64,000 nucleotides of DNA, taken from positions 675 through 64,674 of the forward strand of contig JAQUSB010000002.1 of the NCBI GenBank assembly GCA_028715345.1, read 5' to 3'. Positions within the stretch are counted from its first letter, which is position 1, and every line of letters begins with the position of its first letter. This document shows positions 1 to 64,000 of this stretch, piece by piece. The translations under genes and the position numbers were made by a program. This stretch comes from Candidatus Omnitrophota bacterium. Lineage in GTDB: Bacteria; Omnitrophota; Gorgyraeia; 2-01-FULL-45-10. The notes beneath the pieces were generated by a model, which was not told the DNA's origin, did not search any database, and saw only the letters and a list, made by a program, of their open reading frames with translations.

Positions 1-24
1 CTCATTTTCCTGCCGGATAACCGG

Positions 25-1221
25 ATGCCGCCCATGAAACGCTTTGTTACCCTGACTTCCGTGAAGAACGAGTACCTGAAAATAAAACACAGGAAGATAA
101 AGACCGAGAACCTGCTGCTTAAAATAAAGGGGTTACCTCCGGGCAATATCTGGGTAGCTAAATCCGATAAAAGCCTGATGATGATCGATATACCTTCGAC
201 AGGATTAAGGATCACCCGGTCATTCGAATACAAAGAGACCGAGCCCAGGGAGCGCGCCGTTACTTCCGAAAAATACGTATCCAAAGAAATAACTTTCAGC
301 GGTAAGAACCGTCAGCTGTCGGGCACTTTTACATGTCCGGCTCCGGGCGATACGCCTCAGGGCGGACAGGCATACCCGGCAGTGCTGCTCATATGGGGAG
401 CGGGCCCCCAGGACCGCGATTATCAGGGCCTTTTCCGGTCGATCTCGGATCATCTGTCGAATAACGGGTATTGCGTCCTGCGGTTCGACAAAAGAGGCAT
501 AGGCGCAAGTTCCGGCAAGGCGGCGCCGATAACTCCGGAAGACGAATACGCCGATATCGCCGCCGCTCTCGGCTTCCTGAAAACACAGAAGAACGTCAAT
601 CCGGCCAGGATCGCGGTGATAGCCCATTCCGAAGGCGCGGGAGCGGCCATAAAGCTGGCGGCGGATAACGCGGACATACGGAGCGTGATACTCATGGCGC
701 CTCTTGTAAAAACAAGCCCGCGGGATGACGAAGCGCTTCTCCGCGACAGGGCCGCGAAAGAAAAGTGGGGCGATGAATACCTGCGGTCGGTTATAAACGC
801 AATGCGGGAGGCGAGAGATATCGCCGATAAAACAAAGCGCGACTGGGCATACATTATGGGGAAGCGCTGCTACCTGAAGTCGCTGAGAACGGAATTTACG
901 GACTTGAATGACAAGATAAAACTTATTTCGGCGCCCATCCTTATCCTCCACGGAAAAAATGACACGGAAGTGCCGGTCGAGTACGCGGCGCGGTTGGACA
1001 AGGCTTTATCCGAACACGGCAAGATGAAACATTCCGTTACTTACTACAGCTACCTGGGCCACTTTTTCGGCAAATTAATGAACGACGGCGTTCACAAGAA
1101 GTACTACGATGCCGATAAGGATGTTTTGGCCAATATCCGCGACTGGTTGGATATCAATAACGTCGAACCGGTTAAAATAGAGACGGTTAAACAGGTAGAA
1201 CCTGCCTCTGAAACACCTTGA
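25..1221 (+). CDS. alpha/beta-fold hydrolase (dienelactone hydrolase / peptidase S9-like)
   Basis: 398-aa ORF; nucleophile elbow AHSEGAG (GxSxG); typical a/b-hydrolase layout with later acidic/His residues; no in-frame stop upstream of first ATG so N-terminus may lie outside window. Confidence 0.55.
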   Translation: MPPMKRFVTLTSVKNEYLKIKHRKIKTENLLLKIKGLPPGNIWVAKSDKSLMMIDIPSTGLRITRSFEYKETEPRERAVTSEKYVSKEITFSGKNRQLSGTFTCPAPGDTPQGGQAYPAVLLIWGAGPQDRDYQGLFRSISDHLSNNGYCVLRFDKRGIGASSGKAAPITPEDEYADIAAALGFLKTQKNVNPARIAVIAHSEGAGAAIKLAADNADIRSVILMAPLVKTSPRDDEALLRDRAAKEKWGDEYLRSVINAMREARDIADKTKRDWAYIMGKRCYLKSLRTEFTDLNDKIKLISAPILILHGKNDTEVPVEYAARLDKALSEHGKMKHSVTYYSYLGHFFGKLMNDGVHKKYYDADKDVLANIRDWLDINNVEPVKIETVKQVEPASETP

Positions 1222-1279
1222 TTAGAGTTGACCCGTTGGTTATTGTGTGTTATATTTTGATGACCGGGAGGGGTGTAAA

Positions 1280-1684
1280 ATGACAAAACCCAGAGACAAG
1301 ATAGCCGAGAGGCGAGGTTTTATCCGCCTTCGTAAGCCTATAAACATAACGTATACGATAGCGGGACAGGACAAGATACATAACGTCACTGCCAAGGACA
1401 TATCCGCTGACGGAATAAGGTTCCAGACTACCGATAAGAATATATCGGAAGGCAATACGATAGAGACAAAGCTCGATATCCCGGAAGTCGTGAACCCTGT
1501 ACACGCAAAAGGCCGGATAATGTGGAAGAAGAAACTATCCCTGGAAGACAATGCGCCGTTCGACATAGGCGTCGAATTCACGGAAATAGAAGAGGACAAT
1601 AAGAACACTTTTCTGAAATTTTTATGCGACCTTATCTATAACTTACCGGAGGAAATGAAAAATGCAAAACATAAAAAGAATTAG
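1280..1684 (+). CDS. PilZ domain protein (c-di-GMP receptor family)
   Basis: ATG at 1280 within ORF 1247..1684; RRGFIRLRK (RxxxR) and DISADGIRF (DxSxxG) PilZ signature pair. Confidence 0.6.
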   Translation: MTKPRDKIAERRGFIRLRKPINITYTIAGQDKIHNVTAKDISADGIRFQTTDKNISEGNTIETKLDIPEVVNPVHAKGRIMWKKKLSLEDNAPFDIGVEFTEIEEDNKNTFLKFLCDLIYNLPEEMKNAKHKKN

Positions 1685-2003
1685 CTTCCTTGCAATAATG
1701 ATGATATCGGCCGCCCTGTTCTCCGGCTGCTCGGCCATAATAATCCCTAACCCCGGGGAAGTCGTAAAGCATCCGCTGGGAACGGAATCTATAAAAATAG
1801 GCATGTCAAAAGCGCAGGTCGAATCCATCTGGGGCAAACCGAGCCAGATAAAGATGGTCGAAGACAAAGAAAAGTGGAAAGGTTCCAGGGAGGTATGGAT
1901 ATACCATGCGCAATACAGTTCCATACCGGTGGATGCCGGTTATTTATCAAGCACGAAGAGACTATACTTTGACGGAAACAACCTCACGGAGATCGGAGAA
2001 TAA
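1662..2003 (+). CDS. lipoprotein, BamE/SmpA-OmlA-like
   Basis: 113 aa; signal peptide with lipobox LFSGC; IGMSKAQVESIWGKPSQ resembles BamE core. Confidence 0.45.
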   Translation: MQNIKRISFLAIMMISAALFSGCSAIIIPNPGEVVKHPLGTESIKIGMSKAQVESIWGKPSQIKMVEDKEKWKGSREVWIYHAQYSSIPVDAGYLSSTKRLYFDGNNLTEIGE

Positions 2004-2012
2004 CGAAAATTT

Positions 2013-2363
2013 ATGCTGCGAATAATGTGCAAATCCAAAATACACAGAGTTAAAATAACTAAAGTAGACCTCCATTACCCGGGAAGCATAGGTATCGATA
2101 AGGACCTGCTTAAAAGATCCGACATATACCCCGGGGAAATTGTCCAGGTGGTAAATATCAATAACGGGTCGCGCTTCGAAACATATGCGATAGAGGAGCC
2201 CGCCGGTTCCGGCGATATAGGGCTTTACGGCGCCGCGGCGCACATGGGCAAGGCGGGCGATCTTGTCATCATACTGTCAAACTGCCTTCTGGAAGACAGC
2301 AAGGCGCGCAAAATGAAGATGAAAGTCGTGCGGGTGAATTCGAATAACAAGCCGCTCAAATAA
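2013..2363 (+). CDS. panD: aspartate 1-decarboxylase proenzyme
   Basis: 116 aa; MLRIMCKSKIHRVKITKVDLHYPGSIGID with Gly-Ser self-cleavage site and GAAAHMGKAGDLVII tail, textbook PanD. Confidence 0.85.
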   Translation: MLRIMCKSKIHRVKITKVDLHYPGSIGIDKDLLKRSDIYPGEIVQVVNINNGSRFETYAIEEPAGSGDIGLYGAAAHMGKAGDLVIILSNCLLEDSKARKMKMKVVRVNSNNKPLK

Positions 2364-2368
2364 TCGAT

Positions 2369-2851
2369 ATGCAAGAACTGACCATAAAGAAATTCCCCGA
2401 CCCTGTACTCCGGAAGAAAGCCTCGAAGGTATTCAGAATAACGCCCCAGATAAAAGAGGCCCTCGCCGAGATGGCGAAACTTATGTACTTATCCCAAGGG
2501 GTAGGGCTGGCAGCCCCCCAGGTCGGGATCGATAAGCAGCTCGCCGTCATAGATATAGGCAGCGGCCTCATCAATCTGATAAACCCGGTAATATCGAAAA
2601 GAGACGGGACGGAGATCCTGGAAGAAGGGTGCTTAAGCGTGCCGGAACTTGCCGTTAAGGTAAAAAGGTCGAAGTCCGTCACCGTTCAATTCCTGGACAC
2701 AGACGGTGAAGCGCGGCAAATTAAGGCGGACGGACTCCTGGCAAGGGCAATACAGCATGAATTGGATCATTTACGCGGAATATTGATAATAGATTACGTA
2801 AATCCCGTAAAAAAGATACTTTTAACGAGAAGCTTGACAAAACGAAAATGA
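2369..2851 (+). CDS. def: peptide deformylase
   Basis: 160 aa; three canonical PDF motifs GVGLAAPQVG, EGCLSVP, QHELDHL. Confidence 0.9.
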   Translation: MQELTIKKFPDPVLRKKASKVFRITPQIKEALAEMAKLMYLSQGVGLAAPQVGIDKQLAVIDIGSGLINLINPVISKRDGTEILEEGCLSVPELAVKVKRSKSVTVQFLDTDGEARQIKADGLLARAIQHELDHLRGILIIDYVNPVKKILLTRSLTKRK

Positions 2852-2993
2852 TGTGCTATATTTGTAACATTAATAAAATGAATCATTTAGTAAAAAACAC
2901 GTCTTTGAACATATAGCCATTCGCAAGCAGTTATCAAGCTTCGGGTGGCTCTTTTTAGTGTGTAAATGCTTGGCGAGGAGGTGACACTCTAAA

Positions 2994-3197
2994 ATGGCGC
3001 AGGGAACAGTAAAATGGTTCAATGACAAAAAAGGGTTCGGCTTTATTATAGCGGATACCGGAAAAGACGTATTCGTTCACCATTCAGCTATCGAGGGGGA
3101 AGGCTACAAATCCCTCAAAGAAGGCGACAAGGTGCAGTTTGAGATAGTGCAGGGACCTAAGGGTGATCAGGCGACGAAAGTCGTCAAGCAATCTTAA
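2994..3197 (+). CDS. cold-shock protein (CspA family)
   Basis: 67 aa; [21 protein letters not shown]-1 motif and [11 protein letters not shown]-2 motif. Confidence 0.9.
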
Positions 3198-3263
3198 GGC
3201 GCGCTCCAGACCAACCTGATTCAAAATATCATTTACGCAATGGTAGAGGGGGAAGTGTTTTCT

Positions 3264-3710
3264 ATGAATTTATACGAAAAGCTGGATACAGATGTCAAGA
3301 ATGCTTTAAAGGCAGGAGATGCCCTTAAAGTATCCGTATTAAGGATGGCCCTGGCGACCATCAAAACCTTGATGATAGAGAAAAACCTGAAGTCGCTCGA
3401 CGATAACGGGGTCATAGAAATACTCCAGCGCCATGTTAAACAGCACCGCGAATCGATAGATCAATTCACCAGGGGCGGAAGAGCCGACCTTGCGGATAAA
3501 GAAAAGGCCGAGCTCAAGATCCTCGAGGGATATTTGCCGGAGCAGCTGGGTGAAGAAGAGCTGGCGAAGATCGTCAAAGCAACGATAGCTGAAGTCGGAG
3601 CCTCTACTAAAAAAGATACGGGTAAAGTAATGAAGGCTGTAATGGATAAAATAAAGGGCAAGGCCGATGGCAAAGCGGTCAGCTCGATAGTCCAGCAGGT
3701 GCTCAAGTAA
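3264..3710 (+). CDS. GatB/YqeY domain protein
   Basis: ATG 3264 after GAGGGGGAAG RBS; YEKLDTDVKNALKAGD...EKNLKSLDD pattern of YqeY family. Confidence 0.65.
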   Translation: MNLYEKLDTDVKNALKAGDALKVSVLRMALATIKTLMIEKNLKSLDDNGVIEILQRHVKQHRESIDQFTRGGRADLADKEKAELKILEGYLPEQLGEEELAKIVKATIAEVGASTKKDTGKVMKAVMDKIKGKADGKAVSSIVQQVLK

Positions 3711-3774
3711 GATTTTACTTGCTTACGGCCGGATGTTGTGATAAACTAGCTCAAATTACGAAAGGGGGAAGTAA

Positions 3775-4134
3775 ATGACAAAGAAATTAGTCATTGTAGC
3801 ATTGGCATTATGTTTCATACTTAGCGGCATCTCTTATGCGGCGGATGCCGAGACCGGCACCCAGAAGGCAAAGAGCTGGTGGCAGAAACTTTTTAACTAC
3901 CCTGCAAACGTGACGAACGAGACGGCGGGCGTGGTTACAGAGGCTGCGAAGGGCGCAACGAGCGTAGTTACTAATGAAGTTAAGACTGTCGGACAGGTTA
4001 CATCAGGCAGCCTTGGAAAGACGCAGAATCTCGTGACAGACCCTGTAATGGGAACGGCCGAAACGGTAAAGAAAGCGGCGGAAGGAACAGCTGCAATACC
4101 GTCGAACGCGAATAAACCCGAAGAAGCGAAATAA
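3775..4134 (+). CDS. secreted low-complexity protein, unknown function
   Basis: 119 aa; cleavable signal peptide (ISYAADA), Thr/Val/Ala-rich repeats; followed by terminator. Confidence 0.4.
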   Translation: MTKKLVIVALALCFILSGISYAADAETGTQKAKSWWQKLFNYPANVTNETAGVVTEAAKGATSVVTNEVKTVGQVTSGSLGKTQNLVTDPVMGTAETVKKAAEGTAAIPSNANKPEEAK

Positions 4135-4165
4135 ATATACGAAAAGTATATTTTATTTATAAGGG

Positions 4166-4198
4166 AAAGCCATATTTTCACAAGAGATATGGCTTTTT
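4166..4198 (+). terminator. intrinsic terminator
   Basis: AAAGCCATAT / ATATGGCTTT 10-bp stem with 11-nt loop followed by TTTTT. Confidence 0.5.
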
Positions 4199-4220
4199 CC
4201 TTGCGCAAGAAAGGCTTATC

Positions 4221-4358
4221 ATGAAAAATTTTGTATTGGCCATGGCAGTTCTCATAACGGCTATGATGCTGGCCGGGTGCGGAGAGACGGTTTCAGGGGT
4301 CGGTAAAGATATCAATCGCATGGGGCGGGGCGTAAACACTTTCTTCTTTCGCCAATGA
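4221..4358 (+). CDS. entericidin EcnA/B-family small lipoprotein (45 aa; absent from ORF track because shorter than 60 aa)
   Basis: MKNFVLAMAVLITAMMLAGCGETVSGVGKDINRMGRGVNTFFFRQ: lipobox LAGC then TxxGxGKDIxxxG entericidin signature; placed between terminator and next gene. Confidence 0.5.
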   Translation: MKNFVLAMAVLITAMMLAGCGETVSGVGKDINRMGRGVNTFFFRQ

Positions 4359-4370
4359 TCGGGGGCCTTA

Positions 4371-5084
4371 ATGGCTATACGGATAAGGGAACAGAATAAC
4401 ATACATATACTTGATATAGACGGCCGCATCGATATAAATTCTTCCGAGCTTATCGAGATGGTTGGATGGCTTGTAAATTCCGGCAAGGTAAACCTCATAT
4501 TCAATTTCGAAAATGTCGACATGATCGATTATAACGGGCTTTCGATACTTGCCATAGCATATAAAAACATAGTGAACCATAAAGGCAAGCTGAAACTGCT
4601 TAATGTGCCGATCTCGGTAATAGAGATGATCAAAGTGGTAAAGCTCGACTCTATTTTCGAGCTATACACGGACGAAGAGACCGCGGTCAACAGCTTTGCC
4701 GAAAGCGAAGTCCAGAAACTGCACTTAAGGCGCAAATTCCCCAGACTTGATATCCACCTGAACGTAGAATACAAGCTTATCAGCGACAACAAGAGCCCTA
4801 AGACATTCAGCGGCAACGTCCTTAATATAAGCGCCGCAGGCCTCTATATTTACACTAAAAATACACTCCCGATAGGCACATTGCTGGACCTGCACTTCAC
4901 CATACCCGACTCAAGCGCAGCGCTTGAAGCTACCGGCCGCGTATCGTGGATCGCCGACAAAGACCTGCAGCCTCACGCCTACCCGGGCATGGGCGTATCC
5001 TTTTCTCATCTCACTCCCGAAAAAGAACTCGCGATAGTCGATTTTATCGATAAAAATGTAAGCCACAGGGCCGACCAATCGTAA
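4371..5084 (+). CDS. STAS (anti-sigma-factor antagonist-like) domain fused to C-terminal PilZ domain
   Basis: N-terminal 110 aa SpoIIAA/STAS-like (NNIHILDIDGRIDINSSELIEMV...LNVPISVIEMIKVVKLDSIF); C-terminal RRKFPRLD (RxxxR) and NISAAG (DxSxxG-like) PilZ motifs. Confidence 0.55.
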   Translation: MAIRIREQNNIHILDIDGRIDINSSELIEMVGWLVNSGKVNLIFNFENVDMIDYNGLSILAIAYKNIVNHKGKLKLLNVPISVIEMIKVVKLDSIFELYTDEETAVNSFAESEVQKLHLRRKFPRLDIHLNVEYKLISDNKSPKTFSGNVLNISAAGLYIYTKNTLPIGTLLDLHFTIPDSSAALEATGRVSWIADKDLQPHAYPGMGVSFSHLTPEKELAIVDFIDKNVSHRADQS

Positions 5085-6025
5085 TGAGTAAGCTCGAGGC
5101 CTTACGCAGGGCAAGCGAAGCATTCAAAGAATCTCTGAAAGACTGTACCATATGCCCGCGCGAATGCGGCGTCGATAGAACGAGCGGTCAAACAGGATAT
5201 TGCCGCGCCCCTTATAACCCGGTAGTATACAGCTATCTTGCGCACAGGGGCGAAGAGCCGCCGATCTCCGGGCGGCGCGGATCGGGCACAATATTCTTCT
5301 CCGGCTGCAATATGAAATGCGTCTACTGCCAGAACTATACATTCAGCCAGCTTGACAGAGGCAGCGGGATGTCCATAGAGAAGCTCTCCGAGACGATGCT
5401 CTACCTGCAGAAGATGGGCTGCCATAACATAAACCTCGTGACCCCCGCTCATTTCGTCCCACAGATAGTGTTCGCTCTCGAAAAAGCGGCAGAGGCCGGG
5501 CTCGATATACCTATCGCGTATAATACAAGCGGATACGACAGCGTCGAAACCCTGAAACTGCTGTCGGGGATAATCGATATCTATATGCCGGATATGCGTT
5601 ATTCTAATAATGAGATGGCCGCGCGGTATTCCGACGCGCCCGGCTACGTGGAAATAAACAGGGCTGCCGTAAAAGAGATGTACAGGCAGGTCGGGAACCT
5701 GGTAATAGATAAAGACGGCATTGCCGTGCGGGGCCTTATAATAAGGCTACTCGCTTTGCCCGATAATATATCGGGGACGATCGAGACGCTTAAATTCATA
5801 AAGGAAAGCATATCTCCCGGCGCATATTTGAGCATCATGAGCCAATACTACCCGACCCACAAGGCATTCGATCACAAAGAGCTGTCGCGGGGCATAACGG
5901 GCGATGAGTACAAAAATGTAGTTGACGCTGTAAAACTTTTGGGGTTAAATAATGGCTGGATACAGGAAATGCCTTCAGGGCCGGACGACAAATTTTTAGG
6001 AACGAACATAAAACCCAGGACATAA
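5084..6025 (+). CDS. radical SAM enzyme, PflA/AmmeMemoRadiSam-type activase family
   Basis: 313 aa; CNMKCVYC (Cx3Cx2C) radical SAM motif preceded by extra N-terminal Cys cluster CTICPRECGVDRTSGQTGYC; start overlaps upstream stop by 1 nt. Confidence 0.65.
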   Translation: MSKLEALRRASEAFKESLKDCTICPRECGVDRTSGQTGYCRAPYNPVVYSYLAHRGEEPPISGRRGSGTIFFSGCNMKCVYCQNYTFSQLDRGSGMSIEKLSETMLYLQKMGCHNINLVTPAHFVPQIVFALEKAAEAGLDIPIAYNTSGYDSVETLKLLSGIIDIYMPDMRYSNNEMAARYSDAPGYVEINRAAVKEMYRQVGNLVIDKDGIAVRGLIIRLLALPDNISGTIETLKFIKESISPGAYLSIMSQYYPTHKAFDHKELSRGITGDEYKNVVDAVKLLGLNNGWIQEMPSGPDDKFLGTNIKPRT

Positions 6026-6026
6026 A

Positions 6027-6740
6027 ATGGCGGCAAGCCGAAAGAAGACGATCTCTCACGCAGACCAATTCGAAGCCCTCTCGAAGGTCAGTAAGACCAT
6101 AACGTCAAATCTATATCTCGAGGACATCCTTAAGCTTATAGTGACCGTCACGGCGGAGATAATGGATTCGAAGATATGTTCCATAATGCTTCTCGACGAT
6201 AAGACCAAAGAATTGGTCTTAAAAGCAACGCAGTCGATGAGCGAAGTGTACAATAAGAAGCCGCCGCTTAAGCTGGGTGAGGGCATAGCAGGTAAGGTCG
6301 CCATTGAAAATAAGCCTAGGGCTATATTCGACCTTTCGAAAGAACCGGAATACAAATACAAAGACATCGCCGTCAAAGAAGGTTTGAAGTCGCTTTTGTC
6401 CGTGCCTCTGGCCGTGAGGGGAAAAGTGATCGGCGTATTGAATAACTACACTTCGCACCCCCACAAATTCACCAAAGACGAGATAAACATCCTTAATACC
6501 GTCGCCAGCCAGGCCGCCATCGTCATCGACAACGCGGAGCTTATGGTAAAAACGAAGGTGGTCCAGGAGGAGCTCGAGACGCGCAAGCTCGTCGAGCGAG
6601 CTAAAGGCATCCTCATGCGCGAGCAGGGGCTGGGCGAAGATGAGGCTTTCCGAAAGATACAGAGACAAAGCATGGATATGCGAAAATCGATGCGCGAGAT
6701 AGCGGAAGCGATAATACTCATAGAGAACATGAAAAAATAA
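6027..6740 (+). CDS. GAF domain + ANTAR domain RNA-binding antitermination regulator (paralog 1)
   Basis: 237 aa; N-terminal GAF-like fold; C-terminal ELETRKLVERAKGILMREQGLGEDEAFRKIQRQSMDMRKSMREIAEAII is a canonical ANTAR helix pair; ~60% identical to ORF 60379..61074. Confidence 0.75.
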   Translation: MAASRKKTISHADQFEALSKVSKTITSNLYLEDILKLIVTVTAEIMDSKICSIMLLDDKTKELVLKATQSMSEVYNKKPPLKLGEGIAGKVAIENKPRAIFDLSKEPEYKYKDIAVKEGLKSLLSVPLAVRGKVIGVLNNYTSHPHKFTKDEINILNTVASQAAIVIDNAELMVKTKVVQEELETRKLVERAKGILMREQGLGEDEAFRKIQRQSMDMRKSMREIAEAIILIENMKK

Positions 6741-6742
6741 TT

Positions 6743-6769
6743 TGACAAAATACGCGGAAGTGATATACT
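6743..6769 (+). promoter_or_regulatory. sigma70-like promoter upstream of nadE
   Basis: TTGACA, 15-16 nt spacer, TATACT. Confidence 0.4.
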
Positions 6770-6856
6770 TACTATGTTAATGATGACATTTGAGGACTCC
6801 GGCGTCCGAATCCTAAGAAAGGATGAGGGCGCTTTTCTGTTTTCAGGATAAATTTT

Positions 6857-8533
6857 ATGAAGAAAAATATGAAGATAGCCATAGCTCAGGTAAATTGCAC
6901 GGTCGGCGATCTCGACGGCAACTCCGCGAAGATAATCGAATATATACAGAAGGCCAAAGCCTTAGGAGCAGATATGGTCTCGTTCCCCGAGCTTGCCGTA
7001 ACCGGCTATCCTCCGGAAGACCTTCTTTTAAAAGACGCATTTATCGCGGATAACCTGGAAGCGTTGAAACGCATAGCGAAGTCCGTGAATGACATAGTGG
7101 CGATAGTGGGATTCGTAGATAAAAAAGAGGGTAGCCTTTATAACGCCGCGGCTATTATATATAAAGCAGAGGTAAAGGGCATCTGCTATAAAGAGCTCCT
7201 GCCGAATTACGGTGTGTTCGATGAGCACCGCTATTTTAAACCCGGCAAAGATTCTCTTGTGTTCAGGCTCGGCGATCTCGTATTCGGCGTGAACGTCTGC
7301 GAAGATATCTGGCATACCGAGGGGCCGCTCTGTTCACAGGCCGCGCTCGGCGCCAAGCTCATCATAAACATAAATTCTTCGCCGTACCACGCGGGAAAAG
7401 TAAAAGAGCGCGAGGATATAGTGAGGCGCCAGGCAAAAGAGAATAACGTAGTGGTGAGCTACGCGAACCTCGTCGGAGGACAGGACGAACTCGTCTTCGA
7501 CGGGCAGAGCATGGTCGTGGACAATACCGGTAAAGTCCTGGTGAGGGCGGAGGCGTTCAAAGAAGACCTCGTCGCGATCGACATAGACATACCGGACGAT
7601 AAAGGCGCTCCTTCTAAAAACGTCATAGTGGTAGCTGACGCATATACACCGAAGAACAAGGCCGCCGCGCCTAAAAAAGACGCAAAGACGCTGGACCCGG
7701 CAGCTGAAATATACGAGGCGCTCCTTCTCGGTTTGAGGGATTACGCCTTCAAGAACGGCTTCAAAAAAGCGGCCATAGGGATGTCGGGCGGCATAGATTC
7801 GGCGCTTGTCGCGGCGCTTGCCAAAGATGCCTTGGGGGGAGAGAACGTTATCGGTATCTATATGCCGACCAGGTATTCGTCGGCGCAATCGGGTATAGAC
7901 GCTAAATCGGTTTCAGACAACCTCGGAATAAAATTTACTACGATCTCTATAGACCATATATATAAACTTTACCTGATGTCTCTGGAACCGCAGTTTGCCG
8001 GAGCCCCTAAAGATATAACGGAAGAGAATATACAGGCCAGGATACGCGGCAACGTCCTGATGGCATTATCGAATAAATTCGGCTACCTGGTATTAACTAC
8101 CGGGAATAAGTCCGAAATGAGCACAGGTTACGCTACATTATACGGCGATATGGCCGGCGGGTTCGCCGTGATAAAGGACGTGCCAAAGACGCTCGTCTAT
8201 AAACTTGCCTCATACCGGAATTCAGTGAGCAGGGTCATCCCGGGATCGGTTATCGCTAAAGCGCCTACGGCGGAATTGCGGCCTAACCAGCTCGATCAGG
8301 ACAACTTGCCCCCATACGACGTCCTCGACAAGATACTGAAAGAATACATAGAGGAAGACAGAGGCTACGATGAAATAGTGGCAATGGGATTCGACAAAGA
8401 CGTTGTGACCAAAGTGATGAATATGGTCGATAGAAGCGAGTACAAGAGGAGACAGTCGCCTCCGGGCATTAAGATAACGCCCAAGGCTTTCGGCAGAGAC
8501 AGGAGGATGCCGATAACGAACAAATACAAATAA
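6857..8533 (+). CDS. nadE: glutamine-dependent NAD+ synthetase
   Basis: 558 aa; N-terminal nitrilase/CN-hydrolase domain + C-terminal NAD synthetase with GMSGGIDSA PP-loop. Confidence 0.9.
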   Translation: MKKNMKIAIAQVNCTVGDLDGNSAKIIEYIQKAKALGADMVSFPELAVTGYPPEDLLLKDAFIADNLEALKRIAKSVNDIVAIVGFVDKKEGSLYNAAAIIYKAEVKGICYKELLPNYGVFDEHRYFKPGKDSLVFRLGDLVFGVNVCEDIWHTEGPLCSQAALGAKLIININSSPYHAGKVKEREDIVRRQAKENNVVVSYANLVGGQDELVFDGQSMVVDNTGKVLVRAEAFKEDLVAIDIDIPDDKGAPSKNVIVVADAYTPKNKAAAPKKDAKTLDPAAEIYEALLLGLRDYAFKNGFKKAAIGMSGGIDSALVAALAKDALGGENVIGIYMPTRYSSAQSGIDAKSVSDNLGIKFTTISIDHIYKLYLMSLEPQFAGAPKDITEENIQARIRGNVLMALSNKFGYLVLTTGNKSEMSTGYATLYGDMAGGFAVIKDVPKTLVYKLASYRNSVSRVIPGSVIAKAPTAELRPNQLDQDNLPPYDVLDKILKEYIEEDRGYDEIVAMGFDKDVVTKVMNMVDRSEYKRRQSPPGIKITPKAFGRDRRMPITNKYK

Positions 8534-8577
8534 GATAGTTGTTTCGGCGATGAGATAACGATAAGCAGGACGAGGAC

Positions 8578-8616
8578 GCCCTTTTTGCGCCATGACGCGC
8601 GAGAAGGGCTTTTTTT
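8578..8616 (+). terminator. intrinsic terminator after nadE
   Basis: 13-bp GC-rich stem (GCCCTTTTTGCGC / GCGCGAGAAGGGC, with G-U pairs) + hexaloop, followed by TTTTTTT. Confidence 0.6.
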
Positions 8617-8648
8617 ATTCAACTGGAACAGAAAAAGGAGAAAACGTT

Positions 8649-9890
8649 ATGAAACAGCTGCGAAAAATTTATTTGATATTGACCGCGTTATCAATTATGG
8701 GTTTACAGGCGCCGTGCCTGCATGCGGAAGACAAACCGGAAGGGCTTGCCATGAGCGCGCTGGGTAAAGCAGGGCTTTCAGAATTTCTCGACAAGGCGGG
8801 TATAAAAATATACGGCTATGCCGAGGGCGGTTATATGTACGACGCTACCGCTCCGCAGCCTTACGCCGGACCGGCCTTTCTGGCATTCAATAATTTAAGG
8901 AATACTCCCATCGTCGATAAAATAAGCCTTAACGCCGAACGGACGGTCGATCCCGCAAAGAAACAATTCGACCTCGGCTTCCGGCTGGAAGGTATATGGG
9001 GATACGACGCGAGATTCATACATTCCAACGGGCTCGGCGATACGCAGACAGGAAGGTACCAGCTTGACCCTCTGCAGGCGTACGTCGATATGGCGCTCCC
9101 TTATGTACCGGTAAAGATCCGGGCGGGCAAATGGATAGAACTGGCGGGTTTCGAACATTTCAGCGCGAATCTTTACGGGGCGTTCGGAGACCCTATGAGA
9201 GCCCTATATTCCTACAGCTACCAGTTCTTTTACGCCGAGCCGGGAACTCAGACGGGCGTCCTCGGCACATACGTGCTTAATCCGCAATGGACGTTCGATT
9301 TCGGATTTACCGAGGGCTGGAACCAGTCCACACGCAATACCGACGGGTACTTGGACCTTTTAGGACGCGTCATTTACACGCCGACGGACAGGACCGCCGT
9401 TACGCTCGTCCTGAACGTAGGCCCGGAATATCCCATAGGCGTTGGGCGGGGGCTGCCTGCTGGGGACACCAAAAACTGGTGGACGGCGATCGACCTGGTC
9501 ATTACGCATAAGCTCACCGACAAATTGAGCCTCGGTACAGGGATCGATATCGTTAACGCGCCGCATATACCCGGCCTGGAGCGGGGATCCAAACAATGGG
9601 GAGGTATAGCCGGATACGCGAGTTATGCCGTCGCTCCGCATTCAACGGTCAATACACGGCTCGAGTGGTTCAACGACTCTTCGGACGGTTTCGCTACCGG
9701 GGCGGGGACGGGAGCCAATTATTACGAAGCGACCCTGGGGGTAGCGGTGAAACTTTTCCCGAAAGATAAGATATTATCCAACTTCCTGTTCAGGCCCGAG
9801 GTGCGCTACGACTGGTCCGACCATGCGGTTTTTGCCGGAGGCGACAGGAGCCAGGTAACGCTGAGCGGAGATGTACTGTTCACTTTTTAG
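8649..9890 (+). CDS. outer-membrane beta-barrel porin (nitrogen cluster-associated)
   Basis: ATG 8649 within ORF 8592..9890; signal peptide ending LHA; alternating aromatic beta-strand pattern; C-terminal ...VLFTF with terminal Phe typical of OMPs. Confidence 0.55.
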   Translation: MKQLRKIYLILTALSIMGLQAPCLHAEDKPEGLAMSALGKAGLSEFLDKAGIKIYGYAEGGYMYDATAPQPYAGPAFLAFNNLRNTPIVDKISLNAERTVDPAKKQFDLGFRLEGIWGYDARFIHSNGLGDTQTGRYQLDPLQAYVDMALPYVPVKIRAGKWIELAGFEHFSANLYGAFGDPMRALYSYSYQFFYAEPGTQTGVLGTYVLNPQWTFDFGFTEGWNQSTRNTDGYLDLLGRVIYTPTDRTAVTLVLNVGPEYPIGVGRGLPAGDTKNWWTAIDLVITHKLTDKLSLGTGIDIVNAPHIPGLERGSKQWGGIAGYASYAVAPHSTVNTRLEWFNDSSDGFATGAGTGANYYEATLGVAVKLFPKDKILSNFLFRPEVRYDWSDHAVFAGGDRSQVTLSGDVLFTF

Positions 9891-9945
9891 GTAAGTAAAG
9901 GTGCAAGGCGGTTAAAGACCGGCAACAAAAAGAAAGGAGAAGGTT

Positions 9946-11181
9946 ATGATAAACTCAGGTGACACAGCTTGGATCCTGATGTCGACGGCGCTCGTTATGC
10001 TGATGACGGCGCCGGGGCTCGCCTTTTTTTACGGCGGCCTGGTGCGGCGCAAAAATGTCCTCGCCACGATGATGCAGTCGTTCTTCGTTTTATGCTTGAT
10101 CAGCATTCAGTGGATATTGTGGGGGTACAGCCTGTCGTTCGGCCCAGACCAGGGCCATTTCATAGGCAGTCTGGCGTGGTTTGGATTAAAAGGGGTCGGG
10201 ATGGCGCCAAACCCGGATTATTCCTCGACGATACCGCATCTTCTGTTCATGGCATACCAGATGATGTTTGCCGTCATTACGCCGGGGCTCATAACAGGCG
10301 CTTTCGCCGAAAGGATGAAATTTTCGGCATATGTGCTCTTTACCTTATTATGGGCGACACTGGTCTATGATCCCGTCTGTCACTGGGTCTGGGGAGCGGG
10401 CGGGTGGTTGCGGAACATGGGCGCCCTGGATTTTGCCGGCGGGACTGTCGTTCACGTCTCTTCGGGTATATCGGCGCTCGTCTGCGCTTTAGTGCTTGGA
10501 CGCAGGAGAGGCTATGGACGCGACCCGATGCCGCCGCACAACCTGCCGCTGACCATCCTCGGCGCTTCCTTATTGTGGTTCGGGTGGTTCGGTTTCAACG
10601 CAGGTTCGGCGCTCGGCTCTACAGAGCTGGCGGTCTGGGCATTCATTGCCACGAATACGGCCGCGGCGGCCGCGGGCCTTACGTGGATGTTCATAGAGTG
10701 GAAGGCTACCGGCAAACCTACGATACTCGGAGGCGCTACCGGAGCAGTGGCAGGGCTCGTCGCGATAACTCCCGGGGCAGGGTTTGTATCACCGATGTCA
10801 GCGATACTCATAGGAGCGATCGTGGCGTTCGTTTGCTATGCGGCAGTCGCTGTGATAAAACTTAAGCTGGCCTATGACGATTCTCTCGATGCGTTCGGGG
10901 TGCACGGGGTAGGCGGAACGCTCGGGGCACTGCTTGTAGGGCTATTTGCCCAGAAACTCATCAACCCCGCGGGAAATAACGGCTTGTTATTCGGCAATGC
11001 TGCCCAACTCGGAGTACAGGCGATAGGCGTAGCCGCTACCATAGTATATTCCGTGGTCGTTACTTTCATACTGCTGAAAGCGGTTGATGCCATAGTAGGA
11101 TTGAGGGTGCCTGACGAAGAGGAAGTGGTCGGGCTCGATATTACCCAGCACGAAGAGAGCGCGTACACGCTGCTGGATTAA
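9946..11181 (+). CDS. amtB: ammonium transporter
   Basis: 411 aa; DTAWILMSTALVMLMTAPGLAFFYGGLVRRKNVL Amt signature, 11 TM pattern. Confidence 0.9.
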   Translation: MINSGDTAWILMSTALVMLMTAPGLAFFYGGLVRRKNVLATMMQSFFVLCLISIQWILWGYSLSFGPDQGHFIGSLAWFGLKGVGMAPNPDYSSTIPHLLFMAYQMMFAVITPGLITGAFAERMKFSAYVLFTLLWATLVYDPVCHWVWGAGGWLRNMGALDFAGGTVVHVSSGISALVCALVLGRRRGYGRDPMPPHNLPLTILGASLLWFGWFGFNAGSALGSTELAVWAFIATNTAAAAAGLTWMFIEWKATGKPTILGGATGAVAGLVAITPGAGFVSPMSAILIGAIVAFVCYAAVAVIKLKLAYDDSLDAFGVHGVGGTLGALLVGLFAQKLINPAGNNGLLFGNAAQLGVQAIGVAATIVYSVVVTFILLKAVDAIVGLRVPDEEEVVGLDITQHEESAYTLLD

Positions 11182-11191
11182 GGAGGAAAAG

Positions 11192-11533
11192 ATGAAACTG
11201 ATAATCGCTATAATCCAGCCTCATAAGCTTGAGGATGTGCTCCACAGGCTCGACAGCGTCGAGATACACCTGCGGACCGTAAGCAACGTCCTCGGCTGCG
11301 GGAGGCAAAAAGGCAGGACCGAAATATACCGCGGGAGAAAAGAGGCGGGCAGCCTTCTGAAGAAGGTCAGGCTCGAGATCGCGGTGAACGAGCCGTTCGT
11401 GAGGCCTGCCCTGGACGCCATAACGCTCGGCGCGCGTTCAGGCACCATCGGGGACGGGAAGATATTCATACTTCCTATGGAAGGATGCGTCAGGATAAGG
11501 ACTGGAGAGGAGGGCGAGGTCGCTATAGGTTAA
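11192..11533 (+). CDS. glnK: nitrogen regulatory protein P-II (Tyr51 replaced by Glu)
   Basis: 113 aa; GCGRQKG T-loop base and SGTIGDGKIF B-loop; immediately downstream of amtB; T-loop reads YRGRKEAG so no uridylylatable Tyr51. Confidence 0.85.
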   Translation: MKLIIAIIQPHKLEDVLHRLDSVEIHLRTVSNVLGCGRQKGRTEIYRGRKEAGSLLKKVRLEIAVNEPFVRPALDAITLGARSGTIGDGKIFILPMEGCVRIRTGEEGEVAIG

Positions 11534-11546
11534 ACGTCATTTTTAC

Positions 11547-11575
11547 TTGCATTCGCGAAGGGAAGGTGGTATACT
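11547..11575 (+). promoter_or_regulatory. sigma70-like promoter for glnN leader
   Basis: TTGCAT-17 nt-TATACT; predicted start ~11582 coincides with first leader hairpin. Confidence 0.4.
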
Positions 11576-11581
11576 TAAATT

Positions 11582-11661
11582 GCACGTGGAAGTGCTTTTA
11601 TTTAAAGTAAAAATGAACAGAGACGTTCGTATTACAAAAATATGAATGTTTCTGTTTTTTT
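11582..11661 (+). promoter_or_regulatory. glnN 5' leader: dual small hairpins with hexaloops overlapping an intrinsic terminator (ANTAR-target-like antitermination element)
   Basis: hairpin GCAC-GUGGAA-GUGC (11582..11595); hairpin GAAC-AGAGAC-GUUC (11615..11628, loop A1/G4); 13-bp terminator stem 11616..11628 / 11644..11656 + U-run to 11661 uses the same nucleotides as hairpin 2. Confidence 0.5.
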
Positions 11662-11722
11662 ATTGGCTTTCGTGGTAATATATATCGGAACAATATAGCT
11701 TTTAAAATCAGGAGGAAATTCG

Positions 11723-13693
11723 ATGAACGTTCGGCAAAAAGCCCTATTCAGCATTAAAAGCATAGAGCCCCAAAAAGACAGGCTTGCGAAAAAGGTTTCG
11801 TCATATTTCGGTGAAAACACATTCAGCCTGTCGGCTATGCAGAAACATATTTCCAAAGGCACATTCGAAGCCTTCAAACGCTGGATGAGCGAGGGCGCCA
11901 TCATAACGCTCGATCAGGCAAATGAGATAGCGGCCGCTATGAAAGAGTGGGCGATATCCAAGGGCGCCACGTATTATACTCACTGGTTTCAGCCAATGAC
12001 GGGCCTGACCGCCGAAAAGCATGACAGCTTCATCTCCGTGACCGGGCAGGGCAAGGTCATCGAAAAATTCTCGGGCAATAAGCTGATCCAGGGCGAGCCC
12101 GACGCGTCGAGTTTCCCGTCGGGAGGCATAAGAGCGACTTTCGAGGCGAGAGGCTATACCGCATGGGACCCATCGAGCCCGGCTTTCATCATAGAGTCGA
12201 GGCTCGGCAAGACGCTTTGTATACCGACGATATTCATTTCCTATCACGGCGCGGCGCTTGATAAAAAACTGCCGCTTTTGCGCTCCGACGAAGTTCTGAA
12301 CAAATCGGCCGTAGCGTTATTGAAGCTTTTCGGCCATAAAGATGTTAAGAAGGTCGTGTCCACCTGCGGGCCGGAACAGGAATATTTCCTGATCGATAAA
12401 AATTATTATAACCTGCGCCAGGACCTTTTAATGACCGGCAGGACGCTGGTGGGAGCGGCTTCTCCTAAAGGGCAGCAGTTGGAAGACCAGTATTTCGGGA
12501 CGATAAAGGAACGCGTCCTTAATTATATGTTCGAGGTCGCGGAAGAGGCTTATAAGCTCGGCATACCCATAATGACGAGGCATAACGAAGTCGCGCCGCA
12601 CCAGTATGAATTTGCTCCTATGTTCGAAGAATCGAATATAGCCGCAGACCACAATCAGCTCCTCATGGAATTGATGAAAAAAGTGGCGCTCAGGCATAGC
12701 CTTGTCTGCCTTTTACACGAGAAACCTTTTGCCGGGATAAACGGGAGCGGCAAGCATGTGAATTGGTCGCTAGCGGATGACAAAGGGAACAACCTGTTGA
12801 ACCCCGGCGATACGCCTGAGGATAACCTGCAGTTCCTGGCAGTCCTGGCAGCTGTATTGAGGGCGGTATATCTGCATTCCGACCTCTTGAGAGCTAGCGT
12901 TGCCATGGCCGGCAATGAGCATAGACTGGGCGCGAATGAGGCGCCGCCCGCCATAATAAGCGTATTCCTGGGAAACCAGCTGACAAAAATACTGGACATG
13001 CTCGAAAAAGGAGTTAAGAAATCTGTATCTAAAAAAGACATAATGGATTTCGGTATAGCGCGCCTGCCCAGGTTCAATAAAGACTCCACCGACAGGAACA
13101 GGACATCGCCTTTCGCGTTCACGGGAACTAAATTCGAATTCAGGGCCGTCGGCTCGTCGCAGAATATATCGACCCCCATAACGGTCATAAATACTATCGT
13201 TGCCGAGTCGCTCGATCATGTAGCCGATAAGATAAAAAAGGCTTCGGACGGTAAGGATTTTAACACCGCCGTCCTGAAAGTGGTGGCGGAGATAGTAAAA
13301 GAGACGAAGGATATCCGCTTCGAGGGCAATAATTACTCTCCGGAATGGGTAAAAGAAGCGAAGAAGAGGGGGCTACCCAACGTCGCGTCGACGGCAGAAG
13401 CGTTAAAGGCCCTTACAAAAGAGAAGAACGTAAGCCTTTTCGCGAAATACAAAGTCTTTTCCAAAGAAGAGATGGTCGCCAGGTACCACATCTGGGTGCA
13501 TACTTATAACACGATACTCGAGATCGAAGGGAACACGCTCAATGAGATGGTCAATGCGAGCATCATTCCTGCCGGGTTCGAATACGAAAAATTACTGGCG
13601 GACAATTTAAGCGACCTGGCGAGCCTCAAGAAGTCTTCCGCTCTAAAGGTAGATAAATCGGCGTTTGAAGACCTGAAAGCGCACCTGGCGTAA
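11723..13693 (+). CDS. glnN: glutamine synthetase type III (GlnN), first 656 codons, ends at an in-frame TAA
   Basis: N-terminal MNVRQKALFSIKSIEPQ...FGENTFSLSAMQKHISKGTFEAFKRW typical of GS-III; size and domain order match ~729-aa GS-III when joined to next segment. Confidence 0.85.
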   Translation: MNVRQKALFSIKSIEPQKDRLAKKVSSYFGENTFSLSAMQKHISKGTFEAFKRWMSEGAIITLDQANEIAAAMKEWAISKGATYYTHWFQPMTGLTAEKHDSFISVTGQGKVIEKFSGNKLIQGEPDASSFPSGGIRATFEARGYTAWDPSSPAFIIESRLGKTLCIPTIFISYHGAALDKKLPLLRSDEVLNKSAVALLKLFGHKDVKKVVSTCGPEQEYFLIDKNYYNLRQDLLMTGRTLVGAASPKGQQLEDQYFGTIKERVLNYMFEVAEEAYKLGIPIMTRHNEVAPHQYEFAPMFEESNIAADHNQLLMELMKKVALRHSLVCLLHEKPFAGINGSGKHVNWSLADDKGNNLLNPGDTPEDNLQFLAVLAAVLRAVYLHSDLLRASVAMAGNEHRLGANEAPPAIISVFLGNQLTKILDMLEKGVKKSVSKKDIMDFGIARLPRFNKDSTDRNRTSPFAFTGTKFEFRAVGSSQNISTPITVINTIVAESLDHVADKIKKASDGKDFNTAVLKVVAEIVKETKDIRFEGNNYSPEWVKEAKKRGLPNVASTAEALKALTKEKNVSLFAKYKVFSKEEMVARYHIWVHTYNTILEIEGNTLNEMVNASIIPAGFEYEKLLADNLSDLASLKKSSALKVDKSAFEDLKAHLA

Positions 13694-13915
13694 GTGGTCG
13701 CAAAAATATATTACGTGCGCCGCAACGCCAAAGAGATGATGGATCTTCTCGAGAAGGCGCAGAAGAAACACCACGAGGAACGCGCCGCCATATATTTCAG
13801 CCGGCTGAAGCCGCTTATGGAACACATCCGTAAGCACGCCGACCAGTTGGAATGCGTGGTTTCGGATGAACATTGGGACCTTCCCAAATACAGGGAGATG
13901 TTGTTCGTTAAATAA
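13694..13915 (+). CDS. glnN: GlnN C-terminal 73 codons, same frame as 11723..13693, directly after internal TAA
   Basis: Starts at the codon after the TAA (13691..13693) in the identical frame; open for 73 codons; ends ...WDLPKYREMLFVK resembling GS-III C-terminus; 656+73 = 729 aa. Confidence 0.6.
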   Translation: MVAKIYYVRRNAKEMMDLLEKAQKKHHEERAAIYFSRLKPLMEHIRKHADQLECVVSDEHWDLPKYREMLFVK

Positions 13916-13935
13916 CAGCGGTAAGTATTTTAGCG

Positions 13936-13955
13936 CCTGCACTACGTAGTGCAGG
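13936..13955. promoter_or_regulatory. 20-bp perfect palindrome CCTGCACTACGTAGTGCAGG (TGCAC/GTGCA half sites)
   Basis: exact reverse-complement symmetry; between glnN and gltB. Confidence 0.4.
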
Positions 13956-13975
13956 ATAACCGGAAGACTGGACAT

Positions 13976-14024
13976 AGGCGTTCAGATTGGTCATAAGACG
14001 ACCGATTTGAATGCCTATTTTTTT
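13976..14024 (+). terminator. intrinsic terminator with apical GGUC-AUAAGAC-GACC mini-hairpin, 20 nt upstream of gltB start
   Basis: 13-bp stem AGGCGUUCAGAUU / GAUUUGAAUGCCU (three G-U) + U7 run; apex hairpin loop ends GAC like the hexaloops in other leaders. Confidence 0.55.
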
Positions 14025-14044
14025 ATTCAGACAGGTGACTTTTT

Positions 14045-17000
14045 ATGAGACATACAGCGATACCGAAAGCACAGGGTTTATACGATCCGCAATTCGAACA
14101 CGATTCATGCGGCGTCGGGTTCGTCTGTAATATTGACGGGAACCCGTCCAATGAGATCGTGCTGCAGGGGCTCCGGGTCCTTGACAGGCTCTCTCACCGC
14201 GGCGCTACGGGCGCAGACCCAAAGACGGGCGACGGCGCGGGCGTTCTTATACAGATCCCTCACGATTTTTTCAAGAAAGTGTGCGCGGCTAAAGGTATAG
14301 AGTTGCCCGGCAAAGGCGAGTACGGGACAGGGCTATTCTTTCTTCCGGTCGACGTGAAAGAAAGAGAATTCTGCAAAAATACGGTAAAGAAGATCGTAGA
14401 GAGCGAGGGGCAAACGTTATTGGGATGGCGTAGTGTTCCCGTCGACAATTCCGATATAGGAGTGACCGCCCGCCAGACAGAGCCGGTGATCGAGCAGCCC
14501 TTTATCAAGAGAGCCCCCGGAATGAAAGGCGAGCTTGAATTTGAACGGAAATTATTCCTGATACGCAAGCGCATAGAAAATACGGTCCGCTCATCCCGTT
14601 TAAAACAGGGGTCGTCTTTTTACATAACCAATCTGTCGGGCCGCACATTCTCCTACAAGGGGCTTCTCATGCCGCACCAGGTCGGCAGTTTTTTCCCCGA
14701 CCTGAAGGATAAGGATATGAAGAGCGCGTTGTGCCTGGTGCATTCCCGGTATAGCACGAATACTTTCCCTACGTGGGACAGGGCTCAGCCTTTCAGGTTT
14801 CTCGCCCACAACGGCGAGATAAACACCCTGCGCGGCAATATAAACTGGCTCAAAGCGCGCGAAAGCTTATTGGCGAGCAAATTGTTCGGTAAGGACATCA
14901 GGAAATTATACCCTGTCATAGTGCCGGGCGGGAGCGATTCGGCTTCGTTGGACAACCTATTCGAACTGCTCGTCCTGTCGGGGCGATCCATGCCGCACGC
15001 TATGATGATGCTGATACCCGCTGCATGGGAACAGGACCATTCCATGAGCGACAAGCTCAAAAATTTTTACAAATATCATTCATGCCTGACAGAACCGTGG
15101 GACGGCCCCGCCGCCATAGCTTTTACGGACGGCGCCAGGATCGGCGCATGCTTAGACAGGAACGGCCTGAGGCCCGCGCGCTACATAGTCACAAAAAGCG
15201 GGTTCGTCGTAATGTCGTCGGAGGTGGGCGTGCTCGACATACCGCCGGCAGAGATACTGAAGTCCGGCAGGGTTGAGCCGGGCAAGATATTCTTCATAGA
15301 CACGGTGCAGGGCAAAATAATAGATGACCGCGAACTTAAGGATAAGATGGCATCGCGTTCACCTTACGGCGCATGGACAAAAAATAACATAGTCGAACTG
15401 GATTCGCTGCCGAGATCCAAAAAGACGGTAAAGAAAGCCAAGGGCACGGATACTTTACTTAAAGCGTTCGGATATACGAGAGAGGACCTTAAAGTCATAA
15501 TAAAACCGATGGCTGAAAAAGGCGCCGAGCCCGTCGGCTCTATGGGTAACGACACGCCGCACGCAGTGCTTTCCCTGAAGCCTCAGCTCCTTTACTCGTA
15601 TTTCAAACAGCTATTTGCGCAGGTCACGAATCCCGCGATAGACCCGATAAGGGAAGAGCTTGTAATGAGCCTGGAAAGTTATATAGGCCCGGAGAAGAAC
15701 CTTCTCGACGAGACGGCGGACCATTGCCATAGGCTTCACGTAAAAAGACCCGTCCTCACCAACGAAGAGCTTTCGAAGATACGCGATATCAAATTCAACG
15801 GCTTCAGGACAAAGACCATATCGACCTTATTTAACGCGGAAGACGAAAAAGATTTTATCGACACGATCGACCATATTTGCGCCGAAGCTTCCGGGGCTAT
15901 CAAAAAAGGTTACAAGTTCATCATATTGAGCGATAAAGGTCTCAATAAGAAGAAAGCCGCCCTGCCGGCTCTTTTGGCTGTGGGAGCCGTCCACCAGCAT
16001 CTCGTCAAAAGATCCTTGCGCACGCAGATAGGCATAGTGGTGGAAAGCGCGGAGCCCAGGGAGGTGCACCATTTCGCGCTCCTGTTCGGTTACGGAGCCG
16101 ATTGCGTCAATCCATACCTTGCTTACGAAGCGGCAGGTAAACTTATAGAGGACGGCGACCTTGACATGGATCCCGGGAAAGCGAGGCACAATTATATAAA
16201 GGCCGTCAATAAAGGGATACTTAAAATATTGTCGAAAATGGGCATATCGACGCTGCAGAGCTACAGGGGCGCCCAGATATTCGAAGCGCTCGGGCTCAAT
16301 GACAAAGTGGTGGAAAAATGTTTTACCGGCACTGCCTCAAGGATCGGAGGTATAGGCTTCGACCATATATATAAAGAATGCCTTTTACGCCACCGCGATG
16401 CATATTACGGGCTCGGAGAGCCGTATCTTGCCACGGGCGGGCTGTATCAGTGGAAGAAAGACGGGGAATTTCATTTATGGAACCCGGAGACAATAGCTGC
16501 TCTCCAGGACGCCACGCGCCTTAACGACCCCAAAAAGTACAGGGAGTTCGCCGATCTCATAAACGATCAATCTAAAAATCCGTGCACTTTGCGCAGCATG
16601 CTGAAATTCAAGACCGTGACTCCTGTGCCTTTAAGCGAGGTCGAGCCCGCCGGATCCATTTTCAAGCGCCTCGTCACAGGAGCTATGAGCTTCGGTTCGA
16701 TAAGCAGGTCGACGCACGAAACGCTCGCCCTGGCGATGAACAAGCTGGGCGGCAGGTCAAATACCGGAGAAGGCGGGGAAGACCCGGCAAGGTTTGCGCC
16801 GTTGCCTAACGGAGATTCGGCCAGAAGCGCCATAAAACAGGTTGCGTCGGGGAGGTTCGGAGTGACGACCAACTATTTAGTGAACGCCGATGAATTACAG
16901 ATAAAGATCGCACAGGGCGCTAAGCCGGGCGAGGGAGGGCAATTGCCGGGGCACAAAGTCAGCCCCATAATCGCCAGGACGCGATACACGACGCCCGGCG

Positions 17001-18568
17001 TGACGTTGATATCTCCGCCGCCGCATCACGATATATATTCGATCGAGGACCTGGCGCAGCTTATTTTTGACTTAAAGAACGTGAACCCTAAAGCGCGCAT
17101 CAGCGTCAAGCTCGTATCGGAGATCGGCGTCGGCACTATAGCGGCCGGCGTAGCGAAGGGACATGCGGATATGATCCTGATATCCGGAGGTGACGGCGGG
17201 ACGGGCGCGTCGCCTATGAGTTCGATCAAGCACGCGGGCCTGCCGTGGGAGCTGGGGCTGTCCGAGGCCCACCAAACGCTCGTCTTAAACGACCTGCGCA
17301 GCCGTGTGCGTCTGCAGACGGACGGGCAGATGCGCACAGGCAGGGACGTCGCGATAGCGGCGCTTTTAGGGGCTGAGGAATTCGGTTTCTGCACGGCGGC
17401 GCTTGTAGTGTCGGGATGCGTGATGCTCCGCCACTGCAACCTCAATAATTGTTCGGTCGGCATCGCCACTCAGAACGAGATACTCGAAAAGAGGTTCCGG
17501 GGGAGACCGGAATACCTTATAAATTATTTCAATTTCGTCGCCGAGGAGCTGCGCGGGATAATGGCTTCTTTAGGCTTAAGGTCTATCGATGAGATGGTCG
17601 GGAGGACCGATCTTTTGGAACCGAACGCATTTATCTCGTCGGGGAAAGCGGACAAATTAGACCTTTCGCGAATATTATACAAACCGGTGATGCCGGAGGG
17701 CGTCGGTACTCATTGCACCAAAAAACAGGACCACGGCATAGACAAAATACTCGACATCAAGCTTATCGATCTTGCCGATAACGCGATAAAGAACAGCGAG
17801 CAGATAAATATAGAGCTCGGCATAAAGAACACCGATAGGACCGCGGGGGCTATGTTGAGCGGCGCCATATGCCGCCTTCACGGCGAAGAGGGGCTGCCTC
17901 AGGACACGGTAAATTTCAAGTTTAAGGGAATGGCCGGCCAGTCCTTCGGCGCGTTCCTGGTGAAAGGCGTGAAGTTCGAACTCGAGGGAATGGCAAACGA
18001 TTATGTCGGCAAAGGCATATCGGGCGGAACGATAATAATATATCCCGACAAGTCCAGCCTGTATGCGCCCGAGGAGAATGTGATCATAGGAAATACCGCG
18101 TTCTACGGGGCGATAAGCGGCCAGGCGTATATAAGAGGCGTGGCCGGAGAGAGATTCTGCATACGCAATTCCGGATTGTTGGCGGTGGTGGAAGGTACAG
18201 GCGATCATGGCTGTGAATATATGACCGGGGGCAGAGTGGTGGTGCTCGGTAAAACCGGCAGGAACTTCGCTGCCGGCATGTCAGGGGGGATAGCATATAT
18301 ATACGACCCTGAAAAAGAATTTGACGGAAGGTACAATAAAGAAATGGTCCGGGCGGAGAAAGTCACGGCTGAGGATGAGGCGACGATCAACGACCTTCTC
18401 CTGAACCACTCGAGATATACGCAAAGCCCTATCGCGAAAAAGATACTTGCCAATTTCAGGAGCAGTATGAAAAAATTCGTGAAGGTCATGCCGATAGAAT
18501 ATAAACGCATACTCGAGAACGCCGCGATAACGGCAAAAAAAGATTCGACAGAGGTGTCAGATGGGTGA
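14045..18568 (+). CDS. gltB: glutamate synthase large subunit
   Basis: 1507 aa; N-terminal Cys1-type amidotransferase (CGVGFV), FMN/Fe-S central domain and C-terminal GXGXG beta-helix domain. Confidence 0.9.
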   Translation: MRHTAIPKAQGLYDPQFEHDSCGVGFVCNIDGNPSNEIVLQGLRVLDRLSHRGATGADPKTGDGAGVLIQIPHDFFKKVCAAKGIELPGKGEYGTGLFFLPVDVKEREFCKNTVKKIVESEGQTLLGWRSVPVDNSDIGVTARQTEPVIEQPFIKRAPGMKGELEFERKLFLIRKRIENTVRSSRLKQGSSFYITNLSGRTFSYKGLLMPHQVGSFFPDLKDKDMKSALCLVHSRYSTNTFPTWDRAQPFRFLAHNGEINTLRGNINWLKARESLLASKLFGKDIRKLYPVIVPGGSDSASLDNLFELLVLSGRSMPHAMMMLIPAAWEQDHSMSDKLKNFYKYHSCLTEPWDGPAAIAFTDGARIGACLDRNGLRPARYIVTKSGFVVMSSEVGVLDIPPAEILKSGRVEPGKIFFIDTVQGKIIDDRELKDKMASRSPYGAWTKNNIVELDSLPRSKKTVKKAKGTDTLLKAFGYTREDLKVIIKPMAEKGAEPVGSMGNDTPHAVLSLKPQLLYSYFKQLFAQVTNPAIDPIREELVMSLESYIGPEKNLLDETADHCHRLHVKRPVLTNEELSKIRDIKFNGFRTKTISTLFNAEDEKDFIDTIDHICAEASGAIKKGYKFIILSDKGLNKKKAALPALLAVGAVHQHLVKRSLRTQIGIVVESAEPREVHHFALLFGYGADCVNPYLAYEAAGKLIEDGDLDMDPGKARHNYIKAVNKGILKILSKMGISTLQSYRGAQIFEALGLNDKVVEKCFTGTASRIGGIGFDHIYKECLLRHRDAYYGLGEPYLATGGLYQWKKDGEFHLWNPETIAALQDATRLNDPKKYREFADLINDQSKNPCTLRSMLKFKTVTPVPLSEVEPAGSIFKRLVTGAMSFGSISRSTHETLALAMNKLGGRSNTGEGGEDPARFAPLPNGDSARSAIKQVASGRFGVTTNYLVNADELQIKIAQGAKPGEGGQLPGHKVSPIIARTRYTTPGVTLISPPPHHDIYSIEDLAQLIFDLKNVNPKARISVKLVSEIGVGTIAAGVAKGHADMILISGGDGGTGASPMSSIKHAGLPWELGLSEAHQTLVLNDLRSRVRLQTDGQMRTGRDVAIAALLGAEEFGFCTAALVVSGCVMLRHCNLNNCSVGIATQNEILEKRFRGRPEYLINYFNFVAEELRGIMASLGLRSIDEMVGRTDLLEPNAFISSGKADKLDLSRILYKPVMPEGVGTHCTKKQDHGIDKILDIKLIDLADNAIKNSEQINIELGIKNTDRTAGAMLSGAICRLHGEEGLPQDTVNFKFKGMAGQSFGAFLVKGVKFELEGMANDYVGKGISGGTIIIYPDKSSLYAPEENVIIGNTAFYGAISGQAYIRGVAGERFCIRNSGLLAVVEGTGDHGCEYMTGGRVVVLGKTGRNFAAGMSGGIAYIYDPEKEFDGRYNKEMVRAEKVTAEDEATINDLLLNHSRYTQSPIAKKILANFRSSMKKFVKVMPIEYKRILENAAITAKKDSTEVSDG

Positions 18569-20006
18569 TACGCACGGTTTTCTTAAAATACGGCGAAAAA
18601 CGTCGTCCTACAGGCCGGTTTGCGAAAGGGTCAAGGACTACGATGAGGTCGTGCAGTTGCGTTCCGATGAAAGTTCCGAGGAGCAGGGCGCGCGATGCAT
18701 GGATTGCGGCACACCTTTTTGTCATTGGGGATGCCCTATCGGCAATTACATCCCGGAATGGAACGACCTGATATTCCGCGGGCAGTGGAAACAGGCCATG
18801 GATATCCTGGGCGGGACAAATAACCTTCCCGAGATAACAGGACGCATATGCCCGGCGCTATGCGAATACGCCTGCGTCCTCGGTATAAACGACGATCCTG
18901 TCACCGTCCGTGAGAATGAGCTGGCGATAGTCGAGCATGCCTTTAAGAACGGGTTCATAAAGGCCAGGCCTCCGAGGAAACGGACAGGAAAGAAGGTGGC
19001 TGTGATCGGATCAGGGCCGTCGGGCCTGGCAACAGCGGATCAGTTGAACAAAGCAGGGCATGCGGCAACGGTATTCGAGCGCGATGACAAGATAGGCGGA
19101 ATATTAAGGTATGGCATACCGGATTTTAAACTGGATAAAGGTATTTTGGACAGGCGTATAAAGATATGGAAAAAAGAAGGCATAAAATTCGTTACAAAAG
19201 TAAGTGTCGGCGCAGACCTTAAAGCTTCCAGCCTGAAGAAAGAATTTGACGCTATATGTCTGGCAGGCGGGAGCAGGACGCCGCGCGATATAAAGATAGA
19301 GGGGAGAGAACTTTCAGGCATCCATTTCGCGATGGATTATCTCACCCAGTCGAATAAACGCGCCTCCGGAGAAAAGATACCCGAAGACAGGCTCATCGAC
19401 GCAAAAGGCAAGAAAGTCGTCATCATAGGCGGCGGAGACACCGGGGCCGATTGCGTGGGAACGGCGAACAGACAGGGCGCAAGCTGCGTAGCCCAGATAG
19501 AGGTTATGCCGAAGCCGGCCGAATGCAGGCCGGATAACCAGCCCTGGCCTAAATACCCGCTTATCCTAAAGACCTCGACCAGCCATGAAGAAGGAAGCCA
19601 GCGCCATTGGTCGATCCTTACAAAGAAATTCGCAGGACAGGGTGGACGCATCGCCAAAATATCGTGTGCGCGCGTGGATTTCTCCCAAAAAGACGATAAA
19701 GGATGCCCGGTAATGAAAGAGATCCCGGGAAGCGCATTCGAGATAGAAGCCGACCTCGTGATACTCGCCGTAGGCTTCCTGCATCCCGAACACTCAAGTC
19801 TACTTAAGGATTTAGACGTAGAGCTGGACGTGAGGGGCAACATAAAGACAGGCGCCGATCATGCCACGTCCGTAAAGAACGTGTTCGCCGCAGGAGATAT
19901 GAGAAGAGGCCAATCTCTCGTAGTCTGGGCTATATCCGAAGGCCGGAGCGCCGCGCACTATATAGACAAACACCTGATGGGGGCTACCTCGCTGCCCAGG
20001 ATGTAG
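18561..20006 (+). CDS. gltD: glutamate synthase small (NADPH) subunit
   Basis: 481 aa; CMDCGTPFCHWGCPIGN Fe-S motif; two Rossmann GxGxxG (VAVIGSGPSG; VVIIGGGDTG); overlaps gltB by 8 nt. Confidence 0.9.
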   Translation: MGDTHGFLKIRRKTSSYRPVCERVKDYDEVVQLRSDESSEEQGARCMDCGTPFCHWGCPIGNYIPEWNDLIFRGQWKQAMDILGGTNNLPEITGRICPALCEYACVLGINDDPVTVRENELAIVEHAFKNGFIKARPPRKRTGKKVAVIGSGPSGLATADQLNKAGHAATVFERDDKIGGILRYGIPDFKLDKGILDRRIKIWKKEGIKFVTKVSVGADLKASSLKKEFDAICLAGGSRTPRDIKIEGRELSGIHFAMDYLTQSNKRASGEKIPEDRLIDAKGKKVVIIGGGDTGADCVGTANRQGASCVAQIEVMPKPAECRPDNQPWPKYPLILKTSTSHEEGSQRHWSILTKKFAGQGGRIAKISCARVDFSQKDDKGCPVMKEIPGSAFEIEADLVILAVGFLHPEHSSLLKDLDVELDVRGNIKTGADHATSVKNVFAAGDMRRGQSLVVWAISEGRSAAHYIDKHLMGATSLPRM

Positions 20007-20010
20007 TTGA

Positions 20011-20077
20011 CTGAATTAACTTGGCCGCTCGTAGAACTCGCGGCACTTAGCTAACCCATAGGCTGAATTAACTTGCT
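20011..20077 (+). repeat. REP/MITE-like intergenic repeat, copy A
   Basis: CTGAATTAACTTGGCCGCTCGTAGAACTCGCGGCACTTAGCTAACCCATAGGCTGAATTAACTTG; related to copies at 50801..50856 and 57268..57337 (reverse); internal 13-bp direct repeat CTGAATTAACTTG at both ends. Confidence 0.6.
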
Positions 20078-20110
20078 ATCTCGCCTTACCTATAATAGAA
20101 TAATTACCTT

Positions 20111-22099
20111 ATGACGGATAAGCTTAACATATTCGGAAAAGCCAAGGAATTTGTCATAGGGAAAGCCCGAAACCTGCATGATCCCCGCCTTTTTCACAAT
20201 ATCTCGCTGGTAGCTTTCTTTGCCTGGGTGGGCTTGGGTTCGGACGGCCTTTCATCGTGCTGTTACGGACCCGAAGAAGCCTTTCTTGCACTCCAGTCAC
20301 ATATGTTCCTGGGCATCTTCGTCGCCATAGCGACCGCCATAACCATCTTCGTTATAAGCTCCAGCTATTCACAGATAATCGAGCTGTTCCCGTCAGGCGG
20401 GGGAGGATACCTTGTAGCGAGCAAACTGCTTTCGCCGGCCGTGGGAATGGTCTCAGGCTGCGCTTTGCTCGTAGATTATGTCTTGACTATAGCGATATCC
20501 ATAGCCAGCGGAGCCGACGCGCTCTTCAGTTTTCTGCCTCCGTATCTTTTACAATTCAAGCTGCCTGTCGCTATAACCGGGGTATTTATCCTTACACTGC
20601 TGAATCTGCGCGGCGTAAAAGAATCTATCCTGCCGCTCGTGCCCATATTCCTGACATTCCTGATAACACATTTATTTACGATAGTTTACGCCGTGGCTAC
20701 CAATACATCCCGGTTTGGCGCCATCATAAACACTACGGCCAGCGATGTAACCCTTGCCCGGGCGGAGTTGGGTATATTCGGCATGCTGGTGCTGATAATG
20801 AAAGCATACAGCATGGGTGCAGGAACATATACAGGTATCGAGGCCGTATCAAACGGTATGTCTATATTACGGGAGCCTAAAGTCGAAACGGCAAAGAAGA
20901 CGATGCGCTACATGTCCATTTCGCTTGCCGCTGTCGCCGGCGGCCTTATGCTAGGCTACCTGTTTTACAACGTTAAATTCCAGCCGGGAAAAACGCTCAA
21001 CGCCGTGCTTCTAGAGAACTTAACCTTAAGCTGGAACCCTCAGGTTGGATATATATTCATATTGGTCACCCTTCTGGCAGAAGCCATAATACTTTTTGTC
21101 GCGGCCCAGACAGGGTTTTTGGGCGGCCCGCGCGTTTTGGCCAATATGGCGCAGGACAGGTGGTTCCCGCTGCAATTTTCGCTGCTCAGCGAACGTTTTG
21201 TAACGCAGAACGGTATATTGCTGATGGGCGGAGCGGCACTCGTCCTGATAACCTTGAGCCGCGGATCGGTAAAATTTCTCGTCGTTCTGTACGCCATCAA
21301 CGTTTTTATAACTTTCTGCCTGTCACAGCTGGGGATGGTGCGCCACTGGTGGAACGTCAGAGGCAAGGCATCACGATGGCTTAAGAAACTGGCCATTAAC
21401 GGCCTCGGACTCGTCCTCACAACGTTTATCCTGTTTTCCGTAATAATAATAAAATTCGACGAGGGCGGCTGGATAACGATATTCATTACCGGCTCACTGA
21501 TAGCCCTGGCAGTCGCCATCAAGCGATACTACAGGAGGACGACAAAACTGCTCGTAAGGCTCGACAGCCTCGTCCACGCGGCGGAGATAGCAAGATCGGT
21601 CGAGTCGACGGAAGAGAAGGGGCCTGAGCCGCAGTATGACCCGGAATCGAAAACAGCGGTAATACTGGTGGGCGGTTTCAACGGTATGGGGCTTCACACT
21701 CTATTCAATGTGCGGCGCTTATTCGGCGATATCAAAAATTTTGTTTTCATAAAGGCGGGGATAATCGATTCCGGTAATTTTAAAGGCGTCGATTCCATAA
21801 ACGACCTTAAAAAGCACGTCCAGGACGAGCTTAACCACTATGTAGTTTTTATGAAAAACCAGGGATTTTACGCCGAGGCCTTTTCTACCATAGGAACTGA
21901 AATCGCCGACGATATTTCAGGGATGGCTTACGAGATATTCGAACGCTACCCGAACAGCGTATTCTTCGGGGGGCAGATCGTATTCCCGCAGGACACCATA
22001 TTTACCAAGATGCTGTATAATTACACGACCTTTGCGGTCCAGCGCAGGCTCCATCAGAATGGTATACCGTTCATAGTCATGCCTATCAGGGTAAGTTGA
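20111..22099 (+). CDS. KimA-family (APC superfamily) K+ uptake transporter with C-terminal cytoplasmic domain
   Basis: 662 aa; FPSGGGGYLVASKLLSPAVG and LLVDYVLTIAISIASGADALFSFLP closely mirror the B. subtilis KimA core motifs; ~200-aa soluble C-terminal domain. Confidence 0.55.
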   Translation: MTDKLNIFGKAKEFVIGKARNLHDPRLFHNISLVAFFAWVGLGSDGLSSCCYGPEEAFLALQSHMFLGIFVAIATAITIFVISSSYSQIIELFPSGGGGYLVASKLLSPAVGMVSGCALLVDYVLTIAISIASGADALFSFLPPYLLQFKLPVAITGVFILTLLNLRGVKESILPLVPIFLTFLITHLFTIVYAVATNTSRFGAIINTTASDVTLARAELGIFGMLVLIMKAYSMGAGTYTGIEAVSNGMSILREPKVETAKKTMRYMSISLAAVAGGLMLGYLFYNVKFQPGKTLNAVLLENLTLSWNPQVGYIFILVTLLAEAIILFVAAQTGFLGGPRVLANMAQDRWFPLQFSLLSERFVTQNGILLMGGAALVLITLSRGSVKFLVVLYAINVFITFCLSQLGMVRHWWNVRGKASRWLKKLAINGLGLVLTTFILFSVIIIKFDEGGWITIFITGSLIALAVAIKRYYRRTTKLLVRLDSLVHAAEIARSVESTEEKGPEPQYDPESKTAVILVGGFNGMGLHTLFNVRRLFGDIKNFVFIKAGIIDSGNFKGVDSINDLKKHVQDELNHYVVFMKNQGFYAEAFSTIGTEIADDISGMAYEIFERYPNSVFFGGQIVFPQDTIFTKMLYNYTTFAVQRRLHQNGIPFIVMPIRVS

Positions 22100-22111
22100 T
22101 CTTAAAAAGTC

Positions 22112-22139
22112 TTGACATTTTTGGCTTAAGGGTTATAAT
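22112..22139 (+). promoter_or_regulatory. consensus sigma70 promoter for hppA super-operon
   Basis: TTGACA-16 nt-TATAAT. Confidence 0.55.
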
Positions 22140-22145
22140 ACTGCT

Positions 22146-22217
22146 ATAATCTGACAGACAACGACGTCTTCCAAAAGACCTCCCTTGTTAGGATGGTGCA
22201 GGAGGTCTTCTTTTTTA
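22146..22217 (+). promoter_or_regulatory. hppA 5' leader: AGAC-AACGAC-GUCU hexaloop hairpin + intrinsic terminator
   Basis: hairpin 22156..22169 (loop A1/G4); alternative GUCUU/AAGAC pairing; terminator AAGACCUCC...GGAGGUCUU (22175..22209) + U6; 35 nt before hppA ATG. Confidence 0.5.
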
Positions 22218-22251
22218 ATACTTAATACTTATACATGGAGGGAAAGAGAAA

Positions 22252-24576
22252 ATGGTTTATGGATTGACTTTTTTCGAACAGATCGCCATATGGAGCGTTC
22301 TGGGAGTATCTATACTGGGTTTACTGTATGCGCTCTTCCTGCGAAAACAGATATTGCTCGAGGATAAAGGCGACAACAAAATGATAGAGGTATGGAACGC
22401 CATCCGCGAGGGCGCGAACGCTTACCTTAAGAAACAGCTATTTTCCATCCTTCCTTTAATAGGCATACTTACATTCGCGCTATTCTTTTCCGTGTATATA
22501 GTCCCGCCGTCCGAAGAGGCGTTACAGCGCTTCGCCGGCCAGCCGGAGAATACGGTCAGGTTCATCATAGGTATAGGCAGGGCGCTCGCGTTCGTTATGG
22601 GCGCGATATTCTCGCTGCTCGTAGGACAGCTCGGTATGCGCATGGCGGTCCAAGGCAACGTCAGAGTAGCCCAGGCCGCGAAGAGATCGTTCGGGGACGC
22701 CCTCAGGATCGCGTATCGATCGGGCACCATCACAGGTATGCTCACAGACGGCCTCGGGCTTTTCGGAGGCACGATAATCTTCATCATATTCGGGGTCGCA
22801 GCGCCGGACGCGCTGTTAGGGTTCGGTTTCGGCGGAACATTGCTCGCGCTCTTTATGAGGGTGGGCGGCGGCATCTACACCAAGGCAGCGGACGTAGGGG
22901 CGGACCTCGTCGGTAAAGTCGAAGCGGGAATACCCGAGGACGATCCGCGCAACCCCGCAGTGGTCGCGGACTTAGTCGGTGACAATGTCGGCGATTGCGC
23001 CGGGATGGCAGCCGATATTTTCGAATCTTACGAAGTCACAATAGTCTCGGGCCTTATACTCGGGCTCGCGCTCTATCATATAACTCACAGGCTGGAATGG
23101 ATAGTCTATCCGCTTTTAGTCCGCGGCATAGGCGTGCTCTGCTCGATCATCGGCACTTACGCCGTCAAGGGCAGCCCGTCGAAGAGCGGCAACGCGATGA
23201 AAGCGATATTCCACGGCTTTCTCACGTCGGCGGCGATATCGATCGCTTTATTCGGCATTCTCGCATATGTTTACATGAACAAACTGCCGGGCGGCTGGTG
23301 GAGGCCTTTTCTGGCAACGGCTGTCGGAGTAGGTCTTGCGATAGCGATCGACCGCCTTACCGAATATTTCACCGGTACAGAAGGTAAACCGGTGCGCGAG
23401 ATCAGGAAGTCCACAGGCACGGGTTCGGCTACCACTATATTGTCCGGCATCGCGGTAGGATACGAATCGGCCGTCTGGTCGATCATCGTTATCGCTACGA
23501 CGATATTCTCATCCATCGTCATATTCGGCACAATACCCGGTATCGAGGGCGCGGCAAGGGTCACTTATATACTCTACGGCGTCGCGATGACAGGCATAGG
23601 CATGCTGACCCTTACGGGCAACAACGTGGCCATGGATTCGTTCGGCCCGATCGCGGATAACGCGAACGGGATAGGAGAGATGGCCTGGCACGGGAAACAG
23701 GATAAAGACACCAAGGACGCCCGCAAGATCATGGCCGATCTCGACGGCGTAGGCAATACCACAAAAGCGATCACCAAAGGAGTTGCAATAGGCTCGGCGG
23801 TTATCGCGGCTGTGGCGCTGTTCGGTTCATACATGGTCGACGTAAGTAAAGTCCAGGCGGCTTTAGGGATATTGCCGGCCGACCAGTTAAATTCGATAGG
23901 TATACGCGTATCGGTCCCGCAGGTCTTCGTCGGCATGCTGATCGGAGGAGCGATACCGTGGCTATTCTCGGCGTTCAGCATACAGGCTGTGGCGAGAGCC
24001 GCATCCCTTATTGTCCATGAAGTCAGGCGCCAATTCAAGCTCGGCGTCCTCGAAGGCAAAATGAAGCCCGATTATCAGCAGGCAGTATCGATCTCAACGA
24101 CCGCGGCGCAGAAAGAATTGGTAGGGCTTGCGGTCATAAGCATAGTGTCTCCTATAGTAGTAGGTTTAGTCCTCCAGGTCGAAGCACTCGGCGGATTCTT
24201 GGCCGGTATAATCCTGTCAGGCCAACTGCTCGCAGTATTTATGTCGAATGCCGGCGGGGCGTGGGATAACGCTAAAAAGACCATAGAAGACGAAGCCCGC
24301 AGCATAGAAAATAATACCGGTAAAGGATCCGAGCGCCACAAGGCGGCGGTAGTAGGGGATACGGTCGGCGATCCGTTAAAAGATACAGCGGGCCCGGCGC
24401 TCAATCCGATGATAAAAGTAGTCAACCTTGTTTCGGTAATAATCGCACCTATAATAGTGCAATACAATAAACTCGGCATAGGCGGCTGGGTAGTCGTTTC
24501 ATTACTCTGCGCATCTTTGGTCTGGGCAATACTCAAGAGTAAACGCCCGGCACCGGAATTGGCGCCGACAAAGTAA
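22252..24576 (+). CDS. hppA: membrane-bound proton-translocating pyrophosphatase, K+-independent type
   Basis: 774 aa; GGIYTKAADVGADLVGKVE, DNVGDCAGMAADIFESY and GNTTKA (Lys = K+-independent) signatures. Confidence 0.9.
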   Translation: MVYGLTFFEQIAIWSVLGVSILGLLYALFLRKQILLEDKGDNKMIEVWNAIREGANAYLKKQLFSILPLIGILTFALFFSVYIVPPSEEALQRFAGQPENTVRFIIGIGRALAFVMGAIFSLLVGQLGMRMAVQGNVRVAQAAKRSFGDALRIAYRSGTITGMLTDGLGLFGGTIIFIIFGVAAPDALLGFGFGGTLLALFMRVGGGIYTKAADVGADLVGKVEAGIPEDDPRNPAVVADLVGDNVGDCAGMAADIFESYEVTIVSGLILGLALYHITHRLEWIVYPLLVRGIGVLCSIIGTYAVKGSPSKSGNAMKAIFHGFLTSAAISIALFGILAYVYMNKLPGGWWRPFLATAVGVGLAIAIDRLTEYFTGTEGKPVREIRKSTGTGSATTILSGIAVGYESAVWSIIVIATTIFSSIVIFGTIPGIEGAARVTYILYGVAMTGIGMLTLTGNNVAMDSFGPIADNANGIGEMAWHGKQDKDTKDARKIMADLDGVGNTTKAITKGVAIGSAVIAAVALFGSYMVDVSKVQAALGILPADQLNSIGIRVSVPQVFVGMLIGGAIPWLFSAFSIQAVARAASLIVHEVRRQFKLGVLEGKMKPDYQQAVSISTTAAQKELVGLAVISIVSPIVVGLVLQVEALGGFLAGIILSGQLLAVFMSNAGGAWDNAKKTIEDEARSIENNTGKGSERHKAAVVGDTVGDPLKDTAGPALNPMIKVVNLVSVIIAPIIVQYNKLGIGGWVVVSLLCASLVWAILKSKRPAPELAPTK

Positions 24577-24586
24577 CTGTGATATA

Positions 24587-26032
24587 ATGATCCCGATGGA
24601 AAACAACTGTCTATTAGCCTGTGTTTTCGTCCCTGTCATAGGAGCCTTCGCACTTCCTTTGATAGGGAGGGTATCCGAGCTTGCCAGGAACCTGACGGCT
24701 CTTGCGCTCGTTACGGTATCGCTTGTAACATCACTCTTTCTTGCGCCGGCAGCCATTGCCGGGCATGTGATAAGCGTAAGTTATAGCCTTCCTCTCGGGT
24801 TCAATTTCATCCTTACCGCGGACGCACTCGCCGTATTCATGGCCGCAGCTTCTTCGCTCGTCGGCGCCATAATAGTCCTGTACTCTTTCGGATACATCAG
24901 CCACTACAATAACCGCAATGAATATTACCTGATGGTAACGCTTTTCCTCGGTTCTATGATGGGGCTCGTCTATTCCGGCAACCTCATTTTCATGTATTTA
25001 TTCTGGGAGATCACCGCCATAGCAAGCTGGCGCCTGATAGGATTTTTCCGGGAAAAGGAATACGTCCTGAAAGCGGACAAGGCATTTCTCGTAACGGTCT
25101 TCGGAGCTCTTGTAATGCTTTTGGGCTTCATCTATATCTATCAGGTCACGGGTTCTTTCGATCTTTCGGCGATAAAGGCCGCCTTTAAGAACAACGCAAT
25201 ACCCGATATAGCGGTAGCGTTGATACTCATAGGCATACTATCGAAATCGGCCACTCTGCCGTTCCACACATGGCTGCCGGACGCCGGCGTCGCGCCGTCA
25301 CCGGTCACAGCGCTTCTGCATGCCGCAGTCCTCGTCAAAATAGGCGTATACGTCTTCGCAAGGCTCTTCATAGCTACGTTCACTTTGAGCCAGATATGGC
25401 ATACGGTAGTGCCTGTCATAGCGGGCGTCAGCGCGCTCGTAGCGGCAGGGGCGGCGCTGGTCGAGACGGATATGAAGCGTATCATCGCGTATTCGACCGT
25501 AAGCCAGATAGGATTTATCCTTTTAGGTTTTGCCGTAAGTAACGAAGTGGGGGTAGTAGGGGCGCTTCTTTACATATTGATGCACGGGCTCGCTAAAGGC
25601 GGGCTATTTTTATGCGCAGGCATTGTCGAGCAGAATACAAAGACCAAAGATATAACAAAGATGGGCGGGCTCATCGCTACGATGCCGGTCACGGCCTTTT
25701 CATTCCTTGCGTGCGCGTTATCGGTAATGGGCGTACCGCCGTTCGGCGGTTTCTTCAGCAAATACCTCGTATTCTCGGGCGCGGCGACGAGCGGCAGTAT
25801 TATGATAACGAGTATATTTTTATTCGGTGCCTTCCTGACGCTGATATATCTATTCAGGATATTCAATATGATATTCCTGGGCGATCCGCAAAAACCGCCC
25901 GCAAAAGAGGGTTCAGGCGTAATGGTGCTTTCTGTGGCGATGCTCGCGGTCCTTTCGATAGCAGGCGGGATATTGATCAAATATCCGTCGGATTTTGTCC
26001 AGACGGCGGTAAAACAGATGATGGGAATTTAA
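24587..26032 (+). CDS. group 4 hydrogenase antiporter-like membrane subunit (NuoN/MrpD family) 1
   Basis: 481 aa; ~14 TM, NuoL/M/N-MrpA/D conserved helices (WLPDAGVAPSPVTALLHAA...). Confidence 0.7.
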   Translation: MIPMENNCLLACVFVPVIGAFALPLIGRVSELARNLTALALVTVSLVTSLFLAPAAIAGHVISVSYSLPLGFNFILTADALAVFMAAASSLVGAIIVLYSFGYISHYNNRNEYYLMVTLFLGSMMGLVYSGNLIFMYLFWEITAIASWRLIGFFREKEYVLKADKAFLVTVFGALVMLLGFIYIYQVTGSFDLSAIKAAFKNNAIPDIAVALILIGILSKSATLPFHTWLPDAGVAPSPVTALLHAAVLVKIGVYVFARLFIATFTLSQIWHTVVPVIAGVSALVAAGAALVETDMKRIIAYSTVSQIGFILLGFAVSNEVGVVGALLYILMHGLAKGGLFLCAGIVEQNTKTKDITKMGGLIATMPVTAFSFLACALSVMGVPPFGGFFSKYLVFSGAATSGSIMITSIFLFGAFLTLIYLFRIFNMIFLGDPQKPPAKEGSGVMVLSVAMLAVLSIAGGILIKYPSDFVQTAVKQMMGI

Positions 26033-26033
26033 C

Positions 26034-27866
26034 ATGACGGCTAACGTAATATTTTATCCGATAATAGTCCCGCTCGTAACGGCGCTTGCGCTCTTGGTCA
26101 CGCCTAAAAAGATGAAGTGGGGCAAGGAGATCGTCGCGATAGCCGGGACGGCCTTAAATCTGTTATTGGCCATAGCGCTATTTAAATCGAATATTTATTT
26201 CTCGGCCCCATGGTCGGGCTTCGGTATCGATTTTTCGCTCAAACTGTATCAATTCAGCTCATTCATCATCCTCGCCGCGGCAGGGTTCGCATTCTTAATA
26301 ACTCTGTATTCTACGGCTTCATTATTCAATAAAGATTACGCGAAACCGTTTTATGTTTACCTTGCGCTGTCGCTTTTAATGGTGAACGGCGCCGTCCTGG
26401 CCGACAATCTCGTCCTGATGCTATTCTTCTGGGAAGGCTTACTCGTAACACTATTCGGCATGATCACGATAGGGAATAAGCATGCGTTCAAAACTGCCAC
26501 AAAAGCGTTCATCATAGTAGGCATAAGCGATCTATTTATGATGGTCGGGATAGCGCTCGTGGCGTATCTTGGCGGGACGATAACGATATCGCAAATAAAT
26601 CTGACGACCGCGGGACTGGGAGGGTTGGCATTCATCTTCCTTATAATAGGAGCCATATCGAAGGCCGGATCGATGCCTTTCCATAGCTGGATACCGGACG
26701 CGGCAATAGACGCTCCGCTTCCTTTCATGGCGATACTTCCTGCGTCATTGGAAAAATTGCTCGGCATATACTTTCTGGCGCGCATCTCGCTCGATATGTT
26801 CGAACTGAACGTCCATTCGTGGGCGAGCACAACCTTGATGGTAGTGGGCGCTATAACGATACTTCTTGCCGTAATGATGGCGCTCGTCCAGAAAGATTAC
26901 AAGAGGCTATTGTCATATCACGCGATAAGCCAGGTAGGATATATGATATTGGGCATCGGCACGCTTGTGCCCGTCGGGATCGTGGGCGGTCTATTCCACA
27001 TGATCAACCACGCGATGTATAAGAGCTGCCTATTCCTGACAGGCGGTTCGGTCGAGAAGCAGGCAGGCACAACCGACCTGGCAAAGCTGGGCGGGATCGC
27101 GAAGAGCATGCCCGTCACGTTCATCTGTTTTATAATAGCGGCCGCGTCCATATCGGGCGTGCCGCCTTTCAACGGTTTCTTCTCCAAAGAGCTCGTCTAT
27201 GACGGGGCGCTGGAGCGCGGGATGATATTCTATGTCGCCGCTATATTGGGGTCGTTCCTTACAGCAGCGTCTTTCTTGAAACTCGGCCACGCCGCGTTTT
27301 TAGGCAAAAAGCAGGGTAATGCCGAGGTAAAAGAAGCTCCGATGAGGATGCTGATACCTATGATAACTATCGCGTCGTTGTGCGTACTGTTCGGGCTATG
27401 GAACGCGCTTCCTCTGAACAATCTTATTCAGCCTATACTTGGTAAAAGATTGGAAGGGCATAACTTCTCGGGCCTTCCGACAAATGCGCTATTGGTAATA
27501 GCTACGGTGGTGGTCCTGGCGCTGGCATTATTGAACCATATTTACGGAGTGAAGAAGACAGGTAAGGCGCTGAAAGCGACAGACCATATACGTTACGCGC
27601 CCTTACTCGGGCATCTTTACGACATGGCGGAGAAGAGATTCTTCGACCCTTACAACATAGGCCTGGACATAGTGAATTTTTTCGCGAAGATCGCGGCCTG
27701 GTTCGACAGGGCTATCGACTGGGTCTATAATATATTAGTCGTCAATGCCGCAAACTTGGTCACGGGCCTGATAAAGCGACTGCATACCGGGAATTATGGG
27801 TCATACATAATCTGGTCGCTGGCAAGCGCGGCCGTTATATTAATATTTTTGATAAGAGCCATCTAA
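26034..27866 (+). CDS. group 4 hydrogenase antiporter-like membrane subunit (NuoL/MrpA-like, long form) 2
   Basis: 610 aa; WIPDAAIDAPLPFMAILPAS motif plus C-terminal extension. Confidence 0.7.
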   Translation: MTANVIFYPIIVPLVTALALLVTPKKMKWGKEIVAIAGTALNLLLAIALFKSNIYFSAPWSGFGIDFSLKLYQFSSFIILAAAGFAFLITLYSTASLFNKDYAKPFYVYLALSLLMVNGAVLADNLVLMLFFWEGLLVTLFGMITIGNKHAFKTATKAFIIVGISDLFMMVGIALVAYLGGTITISQINLTTAGLGGLAFIFLIIGAISKAGSMPFHSWIPDAAIDAPLPFMAILPASLEKLLGIYFLARISLDMFELNVHSWASTTLMVVGAITILLAVMMALVQKDYKRLLSYHAISQVGYMILGIGTLVPVGIVGGLFHMINHAMYKSCLFLTGGSVEKQAGTTDLAKLGGIAKSMPVTFICFIIAAASISGVPPFNGFFSKELVYDGALERGMIFYVAAILGSFLTAASFLKLGHAAFLGKKQGNAEVKEAPMRMLIPMITIASLCVLFGLWNALPLNNLIQPILGKRLEGHNFSGLPTNALLVIATVVVLALALLNHIYGVKKTGKALKATDHIRYAPLLGHLYDMAEKRFFDPYNIGLDIVNFFAKIAAWFDRAIDWVYNILVVNAANLVTGLIKRLHTGNYGSYIIWSLASAAVILIFLIRAI

Positions 27867-27884
27867 TATCGAAAGGAAATTTAA

Positions 27885-29324
27885 GTGCCGTCTTTAATGA
27901 TCTTGATACCGCTATTCGGGGTGATAATATTAAACCTCGTATTCGCCGTGAACAGCCGGATGAAAAAGGCCGCGTTCTGGCTTGCGCTGGCAATATTCTC
28001 TCTGCAGGTCGTTGTCGCCGTATTCCACCACCCGGCGCTATGGAACGATTCGCTGGGCCGCATCGATTCGTTCTTAAATGTAAGCTTTTTCGTCGATCAC
28101 CTGAGCTTTATAATGTTCATCTGCATAGGCATGGTATCGATAGCCAGCCTTTTTGTAGCGCGTTACGGAATGAAAGATGAGGACGATATCTTTAAATTCA
28201 TAAACCTGCTCATTATGGCGTCGATAGGGATGAGCGGCATCGTAATGGTAAAAGACATATTCTCGCTTTACGTATTCATGGAAATAACGGCGGTATCGTC
28301 ATTTCTTTTAATAGCGTTCCCCAGGTCCCTGGAATCCCTTGAAGGTTCGTTCAAGTACCTTATCCTTTCGTCTATAGCGACCGTACTGATGCTCACATCC
28401 ATAGGTATATTGTTCCTTGCGGCGGGCGGCACAGACTTTGACGCTATCGCCGCTGCGATAGGGGCATCCTACGAGAACGCGCTTGTGCTTGCGGCGATAG
28501 GGCTGTTTATTTGCGGCCTATTCATAAAAGGCGGGCTCGTCCCGTTCCATGGATGGCTGCCGGACGCGTATACCGCGGCGCCGGCGCCGGTATCGGTGCT
28601 TTTAGCCGGCGTCGTTACGAAATCCGCCGGTATCTACACGATGATACGCATCACAACCTCGCTCCTGCCGCACTACCAGAGCGTAAATAATATTCTCATG
28701 CTGGTCGGGACGATATCCATATTCGCGGGAGCGCTGGCGGCGATAGGCCAGGATAACTTTAAACGCATGCTCGCGTACTCAAGCATAAGCCAGATGGGCT
28801 ATATCATCCTCGGCCTCGGGACAGGCACGATCCTCGGGATCGCCGGCGCGGTATTCCATCTTTTGAATCACTCGATATTTAAATCGCTTCTCTTTGTGAA
28901 TTCAGCCGCTGTGGAAAAAGAGATCGGCACCAGCGACATGAATAGGATGGGCGGGATATCGCAGAAGATGCCTGTGACCGGCACGACTTCGGTCATCGCA
29001 TTCCTTTCAACGTGCGGCATACCGCCGCTGTCCGGTTTCTGGTCAAAGGTAATAATAGTAATAGCGTTGTGGCAGGCAGGCCAATACGCTTACGCCTCGC
29101 TTGCGATAATAGCTAGCATCATAACTCTGGCCTATTTTCTTTCTATGCAGCGCCGGGTATTTTTCGGCAAATTGCGAGCAGGCCTTGAAAATCTTAAGGA
29201 TGCGGAGGGCGGGGTGCTGACGGTGTCGGTGGTTTTAGCGGCGCTTACTATAGGCATAGGCATATTCTTCCCGTTCGTTTTTAACACATTGATACTGCCC
29301 GTAAAGGAAATACTGGTAAGGTAA
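27885..29324 (+). CDS. group 4 hydrogenase antiporter-like membrane subunit (NuoM/MrpD family) 3
   Basis: 479 aa; GTG start after GAAAGGAAAT RBS; WLPDAYTAAPAPVSVLLAGV motif. Confidence 0.7.
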   Translation: MPSLMILIPLFGVIILNLVFAVNSRMKKAAFWLALAIFSLQVVVAVFHHPALWNDSLGRIDSFLNVSFFVDHLSFIMFICIGMVSIASLFVARYGMKDEDDIFKFINLLIMASIGMSGIVMVKDIFSLYVFMEITAVSSFLLIAFPRSLESLEGSFKYLILSSIATVLMLTSIGILFLAAGGTDFDAIAAAIGASYENALVLAAIGLFICGLFIKGGLVPFHGWLPDAYTAAPAPVSVLLAGVVTKSAGIYTMIRITTSLLPHYQSVNNILMLVGTISIFAGALAAIGQDNFKRMLAYSSISQMGYIILGLGTGTILGIAGAVFHLLNHSIFKSLLFVNSAAVEKEIGTSDMNRMGGISQKMPVTGTTSVIAFLSTCGIPPLSGFWSKVIIVIALWQAGQYAYASLAIIASIITLAYFLSMQRRVFFGKLRAGLENLKDAEGGVLTVSVVLAALTIGIGIFFPFVFNTLILPVKEILVR

Positions 29325-29326
29325 AT

Positions 29327-29830
29327 ATGACGATTATTAATATAGACAATGCGCTTTTGATAGTTACGGCCATAGCGGCCATCTGGACCGTAATGGGCAG
29401 GAGCCTCCTGAAAGCGACGATAGGCCTCGCCGTGACAAGCGCGGCGATATCGGTAATTATATTCAGGCTCGAGAGCCCGCTCGCGGCCGTATTCGAGCTT
29501 TCGGTCTGCGCAGGCCTTATAACGGCGGTGTTTGTCAGCGCCATAAGCCTCACAAAACCATTGACGCACAAAGAGATACTGTACGCCTCAAAGGACAGGA
29601 TGAAGCGGTATATTTATCTTCCAGTGATCCTTTTGGTATTAGGCGCGGCTTTGGCATTTGTCAAAATATGGCCGGGGCTGGTCATTGCGGCGCCGGCAGC
29701 GGCCTCACAGCCGGAAGCCCGATCATTACTGTGGGACTTCAGGCGTTTGGATATACTGGGGCAAGTTATAATTTTATTGGCAGGAGCTTTCGGCATAGTG
29801 TTATTATTCGGGGAGAAGAAGAACAAATGA
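29327..29830 (+). CDS. MrpB/MnhB-like membrane subunit (DUF4040 + MnhB-type)
   Basis: 167 aa, 4-5 TM; pattern LAVTSAAISVIIFRLESPLAAVFELSVCAGL typical of MnhB-N/DUF4040. Confidence 0.5.
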   Translation: MTIINIDNALLIVTAIAAIWTVMGRSLLKATIGLAVTSAAISVIIFRLESPLAAVFELSVCAGLITAVFVSAISLTKPLTHKEILYASKDRMKRYIYLPVILLVLGAALAFVKIWPGLVIAAPAAASQPEARSLLWDFRRLDILGQVIILLAGAFGIVLLFGEKKNK

Positions 29831-30117
29831 TCGCCTTCCTTATTCTTTTACTGTTAATATGCGGGGCTTATTGCATAGTCGTCACGCGAAGCATGATACG
29901 CGCCATAATCGGGATAGAACTTTTGATAAAGGCCGTTACGCTTCTTATAATAGCGGCGGGCAATATGACCGGCAGGACCGCGACCGCGCAAAGCCTGGCG
30001 ATCACAATAATCATCATCGAAGTAGTAGTGGCGGCTACGGCTGCCGGCATCGCGTTATGGGTATTCAAACGGACCGGCACGCTGGATGTACGGAATTTAA
30101 GGAATCTCAAAGGTTAA
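29827..30117 (+). CDS. NuoK/MrpC-like membrane subunit
   Basis: 96 aa, 3 TM; ATGA overlap with upstream gene; IIGIELLIKAVTLLIIAAG... NuoK-like. Confidence 0.6.
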   Translation: MIAFLILLLLICGAYCIVVTRSMIRAIIGIELLIKAVTLLIIAAGNMTGRTATAQSLAITIIIIEVVVAATAAGIALWVFKRTGTLDVRNLRNLKG

Positions 30118-30126
30118 GGACGATAA

Positions 30127-30459
30127 ATGGATAATATTTTACTGTCTCCTCCGCTGGCTTTTCTGGTAGTCCTGGCAGCCATGCTGGTATTTTCGAGGCT
30201 TTTATCTGCTCTTGCATGTAAACCGAAAACTCACGGCGAAGGGGAAGGCAAATCGTACGCATGCGGGGAAGAGGCCCCTACGGGTTTGGTCCAGCCCGAT
30301 TACAGCCAGTTCTTTCCGTTCGCGTTCTTCTTCACGCTTTTACACGTATTTACGCTGACTATCGCGACGGTTCCCGCGCTCACAGGCGGATCGTTCATCG
30401 TAGCGGTAATTTATATATTGACCGCGATAACCGGCATGGTAATTCTTTTCAGGAGATAG
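30127..30459 (+). CDS. NuoA/MbhI-like small membrane subunit
   Basis: 110 aa; TM1 then KSYACGEE loop reminiscent of NuoA YECG motif, then 2 TM. Confidence 0.4.
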   Translation: MDNILLSPPLAFLVVLAAMLVFSRLLSALACKPKTHGEGEGKSYACGEEAPTGLVQPDYSQFFPFAFFFTLLHVFTLTIATVPALTGGSFIVAVIYILTAITGMVILFRR

Positions 30460-30462
30460 GAT

Positions 30463-30912
30463 ATGGGTTTGGTCCATAAGATAGTTACATGGTCGAGAAT
30501 AAAATCCCCGTGGATAATACACTTTAACACGGGCGCATGCAATGCCTGCGATATAGAAATAGTCGCGGCGCTCACCCCGCGTTACGATATCGAGCGCTTC
30601 GGTATACAGCTCAAAGGTACACCGCGCCACGCCGATGTGCTCGTCTGCTCTGGCCCGGTGACGAAGCAGATAAAATGCAGGCTGAAGAGGATCTACGACC
30701 AGATGCCGGAGCCGAAATTCGTCGTAGCGGTGGGGACGTGCGCGTGTTCGGGCGGCGTTTTCGACGGCTGTTACAACGTGGAGTCTGGCATTGATAAAGT
30801 GATACCCGTTTCCGCGTATATACCCGGATGCCCCGCGAGCCCCAAGGCGATAATAGACGGCGTAGTGAAATTACTGACCGGCCTCGAAGCGAAGGAAGCG
30901 AAAGCGAAATGA
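30463..30912 (+). CDS. [NiFe] hydrogenase small subunit (NuoB/MbhJ family)
   Basis: 149 aa; CNACDIE ... GTCACSGG proximal Fe-S cluster Cys pattern. Confidence 0.8.
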   Translation: MGLVHKIVTWSRIKSPWIIHFNTGACNACDIEIVAALTPRYDIERFGIQLKGTPRHADVLVCSGPVTKQIKCRLKRIYDQMPEPKFVVAVGTCACSGGVFDGCYNVESGIDKVIPVSAYIPGCPASPKAIIDGVVKLLTGLEAKEAKAK

Positions 30913-31385
30913 CGAAAACAAAAGAAGAGAGCCTGCAGGGCGAGTTGATAAAAAATTTCCGGTTTCTCGACGGTAAAATAACCGTGAGCCGGCCGCGGCG
31001 CATGTCCGCGGAAGTGCCCCCGGCGAATTTCCGGGAAGTTTTAGAGTATGCTGTCGATAAATTGTCGTTTACCATGCTATGCGCCATAACCGGCCTGGAC
31101 GAAACGGCAAACCTGGCATTTATATATCACATAGCCAGGGAAGATGGTATCATATTGAATATAAAAGTGGCGGTCGACAGAAATAACCCTGCCATCGAAA
31201 CCATAACCGGTCTTTTCCCCGGCGCGGATGTTTATGAACGCGAGCTGGTCGATCTTCTCGGCGCGAAAGTCGAGGGATTGGCTAAAGGGTCGAGATACCC
31301 CCTCACGGACGATTGGCCGGCCGGCGAATATCCTCTTCGGAAAGACTGGAAGAAGAACGACACAAAAGAGGTGACTAATGCATAA
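30909..31385 (+). CDS. NuoC/MbhK-like subunit
   Basis: 158 aa; ATGA overlap; NuoC-type 30-kDa fold signature (ERELVDLLG...). Confidence 0.7.
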   Translation: MTKTKEESLQGELIKNFRFLDGKITVSRPRRMSAEVPPANFREVLEYAVDKLSFTMLCAITGLDETANLAFIYHIAREDGIILNIKVAVDRNNPAIETITGLFPGADVYERELVDLLGAKVEGLAKGSRYPLTDDWPAGEYPLRKDWKKNDTKEVTNA

Positions 31386-32601
31386 AGTGGTTATCCCTAT
31401 AGGACCGCAGCATCCGGCGCTGAAAGAGCCCGAAAGCTTCAGCGTTACTTTAAGCGGCGAAAAGATAATGAAGTTCTCGGCAAGGCTCGGCTACAACCAC
31501 CGGGGTATAGAAAAGGCCTGTGAAGAGAGGACCTACGTGCAGGACGTCTATCTGACCGAGCGTATCTGCGGCATCTGCTCGCATTCACATTCCACATGTT
31601 TCACCCAGGCGGTGGAAGAGATCGCCAAAGTGGACGTGCCGAAACGCGCCCTCTATATACGCACGCTCGTCGGAGAACTCGAAAGGATACACAGCCATCT
31701 ATTATGGCTCGGCGTCGCCGGCCACGAAGTAGGCTTCGATACTCTTCTTATGTATACCTGGCGCGACCGCGAAGTGGTCATGGATATACTTGCCATGCTC
31801 ACGGGAAACCGCGTCAACTACGGCATAAATATGATAGGCGGGGTCAGGCGCGACGTGAGCGCAGAACAAGCCAAAGCGATACTGAAGGCAATGGATACCC
31901 TCGAGGAACGCACAAAATATTACATCCAGGTCGCCACGCAGGAGACTACGCTTATCCAGAGGCTGTCCGGGGTGGGGATACTGTCGCATAAGGACGCGCT
32001 TAAGCTGGGCGCTGTCGGGCCCACTGCACGCGCCTCCGGCGTAAACAGGGACGTCAGACGGGACGATCCGTATGCCGCTTATTCGGAAGTGAAGTTCAAG
32101 GTCATTACAGACGATCACAACGACGTTTACGGACGGACGCTTGTGCGCATGGGCGAACTTTTGGAATCCTACAGCATAATACGCCAGATAGTAAAAAAGA
32201 TGCCCGAGGGCCCCATAATCACAAAAGTCCCGCGGAAGATCCCCGCCGGAGAAGCGACTTCGAGATACGAAGCGCCGCGCGGCGAAGATATGCATTACGT
32301 GAAGGCGAACGGCACCGAAAAGCCCGAAAGAGTAAAGGTGCGCGCCCCGACCCTGGCAAATATACAGACCGTCGCGAAGATGCTCGAAGACAGACAGCTT
32401 GCGGACCTGCCGATAGTCATAGCCGCCATAGATCCTTGCTTCTCCTGCACGGACCGGCTGACAGGCATACGGCAAACCGGAAAACGTAAAAAGAACGTGC
32501 TGAAGTGGGAAGAGCTGCATACTTACAGTATCACTTTCTACAAAGAACACGGGATAGATTTTACCGACCTGAACAAAAAAATGGCAAAGGCGCTGAAATG
32601 A
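31378..32601 (+). CDS. group 4 [NiFe] hydrogenase large (catalytic) subunit with C-terminal extension
   Basis: 407 aa; both Ni-Fe ligand motifs present: RICGICSHSH (L1) and DPCFSCTDR (L2); ~45 aa follow L2, consistent with HycI-type processing. Confidence 0.85.
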   Translation: MHKVVIPIGPQHPALKEPESFSVTLSGEKIMKFSARLGYNHRGIEKACEERTYVQDVYLTERICGICSHSHSTCFTQAVEEIAKVDVPKRALYIRTLVGELERIHSHLLWLGVAGHEVGFDTLLMYTWRDREVVMDILAMLTGNRVNYGINMIGGVRRDVSAEQAKAILKAMDTLEERTKYYIQVATQETTLIQRLSGVGILSHKDALKLGAVGPTARASGVNRDVRRDDPYAAYSEVKFKVITDDHNDVYGRTLVRMGELLESYSIIRQIVKKMPEGPIITKVPRKIPAGEATSRYEAPRGEDMHYVKANGTEKPERVKVRAPTLANIQTVAKMLEDRQLADLPIVIAAIDPCFSCTDRLTGIRQTGKRKKNVLKWEELHTYSITFYKEHGIDFTDLNKKMAKALK

Positions 32602-33536
32602 TGGGATTGTTTTACATGCTGGTCTTCCCGGGATTCATATTCTTGAGCGTATTCGGCATGGCAGCCGAATATTGCGACAGGAAGCTTTACGCGAGACTGC
32701 AGAACAGGGTAGGCCCTCCGTGGTTTCAGCCTTTGGCGGACTTCATAAAACTGGTGTCCAAGGAAGAGATAATACCCGAGGAAGCGAACCCTTCGATGTT
32801 CAAGATCATGCCCGTACTCGCCCTGACCGCGACGATCACAGCATTTTTCTACATACCGGCCTGGGGTTATAAAGCGTTATATTCTTTCAACGGCGACCTT
32901 ATAGTCGTTCTGTATCTTCTGACAATACCTACGCTGACATTCTTCCTCGGAGGGTGGTATTCGACTTCACTGTATTCGAAGATCGGCGCGGTAAGAGCGC
33001 TCACCCAGTTATTCGCTTACGAAGTCCCGCTCCTCATGAGTATCCTGGCCCCGGCGCTTCTGGCAAATTCCTGGTCGCTGAGCGAGATCGCAAAATTTTA
33101 CGCCCAGCACCCGGTATATTGGTTCTTCAACCTGCTTGGCTTCGCCATATCGATGATATCGCTGCTCGGCAAACTCGAAAAAGTCCCGTTCGACATACCC
33201 GAAGCGGAGACGGAGATAGTGGGCGGCACTTTTACCGAATACGGCGGGAAACTGTTGGGGCTATTCAGGCTCGGCATAGACATAGAGGCGATCGTGGGCT
33301 CCGCGCTTTTAGCGGCCGTATTCCTGCCGTTCGGCCTGGGATTACCGCCGGTAGCGGGATTCCTACTGTTCGTCCTTAAGGTTATGGGCGTCATCTGCAC
33401 GTTATCGATACTGCGAACGATCTTCGCGCGCTTACGCATAGACCAGATGATGGCTTTCTGCTGGAAGGTCCTGGCGCCCCTGGCTTTTGTGCAGTTATTT
33501 ATCGATCTCATATTAAAATGGATACCGCTCAAATGA
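32598..33536 (+). CDS. NuoH/MbhM/HyfC-like membrane anchor subunit
   Basis: ATG 32598 (ATGA overlap with large subunit); 8 TM; RVGPP-type N-terminus (LQNRVGPPW). Confidence 0.75.
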   Translation: MMGLFYMLVFPGFIFLSVFGMAAEYCDRKLYARLQNRVGPPWFQPLADFIKLVSKEEIIPEEANPSMFKIMPVLALTATITAFFYIPAWGYKALYSFNGDLIVVLYLLTIPTLTFFLGGWYSTSLYSKIGAVRALTQLFAYEVPLLMSILAPALLANSWSLSEIAKFYAQHPVYWFFNLLGFAISMISLLGKLEKVPFDIPEAETEIVGGTFTEYGGKLLGLFRLGIDIEAIVGSALLAAVFLPFGLGLPPVAGFLLFVLKVMGVICTLSILRTIFARLRIDQMMAFCWKVLAPLAFVQLFIDLILKWIPLK

Positions 33537-33910
33537 TCCGCCCCGGGAAAATGTTAAAACAGGTGCTCGATTCGATCTTTAGGAAACCCGCTACAACGAA
33601 TTATCCCTTCACAAAGGCCGTAATGCCGGATAAATTCAGGGGAAAGATAATATTTCACCCGGAAAAGTGCATAGGCTGTAAGATGTGCATGCGCGATTGC
33701 CCGGCGGGCGCCATCCAGATCCGGAAGATAGGAGATAAAAAATTCGAATGCGAGATCGATCTGGGCAAATGTATTTATTGCGCCCAGTGCGTAGACTCCT
33801 GCTTGAAGAAAGCGCTCGAAACGACAAAAGAATTCGAGCTCGCGGCCCTGGAAAGGAATAAGCTTAAGGTAACTTACCATGCCGACACTGGAGAAGTATC
33901 TAAAGAATAG
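33518..33910 (+). CDS. 2x[4Fe-4S] ferredoxin subunit (NuoI/MbhN-like)
   Basis: CIGCKMCMRDCP and CIYCAQCVDSC motifs. Confidence 0.75.
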   Translation: MDTAQMIRPGKMLKQVLDSIFRKPATTNYPFTKAVMPDKFRGKIIFHPEKCIGCKMCMRDCPAGAIQIRKIGDKKFECEIDLGKCIYCAQCVDSCLKKALETTKEFELAALERNKLKVTYHADTGEVSKE

Positions 33911-34388
33911 GTTCGCGAATGCTAAAAAGATCGCTCTTCTTGCTATCGGCTCGGAGCTCAGGGGAGATGACGCGGCCGGCCTCCTTGTCGCTGATAACGT
34001 AAAGAAACTGCTCAAAACCTCAAACCGTAGATTCAAGATATTCAACGGCGCGACGGCGCCGGAAAACCTCACGGGCGACATCAAACGGTTCAACCCATCC
34101 CATATACTTTTACTCGACAGCGTAGACTTTAAAGATAAACCCGGTTCGATCATAGTCTTAAACCCCCGCGACATAGGCGACGGGGTGTCATTCTCTACCC
34201 ATAAGATGCCGGCCAAAATCCTGATGCGCTATTTTTATGAGTCTATCGATTGCGATCCCATATTGATAGGCATCCAGCCGCTTTCAATAAATTTCGGAGC
34301 AAAACCGTCCGGGGCTGTGGTCAGCTCGGCCAAAGAGGCGGCGGCCGCGATCGTAAAGTCATTGAAGGCTTTGCCGAAGCAAGGATGA
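33879..34388 (+). CDS. hycI: hydrogenase maturation endopeptidase (HycI/HyaD family)
   Basis: 169 aa; ALLAIGSELRGDDAAGLLVA metal-binding motif. Confidence 0.7.
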   Translation: MPTLEKYLKNRFANAKKIALLAIGSELRGDDAAGLLVADNVKKLLKTSNRRFKIFNGATAPENLTGDIKRFNPSHILLLDSVDFKDKPGSIIVLNPRDIGDGVSFSTHKMPAKILMRYFYESIDCDPILIGIQPLSINFGAKPSGAVVSSAKEAAAAIVKSLKALPKQG

Positions 34389-34391
34389 AAA

Positions 34392-34634
34392 TTGACAAAA
34401 GCTTATAAGTGGATTAAAATAGGTGGATTATTATCATTTATCCCGATAGCCATGGCCGTGGGCCCTCTGGCGGGGTATTTTGCCGCAGATTACCTTGAAA
34501 AGAAGTTCAATTTTCCCGGTTTCACTTCGGCTATATTCATAATAATAGGTTTTACCGCGAGCACCATAGAGACCGTGAAGATAATACGCCTGGCGCTCAA
34601 GACAGAGAAAGAGATGGATGGAAAACACGTTTAG
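34392..34634 (+). CDS. AtpZ-like small membrane protein preceding ATP synthase genes
   Basis: 80 aa, two TM helices, Gly-rich, basic C-terminus. Confidence 0.4.
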   Translation: MTKAYKWIKIGGLLSFIPIAMAVGPLAGYFAADYLEKKFNFPGFTSAIFIIIGFTASTIETVKIIRLALKTEKEMDGKHV

Positions 34635-34893
34635 GTGGGTCTTAGGGTTCGGTATAGGCGCGGCGTGGTCGTGCGCAAATTTATATTTTACGACAAATAT
34701 ATTAAAGATAAGCGTACTCAAAAAAGAGCGGGCAAAATTAACGGCGCTTCTGCTTCTTAAATTCCCGGTCCTTTACCTGGCAGGCCTTCTTATATTACTC
34801 TCGAAAGTCTTCCCGGTCGCGAGCCTTTTGACCGGACTTACGATCGTTATAATAATAGCGGGGATACGAAGATTATGGCCGAAACAGGCGTAG
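34618..34893 (+). CDS. ATP synthase protein I-like (AtpI/AtpR family)
   Basis: 91 aa, 3 TM, position directly before atpB. Confidence 0.4.
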   Translation: MENTFRWVLGFGIGAAWSCANLYFTTNILKISVLKKERAKLTALLLLKFPVLYLAGLLILLSKVFPVASLLTGLTIVIIIAGIRRLWPKQA

Positions 34894-35642
34894 CAAAAAC
34901 TCCGGAACTCCCGAATCTGGTAACGATCCTGGCGGAGAAATTCCACGGCAGCCCGTTCGCGTCATTTTTGATCGCGTGGGAAAACGTGATATTCTCTTTG
35001 ATAATAATCGCCGCTATAGCGATCACGGCATACGCGGCATCCCGCAAAACAGCGCTCATACCCGGCCGCCTGCAGAGCCTGTTCGAAATGTTCGTCGGCG
35101 GCGTGGACGATTTCGTTTGCGGCATCATAGGGCACGACGGCAGAAAATACGTTCCTTTCATAGGCACGCTATTCATATATATTTTATGCATGAACTTGTC
35201 TGGGCTCGTCCCGTTCATAAAAGCGCCTTCGGCGAGCTGGTCGACGACGCTGGCGCTCGCGATATGCGTATCGGTTTATACGCTATACGCGGGTTTTTCG
35301 TCGATGGGATTCGTGGGTTTTGTCGACCACCTGGCGGGCAGGCCGCGCGGAATAGTCGCTTTCCTGGTCTTTATACCGGTAATGATGTTTTTCCTGGAAA
35401 TGGTTTCTCTTTTATTCGTACGGCCCTTAAGCCTGTCACTTCGTCTTCGAAGCAATATATGGGGGGACGATATGCTTCTTGCCGTATTCGCGAGTTTTGG
35501 GCTGAAAGGGCTGGCGCTCCTTATATTCAATTCGATAATGGCGATAGTGGTTTCTATAGTGCAGACGCTCGTATTTTGTCTTTTGACGACGATATATTTT
35601 ACGCTGATATTGAGTCACGAAGAAGAAAGTACGGCTAAATAA
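34875..35642 (+). CDS. atpB: F-type ATP synthase subunit a
   Basis: 255 aa; LSLRLRSNIWGDDML matches conserved a-subunit Arg helix. Confidence 0.85.
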   Translation: MAETGVAKTPELPNLVTILAEKFHGSPFASFLIAWENVIFSLIIIAAIAITAYAASRKTALIPGRLQSLFEMFVGGVDDFVCGIIGHDGRKYVPFIGTLFIYILCMNLSGLVPFIKAPSASWSTTLALAICVSVYTLYAGFSSMGFVGFVDHLAGRPRGIVAFLVFIPVMMFFLEMVSLLFVRPLSLSLRLRSNIWGDDMLLAVFASFGLKGLALLIFNSIMAIVVSIVQTLVFCLLTTIYFTLILSHEEESTAK

Positions 35643-35654
35643 AAAGGGGGTATT

Positions 35655-35885
35655 ATGGATTTCAGATCGATGCTTGCAATAGGATTGCCGCTCGGGCTCG
35701 GTATCGCGGCTTTCGGATCGGCAATGGGGCTGGGAAAAGCGGTAGCGGCGGCAATGGACGCCACGGGACGCCAGCCTGAAGCTGCGACGAAGATATTGAT
35801 CAATATGGCCACCGGATGCGCGTTCATAGAAGCGCTGACCATATACGCGCTCGTATTCGTTTTCGGCCTTGCCGGAAAGATCTAA
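35655..35885 (+). CDS. atpE: F-type ATP synthase subunit c (H+-type site)
   Basis: 76 aa; GRQPE loop; ion-site helix AFIEALTIYALV (E-A-L-T, no Ser/Thr pair, helix-1 Gln absent). Confidence 0.9.
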   Translation: MDFRSMLAIGLPLGLGIAAFGSAMGLGKAVAAAMDATGRQPEAATKILINMATGCAFIEALTIYALVFVFGLAGKI

Positions 35886-35906
35886 AACTCCGCTGACAGG
35901 TAAAAA

Positions 35907-36401
35907 ATGGAACTACTGAAACTCTTAAGCGCAAATGAAATAGTCGCGCAGGTAATAACATTCCTGCTCTTGCTGTTTTTGATGAAACGGTTCGCGTGGA
36001 AACCGTTCCTCAAGACGCTCGATACCAGAAAAGAGCGCATCGCTTCGGAGCTCAAAAGGATAGAGGCCGCTAAAGCCGAGGTGAATGGCCTTAAAACCGA
36101 TTACGAATCTAGGCTCGCTTCCATCGAGGCCGAAGCAAAAAACAGGATCCGCGCCGCTGTCGAAGAGGGCAGGAAGTCTGCCGAAGATATCCGCCGGCTC
36201 GCCAGGGAAGACGGCGAGAGGATATTCGCAAAAGCCCAGGAGAGCATAAAGGCGGAGGTAGCGAAGGCCGAGGAAGCGCTTAAGGATAAGATAGTCAACC
36301 TGACGATAGACGTGGCATCCAAGGTAGTGCAGGAACGGCTGACCGAAGAAGACGACAGGGCAATAGTGGAAACGTTCATTAAAGAGATGGAAAAGAAATA
36401 A
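35907..36401 (+). CDS. atpF: F-type ATP synthase subunit b
   Basis: 164 aa; one TM then long charged helix. Confidence 0.8.
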   Translation: MELLKLLSANEIVAQVITFLLLLFLMKRFAWKPFLKTLDTRKERIASELKRIEAAKAEVNGLKTDYESRLASIEAEAKNRIRAAVEEGRKSAEDIRRLAREDGERIFAKAQESIKAEVAKAEEALKDKIVNLTIDVASKVVQERLTEEDDRAIVETFIKEMEKK

Positions 36402-36955
36402 TGGATCGCGACATACTGGCCAAACGATACGGCGACGCGTACATGGCCTTCGTAAAAGAAGGGTGCGGGCTGGAGAAAGGCGTTACCGACCTGCATAACG
36501 TGAAACGCATACTGCTCGACAACCCGGAGCTCAACGGATTTTTGCTGACGCCCGGCATAGATAAGCAGGAGAAGTTCCAGGTGCTCGAGAATGTCGTCCG
36601 GAACGGGTTCTCGGAAGAAGTCATATATTTCCTGCGGCTTCTCATAGATAAAGGGCGGTTCGATAAATTCAGCGATATGGCCAATTACGTCAGGATCATT
36701 TATTCCCACGGCATCGAAGCCGACGCGCTCCTTAAGGTAAGTTATCCTCTCGGAACGGATACGATCAGGCGGATCAAAAGCGGAATAGAAAATAAGTTAA
36801 ATAAAAAATTACACTTGTATATAGAGCTGGATTCGGACCTTCTCGGCGGTGTTTACCTGAAGATCGAAAATATACTTATCGACGGATCGGTAAGAAAACG
36901 CCTTGAAGATATGAGATCGAAACTTTTGGCAATGAAGGTGGTATATGGCAATTAG
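36401..36955 (+). CDS. atpH: F-type ATP synthase subunit delta (OSCP)
   Basis: 184 aa; position b-delta-alpha; its presence argues standard F-type, not N-type. Confidence 0.75.
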
Positions 36956-38465
36956 ACCCGAGGAAGTAACCTCTATAATAAAGAAGGAGCTGGAGAAATA
37001 CAGGACGCGCCTGCGCGTCGAATCCATAGGAACGGTCCTGCAGGTAGGCGACGGCATCGCGCTTGTATATGGCTTAGATGACGTAATGGTAGGCGAACTG
37101 GTCCAGTTCCCGGGCAATATAATGGGCATAGTCCTGAACTTGGAAGAGGACAAGGTCGGCATAGTCATCCTCGGCTCGGAGAAGAACATCCGGGAAGGCG
37201 ATATAGTCAAAAGGACGGGGAAGATAGCTCAAGTCCCCGTAGGCAAAGCGCTCCTCGGCAGGGTCATAAACGCACTGGGTATGCCGATAGACGGCAAAGG
37301 GCCCATAGCGACCAATAAATACCGGCCCATCGAATCGCCCGCGCCGACCATCGTACAGCGCCAGCCCGTCAAAGAACCGCTGCAGACGGGCATCAAAGCG
37401 ATCGACTCTATGATACCGATAGGGCGCGGACAAAGAGAGCTGATAATAGCAGACAGACAGACCGGCAAGACCGCCATTGCCATAGATACGATAATAAACC
37501 AAAAAGGCAAAGGCGTCTATTGCATATATGTAGCGATAGGCCAGAAGATGTCCAGCGTCGTTGCCATAAGCGAAGTGCTGGAAAAAGCGGGGGCAATGGA
37601 ATACACGATAATAGTAAGCGCGTCTTCCAGGGCGACTGCATCCATGCAATATATAGCTCCATACGCCGGATGCGCGATAGCCGAAGAGTTCATGTATGCC
37701 GGCAAACACGTCTATGTAGTCTACGACGACCTGTCGAAACACGCCCAGGCTTACAGGCAGTTGTCGCTTCTTTTACGCAGGCCGCCGGGCAGGGAAGCAT
37801 ACCCGGGAGATATCTTCTACCTGCATTCAAGGCTCCTGGAACGGTCGGCTAAGCTAACCGATGAGCTGGGCGGCGGATCGCTCACTGCTATACCTGTCAT
37901 CGAGACACAGGCAGGAGACCTTACGAGTTACATACCCACGAACCTTATATCGATAACCGACGGCCAGATATACCTCGAGACGGACCTCTTCTATTCCGGC
38001 GTGAGGCCGGCCATCAACGTCGGCCTTTCGGTGTCGCGAGTGGGCGGCAGCGCCCAGACGAAAGCAATGAAACAGGTCGCCGGCAGGCTGCGCATAGACC
38101 TCGCCCAGTACAGGGAGCTCGTGGCATTCACCCGGTTCGGCACAGAACTCGATAAAGCGACGCAGGCGCAGCTGACGCGCGGGGCGCATATGGTAGAGAT
38201 ACTCAAACAGCCTCAATACTCACCGCTCCCTATGGCAAAACAGGTAATGATAATCTATGCGGGAACGAACGGGTACCTTGACGACCTGCCTATCCCGGCC
38301 GTCTTAAGATTCGAATCGGAATTCTTCGTTTTTATCGATGCCAAATATTCCGACCTTGAAAAAGAGATCGAGGAAAAGGGCGCGCTCGACGACGCTCTAA
38401 AAGCAAAGCTCGACAACGCGATCTCAACATTCAAAAGAAAATTTAAGGAAACCCATAAAGTATGA
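36945..38465 (+). CDS. atpA: F-type ATP synthase subunit alpha
   Basis: 506 aa; GDRQTGKT Walker A, classical alpha N-terminus. Confidence 0.95.
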
Positions 38466-39316
38466 TACAAAGTTTCAGGCAGTTAAAAGACAGGATAAAG
38501 TCGATCGAAAGCACGCGCAAGATAACGCGCGCCATGGAAATGGTCTCTGCCGCGAAACTTAATAAGGTAAAAAGCGCGTTTTTTTCTTCGAAGAATTATT
38601 TCGCGCGTACGGAACGTATATTATTCGATCTGTTATCCGACCTCGAACCCGCGGACCATCCGCTGCTTGAAAAAAGGAAGGCCAAGAACGCGATAGCTCT
38701 GGCGGTCATCGCGTCCGACACCGGTTTATGCAGCACGTATAACAACAACGTCATAAAGCTCGCCAAAGATTTTGCCGACCGGTTCGATAGAGAGCGCGTA
38801 AAAATAATAGCCGTCGGGAAAGAGGCTTTTTCGTATTTCAAAAAAGAAAATTACGGGATAAATAATTTTTACTTGGGCATGCGGGGTAAGTTTTCCGAAG
38901 AGATCGCCGCAGACATGACCGGCACGCTTGTAAAATTGTTCACAGGCGGCGAGGCTGATGAAATTTATATTGCCTATACTCATTTCAGCCCCAACCTGCG
39001 CCACAAGCCTGTCGTAGAAAAATTCCTGGATATCGAATACGCTCATAAGGAAAAACGGCACTACATCCTGGAACCGGATAAAGAAGCCATATTAAATGAA
39101 CTTATATCGAAATATCTGGCGGATAAGATACGGGTAATATTACTCGATTCGTTCACAACCGAGCATTCCGCGCGCATGCTCGCTATGAAGCTCGCTACGG
39201 ATAATGCCAACGAGCTCATAGATACATTAACGCTTTTGAAGAACAAGGCCAGGCAGGCGGCTATAACAAAGGAAGTCCTTGAAATAGCCAATTCCGCCGA
39301 GGCCCTTAGAGGTTAA
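38462..39316 (+). CDS. atpG: F-type ATP synthase subunit gamma
   Basis: 284 aa; [34 protein letters not shown]-terminus. Confidence 0.9.
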
Positions 39317-40732
<1,416 letters not shown>

Positions 40733-40733
40733 C

Positions 40734-41003
40734 TTGGCCTCATCGTTCCGTCTGAACATAACCATACCGGACAAGGTCGTTTTCGACGGGGAAGCGTCGA
40801 GCTTAGTGGTGCCGGCCGAGAAAGGCTACCTCGGCGTCCTGGCACACCACGCCCCGATAATAGCAAGATTGAAGCCGGGGAAGATAACGCTGCAGAGCCC
40901 CGACGGCAAGACATCGGCCTTCGATCTCAAGACGAACGGCTTTCTCGAATTCTCCGAGAACAGGGCTACCCTGCTGCTCGATTCCCTCGATATCCAGTCA
41001 TAA
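40734..41003 (+). CDS. atpC: F-type ATP synthase subunit epsilon
   Basis: 89 aa, TTG start; N-terminal beta-sandwich pattern. Confidence 0.8.
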   Translation: MASSFRLNITIPDKVVFDGEASSLVVPAEKGYLGVLAHHAPIIARLKPGKITLQSPDGKTSAFDLKTNGFLEFSENRATLLLDSLDIQS

Positions 41004-41042
41004 TTTTTTTATTATAAACCACCTAAAACAAAAGGACACTAT

Positions 41043-41483
41043 ATGCAATATACTAGGGGAGAGATCGGCAGGGTATTTTTGCTTAAATTCAAGGACGACG
41101 ACATCCTCACGGATGAACTCGCAGGATTTGCCAAAAAAGAGAAGCTGAAAGCCGCTACACTCGTTTTTCTGGGAGCGCTGAAAAAAGGCGACCTGGTGAC
41201 GGGGCCGAAAAAACCGGTAATACCTCCGGAGCCGAACTGGGTAAGTTTCAAAGACGCCTGGGAGGTGATGGGTATCGGCAGTATATTCACGAATAAGAAA
41301 GGCCCGCAGATACACATCCATACCGCGATGGGTAAAAAGATGAATACCCTGATCGGCTGCGTCAGAAAAAAGTCCAAAGTCTTCCTGGTCATAGAGGCGG
41401 TCGTATTCGAATTGAAAGGCGTGAAAGCAACCAAAGATATAGACCCTGCGACGGGACTTAACCTTTTAAAAATATTAAAATGA
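41043..41483 (+). CDS. PPC (DUF296) domain protein
   Basis: 146 aa; overall pattern (…HIHTAMG…CVRKKSKVFLVIEAVVFELKGV…) of PPC/DUF296 fold. Confidence 0.45.
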   Translation: MQYTRGEIGRVFLLKFKDDDILTDELAGFAKKEKLKAATLVFLGALKKGDLVTGPKKPVIPPEPNWVSFKDAWEVMGIGSIFTNKKGPQIHIHTAMGKKMNTLIGCVRKKSKVFLVIEAVVFELKGVKATKDIDPATGLNLLKILK

Positions 41484-42142
41484 AACCTCCGAAATACAAA
41501 CTCATCATATTCGATATCGACGGGACGATAACACGGCACATAAGCTCCTGGAGGTATATCCACGAAAAGCTCGGCCTATGGCAAAAACGCGCGTTCGCCT
41601 ACCAGGAACGGTTTTTCGCCGGCCGCATAAGTTACCGCAAGTTTTGCGAACTTGACGCCGCCCACTGGAAGGGGATGCCCGAAAAAAAGATACGCGCGAT
41701 ATTTAAAGACGTGCGCTATTCAAGAAATGCCGTGCCCGTCATAAAGAAACTTAAAAAAATGGGTTTCAAGCTTGCGGCCGTTTCTACAGGGCTTCAATTC
41801 ATGCCCGACAGGATACTGAAAGAGCTTAAATTCGATTACGCGCTCTCCAACAGGCTTGCCTCCAGGGCCGGCCGGCTGACAGGCGGAGTAATAATAAAGA
41901 TAGCCCACGGCGCAAAGCACAAGACCTTAAGCGCCATATTTAAACGTTTCAACGTTAAGCCGCATGAAGTGATCTGCGTCGGGGACAGTGAAGGGGACAT
42001 ACCTTTGGCAAAAGAATGCGGCTATTCGATCGCATTCAACTCTTCCTCGAAAGAGTTGTCGAAAATTTCCGACTATAACTGCAGGGCCCTGGATTTTAAC
42101 GAAGTCTTCAAAAAGATCGCGGCGATAACCGATGACCGATAA
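41480..42142 (+). CDS. HAD-superfamily phosphatase (SerB-like, HAD-IB)
   Basis: IFDIDGTIT motif I and VGDSEGD motif IV. Confidence 0.65.
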   Translation: MKPPKYKLIIFDIDGTITRHISSWRYIHEKLGLWQKRAFAYQERFFAGRISYRKFCELDAAHWKGMPEKKIRAIFKDVRYSRNAVPVIKKLKKMGFKLAAVSTGLQFMPDRILKELKFDYALSNRLASRAGRLTGGVIIKIAHGAKHKTLSAIFKRFNVKPHEVICVGDSEGDIPLAKECGYSIAFNSSSKELSKISDYNCRALDFNEVFKKIAAITDDR

Positions 42143-43928
42143 ATTCCTGCCGATGACACGTGAAGATATGCGCTCGCGCGGCTGGAGCGAGCCGGACGTC
42201 ATCATAGTAACGGGCGACGCCTATGTCGACCACCCGTCATACGGAGCGGCCATAATGGGGCGCGTCCTCGAGGCTGACGGATTCAAGGTCGGCATTATTC
42301 CTCAACCCGCCTGGACAAGCGCCAAAGATTTTACCGCATTAGGCCGGCCGAAATTGTTTTTCGGGGTGACTGCCGGCAACCTCGATTCTATGCTCGCCAA
42401 TTACACCTCAAACAGGAACCGCAGGCGCGAAGACGAATATTCGCCGGGCGGGAAAACCGGCGCGAGGCCGGACAGGGCTACGATAATATACACGAACAGG
42501 ATCAAAGAAGCGTTCCCCGGCGTAGGCGTCGTAATAGGCGGCCTCGAAGCAAGCCTCAGGCGGCTTGCGCATTACGATTACTGGTCCGACAAGGTCCGCA
42601 AATCCATACTTCTGGATTCAAAAGCCGATATCCTCATATACGGTATGGGCGAGCGGCAGATAGTCGAAATTGCCAGACGTTTAAGATCGGGTGAAGACAT
42701 AAAAAAAATAGATAATGTCAAAGGAACTGTGATAGCCCGCTCAAATGCCGATAACACCGGCGAGCATATTATCATCCCGTCCTTCGAAGATGTTTCAAAA
42801 GATAAAGATAAATTTAACACGGCCTTTAAGGCGGTCTACGAAGAGGCCGATCCCCGGCGCGGCAGGACGATAATCCAGCCCCACGATAACAGGTTCGTGA
42901 TACAGCTTCCTCCGGCGCTGCCGCTCACTGCGAATGAACTCGATAAAATTTACAGCCTCGATTACGCGAGGAACTGGCATCCTAAATATGATAAAGAAGG
43001 CGGCGTCCCCGGTTTCGAAATGATACGCTTTTCTATAACATCCCATCGCGGCTGTTTAGGCGCATGCAATTTCTGCTCGCTCTACCTGCACCAGGGCAGG
43101 ATCGTCCAATCACGCAGTCCCGCATCCATAGTAGCCGAGGCCGAAAAATTGAGCCGGCGGCCCGATTTTAAAGGCACGATCACCGATATAGGCGGCCCGA
43201 CGGCAAATATGTTCCTCGCCGTATGTAAGGAATGGGAAACGAAAGGCGCCTGCAAAACAAAACAGTGCCTTATACCTTCGAAATGCAAGAACCTTCTGGT
43301 AGATCACAAAGACACTATAAAAATGTGGGAACGCGTAAGAAAACTTCCTAAAGTCAAACACCTGTTCATAGGAAGCGGCTTAAGATACGATCTTTTAGCC
43401 GATAAAGGCGCGGAAGAATATTTAAAGGAATTGTGCAGATGTCACATAAGCGGGCGTTTAAAAGTCGCCCCGGAACATACCGAAGAAGCGGTGCTTAAAC
43501 TGATGAATAAACCGCCGTTCGATATATATGAGGAATTCACCAAGAAATTCGAAGCGGCGAACCGCGCGATAGGCAAACGTCAATTCCTGGTAAATTACAT
43601 CGTAAGCGGCCACCCCGGCTGCACGCTCGAAGATTCCCTGAGCATGTCGCTAAAATTTGCAAAGAAACATATACACCCGGAACAGATACAGGATTACATA
43701 CCCTTGCCCATGACGATGTCCGGCAGCATGTATTACACAGAAAAAGACCCCCTGACGGGTAAAAAGATATACGTCGCTAAAGGCCTGCGCGAGCGAAAAC
43801 TTCACAGGGCGCTCATCCAGTATGACAACCCGGACAATAAACGCTACGTGATCGAAGCGCTGAAAAAGCTCGGCCGGATGGACCTTGCAAAAACATTTTT
43901 TAACAGGAAAAGAACTTATGGGAAATAA
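42132..43928 (+). CDS. YgiQ-family (UPF0313) radical SAM protein
   Basis: 598 aa; N-terminal B12-binding-like region MTREDMRSRGWSEPDVIIVTGDAYVDHPS, CLGACNFCS radical SAM motif. Confidence 0.8.
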   Translation: MTDKFLPMTREDMRSRGWSEPDVIIVTGDAYVDHPSYGAAIMGRVLEADGFKVGIIPQPAWTSAKDFTALGRPKLFFGVTAGNLDSMLANYTSNRNRRREDEYSPGGKTGARPDRATIIYTNRIKEAFPGVGVVIGGLEASLRRLAHYDYWSDKVRKSILLDSKADILIYGMGERQIVEIARRLRSGEDIKKIDNVKGTVIARSNADNTGEHIIIPSFEDVSKDKDKFNTAFKAVYEEADPRRGRTIIQPHDNRFVIQLPPALPLTANELDKIYSLDYARNWHPKYDKEGGVPGFEMIRFSITSHRGCLGACNFCSLYLHQGRIVQSRSPASIVAEAEKLSRRPDFKGTITDIGGPTANMFLAVCKEWETKGACKTKQCLIPSKCKNLLVDHKDTIKMWERVRKLPKVKHLFIGSGLRYDLLADKGAEEYLKELCRCHISGRLKVAPEHTEEAVLKLMNKPPFDIYEEFTKKFEAANRAIGKRQFLVNYIVSGHPGCTLEDSLSMSLKFAKKHIHPEQIQDYIPLPMTMSGSMYYTEKDPLTGKKIYVAKGLRERKLHRALIQYDNPDNKRYVIEALKKLGRMDLAKTFFNRKRTYGK

Positions 43929-45180
43929 AACTTTACGGCTCCTCCTCGCTGATCGAAAAGGGCGGATCTTCGAGCATGCGAGCCTTGAGCCTGCCGGAAT
44001 GAAAGCCGGGAAATTTTTCAGGCTTGGCGAAGAAGACCTGATAAAGGTGCCGGCGGGAAGCCAGCTATTCAGGCTGCCCGACAGAAAGCCTGTAGGCTAC
44101 GATCCCTGGACGGGCTGCTTCATCACCATCGACAATGCCTTTGCCGTAGCCGCATTTGCCTCGCCCGGCCACACGCTCACTCACAACACTGCCTATACCG
44201 AAGACGGCCCGGCAGGACCGTTACCGTTATTTTCATACGGCGCATGCGCAAGTTATAACGGCAATACTTATGTCACGGCTATACAGGTCGATAAAGACAA
44301 GCGGCACGATACGACATTGACCGATCCCGCCCGGGTCAGAAAGAATATTTCAAAATTCAAAAAACTTTTCCGCAAAAACAGGCTCATAGGACATCTGGCG
44401 ATTTGCGCTACCGAATACGGCTGCCCGAACGCGCAAAATTTCTTTTTGTCCAGATACGAGGCGCCGCTGCCGACGTCGCCTTCATGCAACGCGGGATGCG
44501 CGGGGTGTATTTCCTATCAGGGCGGTAAAATAAAATGCAGCCAGCCCAGGATAAAATTCGTCCCGTCCAAAGAAGAGATCACGGAGATAGCGTTATACCA
44601 CATCGCGAATGTCAAGGATGCGATAGTGAGTTTCGGACAAGGCTGCGAAGGAGAGCCGCTCTTACAGGCAGAATTGATAGAAGATTCTATAAAGATGATA
44701 CGCAGGCAGACAAACCGTGGGACCATAAACCTGAATACGAACGGCAGTAAACCCGAAGCCGTATCGAAACTTTTCGACTCCGGGCTCGACACAATAAGGA
44801 TAAGCCTGAACAGCGCAAGAGAGAATTATTACTCGCTTTATTATCGCCCACGCGGGTATTCGTTCAGGGATGTGCTCACGTCTATAACCGTATCGAAAAA
44901 GAAGGGCCTTTTCGTTTCGCTGAATTACCTGACTATGCCGGGCTTTACCGATTCTAAGGCCGAAATGGATGCCCTGATGGAACTTCTGGCGAAAACAGGC
45001 GTCGATATGATCCAGTGGAGAAACCTCAACTACGATCCTATGCGATATTTTAAATTACTGGATGTCGCGGCAGGGGAAATGGCAGGCATAGCGCAGGAGA
45101 TCGACCTGTTAAAGGAACGCTTCCCGCGCCTTCGCATGGGATATTTTAACCCTCGCGCAGCTGCTTCTCGGCGTCGATGA
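43918..45180 (+). CDS. radical SAM protein with ~180-aa N-terminal domain of unknown function
   Basis: CNAGCAGC (Cx3Cx2C) followed by TIM-barrel-like pattern (GEPLL...NTNGS); ATG 43918 within ORF 43885..45180. Confidence 0.55.
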   Translation: MGNKTLRLLLADRKGRIFEHASLEPAGMKAGKFFRLGEEDLIKVPAGSQLFRLPDRKPVGYDPWTGCFITIDNAFAVAAFASPGHTLTHNTAYTEDGPAGPLPLFSYGACASYNGNTYVTAIQVDKDKRHDTTLTDPARVRKNISKFKKLFRKNRLIGHLAICATEYGCPNAQNFFLSRYEAPLPTSPSCNAGCAGCISYQGGKIKCSQPRIKFVPSKEEITEIALYHIANVKDAIVSFGQGCEGEPLLQAELIEDSIKMIRRQTNRGTINLNTNGSKPEAVSKLFDSGLDTIRISLNSARENYYSLYYRPRGYSFRDVLTSITVSKKKGLFVSLNYLTMPGFTDSKAEMDALMELLAKTGVDMIQWRNLNYDPMRYFKLLDVAAGEMAGIAQEIDLLKERFPRLRMGYFNPRAAASRRR

Positions 45181-47020
45181 TATCGCGGTTTATCATGCGG
45201 ATCGTATTTTTTATCCGCCCGGCGAGAACGGGGGAAATAGGCGCATCGCTTATCTCGCGTAATATCTGTATCGCCATCCTGAAATAACGTATCACTTCGC
45301 CTTCATCCGTATCCGTAAGATCCAGTATCTTCTCGAACTTCATCCCGTGCATCCAGCCCTCTATGGCTTTGGCCAGGTTAAAATGCGGAGCCTTGCAGTA
45401 AGGGTGTATCCCGAGCCTCGACTCTTTACGCACGATACTGTCGTGCAGGCTGGTAGAGACGGACTTCATATATTGGACGTTCTTCGAAAGGCCGACCACG
45501 ACCTGTCCTTTTCGCGGCTCGAATACCGTCGCGACCGCGAGTATGCCCAGGCCGATCTCGTCGAGATTTTCGAAAACGCCGTCGTCATACAGTTCCGCCA
45601 GGAGAAGCTCATACCCGTAAACGGCTTTTGCGAATTCACCCTTGGGGGTCAGTTTGCCGCCCGATATATGCCCGAGTTCTTTTAAAAGCGTCAGCTTCGA
45701 CTCCATGACCTTAAGGGCTTCGCGCTGCTGCCTGGCTTTCGTCTGAAAATAATGGAAAGACATCGGGTATATATTGAAGAGCTCGTCCTTATAGCGCGAG
45801 TAAAGGTTCAGCATTGTCGCGTATGAAGCGTTGAACTGGCTGTTCACATCCTCCGGCTTGCCGTAAATGATACGCCTTATCTCCTCGATCCGTATCCTGC
45901 GCAGATTTATCCTGCTGTAAACGAAACCTTCGCTGTCTATGCCGCGCCTGCCCGCGCGTCCGGCCATCTGATAAAAATCGCGCGTCTTGAGGGGGCGGGT
46001 ATAACTGCCGTAAAATTTTGACAGCTCGTCGAAAACTACGGAACGGCTCGGCATATTTATCCCGAGAGCAAATGTTTCGGTGGTAAATATGACTTTCAGA
46101 AGCCTGCTCGTAAATAACCTTTCGATGGCCTCCTTCAGCGTAGGAAGCATCCCGGCGTGGTGGAAAGCAACGCCTCTTTCTATAAGAGGCAGCATATCCT
46201 GCGCGCTCTTTTCGTGCGTGAGGTCGAATTTAATGCAAAGTTCTTCGTACATTGAGAGTATCTTCGCCGATCCGGCCTTGTCCAGGAAATGGCAGTCGTA
46301 AAGCTCCGAGGCAAGGTATTCGGCGCGTTTGCGGCCAAAGACAAAATATATCAGAGGCAGACCGTCCTTCTCCTCCACGTAGCGTATAAGAGAATGCGCG
46401 CGATTCTGCTTGTAGCTGCGCAAGCCTTTGATCTTATTAAGGTCATCGGCAACCTTATCGTAACACTGGAAGAAAAAATGCAAGGGAACGGGCCTTTTAT
46501 CCTCGATAACGACCCTGACGTGTTTTTTGTGTATCGATTCGACCCACTCGGCGAATTGCTTGATATTAGGTATGGTGGCGGACAGACATAGTATATTCAT
46601 ATGGGTAGGGAGGAATATCAGGGATTCCTCCCAGACGGTACCGCGTTCGGGGTTATCAATGTAATGGACTTCGTCGAAAATTATCCAGGAGTATTTTTTG
46701 AGGCTGTCCGGAGCGTCGAGGACTTTATTACGGAATATCTCGGTCGTCATGATCAGGACGGGCGCGTCTGCGTTAAGCGAGACATCGCCGGTAAGTATAC
46801 CGATGCTGTCGCCGTACTGGGCCTGGAAGTCGCGGAATTTCTGGTTGGAGAGGGCCTTTATCGGCGCGGTGTATATAACGCCTTGCTTGGTCTGGATACA
46901 GCTTTCGATCACGTGCTCTGCGATCGCGGTCTTGCCGGCGCCCGTGGGAGCCGAAACGATGACCGAATGGCCCGCGTTTATGTGCTCGATCGCCTCATTC
47001 TGGAACCTGTCGTAGATCAT
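45146..47020 (-). CDS. Ski2/HelY-like DEAD/DEAH-box (DEVH) helicase
   Basis: 624 aa; SAPTGAGKT Walker A, DEVH box, SAT, QMAGRAGRRG motif VI. Confidence 0.75.
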   Translation of the reverse strand: MIYDRFQNEAIEHINAGHSVIVSAPTGAGKTAIAEHVIESCIQTKQGVIYTAPIKALSNQKFRDFQAQYGDSIGILTGDVSLNADAPVLIMTTEIFRNKVLDAPDSLKKYSWIIFDEVHYIDNPERGTVWEESLIFLPTHMNILCLSATIPNIKQFAEWVESIHKKHVRVVIEDKRPVPLHFFFQCYDKVADDLNKIKGLRSYKQNRAHSLIRYVEEKDGLPLIYFVFGRKRAEYLASELYDCHFLDKAGSAKILSMYEELCIKFDLTHEKSAQDMLPLIERGVAFHHAGMLPTLKEAIERLFTSRLLKVIFTTETFALGINMPSRSVVFDELSKFYGSYTRPLKTRDFYQMAGRAGRRGIDSEGFVYSRINLRRIRIEEIRRIIYGKPEDVNSQFNASYATMLNLYSRYKDELFNIYPMSFHYFQTKARQQREALKVMESKLTLLKELGHISGGKLTPKGEFAKAVYGYELLLAELYDDGVFENLDEIGLGILAVATVFEPRKGQVVVGLSKNVQYMKSVSTSLHDSIVRKESRLGIHPYCKAPHFNLAKAIEGWMHGMKFEKILDLTDTDEGEVIRYFRMAIQILREISDAPISPVLAGRIKNTIRMINRDIIDAEKQLREG

Positions 47021-47057
47021 AACGGATATTATAGTCTAAATACCCGGCGAATAACAT

Positions 47058-47268
47058 AAAATTTTTCGCTCGTAGCTGGGATTTGCTGTGTCGAGTGGTT
47101 CGCAAGGACGTGCGATTTTTAACCATGTAAAATCGCACTCCGTAAAATTGCTCGGACCCTGCCGAGCAATTTTAAGGCCTTGCTCACCACATCGCCACAG
47201 CATATCCCCGAGCAGCGAAAAATTTTACGCCCCGCTCGGCACGAATCCCTACGGGAATTCTTCCCGTA
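47058..47268. repeat. hairpin-rich divergent intergenic region: array of AAAATTTT-centred half-sites in alternating orientation
   Basis: 13-bp inverted repeat AAAATTTTTCGCT (47058) / AGCGAAAAATTTT (47214); hairpins GTGCGATTTT/AAAATCGCAC (47110..47138), TAAAATTGCTCGG/CCGAGCAATTTTA (47143..47174), TACGGGAATTCTTCCCGTA (47250..47268). Confidence 0.5.
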
Positions 47269-47321
47269 TATACATAAAAATTTTCCCACTTTTCTGAAAA
47301 AGATATAGTATACTATACGTT

Positions 47322-47885
47322 ATGAGCTACCAGCAGGCGATAGAAAAAGCGTGGGGCGCGATCTCCGCGACGGCCGATGACGGAAATAAGCAGGTTAAGG
47401 TCAAGCTGCTCGGCGATACATACACGGTCGACCTGAAGGCTAAGACCATACTTTCCGATTCCTGCAATGTACCCGCAAAAGAGTACGTCTCGATAATACT
47501 GCTCCACTACCTGGCCAAGAAAGCAAATTTAAAGGAACTCCCGCGGCCGACAGGCGAATGGATAGATTTCAAAGAACTCGCGGGCGGGGAAGGTTACTAT
47601 CCCGCCTTCAAGAAACGTACCATAGACCGCATCGTAAAGAAATACGGCGCGGATCCCGACGCGCTCAAGACCGTTCTCAGGCGCATGCCGGGTAAACCCG
47701 GGGATAAAGACGATGTCAGTGTGGTCATACGCCCGTTCGAAGAGACCGCCATACTTATAACGATGTCGAAAGCCGATGAAGAGTTCGGCCCAGACGCGGC
47801 AATTTTGTTCGATAAGAACATTTCGGCCATTTTCTGCACAGAGGACATAGTCGTCCTGACCGAAATGGTAGTGCATTTACTCTAA
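47322..47885 (+). CDS. hypothetical protein (possibly DUF3786-like)
   Basis: 187-aa ORF with coding-like composition; 14-bp palindrome TATAGTATACTATA 5-18 nt upstream of ATG. Confidence 0.35.
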   Translation: MSYQQAIEKAWGAISATADDGNKQVKVKLLGDTYTVDLKAKTILSDSCNVPAKEYVSIILLHYLAKKANLKELPRPTGEWIDFKELAGGEGYYPAFKKRTIDRIVKKYGADPDALKTVLRRMPGKPGDKDDVSVVIRPFEETAILITMSKADEEFGPDAAILFDKNISAIFCTEDIVVLTEMVVHLL

Positions 47886-47904
47886 AATACAAAGGATGTC
47901 AAAA

Positions 47905-49008
47905 ATGAAGAGGAGAATGAGGGTAGGCATACTGACGGGCGGCGGCGACTGCCCCGGCATCAACGCGGTCATCCGCGCCGTGGCGCGAAAAGTTATGCTT
48001 GAAAATGACGCCGAAATAATCGGCATAGTGGACGGCTACGAAGGCCTTGTAAACAATAAATACCGCAAGCTGGAACTGGCCGACCTGTCCGGCATATTGA
48101 CAGTAGGCGGGACCATTCTGGGAACGTCCAAAAAAGCCAACCCATACAGGTATGCCATAAAGCAGGACGGTAAGCTCATCTTCAGAGATATGTCCAAAAA
48201 AGTCATGGACAATATCGATAAAATGGAACTAGATTGCATGGTGGTAATAGGCGGTGACGGAACGCTCGGTATTGCTTACAAACTTTTTAAAGACGGCGTC
48301 CCTGTAATCGGGGTGCCCAAGACCATAGATAACGACATAATGGGTACGGACATAACGTTTGGGTTCGACTCGGCCGTATGGATAGCCACCGAGGGCATAG
48401 ACAGGCTTCACACGACCGCTCAATCGCATCATCGCGTCATGATAGTGGAAGTCATGGGGCATAACGCCGGATGGATAGCGCTCCATTCGGGGATAGCGGG
48501 CGGCGGCGACATAATCCTGATCCCCGAGATACCCTACAGCATCGACGCGATCGCCCAGAAAGTCCGGGAACGGCACAAGCACGGCAAGAGATTCAGTATC
48601 ATAGTAGTGGCGGAAGGAGCCAAATCGAAGGGCGGGGAAGTCGTAGTCCAGCGCATAGTCAAAGAGAGTTCAGACCCGATCCGTCTGGGCGGCATAGGAT
48701 TTGTCCTGGGCAAACAGATCGAAGACGCCACGGGCATCGAAACCCGTACCGTAGTGATGGGCCATCTCCAGCGCGGCGGTTCGCCCACGCCTTTCGACAG
48801 GGTGCTTGCCACGCAGCTCGGTACCAAAGCCGCCGAAATGATCCAGAAGCGCCAATTCGGCAACATGGCCGGGATACAAAAATACGAACTTGTGAAAGTT
48901 TCGCTGGAAGAGGTCTCGAAGGGCATAAAGAAGGTGCCGCTGGGCCATCCCTTGATAGCATCCGCCAGATCTTTAGACACCTCTTTCGGGGATAAAAAGA
49001 TACGGTAA
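47905..49008 (+). CDS. pfk: 6-phosphofructokinase (PfkA family; mixed ATP/PPi-type specificity residues)
   Basis: GGDCPGINAVIRAV, GGDGT (Gly104 equivalent retained) but PKTIDND (Lys at Gly124 equivalent), MGR motif. Confidence 0.8.
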   Translation: MKRRMRVGILTGGGDCPGINAVIRAVARKVMLENDAEIIGIVDGYEGLVNNKYRKLELADLSGILTVGGTILGTSKKANPYRYAIKQDGKLIFRDMSKKVMDNIDKMELDCMVVIGGDGTLGIAYKLFKDGVPVIGVPKTIDNDIMGTDITFGFDSAVWIATEGIDRLHTTAQSHHRVMIVEVMGHNAGWIALHSGIAGGGDIILIPEIPYSIDAIAQKVRERHKHGKRFSIIVVAEGAKSKGGEVVVQRIVKESSDPIRLGGIGFVLGKQIEDATGIETRTVVMGHLQRGGSPTPFDRVLATQLGTKAAEMIQKRQFGNMAGIQKYELVKVSLEEVSKGIKKVPLGHPLIASARSLDTSFGDKKIR

Positions 49009-49020
49009 AGGAGCCTGATC

Positions 49021-49497
49021 ATGCCGAACGTCTTTAACGCAGCCGAAGTCATAGACATGGGCATAGAGAAAGAGCGCAAGAGGCGCGATTTTTACGGTTA
49101 CGCGGCCGAAAATTTTAAAGAGAAAGACCTGAAAACGCTCTTCGCGCAGCTGAGAGACTGGGAAGATACTCATATAAAGAAATTCTCGGAAATACGTTCA
49201 AGCCTCAAAGAGTCGGAAGCGACCGAAACTTATAAAGGCGAACTTGCCTCTTATATGAATGCCACGGTCGACGATCTGATATACAAGAAAGTATCGGCCG
49301 AATGGTTCTTGAAAAATGTGCGCCGGCCGGCCATCGCCATACAGTACGGGATAGGTTTCGAAAAAGACGCCATACTGTTTTTCAATGAGCTTCTCAAATA
49401 TATGAACCCATACCACAAGGAGAAGGTCCAGGAATTGATCGATGAAGAAAAAAAACACCTGGTATATTTGAGCGAATTGAGTAAAAAATACACGTAA
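49021..49497 (+). CDS. ferritin-like diiron protein (rubrerythrin-family domain without rubredoxin)
   Basis: two E...ExxH pairs (EKERKRRDFY...WEDTHIKKF; ...EEKKHLVYL). Confidence 0.5.
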   Translation: MPNVFNAAEVIDMGIEKERKRRDFYGYAAENFKEKDLKTLFAQLRDWEDTHIKKFSEIRSSLKESEATETYKGELASYMNATVDDLIYKKVSAEWFLKNVRRPAIAIQYGIGFEKDAILFFNELLKYMNPYHKEKVQELIDEEKKHLVYLSELSKKYT

Positions 49498-49581
49498 GGG
49501 TATCCAAAAAATACACAATTACCTGCTTTACATTACTACGGCAATATAGTATGTTATTTACGTAAATCTGATTGTCGGGAG

Positions 49582-49782
49582 GTGATGAAGATGGCAAGGA
49601 TCGGCACAGGGAGATCGTCGTCCACCGGGACATTCGGTTCAAAGACGACCGGCAGTGATCGCCTGACTGAAATGATCAGGAAAAAAGCTTACGAGCTTTA
49701 CGAGAAGCGAGGGCGCAAGTCGGGGCACGCAATGGACGACTGGTTCGAAGCAGAGCGCATCGTCAGGCAAAAAAGATCTTAA
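49582..49782 (+). CDS. DUF2934-like small protein
   Basis: AYELYEKRGRKSGHAMDDWFEAER matches DUF2934 core. Confidence 0.5.
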   Translation: MMKMARIGTGRSSSTGTFGSKTTGSDRLTEMIRKKAYELYEKRGRKSGHAMDDWFEAERIVRQKRS

Positions 49783-49866
49783 ATAAGTACGGTTTATAAA
49801 CACTATGACAAAACCCCCGCTGTGCTCGCGCATCGCGGGGGTTAATGAATAAAGTTAAGGACCTGC

Positions 49867-50799
49867 ATGGATAATCGCGATCATACCGGCAGTGAAAAGC
49901 GCCATACCGCTATGGGCTTGTTTTTAACTCTCCTCGCAATAGTTTTCCTGACAGACATACTTACAAATATCATTACCGCTATATTCCATATTCCCATAAT
50001 ATTAGAATCCGTACTGGGCGGGTTTTTGGTAATTTCGATCGCATACCCGGCCCTCTATCTGCTTATTTTCAAACCCCTATCCGTAGAAATAGCCAGGCGA
50101 AAACGCGTCGAAAAGATGAAGGACGAATTCATCGGCACGGTTTCGCACGAATTAAGAACACCCTTGTCTATCACCAAAGAAGGCCTAAGCCTTGTCCTCG
50201 ACAAGATACCCGGGCCGTTGAACGAACAGCAGGCAAGAATTCTTACAGTATCAAAAAACAATATAAACCGGCTCTCCCGCATAATAAACGACCTGCTCGA
50301 TATTTCGAAGATAGATGCAGGAAAGAAGGTCGTCCGCCATGAAGCCTTCGACATAATACCTGTTATATGGCAGACGATGGCTCTTTTCCAGGCAAGGATC
50401 AGGGATAAAGGCCTGGCATTCAGGAGCGTTCTGCCAAAAGGCGCTATAGTAGTTCGCGGAGACGTTGATGCCATTATTCAGGTATTGACGAATCTTATAG
50501 GGAATGCTCTCAAATTTACCGAGCGCGGGTCCATAGATATATCGCTCAAGGATACCCCGGAAGAGATAGAATTATCGGTCCACGACACGGGGGTAGGCAT
50601 ATCAAAGGAAGACATGCCTAAGTTATTCGAGAAATTCCAGCAGTTCGGGCGCGTCAACGGGCCCGGGGAAAAAGGGACCGGCCTGGGGCTGGCTATAGCC
50701 AAAGGCATAATAACCGCCCACAACGGCAGGATATGGGCGGAAAGCGAATTCGGCAAAGGCACAAAAATTACTTTCGTCCTGCCTAAGAACAAAGAATAG
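49867..50799 (+). CDS. sensor histidine kinase (membrane, HisKA + HATPase_c)
   Basis: two N-terminal TM; H-box FIGTVSHELRTPL; N, G1 (DTGVGI), G2 (GTGLGLAI) boxes. Confidence 0.8.
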   Translation: MDNRDHTGSEKRHTAMGLFLTLLAIVFLTDILTNIITAIFHIPIILESVLGGFLVISIAYPALYLLIFKPLSVEIARRKRVEKMKDEFIGTVSHELRTPLSITKEGLSLVLDKIPGPLNEQQARILTVSKNNINRLSRIINDLLDISKIDAGKKVVRHEAFDIIPVIWQTMALFQARIRDKGLAFRSVLPKGAIVVRGDVDAIIQVLTNLIGNALKFTERGSIDISLKDTPEEIELSVHDTGVGISKEDMPKLFEKFQQFGRVNGPGEKGTGLGLAIAKGIITAHNGRIWAESEFGKGTKITFVLPKNKE

Positions 50800-50800
50800 C

Positions 50801-50856
50801 AAGGCCTCGGTCGGAGACCTCGGCACTTAGCCAACACTATGGCTGAATAAACTTGG
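50801..50856 (+). repeat. REP/MITE-like intergenic repeat, copy B (between kinase and response regulator)
   Basis: AAGGCCTCGGTCGGAGACCTCGGCACTTAGCCAACACTATGGCTGAATAAACTTGG; shares the CGGCACTTAGCnAACnCnATGGCTGAAT(T/A)AACTTG core with 20011..20077. Confidence 0.6.
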
Positions 50857-50866
50857 GAGAATATAC

Positions 50867-51253
50867 ATGGCAAAGCACAAATTGCTTATAGTAGATGATG
50901 AGATAGATTTCCTGGAAATGCTCAAGCTGAGGCTTGAGGCCAATAATTATTCCGTCGTGACAGCGATGGACGGCAATGAGGCCCTGGAAAAATTCAAGAC
51001 CGAAAAACCCGCGGCAGTGCTTTTGGATATACTTATGCCCGGGATGGACGGCATCGATGTGCTAAAAAAGATACGCAAAGAGAACAGTAAAGTTCCGGTC
51101 TTTATAATAACGGCTTTTTCGAATGAGGAACGGTTCAAGATGGCCAATAAACTCAACGCTTCAGGGTTTATAGTAAAGACGAATGACCTGCAGAAGGAGA
51201 TACAGAACATAACTTCAGCCATAGCTATCTCGGAAGGCTTTAAAGGACGTTAA
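50867..51253 (+). CDS. single-domain response regulator (CheY-like receiver)
   Basis: LLIVDDE, phospho-acceptor D in LLDILMPGMDG, T/K residues. Confidence 0.85.
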   Translation: MAKHKLLIVDDEIDFLEMLKLRLEANNYSVVTAMDGNEALEKFKTEKPAAVLLDILMPGMDGIDVLKKIRKENSKVPVFIITAFSNEERFKMANKLNASGFIVKTNDLQKEIQNITSAIAISEGFKGR

Positions 51254-51260
51254 CATACAA

Positions 51261-52109
51261 ATGAAGGTAAAAACCGTAAAAATAGTAGCATTGGCAGGGT
51301 TCCTCTCGCTGGCCTTGACACCGCAGAAAACTTTCGCCGCCGACCAGGGCGAAACGGAAAGGATGCTCAGGCGAATAACCCCTCCTATCGCGGTAATAAA
51401 AGAAGAGATAAAGCCGAAAGACCAATGGTACGTGGATTATTATTACGAACCCAGTGTAATAATACAGGGGAACAGGACGGGGAGATGGAGCGAAAATACC
51501 ACCACTTTCGGATATACGCATCAAAATGTCCAGGGATATTTTTATGTCACAGAACTGGACAGGATTGGTAACAACGATTATAACGCCAACTGGGGATCGT
51601 ACATTACGCTCAAAGACGCTTATGTCCATATGGAGACCGGGTTCGGATGGAATGTAAATTACACATATAATTTCCAGGCTATAGCGGAATACGGCCATAA
51701 ACTGGTAAATAATGTTTTCTGGCAGATCGGATACAATTATCGCGCTTACACCGTCGGAGATACCCATAATATATACCCGGGGCTTATCTACTACTTCGGC
51801 AACAGCTATATCAGCGCTAATTGCGGGACTTCATGCATAGAGTCGAGGGACGCCGCCAATTTCGGCACCGTAAGGGGAAGCTTTGCCATAACGGATTTCC
51901 TGACCCTATACGGGGGCGTGGCCTTCGGCGAACGCCTTTATGATATTTACGCGCTCAACGCCGCGAAAGAAAAAGGCTATATATTATTTATCGGCACAAG
52001 CATAAAGCTTTACAAGGGCATCAACTGCCGCGCCGGATATACTTACGGCGCGGAGGAGCCCAAATTCCAAAAACACGGCGTCCATTATAACGTTTCGGTA
52101 AAATTCTAA
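51261..52109 (+). CDS. outer-membrane beta-barrel protein
   Basis: signal peptide ...KTFAAD; alternating hydrophobic/aromatic strands; C-terminal ...VKF. Confidence 0.45.
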   Translation: MKVKTVKIVALAGFLSLALTPQKTFAADQGETERMLRRITPPIAVIKEEIKPKDQWYVDYYYEPSVIIQGNRTGRWSENTTTFGYTHQNVQGYFYVTELDRIGNNDYNANWGSYITLKDAYVHMETGFGWNVNYTYNFQAIAEYGHKLVNNVFWQIGYNYRAYTVGDTHNIYPGLIYYFGNSYISANCGTSCIESRDAANFGTVRGSFAITDFLTLYGGVAFGERLYDIYALNAAKEKGYILFIGTSIKLYKGINCRAGYTYGAEEPKFQKHGVHYNVSVKF

Positions 52110-53285
52110 ATGTTCACGCATTACACAAGCATTGTAGCTAAGATCAACCTGTTATTGCTAACGGCTTATCTCGTATTTTCCGTAACGCTCGTTTTATACA
52201 TCATAGTCAGGGATTGGCGGGCAAAACGGCACATCAAAAGACTGCTCAAAATAAAACACGACCTCTTCAAATTGCTCCTGGCCCCCGGATCTTCCGACGT
52301 ATGCGTCCCGTCCATAGAGAACGCGACCGCTTCGGATTTTATCGATGTAGTGACCAATAGACAGAGATATTCCGTCTTCTTCAATGAATCGGAGCAGCAG
52401 TTATTCAAAGAATGCTTCATAAACGCCGGCAAGATAAAGATGCTCGAATCACTGGCAAAAAAAAGAGCTAAGAAATGGCGCAGGATAGACGCGATAATGG
52501 CATTGGGCTACATACAGGATGAATCGGCCCTCGACGCGCTGGAAAAGTCGCTGCACAGTAAAGACGAGGACGTCTCTTATTTCTCGGCCCAGGCTATAGG
52601 GCAGGTCAGTACAATGCGGTCTGTGCACATACTGATGGATTTCCTGAAAACTACCCCGTCGATGAGGCGCAAGACGGCGTCGATACTGGAAAGCTTAAGT
52701 CCGAACATAACCGATGAGGTCGTAAAGTTCGCCGATGATAAAGATCCCGAGGTGCGTGTATGGGCGGCGAAATTGCTTTCCAAGTCGGTGTCGAAAAAAT
52801 ATGTAAAGAAAGTGGAGGCGATGGCCGGCGACCCTTCGCCTGACGTGAGGGCTGCCGCTTGTGAGTCGCTGGCAAGGCTTGAGGATAAAGATTCGAAAGG
52901 GCTGCTCAAAAAACTCTTGAAAGACGACAGCTGGTTCGTGCGGATGCATGCGGTGCGGGCGATATCCCGCATATTCGGCAAAGACGCTATGCCGGAATTG
53001 ATCGAGCAACTGAACGACGGGTCGCTCCTGGTCATCGAAAGCGTCAAACAAGCGATGGTAAATCACATAGAATCCGCATTGCCGTACATAATAAAATTAC
53101 TGAAAGGGACCGACGAGTTAGCCAAAAAGATCTGCGCGGAAGCGCTCGATCAATCAGGCAGGGCGGTAAGTTCTATATTGAATAAAATGGACAAACCCGC
53201 AAAAGACAATATTGTGGAAACCATAAGGTCTTACAACAACAATCTTGCCGAACGCATAACATCTGCGGGATCGGACGAAATATGA
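52110..53285 (+). CDS. membrane-anchored HEAT/PBS-lyase repeat protein
   Basis: N-terminal TM; repeated ...D.D..VR..A..AL..I pattern (HEAT-like) across ~300 aa. Confidence 0.55.
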   Translation: MFTHYTSIVAKINLLLLTAYLVFSVTLVLYIIVRDWRAKRHIKRLLKIKHDLFKLLLAPGSSDVCVPSIENATASDFIDVVTNRQRYSVFFNESEQQLFKECFINAGKIKMLESLAKKRAKKWRRIDAIMALGYIQDESALDALEKSLHSKDEDVSYFSAQAIGQVSTMRSVHILMDFLKTTPSMRRKTASILESLSPNITDEVVKFADDKDPEVRVWAAKLLSKSVSKKYVKKVEAMAGDPSPDVRAAACESLARLEDKDSKGLLKKLLKDDSWFVRMHAVRAISRIFGKDAMPELIEQLNDGSLLVIESVKQAMVNHIESALPYIIKLLKGTDELAKKICAEALDQSGRAVSSILNKMDKPAKDNIVETIRSYNNNLAERITSAGSDEI

Positions 53286-54703
53286 TACGTGAAATATTTA
53301 CCAGTATATCGAATACGGTATTCTACATGATGTTCGGATATTTCCTGTTAATGTTAACCTATTATGCGTTCCTGACCATGATAGGCCTTGCCGAAGCGAG
53401 AAGGCGGTGGCGGCAGAATATCATGGACGATTACCCGCTGCTTTATTTTTCTTCTTTCACCTTGTCGGTCAGCATAATAATACCGGCCCGCAACGAAGAG
53501 GACTGGATACACGATTCCGTCCTGTCAGCGGTGAACCTGAATTACCCGGAATTCGAAGTTATCGTCATCGATGACGGCTCCACCGACAAGACAGTGGAGG
53601 TTCTTACCAAAGCCCTGGACCTGCGGGTGGTCGAAGCGCATTACGTGAAACATTTCAAAGACGGCAAGGTGCAGAACATCTTAAAAAGCAACAAATACCC
53701 TAACGTCACCGTCGTGTCCAAATCCCCGGGATTCAAAAAGGCCGGAGCCGTAAATGCCGGCCTGAACGTTGCCAAATACAAATATATTTGCGTGATAGAC
53801 GCCGATACCATACTCGAACCGGACACCCTTTTGAAGGTAATGGCCCAGGTGGAAAAAGACCCCGAAAAAGTTATAGGCATAGGCAGTTATTTTGGGCTGG
53901 TGAACGGTTTCAAGATAAAGGACGGCAGGATCCTCGACCACAGCTTCTCGTACAATCCGATCCTCGTTTACCAGAACCTTGAATACATACGATCGTTCTT
54001 CGGCAATCGTATCGCCAGCAGTAAATTCGGCGCCACGCCGAATATAGCGGGAGGGTTCGGTTTGTGGCGCAAAGATGTCCTGTATGAGCTTGGAGGATAT
54101 TCGGCCGCTTTTACGTGCGAAGATCTGGAGATGACTTTCAGGGTCCATGATTACATCGCGAAAAATAAAGAAAAAAAATACAAGATGCTGACGCTGCCGT
54201 ATTACGCGGTCTGGACGGAGGGGCCGAGCAACATCAGGTCCCTGGTGTCTCAACGCGACAGGTGGCAGAGGGTCACGAATGAGACCGTGTGGAGCTACAG
54301 GCATATGTTATTTAATCCGAAATATAAAGGAATGGGGATGCTGACGCTGCCGTACTTTTTGATATATGAGGTATTCGGGATATTTGTCGAGGTTTCCAGC
54401 CTGTTGTTGATAGGCACCGGTTTTCTGTTCGGCGTATTCAGCGCGCACGTATTCTTAACGTATTTCTTCTTTATGCTGCTATCGCAGGCCCTTGTATCCG
54501 CGATGTCCTTATTTGCGTTCGCGCGCGACCAGAAAGCGTTCCGCTTAAAATATATCGTTTATATGCTCTTCCTGGGTATGATAGAGACGCTTTGCTACAG
54601 GTGGATAACCTCATTCGCAAGATTGGTAGGGACGATCAGGGCATTGCTTAATCAAAGGACTTTCGAGCAGTACATAAGAGAAAAAAGGGCCAAGACACAA
54701 TAA
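53282..54703 (+). CDS. processive family-2 glycosyltransferase (PgaC/IcaA/cellulose-synthase-like)
   Basis: VIVIDDGSTD, DAD(T), and QRDRWQRV (QxxRW) motifs; N- and C-terminal TM helices. Confidence 0.75.
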   Translation: MIREIFTSISNTVFYMMFGYFLLMLTYYAFLTMIGLAEARRRWRQNIMDDYPLLYFSSFTLSVSIIIPARNEEDWIHDSVLSAVNLNYPEFEVIVIDDGSTDKTVEVLTKALDLRVVEAHYVKHFKDGKVQNILKSNKYPNVTVVSKSPGFKKAGAVNAGLNVAKYKYICVIDADTILEPDTLLKVMAQVEKDPEKVIGIGSYFGLVNGFKIKDGRILDHSFSYNPILVYQNLEYIRSFFGNRIASSKFGATPNIAGGFGLWRKDVLYELGGYSAAFTCEDLEMTFRVHDYIAKNKEKKYKMLTLPYYAVWTEGPSNIRSLVSQRDRWQRVTNETVWSYRHMLFNPKYKGMGMLTLPYFLIYEVFGIFVEVSSLLLIGTGFLFGVFSAHVFLTYFFFMLLSQALVSAMSLFAFARDQKAFRLKYIVYMLFLGMIETLCYRWITSFARLVGTIRALLNQRTFEQYIREKRAKTQ

Positions 54704-54716
54704 AAGGGGAGAAGCG

Positions 54717-56108
54717 ATGGAAAAGAAGAAATTTTTATTGAATGAAGAGGATATGCCAAAACAGTGGTACAACATAGCCGCTGACCTGCCGACACCGATG
54801 CAGCCGCCCATGGGGCCGGACGGCAATCCGATAAAGCCTGAAATGCTTGCGCCGGTATTCCCGGACAACATTATAGAGCAGGAGATGAGCCGTGAGCGAT
54901 GGATAGACATACCGGCTGAAGTTCTCGACCTTTTACGCATCTGGCGCCCGACGCCGCTTATCAGGGCGACACGGTTGGAGGCATACCTGAAAACACCCGC
55001 GAAGATATACTACAAAGACGAGAGCGTAAGCCCGGCCGGAAGCCACAAACCGAATTCAGCCGTTCCTCAGGCCTGGTACAATAAACAATTCGGGATAAAG
55101 AAGCTCACGACCGAGACCGGAGCGGGGCAGTGGGGATCCGCCCTTGCCTTCGCTACAAGCCTTTTGGGCCTGGAATGTAAAGTTTATATGGTCAGGATAA
55201 GCTTCGACCAGAAGCCTTTCAGGAAAACGCTTATGCAGGTATGGGGCGCCAATTGCATAGCCAGCCCCAGCAAAGAGACTAAGTCCGGGCGGGAGATACT
55301 CAAGAAGATGCCCGATACTCCTGGAAGTTTAGGCATAGCCATAAGCGAAGCTATCGAGGAGGCGGTATCTGACAAGACAGGGAAGACCCGCTACACATTA
55401 GGCAGTGTATTAAACCACGTCCTGCTCCACCAGACCATCATAGGCCTGGAGGCAAAAAAACAGCTTGCCGCCGCAGGGGTAAAAAAGCCCGACATAGTCA
55501 TAGGCTGTGCCGGCGGCGGTAGTAATTTCGCGGGGCTCTCCTTTCCTTTCATATGCGACAAGATACACGGGGCGAAGATCGAGGTCTATCCCGTAGAGTC
55601 TACGACATGCCCGAAGATGACGCGCGGGCCGTTCGCTTACGATTTCGGAGATACGGCGCGCATGACGCCGCTATTGCCTATGTACACGCTCGGCCATACC
55701 TTCGTCCCGCCGCCGATACACGCGGGCGGGCTGCGTTATCACGGTATGGCGCCGCTTGTGAGCCAGTGCATAGTAGAAGGCCTGGCCACGCCGCGCTCTT
55801 ACGACCAGGTGAAATGCTACGACGCGGCCCTTACATGGGCGAGGACCGAAGGCACGATATGCGCTCCCGAGACGAGCCACGCGATCGCCTGCGCCATAGA
55901 CGAGGCTAAAAGAGCGAAACAGGAAGGAAAAGAGAAGACCATCCTTTTCAGTTACAGCGGGCACGGGTTATTGGACCTGACAGGTTACGATAAATACATG
56001 TCCGGCCACCTGAAAGAACTCCATCTTTCCGACAGCGAATTGTGCGAATCCCTTGAGATAATCAAGGATTTCCCGAAAGTCAAAAAAGCAAAGACCGGCA
56101 AGTGGTAA
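54717..56108 (+). CDS. TrpB-like PLP-dependent enzyme (TrpB2 family)
   Basis: 463 aa; PLP-Lys motif GSHKPN; Gly-rich GCAGGGSNFAG loop. Confidence 0.7.
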   Translation: MEKKKFLLNEEDMPKQWYNIAADLPTPMQPPMGPDGNPIKPEMLAPVFPDNIIEQEMSRERWIDIPAEVLDLLRIWRPTPLIRATRLEAYLKTPAKIYYKDESVSPAGSHKPNSAVPQAWYNKQFGIKKLTTETGAGQWGSALAFATSLLGLECKVYMVRISFDQKPFRKTLMQVWGANCIASPSKETKSGREILKKMPDTPGSLGIAISEAIEEAVSDKTGKTRYTLGSVLNHVLLHQTIIGLEAKKQLAAAGVKKPDIVIGCAGGGSNFAGLSFPFICDKIHGAKIEVYPVESTTCPKMTRGPFAYDFGDTARMTPLLPMYTLGHTFVPPPIHAGGLRYHGMAPLVSQCIVEGLATPRSYDQVKCYDAALTWARTEGTICAPETSHAIACAIDEAKRAKQEGKEKTILFSYSGHGLLDLTGYDKYMSGHLKELHLSDSELCESLEIIKDFPKVKKAKTGKW

Positions 56109-56329
56109 AAATATCCGTAAAAGTCAAAGCCGGATCAAAGCAATATCTGGTCGAGCCCGCCGGAGAGAACCAATACGTCCTGCGCGTAAAGGAAAAAGCG
56201 CTCGAAGGCAGGGCAAACAAGGCAGTGATAGAATTATTGAGCGAATATTTCGACATACCCAAAAGCGCAATATCGATAATCGCCGGGTTTAAAAGTAAAA
56301 ACAAATTGATAGCGATAAAAAAAGATTGA
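56102..56329 (+). CDS. DUF167 (YggU-like) protein
   Basis: 75 aa; VKAGSKQ...EGRANKAVIELL pattern of UPF0235. Confidence 0.55.
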   Translation: MVKISVKVKAGSKQYLVEPAGENQYVLRVKEKALEGRANKAVIELLSEYFDIPKSAISIIAGFKSKNKLIAIKKD

Positions 56330-56353
56330 CATTTTCCCGGAGTATGTTATAAT
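56326..56353 (+). promoter_or_regulatory. consensus sigma70 promoter for nfnAB-gdhA
   Basis: TTGACA-16 nt-TATAAT; first 10 nt TTGACATTTT identical to hppA promoter. Confidence 0.55.
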
Positions 56354-56359
56354 CGCTTT

Positions 56360-56425
56360 TGACAGTACAATTTAAATTAATAGCGAAGACAAAGACGTCT
56401 GCCACTATAGTGGCGGCGTTTTTTT
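56360..56425 (+). promoter_or_regulatory. nfnA 5' leader: AGAC-AAAGAC-GUCU hexaloop hairpin abutting intrinsic terminator
   Basis: hairpin 56387..56400; terminator CUGCCAC-UAUA-GUGGCGG (56399..56418) + U7; terminator stem uses CU of the hairpin 3' arm. Confidence 0.5.
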
Positions 56426-56458
56426 ATTTTTACGGGGCTAATAAAGGCAATCTGATTT

Positions 56459-57286
56459 ATGAAGATACTGAATAAAAAAGTTTTGGGTGAGGTCCAGGGC
56501 ATAAAGATAACGATGCTGGAGGTTGCGGCACCGGACATTGCCCGCAAAGCTAAAGCCGGGCAATTCGTAGCGCTCATGGTAAAAGAAACGGGCGAGAGGA
56601 TACCTCTCACCATTGTAGATAGGAGCGACAAGAACGGCTCTATAACACTCATATTCCAGGAGGCCGGGCTTACCACGCGCCTCCTGGGAAGCCTCAACAT
56701 CGGCGACTCCCTCTACGCGATCGTCGGCCCGCTCGGCCACGCCACGGAGATAAAAAAATACGGCAGGATAATACTGGTAGGCGGCGGCGTAGGCATAGCC
56801 GAGATATACCCGGTCGCTAAAGCTTTTAAAAAAGCGGGCAACAACGTTACCACAATACTGGGGACGCGGACCAAAGACCTGCTCATACTCGAAAAAGAAT
56901 TAAAAGAAACCTCCGACATCTTACACGTCGTCACCGACGACGGCTCGTACGGTAAAAAAGGTTTCACCACCGACGTATTGACGGATCTCCTGAAAAAAGA
57001 CAGATACGACCTCGTTTACGCGGTCGGCCCGATACCTATGATGAGACGGGTCTCCGACATCACCAAAGGGTTCGGCGTGAAGACCGTAGTGTCGCTGAAC
57101 GCTCTCATGGTCGACGCTACCGGCATGTGCGGGTGCTGCAGGGTCACGGTCGGAGGCGCGGTCAAATTCAGCTGCGTAGACGGCCCCGAATTCGACGCAG
57201 GCGACGTCGACTGGGACGAGCTCGTGAAGAGGAACAGGATATACGAAGACAAAGAAAAACATATATGTAAGTTAATTCAGCCATAG
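56459..57286 (+). CDS. nfnA: NfnA/SudB-type FAD/[2Fe-2S] oxidoreductase small subunit (PyrK-like)
   Basis: 275 aa; ferredoxin-NADP reductase-like fold and C-terminal CGCCRV...C cluster. Confidence 0.65.
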   Translation: MKILNKKVLGEVQGIKITMLEVAAPDIARKAKAGQFVALMVKETGERIPLTIVDRSDKNGSITLIFQEAGLTTRLLGSLNIGDSLYAIVGPLGHATEIKKYGRIILVGGGVGIAEIYPVAKAFKKAGNNVTTILGTRTKDLLILEKELKETSDILHVVTDDGSYGKKGFTTDVLTDLLKKDRYDLVYAVGPIPMMRRVSDITKGFGVKTVVSLNALMVDATGMCGCCRVTVGGAVKFSCVDGPEFDAGDVDWDELVKRNRIYEDKEKHICKLIQP

Positions 57287-57337
57287 TGTTGGCTAAATGC
57301 CGAGATCTCCGATCGAGGCCAAGTTGTTAATTAAACC
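57268..57337 (-). repeat. REP/MITE-like intergenic repeat, copy C (inverted), overlapping last 6 codons of nfnA
   Basis: reverse complement TTTAATTAACAACTTGGCCTCGATCGGAGATCTCGGCATTTAGCCAACACTATGGCTGAATTAACTTAC aligns with copies A/B. Confidence 0.6.
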
Positions 57338-57340
57338 ATC

Positions 57341-60143
<2,803 letters not shown>

Positions 60144-60230
60144 TACCATTGACAGACTGATGGGACCATGCTAAAATAAGTAAAATTTGGATATAAAAGC
60201 ACAATGTATGTGCTTTTGCGAAGAAGGGAC

Positions 60231-60268
60231 GAAGGCGTTCTCGAAAAGGGAACGCCTTCTTCTTTTTT
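60231..60268 (+). terminator. intrinsic terminator after gdhA
   Basis: GAAGGCGTTC / GAACGCCTTC 10-bp stem, 10-nt loop, TTCTTTTTT. Confidence 0.6.
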
Positions 60269-60378
60269 ACCTTCTTTATTAAGATAAGTTAAATTATCCG
60301 AAACAAAGGTGTTTCATATGCCGATGACAGGCACTATGGGGCATCTTTTCTATTTTTTAATCAGATATCGAGGTAAAT

Positions 60379-61074
60379 ATGGATAGGCCGCTTGATAAAC
60401 AGATAACAGCATTGTCAAAAATAAGCAAGGTCATCGTGTCGGACATGTATCTGGAAGACATCCTTAAGCTGATAGTGAACGTGACGGCGGAAATGATGGA
60501 TTCGAAGATATGCTCTCTTATGCTTATCGACTACAAAACAAAACAGCTCGTAATACGCGCGACCCAGAGCATGAGCGACGCGTACAATAAAAAATTGCCT
60601 TTGAAGATAGGGGAAGGCATAGCCGGAAAAGCGGCAAAAGAGAATAAGCCTATCATCGTAAAGGACATCGCAAAAGAAAAAGAATATAAGCACAAGGATA
60701 TAGCGGAAAAAGAGAATCTTTCGTCCCTTCTATGCGTGCCTTTGTCCGTGAAGAACAGGGTAATAGGCGTGATAAACTGCTACACTTCGAAGCCCCATGA
60801 TTTCACCGAAACGGAAGTCACTATACTGACTTCCATAGCAAATCAGGCCGCGGTCGCGATCGAAAATACGGAGCTGGCCATAAAGAGCAGGCTCGCCAAA
60901 GAAGAACTCGAGACGCGAAAAAAGATAGAACGCGCCAAGGGCATAATAATGAAAGACGAGGGCAAGACCGAAGAAGAGGCGTATCTGAAATTGCAGAAAT
61001 ACAGTATGGATAACCGCAAGAGCCTGCGCGAAGTAGCGGAGGCCGTCATACTTGCGGCGGATATAAAAAAGTAA
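60379..61074 (+). CDS. GAF + ANTAR domain regulator (paralog 2)
   Basis: 231 aa; collinear with 6027..6740; ELETRKKIERAKGIIMKDEGKTEEEAYLKLQKYSMDNRKSLREVAEAVI ANTAR. Confidence 0.75.
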   Translation: MDRPLDKQITALSKISKVIVSDMYLEDILKLIVNVTAEMMDSKICSLMLIDYKTKQLVIRATQSMSDAYNKKLPLKIGEGIAGKAAKENKPIIVKDIAKEKEYKHKDIAEKENLSSLLCVPLSVKNRVIGVINCYTSKPHDFTETEVTILTSIANQAAVAIENTELAIKSRLAKEELETRKKIERAKGIIMKDEGKTEEEAYLKLQKYSMDNRKSLREVAEAVILAADIKK

Positions 61075-61148
61075 ATGGACGCGTACAGGAAAGAGGCGGA
61101 AAAGATACTGGACGGTAAAAAGTAGTCCAAAAGAAATAGGGAGGGGTT

Positions 61149-62943
<1,795 letters not shown>

Positions 62944-62954
62944 CTTTTTTAAAT

Positions 62955-62982
62955 TTGACATTCCGACTTAATAGTATATAAT
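62955..62982 (+). promoter_or_regulatory. consensus sigma70 promoter for carA
   Basis: TTGACA-16 nt-TATAAT. Confidence 0.5.
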
Positions 62983-63002
62983 TAAGCTCAAAAAGATACA
63001 TT

Positions 63003-64000
63003 ATGGTTGCGATACTCGCATTAGAAGACGGACAGATATATAAAGGGCTATCTTTCGGGGCGGAAGGCGAAAGATACGGCGAGATCGTCTTCAACACAAG
63101 CATGACCGGCTATCAGGAGATCCTCACCGACCCATCCTATAAAGGCCAGATAGTCGCGATGACCTGTCCGCTCATCGGCAATTACGGAGTCAACGACGAA
63201 GACGCCGAATCCCGCAAGCCTTTCGCGGAAGGTTTCGTAGTAAAAGAGTATTCGAAAATATTCAGCAACTGGCGCTCCAAAAGATCCCTCGGCGATTACC
63301 TTAAAGAGAACGGTATAATAGGCATAGAAGGCATCGATACCCGATCGCTTACGCTCCACATCAGGGAGGCGGGGGCTTTAAAAGCCGTCCTCTCCACCGT
63401 AGATACAGACGAGAAAAGCCTCGTCGAGAAAGCGAAAAACTCTCCGGGGCTCATAGGCGTGGACCTTGTAAAAGAGGTCGCCTGTCCGAAAAAATACGAA
63501 TGGAATAACTCCGGTAAATACAAAGTGGTCGTCCTCGATTGCGGCGTAAAGCTCAATACTCTCCGCGCCCTGGCAAAGAGAAACTGCAAGGTTATAGTAG
63601 TGCCTGCGCGCGCCTCGGCCAAAGATATACTCGACCTGAAACCAAACGGAGTGCTTTTATCGAACGGCCCCGGCGATCCTGCCGCCTTAGGATATGTGGT
63701 AAAAACGACTATAGGCCTTTTGGGCAAAGTCCCGATATTCGGCATATGCCTGGGCCACCAGATGCTGGGTCAGGCCTTGGGCGGGAAAACGTATAAGCTC
63801 AAATTCGGCCATCACGGCGGCAATCAGCCCGTAAAAGACGTAAAGACGGGCAAAGTAGCGATAAGCGTCCAGAACCACGGCTTTTGCGTAGACATCGATA
63901 CGCTGAACAAAAAAGATGTCGAGCTGACCCACGTAAACCTGAACGACGACACACTGGAAGGGATGCGGCATAAGAAATTACCCGCCTTCTCCGTCCAGTT
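63003..64000 (+). CDS. carA: carbamoyl-phosphate synthase small subunit (partial, runs off window end)
   Basis: [51 protein letters not shown]; GATase domain GICLGHQ; no stop before window end so absent from ORF track. Confidence 0.9.

Follow-up and report, generated by a model that had tools for sequence, protein, structure and literature searches.

Two GAF-ANTAR proteins of an Omnitrophota bacterium as predicted antiterminators of a nitrogen-assimilation regulon

ANTAR proteins with a GAF sensor are among the commonest ANTAR architectures, and Omnitrophota are an uncultivated phylum of mostly ultra-small cells. The literature searched contained no paper on ANTAR control in Omnitrophota and no GAF-ANTAR protein to which a regulon or ligand had been assigned (PMC3369931, PMC7496416). 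In the published ANTAR site, two hairpins are each closed by a C:G pair and carry A as the first (A1) and G as the fourth loop base (G4), the second hairpin (P2) overlapping the terminator (PMC3369931, PMC7496416). The minimal form is one hexaloop, in which G4 is the sole base-specific contact and A1 is without protein contact in the EutV structure (PMC8934654). A connection to nitrogen is described for GnfK/GnfR of Geobacter sulfurreducens (PMC2995071), where a REC-ANTAR antiterminator acts on leaders of nif, glnK and amtB, and for Desulfotomaculum acetoxidans and D. reducens many ANTAR sites have been predicted within one genome, before genes of PII, amtB, GS and GOGAT (Ramesh et al. 2012, PMC3369931).

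The window analysed here, a 64,000-nucleotide stretch of DNA to which all positions refer, lies on a 94-kb contig of a Candidatus Omnitrophota MAG that carries two GAF-ANTAR genes, copy 1 (GA1) and copy 2 (GA2), the first with nadE behind it:

6027..6740, plus strand, GA1, GAF-ANTAR regulator copy 1, 237 aa, Pfam GAF_2 and ANTAR
6857..8533, nadE, glutamine-dependent NAD synthetase, CN_hydrolase and NAD_synthase domains, NCBIfam NAD+ synthase at 749 bits
60379..61074, plus strand, GA2, GAF-ANTAR regulator copy 2, 231 aa, Pfam GAF_2 and ANTAR

The two proteins were identical at 142 of 224 residues (63%) in a gap-free BLASTP alignment (E 1e-106), close to the approximately 60% of the original prediction. 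The Pfam domain GAF_2 (PF13185, residues 31-168) scored 75 bits in GA1 and 94 bits in GA2, far over the cut-offs, and ANTAR (PF03861) 78.5 and 70.3 bits, respectively, with a cut-off of 27.3; PDB matches of the ANTAR domain were Rv1626, EutV, NasR and AmiR. The AF2 model of GA2 (pLDDT 89) comprises a GAF domain and a three-helix ANTAR domain (helices 144-194, 198-212 and 216-230), and the GAF-to-ANTAR connection is one unbroken long helix (144-194), for which a dimerising role is predicted. Judged by alignment, the RNA-contact residues of EutV are retained in both GA1 and GA2: the positions aligned with R142, K143, E146, K149, E160, M172 and R175 reach at least 95% conservation in each clade, and R142, K143, K149, E160, M172 and R175 correspond to R186, K187, K193, E204, M216 and R219 of GA1.

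GA1 starts 2 nt past the stop of a radical-SAM ORF (5084..6025), which in turn overlaps the stop of a STAS-PilZ ORF (4371..5084). It is the final gene of this STAS-PilZ / radical-SAM unit, with no attenuator upstream, and is followed by nadE, a porin gene, amtB, glnK, glnN (GSIII), gltB and gltD. GA2 is preceded by nfnA/nfnB-like genes and gdhA, and followed by pyrG (true start ATG at 61321) and carA. The original prediction had described the gene order around copy 1, without the porin gene before amtB, and the two genes that follow copy 2. The further claim that each copy stands directly upstream of a glutamine amidotransferase gene is borne out among related species for copy 1, the rSAM-GA1-nadE synteny being kept in about 23-26 species-level loci, and falls for copy 2, of which the adjacency to pyrG is not conserved: in orthologous loci the position after GA2 is taken by a 550-aa Glu_synthase-domain gene, by amtB-glnK or by gltBD. 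Synteny with nitrogen genes is conserved for both paralogues.

Orthologues of GA1 in Omnitrophota number at least 120, at 78-88% identity, and GA1 and GA2 fall in old, separate clades, each kept across many species. It is rather improbable that the two are redundant copies without division of labour. No more than five positions strictly tell the clades apart, and their RNA-contact residues do not differ, as redundancy would have it; set against this are the age of the clades and their conservation in many species, the much higher conservation of GA1 than of GA2, and the residue aligned with the G4-stacking Tyr164 of EutV (F208 in GA1, Y202 in GA2), which is invariably F in the one clade and Y in the other. 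The contexts also differ consistently, GA1 standing unattenuated after the rSAM gene and GA2 behind one to three attenuators.

Eight ANTAR-type attenuators were identified in the window (nadE, porin-amtB-glnK, glnN, gltB, hppA, nfnA-nfnB-gdhA, and two before GA2), comprising six strict matches and two variants. All eight are located between a promoter or an upstream gene and a nitrogen-related ORF, and their common element is a small hairpin closed by a C:G pair, with G as the fourth loop base. In seven of the eight, the 3' half of the hairpin doubles as the 5' arm of an intrinsic terminator. The leaders, with first (P1) and second (P2) hairpins and with loops in square brackets, are:

6742..6843, plus strand, nadE leader: promoter 6742-6769; P1 ATGTT[AATGAT]GACAT 6774-6789; P2 GGAC[TCCGGC]GTCC 6794-6807; terminator 6802-6832 with T-tract
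8542..8617, plus strand, porin-amtB-glnK leader, doubling as nadE terminator: P1 TTTC[GGCGAT]GAGA 8542-8555; P2 AGGAC[GAGGAC]GCCCT 8567-8582, with one A-C mismatch; terminator 8578-8609
11547..11665, plus strand, glnN leader: promoter 11547-11575; P1 GCAC[GTGGAA]GTGC 11582-11595; P2 ATGAAC[AGAGAC]GTTCGT 11613-11630; terminator 11615-11657
13936..14026, plus strand, glnN-gltB intercistronic attenuator: P1 CCTGCAC[TACGTA]GTGCAGG 13936-13955; P2 CTGGAC[ATAGGC]GTTCAG 13968-13985; terminator 13974-14018
22112..22217, plus strand, hppA leader: promoter 22112-22139; hairpin AGAC[AACGAC]GTCT 22156-22169; candidate P2 TCC[CTTGTTA]GGA 22181-22193; terminator 22175-22209
56326..56430, plus strand, nfnA-nfnB-gdhA leader: promoter 56326-56353; weak P1 TTG[ACAGTA]CAA 56359-56370; P2 AGAC[AAAGAC]GTCT 56387-56400; terminator 56391-56423
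60149..60358, plus strand, GA2 leader: own promoter 60149-60177 and two tandem attenuators
GA2 leader, attenuator 1: P1 AGCAC[AATGTAT]GTGCT 60198-60214 (7-nt loop); P2 GGGAC[GAAGGC]GTTCT 60226-60241; terminator 60231-60259
GA2 leader, attenuator 2: P1 GATAA[GTTAAA]TTATC 60283-60298; P2 GAAAC[AAAGGT]GTTTC 60300-60315; terminator 60305-60348

Leader hairpins that had been proposed at glnN, hppA and nfnA are real and were located in the window; attenuators at nadE, porin-amtB and gltB had been missed, as had the most important ones, in the leader of GA2 itself. Orthologous nadE leaders retain the P1/P2/terminator unit, five of the related loci carry two tandem attenuators before nadE, and in one more a similar first hairpin was recognised by eye only. 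In the nadE attenuators of two loci the outermost P2 pair has changed from G-C to A-U, and the terminator 3' arm from G to A in step. Interior indels put the 3' terminator arms out of register in the MAFFT alignment of the nadE attenuators, and this alignment was kept out of terminator pair counts. The porin-amtB-glnK site is the weakest of the window sites, and clean versions were found in porin and amtB leaders of seven related loci. The architecture of the hppA leader is atypical. Its hairpin AGAC[AACGAC]GTCT shares no positions with the terminator, and one related locus has AGAC[AATGAT]GTCT together with TCC[TTCGGTA]GGA before hppA. In six loci the nfnA and gdhA leaders carry [AARGRY] loops, mostly AAAGRC.

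Conservation of the motif was assessed in neighbourhoods of regulator genes (best 80 of 546 loci, 1.14 Mb), with terminators called by a helix-based scanner. The bare pattern GACNNNGNNGTC was enriched (15 vs 4.8) but too loose, also matching coding sequence and palindromes, and therefore overlap of hairpin and terminator together with strand asymmetry served as the criteria. In the window and the best 80 of 546 loci, the hairpin-plus-terminator scan returned 106 matches on the plus strand vs 36 on the minus strand, and AC[NNNGRY]GU hairpins with a terminator occurred 83 times on the coding strand vs 3 times on the other. A dual-hairpin regex gave 31 vs 0 matches by strand in the related loci, and the P1 loops in these matches, although unconstrained, had G4 in 31/31 and A1 in 25/31 cases; in P2 loops A1 was present in 48/83 (about 58%). 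P1 hairpins were located upstream of P2 in 35 of the 83 cases, vs 10.9 +/- 2.7 in shuffles, and in matches to the bare core pattern the two stem positions that come next were paired in 50% of cases, against 21% on the opposite strand, and five pair types were seen. Many tandem attenuator units have a single hairpin, which is consistent with the revised single-hexaloop minimal site. Within series of two or three attenuators the hairpin classes were also ordered, AGAC[AAUGAU]GUCU coming first and then GGAC[NNNGRC]GUCC, and the P1 loops of 7 nt seen at some sites were confined to GA2 leaders.

The genes 3' of the plus strand matches were GA2-type (19), nadE (15), amtB (11), gdhA (6), glnN (3) and others, with GS and GOGAT also downstream of AC[NNNGRY]GU attenuators, and the unannotated ones included GSI, Glu_synthase-domain, GATase and porin-like genes. 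The 19 matches that precede GA2-clade genes include up to three in tandem. Blocking of translation at ribosome-binding sites, instead of antitermination, is extremely unlikely as the mode of action: repression of translation by ANTAR proteins has been described for mycobacteria (bioRxiv 10.1101/660928), but P2 overlaps a terminator stem with T-tract in 83 cases here, and it lies tens of nucleotides 5' of the start codons and does not cover them.

It is also very unlikely that the leader attenuators are real but run by a metabolite-binding RNA, PII/GlnK or another RNA-binding protein, with the GAF-ANTAR proteins acting on different targets. The relaxed A1 and the 7-nt loops would allow for this, and sampling was confined to regulator neighbourhoods, so that a further ANTAR protein may be encoded elsewhere. 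Nevertheless, the hairpins match the ANTAR consensus at the features contacted by the protein, i.e. G4, the closing C:G pair and at least three stem pairs (PMC8934654), and Rfam families, glutamine riboswitches included, gave no match in the leaders at gathering thresholds or at E <= 1. At about 60-90 nt the leaders are too short, and outside the hairpins too variable, for an aptamer. The regulator genes adjoin attenuated genes in dozens of species, and all 89 ANTAR-coding places within 1.2 Mb (window and regulator neighbourhoods) are GAF-ANTAR genes, no other ANTAR architecture being found in the regulator-gene neighbourhoods.

The sensor domain was compared by three methods. The top PDB sequence matches were the PtsP GAF structures 3trc and 3ci6, ranked first or second, with 3e0y (a Geobacter GAF of no assigned role) first for GA2, and NifA-like Nlh1 was also matched. 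Foldseek likewise placed 3trc and 3ci6 at the top, and the NCBIfam matches were PtsP (2.6e-21), NifA (3.3e-11), FhlA (1.4e-5) and NreA (7.6e-4). The cAMP-binding GAF of Lcd1 (5w10) was a close fourth in sequence and fold searches. By these comparisons the GAF of GA1/GA2 is nearest to PtsP/EI-Ntr and then to NifA, with a small margin over 5w10. Because of this nearness, the signal is proposed to be nitrogen status, read as glutamine and/or 2-oxoglutarate; the GAF of EI-Ntr binds glutamine (PMC4848567). Identity to the PtsP GAF is about 22-30% and 5w10 scores nearly as well, and therefore the ligand assignment is weak. NasR, which the original prediction had cited as a nitrate/nitrite-sensing GAF, senses nitrate through a NIT domain instead (PMC7496416, PMC3369931).

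Antiterminators of the same nitrogen regulon might instead read a cyclic nucleotide, redox state or another metabolite through their GAF domain, which we regard as possible though doubtful. The rank of 5w10 speaks for it, as do two changes specific to the GA2 clade, S125C and N140C, which place cysteines (C119 and C134 of GA2) in adjacent GAF strands. All three methods, however, rank PtsP and then NifA-type GAFs at the top, the regulon consists of glutamine/glutamate-centred enzymes, and the F of the cNMP-type NKFDE motif is, by eye, not conserved between the GA1 and GA2 sequences.

Taken together, the attenuators, the strand-specific motif, the synteny, the contact residues and the GAF relatives favour the two-member, nitrogen-related ANTAR antitermination system of the original prediction, and we give a probability of roughly 0.72 to GA1 and GA2 being one-component transcription antiterminators of a nitrogen-assimilation regulon. 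In the proposed mechanism, a small-molecule signal would be bound by the N-terminal GAF domain and would alter a dimer built via the long linker helix, upon which the C-terminal ANTAR domains would grip small hairpins of nascent leader RNAs, recognised by their C:G closure and by the fourth loop base, a flipped-out G. As the 3' half of P2 is in most leaders the beginning of the terminator 5' arm, keeping P2 closed would prevent termination and let RNA polymerase enter the gene. The predicted regulon comprises nadE, porin-amtB-glnK, glnN/glnA, gltBD, nfnAB-gdhA and hppA, and is extended in relatives by carA and further amidotransferases. Evidence to the contrary is that gdhA carries the same kind of attenuator as GS/GOGAT; gdhA and GS/GOGAT respond oppositely to nitrogen supply in many bacteria. 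The limited conservation of A1 in P2, the 7-nt P1 loops, the hppA hairpin outside its terminator and the mismatch in the porin P2 also count against the model.

GA1, which closes a conserved unit of housekeeping type and is made without attenuation, may serve as the standing sensor. GA2 is preceded by one to three ANTAR-type attenuators in tandem and would therefore be induced by GA1 and/or itself, acting as a positive-feedback amplifier; we infer the division of labour from this arrangement. A more elaborate scheme, which we consider unlikely, would have GA1 and GA2 read different inputs, e.g. glutamine/2-oxoglutarate by GA1 and a second signal by GA2 via C119 and C134, with series of two or three attenuators of distinct hairpin classes acting as RNA-level logic gates, feed-forward and positive feedback passing through GA2, and a wholly post-initiation nitrogen circuit replacing NtrBC/sigma-54 or GlnR-type control in the phylum.

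For the phylum, the antiterminator reading indicates that Omnitrophota control much of their nitrogen assimilation after transcription initiation. GA1/GA2 leave the paradigm that links ANTAR control to nitrogen metabolism unchanged: the probable control is of a known type, and what is new is a sensor type of which the targets were unmapped. The locus is a well-defined test system, offering two short proteins that look soluble, natural target leaders (at least eight) in which the P1/P2/terminator geometry is clear, and a specific ligand hypothesis (glutamine / 2-oxoglutarate), and the tandem attenuators with an auto-attenuated regulator are natural material for the study of how serial terminators shape a dose-response.

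Among the described systems, the nearest sensor-domain relatives are the GAFs of PtsP / EI-Ntr (3trc, 3ci6; PMC4848567) and NifA, which read glutamine / 2-oxoglutarate, their output being a PEP-phosphotransferase and an AAA+ activator, respectively, whereas that of GA1/GA2 is an RNA-binding domain. With NasR of Klebsiella oxytoca (PMC7496416) they share the one-component fusion of sensor and ANTAR and a leader terminator in nitrogen assimilation, but NasR responds to nitrate/nitrite by its NIT domain and has one target operon, in contrast to the GAF sensor and large predicted regulon here. EutV/EutW of Enterococcus faecalis (PMC3369931, PMC8934654) is similar in dual hairpin, G4, overlap of P2 with the terminator and several attenuators per regulon; it differs in its REC input, ethanolamine genes, strict A1 hexaloop and a short linker of critical length, whereas here A1 is relaxed, linkers range over 3-25 nt, 7-nt loops are seen in part of the P1 hairpins, and tandem single-hairpin attenuators occur. 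The Desulfotomaculum regulons are computational predictions from a different phylum, with the regulator architecture unassigned in PMC3369931, and neither a paralogue cascade nor tandem auto-attenuation is described for them. GnfR, finally, resembles the present system in that an ANTAR protein frees the leader terminators of nitrogen genes (as predicted here) and in that the regulator is itself induced within the cascade (as would be the case for GA2). Its site CAGGCAANGGCGCC, a GGC[AANGGC]GCC hexaloop hairpin on the terminator, is close to GGAC[NNNGGC]GUCC of the present leaders. GnfR is, however, a phosphorylated response regulator in a sigma-54 cascade, whereas the Omnitrophota locus combines a fused GAF, sigma-70-like promoters and two paralogues.

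The paralogous pair of GAF-ANTAR regulators recognised in the original prediction was confirmed in the window: GA1 and GA2 (copies 1 and 2) shared 142/224 identical residues with zero gaps (E 1e-106), and both far exceeded the Pfam cut-offs for the GAF_2 and ANTAR domains. Their exact NCBI matches, from a Candidatus Omnitrophota MAG on a single 94-kb contig, are named 'GAF and ANTAR domain-containing protein'.

6027..6740: GA1, 237 aa, GAF_2 + ANTAR
60379..61074: GA2, 231 aa, GAF_2 + ANTAR

GA1 was located as originally described, after the STAS-PilZ and radical-SAM genes and before nadE and the amtB-glnK-glnN-gltBD block. The radical-SAM ORF, which overlaps the STAS-PilZ ORF, ends 2 nt before the GA1 start, and GA1 is followed by glutamine-dependent nadE, porin, amtB, glnK, glnN (GSIII), gltB, gltD, amino-acid permease and H+-pyrophosphatase genes. 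The three overlapping or abutting ORFs extend over 4371-6740; the radical-SAM protein was without specific family match. The rSAM-GA1 pair was syntenic in about 26 species-level genomes, in most with STAS-PilZ just upstream (window and related loci L002-L028), and a functional link to GA1, e.g. partner switching or c-di-GMP input, is possible from this gene order. GA2 is neighboured by nfnA/nfnB-like genes and gdhA upstream, and by pyrG and carA downstream; a 47-aa cysteine-rich ORF (61149-61292) lies between GA2 and pyrG, the true start of which is ATG 61321, not GTG 61228. Elsewhere in the window, the long 5' UTR (region 2858-3197) of a cold-shock protein gene (2994-3197) shows weak similarity to the cspA thermoregulator of Rfam, RF01766, scoring 47 bits against a gathering score of 78.

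In known ANTAR sites, two small hairpins are each closed by a C:G pair below a hexaloop that carries A1 and G4 (loop positions 1 and 4), and the downstream hairpin overlaps a terminator (PMC3369931, PMC7496416). Within the window, nadE, hppA, nfnA and GA2 are preceded by strong sigma-70-type promoters (11-12/12 positions) and glnN by a weaker one; at all five, an intrinsic terminator lies between promoter and ORF. Folding and hairpin search identified the following upstream (P1) and downstream (P2) hairpins.

nadE leader: P1 ATGTT[AATGAT]GACAT; P2 GGAC[TCCGGC]GTCC; terminator 6802-6832
porin-amtB-glnK leader: P1 TTTC[GGCGAT]GAGA; P2 AGGAC[GAGGAC]GCCCT, one mismatch; terminator 8578-8609
glnN leader: P1 GCAC[GTGGAA]GTGC; P2 ATGAAC[AGAGAC]GTTCGT; terminator 11615-11657
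gltB leader: P1 CCTGCAC[TACGTA]GTGCAGG; P2 CTGGAC[ATAGGC]GTTCAG; terminator 13974-14018
nfnA leader: P1 weak; P2 AGAC[AAAGAC]GTCT; terminator 56391-56423
GA2 leader, attenuator 1: P1 AGCAC[AATGTAT]GTGCT; P2 GGGAC[GAAGGC]GTTCT; terminator 60231-60259
GA2 leader, attenuator 2: P1 GATAA[GTTAAA]TTATC; P2 GAAAC[AAAGGT]GTTTC; terminator 60305-60348

In all seven, the 3' half of P2 forms the beginning of the terminator 5' arm. The leader hairpins noticed originally were found, and the attenuators at nadE, porin-amtB, gltB and in GA2's own leader, overlooked at that time, were added. The hppA leader is atypical: its hairpin AGAC[AACGAC]GTCT is without terminator overlap, and the terminator contains a 7-nt-loop hairpin, TCC[CTTGTTA]GGA, which may serve as P2; locus L002 carries both elements too. 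A search of the window leaders against Rfam returned zero family matches.

Codon 657 of the glnN gene (11723..13915) is an in-frame TAA (13691-13693), where 13 orthologues have Glu or Asp. The frame runs on for 73 more conserved residues, and therefore the true glnN-gltB spacer is 13916-14044; the TAA represents a nonsense mutation, or else a variant in the assembly or the population. An intergenic repeat of 35 nt, CGGCACTTAGCYAAC..GGCTGAATWAACTTG, which looks like a REP-like element or putative protein-binding site, was present in three copies, against 0 expected by chance.

20041-20075, + strand: after gltD
50821-50855, + strand: after ORF 49867..50799
57268-57302, - strand: between nfnA and nfnB

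Species-representative genomes yielded 546 regulator relatives. Their best 80 loci, mostly from Omnitrophota and amounting to 1.14 Mb, were scanned together with the window for hexaloop hairpins (closing C:G, G4, stem >=4) that overlap the arm of a terminator with a T-tract behind it. The scan gave 106 matches on the regulator-gene strand (+) vs 36 on the opposite strand (-); the AC[...]GT core subset accounted for 83 vs 3, and the remainder, 23 vs 33, represents background. The P2 loop consensus was A/G/U, A, A/U, G, G/A, C. Because the scanner itself demanded stem pairing, which would be circular, the bare core ACNNNGRCGT was tested separately: it occurred 181 (+) vs 61 (-) times, with the next two stem positions both paired in 50% vs 21%, by flanking pair types GA/TC, GG/CC, AG/CT, GG/TC and AA/TT. 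Upstream hexaloop-G4 hairpins accompanied 35/83 sites (shuffles 10.9 +/- 2.7, max 19). The clearest evidence for ANTAR-type sites was the dual-hairpin pattern (RCAC-N6/7-GTGY, gap of 3-32 nt, RRAC-NNNGNN-GTYY), found 31 times on the + strand and 0 times on the - strand; its P1 loop was unconstrained, and had G4 in 31/31 and A1 in 25/31.

Genes at most 450 nt downstream of + strand matches were the GA2-type regulator (19), nadE (15), amtB (11), gdhA (6), glnN (3), porin and nfnA (2 each), and carA, gltB, glnK and hppA (1 each). Among the downstream genes that lacked annotation were those for GS type I, Glu_synthase-domain proteins, a class-I amidotransferase, porin-like proteins before amtB, and a small sigma/LuxR-like protein. 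In orthologous nadE and amtB leaders, 2 or 3 complete attenuators often stand in tandem, usually AGAC[AAUGAU]GUCU first and GGAC[NNNGRC]GUCC next, as in the loci below; in the nadE leader of the window the first unit is reduced to a P1 hairpin without terminator.

L005, 7047-7212: serial attenuators
L009, 11298-11460: serial attenuators
L016, L017, L021, L022, L024: serial attenuators in nadE leaders

A neighbour-joining tree of 87 proteins placed the GA1 clade apart from the GA2 clade, and contained a third clade, the genes of which often adjoin GA2 genes. GA1-clade loci nearly always read abhydrolase-PilZ-def-YqeY-hyp-(STAS-PilZ)-rSAM-GA1-nadE, followed by glnN, amtB-glnK, nfnAB or gltB, and no attenuator was found upstream of GA1 in them. 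GA2-clade genes adjoin gdhA, amtB-glnK and gltBD. Of the proposed adjacency to glutamine-amidotransferase genes, GA1-nadE was kept in relatives, and GA2-pyrG was not, since a 550-aa Glu_synthase-domain gene usually follows GA2-clade genes. GA2 leaders have a conserved promoter, 7-nt-loop P1 GCAC[A-N-N-G-U-N-N]GUGC, and P2 with terminator, often with a second and third attenuator. The 7-nt loop, at 60198-60214 in the window, was present in nearly all GA2 orthologue leaders (further cases: L032, L034, L038, L039, L041, L050, L054, L058, L061, L063, L065, L070, L072), unlike GS, amtB and gltB leaders with a canonical 6-nt P1 loop, and could mark discrimination between the paralogues.

GA1 is far better conserved than GA2 (>120 vs ~10 database proteins at least 78% identical). 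The clades differ strictly at just five positions (GA1->GA2): V21I, S125C, N140C, I165V and F208Y. Two of these, C119 (60733-60735) and C134 (60778-60780) of GA2, are Ser/Asn in GA1 and lie on neighbouring GAF beta-strands near Cys45, shared with GA1. According to the EutV-RNA structure, a single hexaloop makes up the minimal site, its flipped-out G4 stacking on Tyr164 as the sole base-specific contact and its A1 being uncontacted (PMC8934654). F208 of GA1 and Y202 of GA2 align with this Tyr164, and the remaining EutV RNA contacts are conserved in both clades; therefore both paralogues look like competent G4-hairpin binders, and judging from sequence their chief difference appears to be the mode of expression.

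In sequence comparison, the nearest relative of the GAF domain was the N-terminal GAF of PtsP/EI-Ntr (3trc 1.3e-15, 3ci6; NCBIfam PRK11061 2.6e-21), followed by NifA-type GAFs (Nlh1 4g3k; TIGR01817 3.3e-11). The AlphaFold model of GA2 (pLDDT 89) comprises a GAF fold, one long helix spanning residues 144-194, and a three-helix ANTAR, and its best Foldseek matches were the same PtsP structures. Identity of the GAF domains is only ~22-30%, and the cAMP-binding GAF 5w10 scored almost equally. In S. meliloti, C. crescentus and E. coli, autophosphorylation is inhibited by glutamine, which binds the EI-Ntr GAF (PMC4848567), and 2-oxoglutarate is cited there as acting reciprocally in E. coli (Lee et al. 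2013). By this analogy, glutamine/2-oxoglutarate sensing by GA1 and GA2 is a lead, not a demonstration.

In the mechanism that we infer, from binding and ligand to the response direction and the order of GA1 before GA2, GA1 would be made constitutively within a housekeeping-type unit and read nitrogen status by its GAF domain. The active dimer would bind P1, then P2, in the nascent leader RNA, so that the terminator could not form and RNA polymerase would enter nadE, porin-amtB-glnK, glnN, gltBD, hppA and nfnAB-gdhA. The same event would open the serial attenuators ahead of GA2, whose product would reinforce the response. All ANTAR-coding places (89/89) in the sampled 1.2 Mb of loci around the regulator genes were GAF-ANTAR genes. 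The eutVW genes of E. faecalis are auto-induced via an ANTAR-controlled leader. For regulator induction inside a cascade, Geobacter GnfL/M -> GnfK/R offers a documented precedent (PMC2995071).

No characterised GAF-ANTAR protein was found in the searchable literature. The features that appear new are the regulon assigned to this hitherto uncharacterised architecture, its putative phylum-wide use in Omnitrophota, the predicted pairing of one constitutive with one auto-attenuated paralogue, and the candidate serial attenuators. In proposed mechanism, RNA motif and nitrogen theme, the system agrees with known ANTAR cases, namely EutV, NasR, AmiR, GnfR and the computationally predicted nitrogen regulons of Ramesh et al. 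2012. The parallel originally drawn to NasR as a nitrate/nitrite-sensing GAF protein was not borne out, as NasR senses by a NIT domain, whereas the sensor of GA1 and GA2 is a GAF domain.

Follow-up and report, generated by a model that had tools for sequence, protein, structure and literature searches.

Predicted ANTAR-type transcription attenuation in the glnN leader and other nitrogen-assimilation leaders of an Omnitrophota bacterium

Introduction

ANTAR substrates have been described as two small hexaloop hairpins (P1 and P2) that carry A at loop position 1 (A1) and G at loop position 4 (G4), have sequence-specific closing base pairs, and are arranged so that P2 overlaps an intrinsic terminator (Ramesh et al. 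2012, PMC3369931). In eutP, sequence specificity has been shown for the closing pairs A27-U36 and C28-G35, and the published P1 consensus is SYAC-AAHGRH-GUDB, exemplified by GCAC-AACGGC-GUGC of eutS (PMC3369931). The same study placed ANTAR motifs upstream of genes for PII, ammonium transporters, glutamine synthetase and glutamate synthase, in places as multi-operon nitrogen regulons; its Table S2 contains 25 mentions of glutamine synthetase and 11 of glutamate synthase (PMC3369931).

A first-pass annotation of 64,000 nucleotides of Candidatus Omnitrophota DNA (the whole stretch is called the window here, and positions are counted from its first letter) had read the leader of glnN, a glutamine synthetase gene, as an ANTAR-type antitermination switch and had noted the same type of hexaloop hairpin in the hppA and nfnA leaders. 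This raises two questions: is the glnN leader such a switch, and how far beyond glnN does this type of control reach? We have addressed both by RNA folding, covariance models and comparison with relatives in the Omnitrophota, which are designated below by L numbers.

Results

Two GAF-ANTAR regulators are encoded next to nitrogen-assimilation genes

According to Pfam, the gene order on the + strand is GAF-ANTAR1, nadE, a BBP2 porin gene, amt, PII, glnN, gltB, a gltD-like gene, an amino-acid permease gene and hppA, with Mrp/complex-I-like genes located 3' of hppA. Far downstream on the same strand lie nfnA, nfnB, the glutamate dehydrogenase gene, GAF-ANTAR2 and pyrG.

6027 to 6740, + strand: GAF-ANTAR regulator 1, 237 aa (Pfam ANTAR 3e-22, GAF_2 9e-21), directly upstream of the nadE leader
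6857 to 8533, + strand: nadE, glutamine-dependent NAD synthetase
9946 to 11181, + strand: amt
11192 to 11533, + strand: PII (glnB)
from 11723, + strand: glnN, type III glutamine synthetase
14045 to 18568, + strand: gltB
22252 to 24576, + strand: hppA
56459 to 57286, + strand: nfnA
58806 to 60143, + strand: glutamate dehydrogenase (gdhA)
60379 to 61074, + strand: GAF-ANTAR regulator 2, 231 aa (Pfam)

Both GAF-ANTAR regulators expected in the window are found by Pfam: the ANTAR domain (PF03861) is detected in each of them (3e-22 and 1e-19), and the two proteins are paralogues with 63% identity. Their genes adjoin target leaders in the window as well as in relatives L005, L007, L011, L014 and L161. 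Among solved structures, the GAF domain of regulator 1 is closest to that of PtsP/EI-Ntr (3trc, E=1e-15) and to that of the NifA-like Nlh1. GAF domains of the EI-Ntr and NifA-like kinds have been associated with the sensing of glutamine or 2-oxoglutarate. The similarity is a lead, suggesting that the GAF domain may sense nitrogen status with 2-oxoglutarate or glutamine as its ligand. As to the affiliation of the window, its GlnN is 80-89% identical to proteins of Omnitrophota metagenome-assembled genomes (MAGs), and its NfnA is identical to a protein of an Omnitrophica MAG at NCBI.

The glnN leader holds two mutually exclusive structures

Direct reading of the sequence located every glnN leader element listed by the first-pass annotation, from the distal promoter to the terminator; the last entry below, a second candidate promoter, comes from conservation.

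11547 to 11575, + strand: distal promoter, TTGCAT (11547-11552), a 17-nt spacer and TATACT (11570-11575)
11582 to 11595, + strand: hairpin P1, GCAC-GUGGAA-GUGC, 4 bp with a hexaloop, G at loop positions 1 and 4
11615 to 11628, + strand: hairpin P2, GAAC-AGAGAC-GUUC, loop A1 and G4, extendable to 11607-11635, proposed antiterminator
11615 to 11664, + strand: intrinsic terminator (RNAfold and terminator scan), 19-bp stem 11615-11633/11639-11657 with loop ACAAA, then a U-run
11673 to 11681, + strand: candidate proximal promoter, extended -10 (TG-G-TAATAT), 3' of the terminator

Folding of positions 11582-11665 with RNAfold yields P1 together with the 19-bp terminator (-30.7 kcal/mol; z = -7.2 relative to shuffles), the terminator stem having an energy of -21.6 kcal/mol; an independent terminator scan returned the same 19-pair hairpin with its T-run. 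When the leader is folded without the 3' arm of the terminator, P1 forms together with the extended P2 (11607-11635) at -12.4 kcal/mol. RNAfold thus finds both alternatives, and since P2 lies wholly within the 5' arm of the terminator, the two are mutually exclusive. The exclusivity had been proposed on the basis of a 13-bp terminator; it holds, while the length needs correction, the 13 pairs 11616-11628/11644-11656 being a subset of a 19-bp stem.

Single hairpins of this kind are common: the + strand of the window carries 69 four-bp hexaloop hairpins with A1 and G4. Hexaloop hairpins closed by AC/GU number 24, as compared with 9.9 ± 3.3 in shuffled sequences, and the + strand copies lie mostly in leaders. 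Hexaloop hairpins at 1561, 8392, 40769 and 47843 fall within genes (coding sequence) and were set aside as chance occurrences. A search of the whole window against Rfam gave no match at the gathering threshold, and an E-value scan of 11540-11725 gave only sub-threshold matches, mostly to miRNA-precursor families on the long hairpin.

The tandem hairpins and their overlap with a terminator are conserved in relatives

We built a covariance model, R1, from 16 sites of relatives, none of them from the window, and searched the 64 kb with filters off. Exactly three leaders scored significantly: that of glnN with 42.1 bits and E=2e-9, that of gltB with 31.5 bits and E=1.2e-6, and that of GAF-ANTAR2 with 25.7 bits and E=4e-5. 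Elsewhere in the 64 kb the next match reached only E=0.65; the search thus recovers glnN among the leaders of the first-pass annotation and leaves those of hppA and nfnA undetected.

The glnN leaders of L001, L006, L014 and L022 all consist of GCAC-NNNGNA-GUGC, an A/U-rich linker and GAAC-ANNG[AG]C-GUUC, followed by a terminator that differs in sequence. In relatives the tandem element is also found upstream of amt, gltB and porin genes, a single nitrogen cluster containing as many as five copies, and every tandem element lies directly upstream of a same-strand gene. When window and relatives are taken together, a terminator that begins inside P2 and ends in a U tail was computed in 22 of the 23 sites (-13 to -37 kcal/mol); at the last one, in L011, the script settled on a terminator further downstream, although inspection by eye shows one that overlaps P2. 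The sites share their architecture, whereas the distal portions of their terminators have unrelated sequences. Loss of the overlap in relatives had been named as evidence against a switch; the opposite is seen, the overlap being kept in orthologous and paralogous leaders alike.

Pairing extends to 98.9% of the cells in the 23-site alignment, a value biased towards structure by the fitting of the alignment to the model. Three of the four P1 pairs show compensatory changes; P2 stems barely vary, so covariation support comes mostly from P1. The closing pairs A-U and C-G are invariant or nearly so in both hairpins, and at all sites inspected the loops are hexanucleotides with an invariant G4. Loop position 1 is less uniform in P1 (A in 11 and G in 5 of the 16 relatives' sites) than in P2 (A in 15 of 16), which has the form G[AG]AC-ANNGRC-GUUC in relatives. 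P1 and P2 are separated by 19 nt in glnN and by 17 nt in gltB; in relatives the linker ranges from 8 to 25 nt. A shared GAC loop end, suggested by the first-pass annotation, is true of AGAGAC, AACGAC and AAAGAC, but does not hold in general, the clade consensus being A-N-N-G-R-C.

We predict that P1 and P2 are recognised by ANTAR proteins, because their loop and closing-pair pattern matches the published determinants and GAF-ANTAR genes adjoin the targets; the glnN leader is then very likely to be a protein-dependent ANTAR-type transcription attenuator. The evidence for ANTAR binding is indirect and Rfam offers no matching family, as would be the case if P1 and P2 were instead recognised by a non-ANTAR RNA-binding protein or formed a small-molecule riboswitch. 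However, two 14-nt hairpins joined by variable linkers provide no plausible ligand pocket, the conserved pattern is the ANTAR signature, and the adjoining regulator genes code for ANTAR proteins, which leaves this explanation with a very low probability.

Two candidate promoters precede glnN

The distal promoter matches the consensus at 8 of 12 positions (three of six in the -35 element) and is absent from the list produced by the promoter scan; its arrangement is kept in L001 and L014. A clade-specific motif has its 3' half at 11542-11554 (TTTTTACTTGCAT). In relatives a GTTACC-N19-TTGTAT motif is present. A sigma-54 promoter was considered for the TTGCAT element and rejected, the GG-N10-GC arrangement being absent on inspection. 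The -10 element ends 6 nt before P1, with which the transcript probably starts, and each of the five glnN leaders with a P1 has a -10-like element whose end lies 5-9 nt ahead of that hairpin.

Just 3' of the terminator, nearly all glnN leaders of the clade contain TGGTA[AGT]AAT, with or without P1/P2; the motif is also kept in L002, L007, L009 and L011-L013, all of which are without the dual hairpin. This conserved extended -10, TGGTAAAAT in the window, is probably the proximal glnN promoter. The glnN leader of L002 has kept the homologous terminator and the promoter-like TGGTAAAAT, but neither P1 nor the 5' strand of P2 remains; leaders of this type imply that the switch is dispensable for glnN expression. 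If the proximal promoter is real, the attenuator probably modulates only transcripts that come from the distal promoter or from further upstream, and the switch would add regulated transcription above a basal level of glnN.

A rival explanation would make 11615-11664 a mere terminator, of the amt-glnB operon or of a spurious promoter, with glnN driven from 11673-11681 and P1 and P2 playing no regulatory role. The near-universal downstream motif, the L002 leader and the weak consensus of the distal promoter all fit such an explanation. It leaves unaccounted for, however, the recurrence of the P1/P2 pattern of loops and closing pairs at 23 sites upstream of different genes, with a terminator overlapping P2 in essentially all of them, as well as the gltB leader, which has no room for a promoter after the terminator, and the -10-like element placed before P1 in five out of five leaders. 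We consider it unlikely that the terminator is nothing else, and if glnN has two promoters, the mere-terminator view and the switch are compatible.

The gltB, nadE and GAF-ANTAR2 leaders carry related elements

13936 to 14025, + strand: gltB leader; P1 CCUGCAC-UACGUA-GUGCAGG (13936-13955), P2 GGAC-AUAGGC-GUUC (13970-13983), terminator 13974-14018 with a U-run
6742 to 6843, + strand: nadE-operon leader; promoter TTGACA-16-TATACT, P1' UGUU-AAUGAU-GACA (6775-6788)
6794 to 6807, + strand: P2' of the nadE leader, GGAC-UCCGGC-GUCC, U at loop position 1, overlapping a terminator at 6801-6833 with a U-run
60149 to 60358, + strand: GAF-ANTAR2 leader, two tandem attenuators (folds and R1)
60199 to 60263, + strand: GAF-ANTAR2 attenuator 1; P1 GCAC-AAUGUAU-GUGC (60199-60213), P2 GGAC-GAAGGC-GUUC (60227-60240), terminator 60227-60263
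60301 to 60348, + strand: GAF-ANTAR2 attenuator 2; single hairpin AAAC-AAAGGU-GUUU (60301-60314), terminator 60305-60348

The gltB leader reads as a textbook copy of the glnN-type switch: its terminator (-28 kcal/mol) overlaps P2 from the first loop nucleotide, and there is no space for a promoter behind it. The leader of the nadE operon (nadE-porin-amt-glnB) is kept in L001, while in L006 and L014 it is split into two single-hairpin attenuators; P2' loops of the nadE type begin with U or C. Both modules of the GAF-ANTAR2 leader are kept in L161, and the tandem arrangement suggests that GAF-ANTAR2 may be autoregulated or may depend on its paralogue. These three leaders had been missed by the first-pass annotation; they are better matches than those of hppA and nfnA. 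Two tandem stem-loops are present in the glnN, gltB, nadE and GAF-ANTAR2 leaders and absent from the hppA and nfnA leaders, which have one hairpin each. An overlap of hairpin and terminator is present in glnN, gltB, nadE, nfnA and both GAF-ANTAR2 modules and is absent from hppA.

Leader RNAs of this kind might also act in trans. The EutX/Rli55 sRNAs are reported to titrate ANTAR proteins as decoys, and terminated leaders could do the same, instead of or besides acting in cis; near-consensus promoters (11-12 of 12 matches) that drive short leaders with ANTAR-like hairpins, and the presence of two hairpin modules in the GAF-ANTAR2 leader, would be in keeping with this. In the terminated RNA, however, the terminator (-21 to -28 kcal/mol) sequesters P2 and the dual-hairpin binding form is unavailable, and the placement of every element directly upstream of a same-strand gene argues for action in cis. 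A decoy role is, in our estimate, highly improbable.

The nfnAB-gdhA leader has a single hairpin that overlaps its terminator

56387 to 56425, + strand: nfnAB-gdhA leader; single hairpin AGAC-AAAGAC-GUCU (56387-56400), the 3' strand of which is within a terminator at about 56396-56418 with a U-run

A perfect promoter, TTGACA-16-TATAAT, precedes the nfnA hairpin. Hexaloop hairpins with A1 and G4 are overlapped by divergent terminators in L161 and L162 (AAAGAC), in L165 (AAGGAC) and in L005, where GGAC-AAAGGC-GUCC amounts to a compensatory change of the stem. A conserved P1 was sought in the nfnA-type leaders and none was found; the L005 leader leaves no space for it. The nfnA-type one-hairpin module is located upstream of a Glu_synthase gene (L164) and of pyrG (L163), and it also constitutes the second GAF-ANTAR2 attenuator. 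The claim that the nfnA leader carries the switch hairpin is thus borne out as far as its presence, conservation and overlap with the terminator are concerned, and has to be amended in that the hairpin is single and not one of a pair. It is plausible that the nfnA leader is a one-hairpin ANTAR variant.

The genes nfnA, nfnB and gdhA form an operon in the window, L161 and L165, and a GAF-ANTAR gene comes next in the window and in L161. NADPH supply, the link that had been drawn from nfnA to the regulon, is for this reason better read as ammonium assimilation: with nfnA heading an nfnAB-gdhA operon, the simpler reading is that the operon would serve NADPH-dependent ammonium assimilation.

The hppA leader is an attenuator of a different construction

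22156 to 22216, + strand: hppA leader; single hairpin AGAC-AACGAC-GUCU (22156-22169) and a separate terminator, AAGACCUCC...GGAGGUCUU (22175-22209), with a U-run

The hppA hairpin is likewise preceded by a perfect promoter. Its terminator starts 5 nt past the hairpin, with no overlap, and both structures coexist in the minimum-energy fold; it is therefore not the same switch as that of glnN. Scanning metagenomes with HppA yielded for the most part distant homologues, whose leaders are unrelated; only L081-L083 were usable. The terminator is present in all ten orthologous hppA leaders examined, whereas the A1/G4 hairpin is present in only about five: it is kept in L001 (AGUGUC), in L002 and in L169/L170 (AAUGAU), and is absent from L166, L167, L168, L081 and L171, which all have the terminator. 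L083 carries a variant, AGAU-AAUGAU-GUCU, the only one that overlaps its terminator. Two further ideas about this leader were discarded: a leader peptide in the terminator region is not conserved in L002, and an anti-antiterminator pairing GUCUU with AAGAC reaches -4.5 kcal/mol as compared with about -14 for the terminator and is weak in L001.

The lack of overlap, the absence of the hairpin from about half of the orthologues and the silence of R1 all speak against the idea that hppA shares the glnN switch. Control of the hppA attenuator by something other than ANTAR, with the AGAC hexaloop hairpin being either lineage-specific with a different logic or functionless, is the explanation to which we lean slightly. 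Besides the coexistence of hairpin and terminator in the fold and the unequal conservation of the two, it is favoured by an independently conserved core of the terminator loop, CCUCC-N6-7-(U)AGGAWGG. Evidence pointing the other way comes from the hairpin itself: among the window, L001, L002 and L169/L170 no change is seen in the stem AGAC/GUCU or in A1 and G4, although the four remaining loop positions and the sequence on either side differ, which suggests selection on the hairpin; the L083 variant does overlap its terminator; and the hppA site, at 10.2 bits, is among the top matches of a model built from published ANTAR sequences (R2, see below). The attenuator itself is real; its link to ANTAR is unproven, and the extension of the regulon to the energy operon is weak.

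A proposed mechanism

Transcription from the distal promoter would start at or beside P1. By default, the 19-bp terminator (11615-11657) is expected to form, releasing a leader RNA of about 80 nt. An active GAF-ANTAR protein, presumably as a dimer, would bind both hexaloops and their A-U and C-G closing pairs and keep P2 (11615-11628) closed; P2 being the 5' arm of the terminator, termination would be blocked and RNA polymerase would read into glnN. The same device would operate before gltB, the nadE-porin-amt-glnB operon and GAF-ANTAR2, with a one-hairpin version before nfnAB-gdhA, and all these leaders together would make up a nitrogen-assimilation regulon, probably run by the two GAF-ANTAR proteins. 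That these proteins are the binders, and that binding leads to readthrough, we infer.

Discussion

Among the closest known counterparts of the glnN element are the EutV targets eutP/G/S/A of Enterococcus faecalis. Common to both are tandem short hexaloop hairpins with G4 and A-U and C-G closing pairs, A1 in P2 and in most P1 copies, an A/U-rich linker, a P2 that overlaps the terminator, and several sites per gene cluster; the P1 stem GCAC/GUGC is identical to that of eutS and falls within the published consensus SYAC/GUDB. The two differ in the regulator, which has a phosphorylated receiver domain in the case of EutV and a GAF sensor in Omnitrophota; in the P2 stem, RRGC/GCYY there and GAAC/GUUC in glnN; in the window's glnN P1 loop (GUGGAA), which has G and not A at position 1; and in the linker, 5-12 nt there and 8-25 nt here. 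In the E. faecalis eut system linkers of 3 or 14 nt impaired function, but the wider search of the same study permitted a variable distance between the hairpins (PMC3369931), and for that reason the short linker is a EutV-specific feature and not one that defines the family.

We also searched the window with R2, a covariance model made from 29 published ANTAR sequences. Its best match reached 12 bits (E about 0.6), so that none is significant individually, and five of the top seven matches lie in flagged leaders; at 10 bits or more, the paper's arbitrary cut-off, those five (10-12 bits) are accompanied by two unrelated sites. The predicted glnN switch is a clade-specific dialect that shows most features of ANTAR targets and is missed by sequence models trained on Firmicutes.

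NasR of Klebsiella oxytoca likewise acts by antitermination in nitrogen assimilation, and the P2 of its target nasF, GGAU-AAAGGC-GUCC, is almost the same as the nfnA-type GGAC-AAAGGC-GUCC of L005 and L164; NasR senses nitrate via a NIT domain, whereas the Omnitrophota proteins have a GAF sensor. GnfR of Geobacter sulfurreducens, a REC-ANTAR protein, has reportedly been proposed to relieve terminators in the leaders of nitrogen-metabolism genes; it is a two-component response regulator from another phylum, while the Omnitrophota regulators are one-component GAF-ANTAR proteins. The predicted ANTAR nitrogen regulons of Desulfotomaculum acetoxidans, D. reducens and Pelobacter carbinolicus are similar in having sites before genes for PII, amt and glutamine and glutamate synthase, and rest, as does ours, on purely computational evidence. 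They differ in belonging to other phyla; in Omnitrophota the GAF-ANTAR paralogues are the likely regulators, and nadE, nfnAB-gdhA, pyrG (L163) and hppA are added as candidate targets.

The regulon had been thought to be apparently undescribed. As far as its kind is concerned, this does not stand: a 2012 study had already reported ANTAR control for the genes of glutamine synthetase, glutamate synthase, PII and amt (PMC3369931). Modestly new relative to that work are the GAF-ANTAR regulators, the single-hairpin modules, the nadE and nfnAB-gdhA targets, and the phylum. Targets of the nadE, gdh or nfnAB-gdhA, pyrG and pyrophosphatase (hppA) kind are absent from Table S2 of PMC3369931, and the literature we searched contains no characterised example of a GAF-ANTAR protein; a 2025 review lists such proteins only by their domain architecture, and they are named in a single paper among those searched. 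Of the proposed union of nitrogen assimilation, NADPH supply and energy operon, the nitrogen part is upheld, the NADPH part is recast as above, and the hppA part is not established.

The observations could be joined into one more ambitious picture, which we put forward tentatively and regard as rather doubtful when taken as a whole. Omnitrophota would possess a one-component, GAF-sensed ANTAR network in which two paralogues read two hairpin dialects: a dual one, [GA]CAC-NNNGNN-GUG[CU] followed by GAAC-ANNGRC-GUUC, and a single one, [AG]GAC-NNNGRC-GUC[UC], in which one hexaloop hairpin would suffice and pyrimidine-initial loops would be included. The regulon would then reach nadE, nfnAB-gdhA, pyrG and the hppA-led energy operon, and the tandem attenuators would make GAF-ANTAR2 dependent on its paralogue.

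The glnN-type leaders provide concrete candidate RNA targets for GAF-ANTAR proteins and give an initial picture of how an uncultivated phylum may control nitrogen genes after transcription initiation. If functional, the one-hairpin modules and pyrimidine-initial loops would widen the rules of ANTAR recognition, and wider rules would improve genome-wide searches, since the model built from published seeds misses these sites. Placement of nfnAB-gdhA under the same control suggests how these anaerobes may co-express NADPH supply and ammonium assimilation.

Reading frames and gene order around the leaders

The window's glnN, which encodes a type III glutamine synthetase, carries an in-frame TAA (13691–13693) at a position where each of the seven relatives compared has GAA, GAG or GAT, that is, Glu or Asp. 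Beyond this triplet the frame stays open for a further 73 well-conserved codons and ends at TAA 13913–13915; GlnN of the relatives is about 730 amino acids long. The in-frame TAA reflects an error in sequencing or assembly, a nonsense mutation that arose very recently, or a GlnN that is truncated. Since the frame runs on to 13915, the true leader of gltB (glutamate synthase) is 13916–14044.

The start of pyrG also needs adjustment. As listed, the ORF begins at GTG 61228, and because the CTP synthase domain begins only at residue 34, the real start is probably an ATG near 61321. The spacer before pyrG (61075–61330) holds a short ORF with a strong Shine-Dalgarno sequence:

61149–61292, 47-codon Cys-rich ORF

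In L163, a locus from another genome, the pyrG leader instead has an AAAC-AAAGGC-GUUU hairpin and a terminator.

Downstream of the nfnA leader the genes form an apparent single operon:

56459–60143, nfnA, nfnB and the glutamate dehydrogenase gene (58806–60143)

The same order is found in L161 and L165; in L164 the next gene after nfnAB is a stand-alone one with a Glu_synthase domain, and it has a hairpin/terminator leader of its own. At the four comparison loci L001, L004, L006 and L014 dual-hairpin attenuators precede porin and amt, unlike in the window, where the spacers before these genes (8534–8591 and 9891–9945) are only about 55 nt long and have no dual-hairpin attenuators. Their lack suggests that nadE-porin-amt-glnB, running from NAD synthetase to PII, is a single operon in this genome, apparently under the nadE leader alone.

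Other leader and intergenic elements

The leader of the pyrophosphatase gene hppA has a terminator with a conserved core, shared with L001, L002, L166, L167, L169 and L171:

22175–22209, hppA leader terminator

The core consists of a 5' arm ending in GACCUCC, the loop (Y)UYGKUAGGAWGG and a 3' arm beginning with GGAGGUC, and the stem of L002 has compensatory changes. Instead of the terminator, a pairing between the loop's GGAWGG and CCUCC could form.

An intergenic repeat of about 60 nt, containing GGCACTTAGCYAAC and ...GGCTGAATWAACTTGG, is present in three copies in the window and as a tandem pair in L163:

20005–20075, + strand
50797–50862, + strand
57283–57340, − strand
L163 4825–4930, tandem pair

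It occupies short spacers between co-oriented genes: gltD-permease, nfnA-nfnB, and the spacer ahead of a response-regulator-like ORF near 50868. The repeat folds no better than shuffled sequence.

R1, the covariance model of the dual hairpin built from 16 sites in relatives, gives weak matches (E 0.1–0.5) immediately 5' of glnN at Bacillota loci, those of Lachnospiraceae among them:

L043 9868–9922
L080 9810–9848
L042 154–218

They may be true ANTAR sites, similar to those described earlier from Firmicutes.

Promoter-like motifs near glnN and the P1 hairpins

In relatives, a two-part DNA motif, present on the + strand only, stands ahead of nearly every hairpin of the P1 type (the first of the tandem pair). 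It reads [AG]GTTACCA[AG]A and, after a gap of about 11 nt, TTT(T)TACTTGTA[TA] (L004, L006, L007, L009, L011, L013, L014, L015 and L022). Across some 22 copies the GTTACC-to-TTGTAT spacing is a constant 19 nt; P1 follows the motif at variable distances of 5 to 40 nt. The window's glnN leader keeps only the 3' half (TTTTTACTTGCAT, 11542–11554), and the TTGCAT (11547–11552) that the first-pass annotation took for a −35 falls inside it. The motif departs from both the sigma-70 and the sigma-54 consensus, and a nitrogen-specific role, as promoter or operator, is possible.

Immediately 3' of the glnN leader terminator lies a second element:

11673–11681, extended −10-like element TG-G-TAATAT

Almost every glnN leader of the clade, with or without the dual hairpin, keeps the form TGGTA[AGT]AAT, and the element is probably a proximal glnN promoter that bypasses the attenuator.

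Follow-up and report, generated by a model that had tools for sequence, protein, structure and literature searches.

The type III glutamine synthetase (GSIII) GlnN of Bacteroides fragilis (PDB 3o6x, a 729-aa chain) contains the Pfam domains GSIII_N, Gln-synt_C, and Gln-synt_C-ter and has a C-terminal W-LPKYRE-LF motif. Glutamine synthetase and nitrogen genes are often associated with ANTAR-type leaders (PMC3369936). The target architecture of ANTAR proteins consists of the P1 and P2 hairpins, whose loops carry A at position 1 and G at position 4, with P2 overlapping a terminator (PMC3369936). Ordinary bacterial pseudogenes with an internal stop, such as those flagged by NCBI PGAP, are otherwise full-length homologues with a single nonsense codon.

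We analyzed the glnN locus within a 64-kb stretch of DNA from Candidatus Omnitrophota (the window; the parts of glnN, the two leaders, and the ANTAR-protein gene described below are on the forward strand). The encoded protein shares the three Pfam domains and the C-terminal motif with the B. fragilis enzyme; in contrast, its reading frame is broken by TAA at codon 657, where the aligned residue is His in B. fragilis and Asp or Glu in the Omnitrophota orthologues. The gene also resembles ordinary internal-stop pseudogenes, with no protein accession issued between its flanking genes in the source record, but it is exceptionally fresh, shows no further decay, and belongs to core nitrogen assimilation; thus, a consensus error remains a serious alternative to a mutation. 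The internal stop is an ordinary one-base lesion, i.e., a fresh nonsense mutation or an assembly error, and not a case of programmed recoding.

Reading frame and identity of glnN

The glnN ORF of 656 codons (11723-13693) opens at ATG 11723, with AGGAGG just upstream. Codons 1-656 (11723-13690) end with the residues DLKAHLA, and the in-frame TAA at 13691-13693 occupies codon 657. From GTG 13694, the same frame is open for 73 codons (codons 658-730, 13694-13912), which contain no further stops or frameshifts, include a highly conserved WDLPKYREMLF motif, and end in HWDLPKYREMLFVK. The second TAA (13913-13915) is at the aligned position where all the relatives end, after LF[IV]K, and represents the natural stop of glnN. 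The first-pass annotation had described a TAA that splits glnN into parts of 656 and 73 codons, and the coordinates, frame, and homology all agree with this description. Its total length of 729 was off by one, as the gene comprises 656+1+73 = 730 codons, which is the modal length among the Omnitrophota orthologues.

The identity of the gene as a type III glutamine synthetase, proposed earlier from the sequence, was confirmed by the matches of the 656-aa part to GSIII_N (PF12437, 3e-75), Gln-synt_C (PF00120, 1.5e-20), and Gln-synt_C-ter (PF18318, 1.4e-39). When the stop was bridged, residues 22-730 were colinear with residues 24-729 of 3o6x (E 3.7e-200). The 73-codon tail alone had no Pfam or NCBIfam match. 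It aligned without gaps to residues 658-730 of the closest full-length relative (P0001) with 82% identity (E 3e-41) and matched a GSIII profile built from 47 homologues with an E of 1.6e-39. It is because of this homology to P0001, the GSIII profile, and 3o6x, and not because of the length of the open run, that the tail is assigned as the true C-terminus of glnN, as judged from sequence comparison. The continuation noted earlier is a true open frame, but the accompanying argument that it is unlikely by chance is weak: the chance of a 73-codon open run is approximately 0.025 in random sequence with the composition of the window, and yet an open in-frame extension of at least 72 codons was found in 13 of 53 window genes, mostly through a next gene sharing the frame. 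Elsewhere in the window, neighboring ORFs that share a frame (e.g., ATP synthase gamma/beta and NuoB) proved to be ordinary separate genes.

Codon 657 in related genomes

Among the matches listed, the closest homologues were GSIII proteins of Candidatus Omnitrophota metagenome-assembled genomes (MAGs), with 81-89% identity; for codons 1-656, the identity to Omnitrophota GSIII was 86-89%. The best 120 homologues were 728-750 aa long and all uninterrupted, and each of the 15 complete related genome loci had 728-731 uninterrupted codons. A stop at the position of codon 657 was found in none of the 120 homologous proteins and none of 22 related loci. Thus, the subunit is complete and uninterrupted in all relatives, while that of the window is interrupted at codon 657.

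The aligned column was occupied by Asp in 73 and Glu in 47 of the 120 homologues, with Glu in the nine closest, and the relatives use GAA, GAG, GAT, or GAC at this position. The nearest relative (locus L001) reads CAT CTT GCC GAA GTG where the window reads CAC CTG GCG TAA GTG. The simplest history would be a single G>T transversion at 13691, converting GAA (Glu-657) to TAA. TAC, CAA, GAA, and AAA had been listed as candidates for the original sense codon, and both the aligned column and the codons of the relatives favor GAA. The alignment with orthologues, which had been suggested as a check, returned only Asp or Glu at the stop position. It also contradicts the scenario in which the orthologues terminate at the same place, since the stop is unique to the window sequence.

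A split architecture was absent from the 120 homologues and the 15 complete loci. Recurrent proteins of 122 and 137 aa, named as C-terminal GSIII, were weighed as candidate natural splits; the one that was checked (P0173) starts 27 nt from a contig end and is a contig-edge fragment.

Age of the change

The dN/dS ratio was not computable, as synonymous sites were saturated against every available relative (pS of approximately 0.8); pN and deviations at conserved columns were used in its place. The pN values were 0.10-0.25 for the tail and 0.11-0.26 for the 73 codons immediately 5' of the stop. At columns with at least 95% conservation in the 120 homologues, the window sequence deviated at 0 of 36 positions in the tail and at 5 of 418 in the body. 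By these measures, the tail does not appear to have evolved neutrally for any appreciable time. An undecayed tail leaves two options: a change of very recent or artefactual origin, or a tail that is still translated. Each translation route that was tested has evidence against it (see below), which leaves a very recent or artefactual change.

Translation downstream of the internal stop

Under the reading that we favor, the G>T change at 13691 would have turned the conserved GAA of Glu-657 in an otherwise intact 730-codon glnN into TAA. Ribosomes would stop at this codon, giving a GSIII of 656 residues from which most of a long predicted helix is missing, along with two more helices at the C-terminus and the near-invariant WDLPKYREMLF end. 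This product would most likely be unstable or inactive, and the 73-codon tail would be transcribed and essentially untranslated. The helices were taken from the AlphaFold model of P0001, an 88%-identical proxy, in which residue 657 is inside a predicted helix of residues 645-680, followed by helices 684-712 and 720-729. The model is poor overall (pLDDT 57), with values of 72-88 in the region around the stop, and was used for local helix assignment only. As modeled, the stop would cut a helix in the middle and not fall at a domain boundary.

A different outcome would be a functional two-piece enzyme, in which termination at UAA is followed by re-initiation at the adjacent GUG (UAAGUG) and the 73-residue peptide joins the 656-residue body non-covalently. 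Consistent with this, a start-capable GTG abuts the stop, the tail is perfectly preserved, and the transcript includes the tail, ending at a terminator beyond the second stop. Since the first strong terminator 3' of glnN follows this second stop and not the internal TAA, the transcription unit is still that of the 730-codon gene. However, the GTG is merely the ancestral Val-658 codon, preceded in L001 by GAA in the same way as by TAA in the window, and no dedicated ribosome-binding site is evident: the anti-SD pairing before it (-4.1 kcal/mol) is weaker than that of 70% of the real window starts and resembles that of start-like codons inside glnN. Furthermore, the gene is split in no other genome, the break would fall within the long predicted helix 645-680, and the preservation of the tail is explained equally well by recency. 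We consider the two-piece enzyme to be quite improbable.

Full-length GSIII could also be made by programmed readthrough or suppression of the stop, or by reassignment of TAA to a sense codon; the downstream frame is open and conserved, and the gene is within an actively regulated operon. Against this, the stop occurs in no orthologue. Of the 53 likely genes in the window, 34 end with TAA, which makes it the most frequent genuine stop there and excludes its reassignment to sense. The context of the internal stop is UAA-G, and in bacteria a G after UAA allows efficient termination, as known from E. coli. No tRNA genes were found in the window, hence no suppressor tRNA there, and the RNA of 13680-13800 was not significantly structured (z of -1.66, with 9 of 200 shuffles equally stable). 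Programmed readthrough, which the first-pass annotation had offered as one explanation, is not supported by a non-conserved stop in this context that lacks a stimulatory structure, and we assign readthrough, suppression, and reassignment together only a minimal probability. It is very improbable that the TAA is real and fixed in the lineage with glnN remaining functional, be it as a split dodecameric GSIII formed via re-initiation or through low-level readthrough. The functional readings in total are unlikely.

Nonsense allele versus consensus error

A base substituted during sequencing or assembly and a nonsense mutation of recent date had both been proposed at the outset, and both are still live explanations. 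We give about an even chance to a genuine nonsense allele that arose very recently and is present in the assembled Omnitrophota population, which would make glnN a fresh pseudogene or truncated allele. We infer both that the base is real in the cells and that the truncated enzyme is non-functional. The competing explanation is an error made in the sequencing, the assembly, or the consensus, or else a minority variant that entered the MAG consensus, with GAA as the codon and a normal 730-aa GSIII in most or all cells; it is a substantial possibility that falls short of even.

Several observations fit an error. The sequence is a MAG contig, the codon is exactly one base off a conserved sense codon, the tail shows zero decay, and the regulatory and operon context is intact. 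The whole gene is under strong purifying selection in the relatives, which makes a fixed stop a priori unlikely, and a deleterious stop in a conserved, well-regulated nitrogen-assimilation gene is not expected at high frequency, which counts against the nonsense allele. On the other side, 3,094 bp were cross-checked against independent Logan assemblies without a mismatch, no other window gene looks damaged, and the protein accessions checked around glnN (MDD5427740, 741, and 743 to 748) are consecutive apart from 742, which is presumably the porin. Consensus sequences from short reads rarely contain isolated substitution errors.

The cross-check was based on two Logan contigs from independent runs, neither of which extends to 13691. 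One (L081, SRR21285873) was 100% identical to window positions 10710-12051 (1342 bp), and the other (L082, SRR22315506) was 100% identical to positions 9462-11213 (1752 bp); thus, the same strain was sequenced at least twice. Together with the full-length Pfam matches of the neighboring genes, the 3,094 error-free bases indicate that the assembly is generally accurate, which slightly favors a real variant. In the opposite direction, a stop in a strongly conserved gene with intact partners favors an error or a minority variant.

Exact look-ups in a collection of 15 billion proteins retrieved neither the 656-aa product, the 73-aa product (initiated with V or M), nor tails starting at internal ATG codons. 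The repaired full-length versions (E or Q at residue 657) and guessed partial products were likewise absent from this collection. Scans of metagenome DNA across the junction with an exact pattern and with a synonymous-tolerant pattern gave no match, and no match to the C-terminal 142 aa exceeded 84% identity; thus, the junction is not covered by any independent assembly of the strain. The relatives from the genome-contig scan had at most 89% identity among the matches listed and are not the same species.

Gene neighborhood and ANTAR-type leaders

The gene order is porin (BBP2), amt, glnB (PII), glnN, gltB, gltD, permease, and H+/Na+-pyrophosphatase. The nitrogen genes amt, glnB, and gltBD and the ANTAR regulator are all intact, and the neighbors that were checked were full-length Pfam matches. 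No second glutamine synthetase was found within the 64-kb window.

Two ANTAR-type leaders were identified. The glnN leader (11582-11664) has P1 GCAC[GUGGAA]GUGC at 11582-11595 and P2 GAAC[AGAGAC]GUUC at 11615-11628, with the loops given in brackets; P2 is nested in the 5' arm of a 19-bp intrinsic terminator (11615-11657) followed by a U-run. These P1 and P2 hairpins are kept in the related loci L001, L006, L014, and L022. The glnN-gltB spacer (13939-14025) has P1 GCAC[UACGUA]GUGC at 13939-13952 and P2 GGAC[AUAGGC]GUUC at 13970-13983, and this P2 overlaps a terminator (13974-14018) with a U-run. The P2 pattern was found at these two sites only in 64 kb, compared to 0.05 expected sites, and P1/P2 pairs occur at the same positions in several related Omnitrophota loci. 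As the search pattern fixed some loop positions, the loop bases are to be read within that limit: both P2 loops have A1 and G4, and both P1 loops have G4 only, with G or U at position 1 where the canonical P1 loop and most of the relatives have A.

A gene for a GAF and ANTAR domain protein (6027-6740; Pfam ANTAR 3e-22, GAF_2 9e-21) is located 5 kb upstream, and NCBI names its product (MDD5427740.1) as a GAF and ANTAR domain-containing protein. By co-occurrence, it is the candidate regulator of the glnN and gltB leaders. The locus thus shares with the EutV/eut, NasR/nasF, and AmiR/ami attenuators the tandem P1/P2 hexaloop hairpins, the overlap of P2 with the terminator, the nearby ANTAR-protein gene, and the nitrogen-assimilation targets (PMC3369936). 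It differs from the known ANTAR systems in the sensor of its regulator, which is a GAF domain and not a receiver or NIT domain.

The ANTAR-type leader reported in the first pass is therefore supported by the hairpins, the terminators, and the regulator gene. The argument built on it, that an elaborate leader speaks against a dead gene, does not hold, because the leader, like the tail, would be undecayed after a very recent mutation.

No curated Rfam family was found in the leader or around the stop. A match to mir-2131 at 11605-11664 scored 29.5 bits (gathering score, 92) and was dismissed as spurious; it corresponds to the terminator hairpin of the leader.

Promoter-like elements were observed on both sides of the glnN leader. 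A site of the form TTGCAT-17-TGgTATACT is present at 11547-11575, upstream of P1. A conserved extended -10-like element, TGGTAATAT, is present at 11673-11681, approximately 40 nt before the glnN ATG, and TATGGTAAAATAA is aligned with it in L001, L005, L007, L011, L014, L022, and others. As this element is 3' of the leader terminator, transcription of glnN may also start at a proximal promoter, bypassing the ANTAR attenuator. In the gltB leader, the extended P1 stem is a perfect 20-nt palindrome, CCTGCACTACGTAGTGCAGG, at 13937-13956, which fits the P1 pattern on both strands.

Implications and annotation of the locus

A real mutation would mean that the one glutamine synthetase seen in the nitrogen-assimilation cluster of this Omnitrophota population has just been lost, while amt, glnB, gltBD, and the ANTAR regulator are retained, and would imply a dependence on a partner or host for glutamine. 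Host-dependent lifestyles have been proposed for some Omnitrophota, and such a dependence would fit them, although a single base is not enough to establish it. The general biological importance of the stop is small. Programmed readthrough, recoding, and a conserved two-piece architecture are all without support.

Exact look-ups assigned NCBI protein records, all from one MAG contig of 94,146 bp, to the GAF and ANTAR domain protein (MDD5427740.1), NAD synthase (741), Amt (743), PII (MDD5427744), GltB (MDD5427745), GltD (746), APC permease (747), and pyrophosphatase (748). PII and GltB, which flank glnN, have consecutive accessions; the deposited annotation therefore holds no protein for glnN, presumably because the NCBI pipeline classed it as a pseudogene. 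Instead of two separate genes for the two ORFs, we suggest the single label glnN (GAA>TAA at codon 657, pseudogene or possible assembly error). The ORF of the porin (BBP2/OmpL-like, 8592-9890), taken from its first ATG, was absent from the protein collection; accession 742 is presumably the same gene, probably annotated by NCBI from another start codon.

Follow-up and report, generated by a model that had tools for sequence, protein, structure and literature searches.

REP sequences lie mostly 3' of genes, show no orientation preference relative to a downstream Shine-Dalgarno sequence (SD), are linked to RAYT transposases, and are defined by a conserved GTAG-type head and by inverted pairs flanking the RAYT gene. 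In pneumococcal BOX elements, distinct boxA and boxC ends flank a tandemly repeatable boxB, and IS200/IS605 elements have similar hairpins at their left and right ends. Stabiliser hairpins of 5'UTRs and STAB-SD leaders, represented by the ompA 5' stem-loop and the Bacillus aprE and cryIIIA leaders, place a hairpin a short way ahead of a strong SD and close to where the mRNA begins, a geometry that protects against 5'-end-dependent decay. REPs have been described as single imperfect palindromes of 21-65 bp (PMC3184786), often arranged in inverted pairs. Mycobacterial MIRUs are 40-100-bp units found at tens of loci, often as variable-copy tandem arrays (PMC3184786, PMC12548453). They lie between cistrons of operons, are co-transcribed and gene-oriented, and leave both empty and filled sites (PMC3184786). 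They are proposed to insert at start codons while leaving the geometry of initiation intact (PMC12548453, citing Supply et al. 1997).

Here we describe a 52-nt unit, a small interspersed intergenic repeat newly described in Omnitrophota, whose closest analogue is the MIRU family. The unit shares with MIRUs its size class, its occurrence at tens of loci, its often tandem arrays of variable copy number, its intercistronic position in operons with probable co-transcription, its orientation with the genes and its empty and filled sites. Insertion at the translation-initiation region, thought to minimise damage, is likewise common to both, and the founding MIRU locus is a two-component-system operon (PMC3184786), as is the site of one copy described below (copy B). 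There is no sequence similarity between the two and they belong to different phyla. Moreover, whereas MIRUs insert at the start codon and have a small ORF of their own, in translational coupling with the next gene at a -4 spacing (PMC12548453), the 52-nt unit abuts the SD and has no such internal ORF overlapping the flanking genes, the start codon following the SD 8-15 nt past the unit. A tetranucleotide direct repeat is reported for MIRUs (PMC3184786); none of constant length accompanies the 52-nt unit.

The preliminary description of this DNA had called the repeats REP-like or MITE-like, and neither label suits them; the role in mRNA stability or differential expression suggested there is a putative one. 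REP/BIME elements of Enterobacteria and Pseudomonas are also short, abundant, transcribed intergenic repeats with a GC-rich stem-loop, able to sit between operon genes and candidates for an effect on mRNA stability, but a single palindrome, inverted pairs, 3' placement and lack of orientation preference are not found in arrays of the 52-nt unit. Instead, the unit has two different hairpins with conserved single-stranded segments, its arrays run head-to-tail and not inverted, and it shows a strong orientation bias and lies tight against ribosome-binding sites on their 5' side. As for MITEs, there are neither terminal inverted repeats nor a constant target-site duplication: the end sequences GGCCUCGG... 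and ...AAUAAACUU do not form an inverted pair, and the hairpins are internal. Pneumococcal BOX elements (Croucher et al. 2011, PMC3049150) share with the unit the character of modular small interspersed repeats that contain an inner unit able to repeat in tandem, are transcribed and have a predicted stable fold; BOX-type distinct ends are, however, not seen in the 52-nt family, which has a single unit type, a strict 52-nt register and a fixed SD junction. Stabiliser leaders share with the unit this placement of hairpins relative to the mRNA 5' end and a strong SD, but are single-gene leaders, whereas the 52-nt unit is a repeated family with a putative role.

The window analysed here is the whole 64,000-nt stretch of contig JAQUSB010000002.1 (assembly GCA_028715345.1, positions 675 to 64,674), assigned to a Candidatus Omnitrophota bacterium. 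Three copies had been claimed in the stretches beginning at 20011, 50801 and 57268, and all three are present there: the core GGCAYTTAGCNAACNCNATGGCTGAATWAACTT matches three times in the window at up to two mismatches, where shuffles expect 0.00, and the copies align with one another across their entire length. The family was first defined from other genomes, and the resulting covariance model (R1) was then run on the window with filters off, which left no fourth copy (next-best score, 12.5 bits). Boundaries were refined to a unit of 52 nt, GGCC...AACTT, and the features of the window are as follows (the two classes are defined by their flanks, see below):

20011-20022, + strand: partial unit left of copy A, 12 nt, CTGAATTAACTT, equal to the 3' end of the unit
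20023-20074, + strand: copy A, full 52-nt unit, class 2 (covariance model 55.8 bits, E 2.6e-15)
20068-20101, + strand: sigma-70-like promoter of the permease gene, by the end of copy A (10/12 and 9/12 matches)
50803-50854, + strand: copy B, full 52-nt unit, class 1 (covariance model 81.6 bits)
50855-50869, + strand: pre-existing Shine-Dalgarno sequence GGGAG and ATG (50867) of the response regulator, abutting the end of copy B
57269-57320, - strand: copy C, full 52-nt unit, class 2 (covariance model 75.2 bits)
57321-57337, - strand: diverged partial unit of about 17 nt, reading AAGTTGTTAATTAAACC on the + strand, between copy C and nfnB

Pfam backs the labels previously given to the neighbouring genes (GltB/GltD-like, histidine kinase, response regulator, NfnA/NfnB-like) and supports an APC permease downstream of copy A. 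Copy A, whose second hairpin is partly decayed, lies between the stop codon of the gltD-like gene (20004-20006), with GltB and the GltD-like subunit encoded upstream, and an APC permease gene starting at 20111. Copy B separates a histidine kinase gene, ending in the TAG at 50797-50799, from its response regulator. Copy C is antisense to the nfnA-like and nfnB-like genes; it supplies about the last three nfnA codons (IQP) and the TAG stop at 57284-57286, and nfnB starts at 57341. The element had earlier been credited with the last six codons of nfnA and its stop, which is correct for approximately Ile-Gln-Pro and the stop, while the Lys-Leu is part of the native HICKL, which the listed homologues conserve.

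The three copies belong to a much larger family. An exact-pattern scan of species-representative genomes returned three matches, all in Candidatus Omnitrophota MAGs, and the same scan of metagenomes returned 63 loci. In these 66 public loci the covariance model recovered 112 units besides the window's three, and together they form 79 arrays (51 single, 22 double, 4 triple and 2 quadruple) in which up to four units follow one another head-to-tail at a period of always exactly 52 nt. One 830-kb contig holds eight matches to the strict scan pattern, and a 710-kb contig of a related genome holds none. The possibility that only three copies exist, alike in no more than a short motif, is thereby dismissed, the similarity extending over the whole 52 nt. 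The description of the repeat as a proliferating miniature element is borne out by its many copies in many Omnitrophota genomes, by clean empty sites and by a copy number that varies at one orthologous site. For the NfnA-like protein and the permease of the window, an NCBI 'Candidatus Omnitrophica' MAG encodes proteins with 100% identity on a 94-kb contig; between the window and any fetched locus there is no long DNA similarity, which rules out that the window is the same genome as one of these loci.

No unit occurs in the viral contigs, plasmids and phages searched, which speaks against an origin in such replicons. Rfam 15 gave no gathering-level match anywhere in the window, and around copy B, at E values of up to 10, only chance matches to eukaryotic families at 8-13 bits. 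A known RNA family (riboswitch, leader, sRNA or terminator class) was thus rejected at both thresholds, and with it the suggestion that the copies might track a known terminator or riboswitch class. The literature searched held nothing relevant on an Omnitrophota repeat or SD motif, and neither it nor Rfam 15 lists a repeat family or 5'UTR motif for the phylum. The 52-nt family is undescribed and has so far been found only in Candidatus Omnitrophota.

The consensus of the unit reads GGCCUCGGUC-GGA-GACCUCGGC-AC-UUAGCYA-ACACYR-UGGCUKA-AUAAACUU. Hairpin 1 (GCC-UC-GGUC / GACC-UC-GGC) has a nine-position stem, usually with U.C and C.U mismatches at the two central positions, so that its commonest form contains a 2x2 U.C/C.U internal loop, a minority of units having G-C and A-U pairs there. 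A GGCAC linker leads to hairpin 2, (UU)AGCCA / UGGCU(KA), which is followed by the single-stranded tail AAUAAACUU. The unit contains stop codons (TAG at 26-28, TAA or TGA at 42-48), and its length is no multiple of three.

Folding of the individual copies had been proposed as a check. RNAalifold independently predicts both hairpins, and since single-copy folding energies are only modestly better than those of shuffles (z -0.5 to -2.7), the case for the structure rests on covariation. In hairpin 1, compensatory changes on both sides affect eight of nine pairs; for the whole structure, covariation as high as that observed occurs in none of 500 shuffles, and it collapses in slid controls. The sequence of hairpin 2 hardly varies, in part because the scan pattern fixed it, and copies recovered by the covariance model show 33 changes from C-G to U-G, 7 from A-U to G-U and 2 from A-U to G-C. 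On the complementary strand these wobbles would be A.C mismatches, which points to a structure maintained on the strand shown, as RNA or single-stranded DNA. The loop of hairpin 1 is variable, with GGA in 65, AGA in 13, UAAA in 13 and other sequences in 21 of the 112 units. A CsrA/RsmA pair of sites, with an invariant GGA in the loop and another in the SD, is weakened as a reading by this variability, given that 47 units carry AGA, UAAA, GUA, AUA, UGA or another loop.

The arrays fall into two junction classes, whose proportions carry an ascertainment bias as the element itself was used to find the loci. About two thirds, copy B included, belong to class 1 (AA, unit, GGAGG) and stand in sense orientation, and 21 arrays, copies A and C among them, belong to class 2 (AACTT, unit, G). 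Across 49 non-redundant class 1 arrays, A occupies position -1 in 40 and position -2 in 37, and the right flank reads G (49), G (48), A (39, or G in 10), G (46) and G (33); start codons mostly lie 8-15 nt past the end of the unit, with a peak at 10-12. The left flanks of the 21 class 2 arrays end in CTT (T at -1 in 17, T at -2 in 16, C at -3 in 13) and their right flanks begin with G, then A or C. Class 2 arrays generally begin with (A)ACTT, identical to the 3' end of the unit itself, and sharing between their flanks of up to 13-14 nt is simply this 3' end. The search for target-site duplications that had been recommended found none of constant length at either type of junction, class 1 flanks sharing at most GG and class 2 flanks (A)ACTTG. 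The two classes fit no one simple target-site rule. The canonical tail AAUAAACUU (ATA) is kept in 47/49 class 1 versus 13/23 class 2 arrays; a unit subtype going with junction class was rejected, as the tail alone differs and positions 5-6 and 30 do not.

By crude gene calls, element and downstream gene share a strand in 59 cases and lie on opposite strands in 9, and some arrays (such as copy C and those of L040/L006) run antisense to the genes on either side. The ORF upstream enters the first unit and ends at its TAG (+28) in 13 arrays. As read from their N-terminal sequences, the genes downstream of arrays encode L21, L35 (in the order infC, unit, rpmI), L7/L12, DnaK, GAPDH, SSB, FtsH and MetK, several of them (L21, L35, L7/L12, DnaK, GAPDH, SSB and MetK) of a highly expressed kind. 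The SDs next to units are unusually strong, and those of ordinary window genes are weak. Downstream of the copy at L010, a candidate tRNA was discarded, ARAGORN finding none and the tRNA-like sequence being interrupted after the anticodon loop.

Orthologous sites document gain and loss of units. Two syntenic relatives (L071 and L073, with the same gene order and an NfnA 89% and 77% identical) lack copy B, the gaps between kinase and regulator genes measuring 3 and 12 nt without an element. Their empty sites read 'aaaaagaGGAGAtagcgtATG' (L071) and 'gtttaaaaaGGGGGAGatATG' (L073); in alignment, gtttaaaaa followed by GGGGGAGatATG in L073 corresponds to TAGcaa[52 nt]GGGAGaatatacATG in the window. 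Since the empty sites already carry the SD, the SD pre-existed, copy B entered exactly at its 5' edge, and the idea that the element brings its own SD is ruled out. Copy B is a lineage-specific insertion. The site of copy C starts at the same base after catatatg in the four genomes compared, with two full units in L070/L073, one and a partial unit (1.25) in the window, and only a 12-14-nt remnant (about 0.25 unit) in L067 and L069; this remnant encodes the NfnA tail (K)LIQP.

At the site of copy A, the 13-bp direct repeat CTGAATTAACTTG reported at its two ends is real (20011-20023 and 20063-20075), but no conventional target-site duplication: it equals the unit's 3' end in register, its left copy consisting of the partial unit at 20011-20022 and G20023. 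In the closest relative, L074, a decayed unit (49.4 bits) lies between two copies of a 14-nt repeat of its own, ACAGAATAAACTTG, and both of these carry the same derived mutations, which likewise rejects a target-site duplication. The repeat of copy A is a partial unit kept identical to its neighbour.

The locus with a zinc-ribbon gene followed by a DUF2582 gene, of class 1, has the unit in four loci found by pattern. Four further orthologues, fetched by protein identity alone and hence an unbiased sample, contain no unit across 80.8 kb. Two of these are clean empty sites (aaga then GGGAGG; gaaaAGGAGG), and in the other two the position is taken by other structured inserts. Of 36 pairs of neighbouring units within arrays, 15 consist of identical or almost identical units and 12 differ at five or more positions; the members of these 12 pairs represent different hairpin-1 variants, which are also met in other places. 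New units thus seem to insert beside old ones, and arrays grow by local duplication and, apparently, by new units joining.

Signals for transcription lie mostly outside the unit. A sigma-70 scan finds no promoter inside copy B, and copies A and B have no sense-strand terminator-like site, the only matches being antisense ones that arise from a native A-run seen as a T-run; in copies A, B and C, no U-tract follows hairpin 1. At copy A the permease promoter has its -35 box at the end of the element, as TTAACT (20068-20073) or as TTGCTA (20073-20078), built from the element's terminal TTG, and its -10 box as TATAAT (20091-20096) or TAGAAT (20096-20101), the pairings being TTGCTA-17-TAGAAT or TTAACT-17-TATAAT. 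In eight class 2 arrays (copy A and seven others), the terminal TTG opens a -35 hexamer that is followed, after 16-17 nt, by a good -10 box; only this TTG contributes to the -35 box, and the -10 box is outside the unit. L074 has cTTGATA-17-TATAAT after its unit, and L075, which has no element and a different upstream gene, has a native TTGACC-17-TATAAT-8-ATG, so that the unit of copy A sits on the TTG of a pre-existing -35 box.

In class 1 arrays with room upstream, sigma-70-like promoters mostly end 6-32 nt ahead of the unit. At L037 the order is promoter (near-consensus TTGACT-16-TATAAT, 11/12, with TG ahead of the -10 box), TPP riboswitch (48.1 bits, E 1.8e-8, just below the gathering score), terminator, two units, SD and a thi4-like gene. 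Riboswitch control of this gene requires read-through of the units, which would therefore be transcribed and without a strong promoter of their own. On this layout and the scans of copies A and B, a promoter inside the unit and a sense-strand terminator are rejected. From their genomic context, we infer that the units are transcribed within 5'UTRs and intercistronic spacers.

Taken together, the data probably describe a duplicative, tolerated, MIRU/REP-like miniature repeat, a 52-nt two-hairpin unit that has spread in Omnitrophota, and we hold this reading with some reserve. As the loci show, the unit has spread by duplicative insertion and growth into exact 52-nt head-to-tail arrays. Class 1 sites place it between an A-run and the G-run of a pre-existing SD, in sense to the gene; at class 2 sites it has AACTT on its left and G on its right, a position that often coincides with the TTG of a -35 box. 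Because the unit would fold on itself, leaving its A/U-rich tail and the G of the next GG, SD spacing and accessibility would be kept, and insertions there would survive while others were purged. The predicted accessibility of the SD (six bases past the unit) is 0.48 with the element and 0.52 at a simulated empty site, values that do not differ significantly, and 0.37 with a shuffled element (p = 1.7e-4); the unit is thus predicted not to occlude the SD, yet to bring no gain in accessibility. The strand-specific G-U wobbles and the strict orientation point, speculatively, to copying through a single-stranded intermediate (RNA or ssDNA) that might be anchored on the SD or on a unit junction (GGAGG or AACTTG), both junction types partly resembling the unit-unit junction, AAUAAACUU then GGCC. 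Neither a transposase nor a recombinase or reverse transcriptase was identified in association with it.

Against this stands the view that the unit is a dedicated cis-acting module of 5'UTRs and intercistronic RNA, which spread because a useful module was recruited; it might stabilise the cistron against 5'-end-dependent decay, enhance or insulate initiation at a strong SD, or bind a phylum-specific regulator of the CC-UC-G...C-UC-GG hairpin. We regard this as unlikely, though much of the evidence suits it: the sense orientation in 59 of 68 cases, the exact abutment to unusually strong SDs (those of ordinary window genes being weak), the covariation and the wobbles confined to the top strand, the preferential retention of the canonical tail beside SDs, the genes downstream (L21 to MetK, above), promoters so close upstream that hairpin 1 would lie near the mRNA 5' end, and a second repeat family that has the same internal-loop hairpin and also ends on SDs. 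At the orthologous DUF2582 locus, moreover, units keep 87-92% identity although the four-fold sites there have reached saturation (6/20, 11/20 and 5/19 identical). Yet copy B and the four sampled orthologues of this 'conserved' site show the element to be dispensable and specific to certain lineages, and the 710-kb contig of a related genome is without a strict-pattern match; about one third of arrays are not beside an SD and some are antisense to both neighbours, predicted SD accessibility is not above that of the empty site, and the hairpin-1 loop sequence is not conserved. The conservation and the SD-side retention of tails could reflect selection for an RNA function rather than competence for copying, but these features, like the strong SDs and the downstream genes, would fit either an RNA role or copying competence with insertion at hot spots. 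Other repeat families hold the same SD-edge position, among them inserts in the unbiased DUF2582-locus orthologues, which may point to a hot spot or, just as well, to a functional need. These families also underlie a broader proposal to which we give little credence, namely that Omnitrophota harbour a 'ribosome-site-homing' class of repeats unrelated in sequence (the 52-nt family, a 68-nt family and a third insert), ending on the 5' edge of GGAGG and copied via the SD as anchor without a transposase of their own, or else a phylum-wide post-transcriptional regulon with one hairpin-binding factor. At least the 52-nt and 68-nt families share the CC-UC-G...C-UC-GG hairpin, and the 68-nt family and the third insert likewise end at the 5' edge of GGAGG; one route for such homing would be priming or template switching on an mRNA or nascent strand that bears the element.

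Two further explanations invoke machinery of a more familiar kind. A non-autonomous REP/RAYT- or IS200/IS605-type element (PATE) would depend on a Y1 (HUH) transposase, its gene lying at another place in the genome, for movement as single-stranded DNA; by inserting on the 3' side of a short target similar to its own right end (AACTT), it would explain tandem arrays. The lack of terminal inverted repeats and of a constant target duplication, the subterminal hairpins with structure supported on one strand only, class 2 left flanks equal to the unit's own 3' end and arrays that mix variants all agree with it. It is nonetheless improbable: in place of similar end hairpins and one fixed tetra- or pentanucleotide target, the unit has two hairpins unlike each other and two flank classes, the class 1 left flanks being A-runs and not AACTT; no Y1 transposase gene was noticed among the ORFs beside arrays in L040 and L024, and neither a GTAG-type head nor inverted pairs flanking a RAYT gene were seen. 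That the unit is a cassette for transcription punctuation, hairpin 1 terminating the upstream gene and the rest serving as promoter for the downstream gene, is highly improbable, even though units fill whole intergenic gaps from stop codon to SD, a loose TTAGCC-16-TAAACT can be read in the unit by eye, and the terminal TTG forms the -35 box of a good promoter in the eight class 2 arrays. The sigma-70 scan and the U-tract-less hairpin 1 speak against it, many arrays have separate promoters just upstream, and in class 2 cases the -35 box pre-existed (L075). A promoter with TAAACT would, in addition, start transcription at or beyond the SD and leave the conserved SD untranscribed, and at L037 an internal promoter would bypass the riboswitch while a terminator would silence the gene.

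The reading as a tolerated, multiplying repeat leaves room for function: the unit may have acquired an RNA role, and any benefit, for instance 5' hairpins protecting the mRNA of the downstream cistron, would speculatively be secondary. Its occurrence as dispersed and tandem intercistronic copies, gene-oriented, variable in copy number and with empty sites in relatives, is the pattern of the MIRUs.

Omnitrophota are a widespread, almost uncultured phylum, and the 52-nt unit offers a case from compact genomes of a small repeat multiplying where it does least harm, at the 5' edge of SDs and at -35 boxes, with parallels to the mycobacterial MIRUs. The covariance model can be used in genome annotation, and the arrays are a potential VNTR marker for strain typing in metagenomes; gene callers should be alert to the fact that units give upstream genes stop codons and altered C-termini. 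The family would be considerably more interesting if the SD proved to be a homing anchor or the hairpin to have a dedicated partner, and if an RNA role or such an SD anchor is true, it would bear on the evolution of translation-initiation regions.

Besides the 52-nt unit, a second, distinct tandem repeat family with a period of about 68 nt was seen in the loci fetched from other genomes and metagenome contigs (L-numbers; coordinates are those of each locus), as was a third structured insert at the same zinc-ribbon/DUF2582 Shine-Dalgarno (SD) site:

L079 9820-9978, ~68-nt repeat family
L078 10201-10420, ~68-nt repeat family
L010 about 294-360, minus strand, ~68-nt repeat family
L078 9920-9986, third structured insert of ~67 nt, zinc-ribbon/DUF2582 locus

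The final unit of the ~68-nt family stops exactly at the SD (...caaatc/GGAGG...ATG), as the 52-nt unit does. Like hairpin 1 of the 52-nt unit, the hairpin of this family contains a 2x2 pyrimidine internal loop (CCC-UC-G[stem]...[stem]C-UC-GGG). The third insert ends caaatct/GAGGAGG and recurs as a weak second copy at L078 11374-11410.

The 52-nt units also occur close to structural RNAs and riboswitches, the last three entries below being Rfam gathering-level matches:

L037 6211-6643, TPP riboswitch with promoter and terminator (48.1 bits, just under the Rfam gathering score)
L005 974 to 426, minus strand, bacterial RNase P RNA gene (174.7 bits)
L065 1155-1345, group I intron near a 52-nt element locus
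L014 1074-1296, FMN riboswitch, divergent from an element-bearing gene
L007 2010-2090, ZTP riboswitch near a 52-nt element locus

In L037, the TPP riboswitch controls a thi4-like gene, and two units lie between the riboswitch terminator and the SD of that gene. The RNase P RNA gene is flanked by oppositely oriented arrays (L005 249-1089), one of them antisense and just 11 nt upstream of the RNA 5' end. A tRNA-like sequence (GCTGGCGTAGCTCAGTTGGTAGAGCAGCGGTTTCGTAA...; L010 1-224, minus strand) has a further unit directly against its 5' end and is broken off immediately 3' of the anticodon loop; ARAGORN called no tRNA in this sequence, which may represent an intron-containing tRNA extending past the contig end.

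Other arrays have cassette- or island-like surroundings. On contig Ga0265297_10003513 (L040 1-3150 and L006 11300-12680), a conserved frame larger than the arrays surrounds them, with GTACCGTTTGCGATTTTAACTT before the units and GCAACCTGTCCCCTATTTCAAGATTAAAGGTGTCCCC after them; the arrays are antisense and sit between small minus-strand cassettes encoding a nucleotidyltransferase/HEPN-like pair and an AAA ATPase. The layout is integron-like, with no integrase visible. In L024 3049-5510, which looks like an accessory island, two paralogous DUF1016/PDDEXK-like genes are preceded by two units, and an identical promoter, cTTGACA-16-TATATT, comes after each unit.

Beside copy A, the permease gene has a TATAAT box just 14 nt upstream of its ATG (window 20091-20113) and lacks an SD, an arrangement also present in relatives (L074 and L075), which suggests a leaderless or near-leaderless mRNA.

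At 13 loci (L001, L002, L011, L014, L015, L022, L029, L041, L045, L047, L051, L053 and L060), the upstream ORF enters the first 52-nt unit and stops at the unit TAG (+26..+28). The native overlapping stop/start, present in the empty site of L080, is lost where the ORF reads into the unit, and the protein acquires a new, element-encoded tail, e.g. ...ASVGDLGT.
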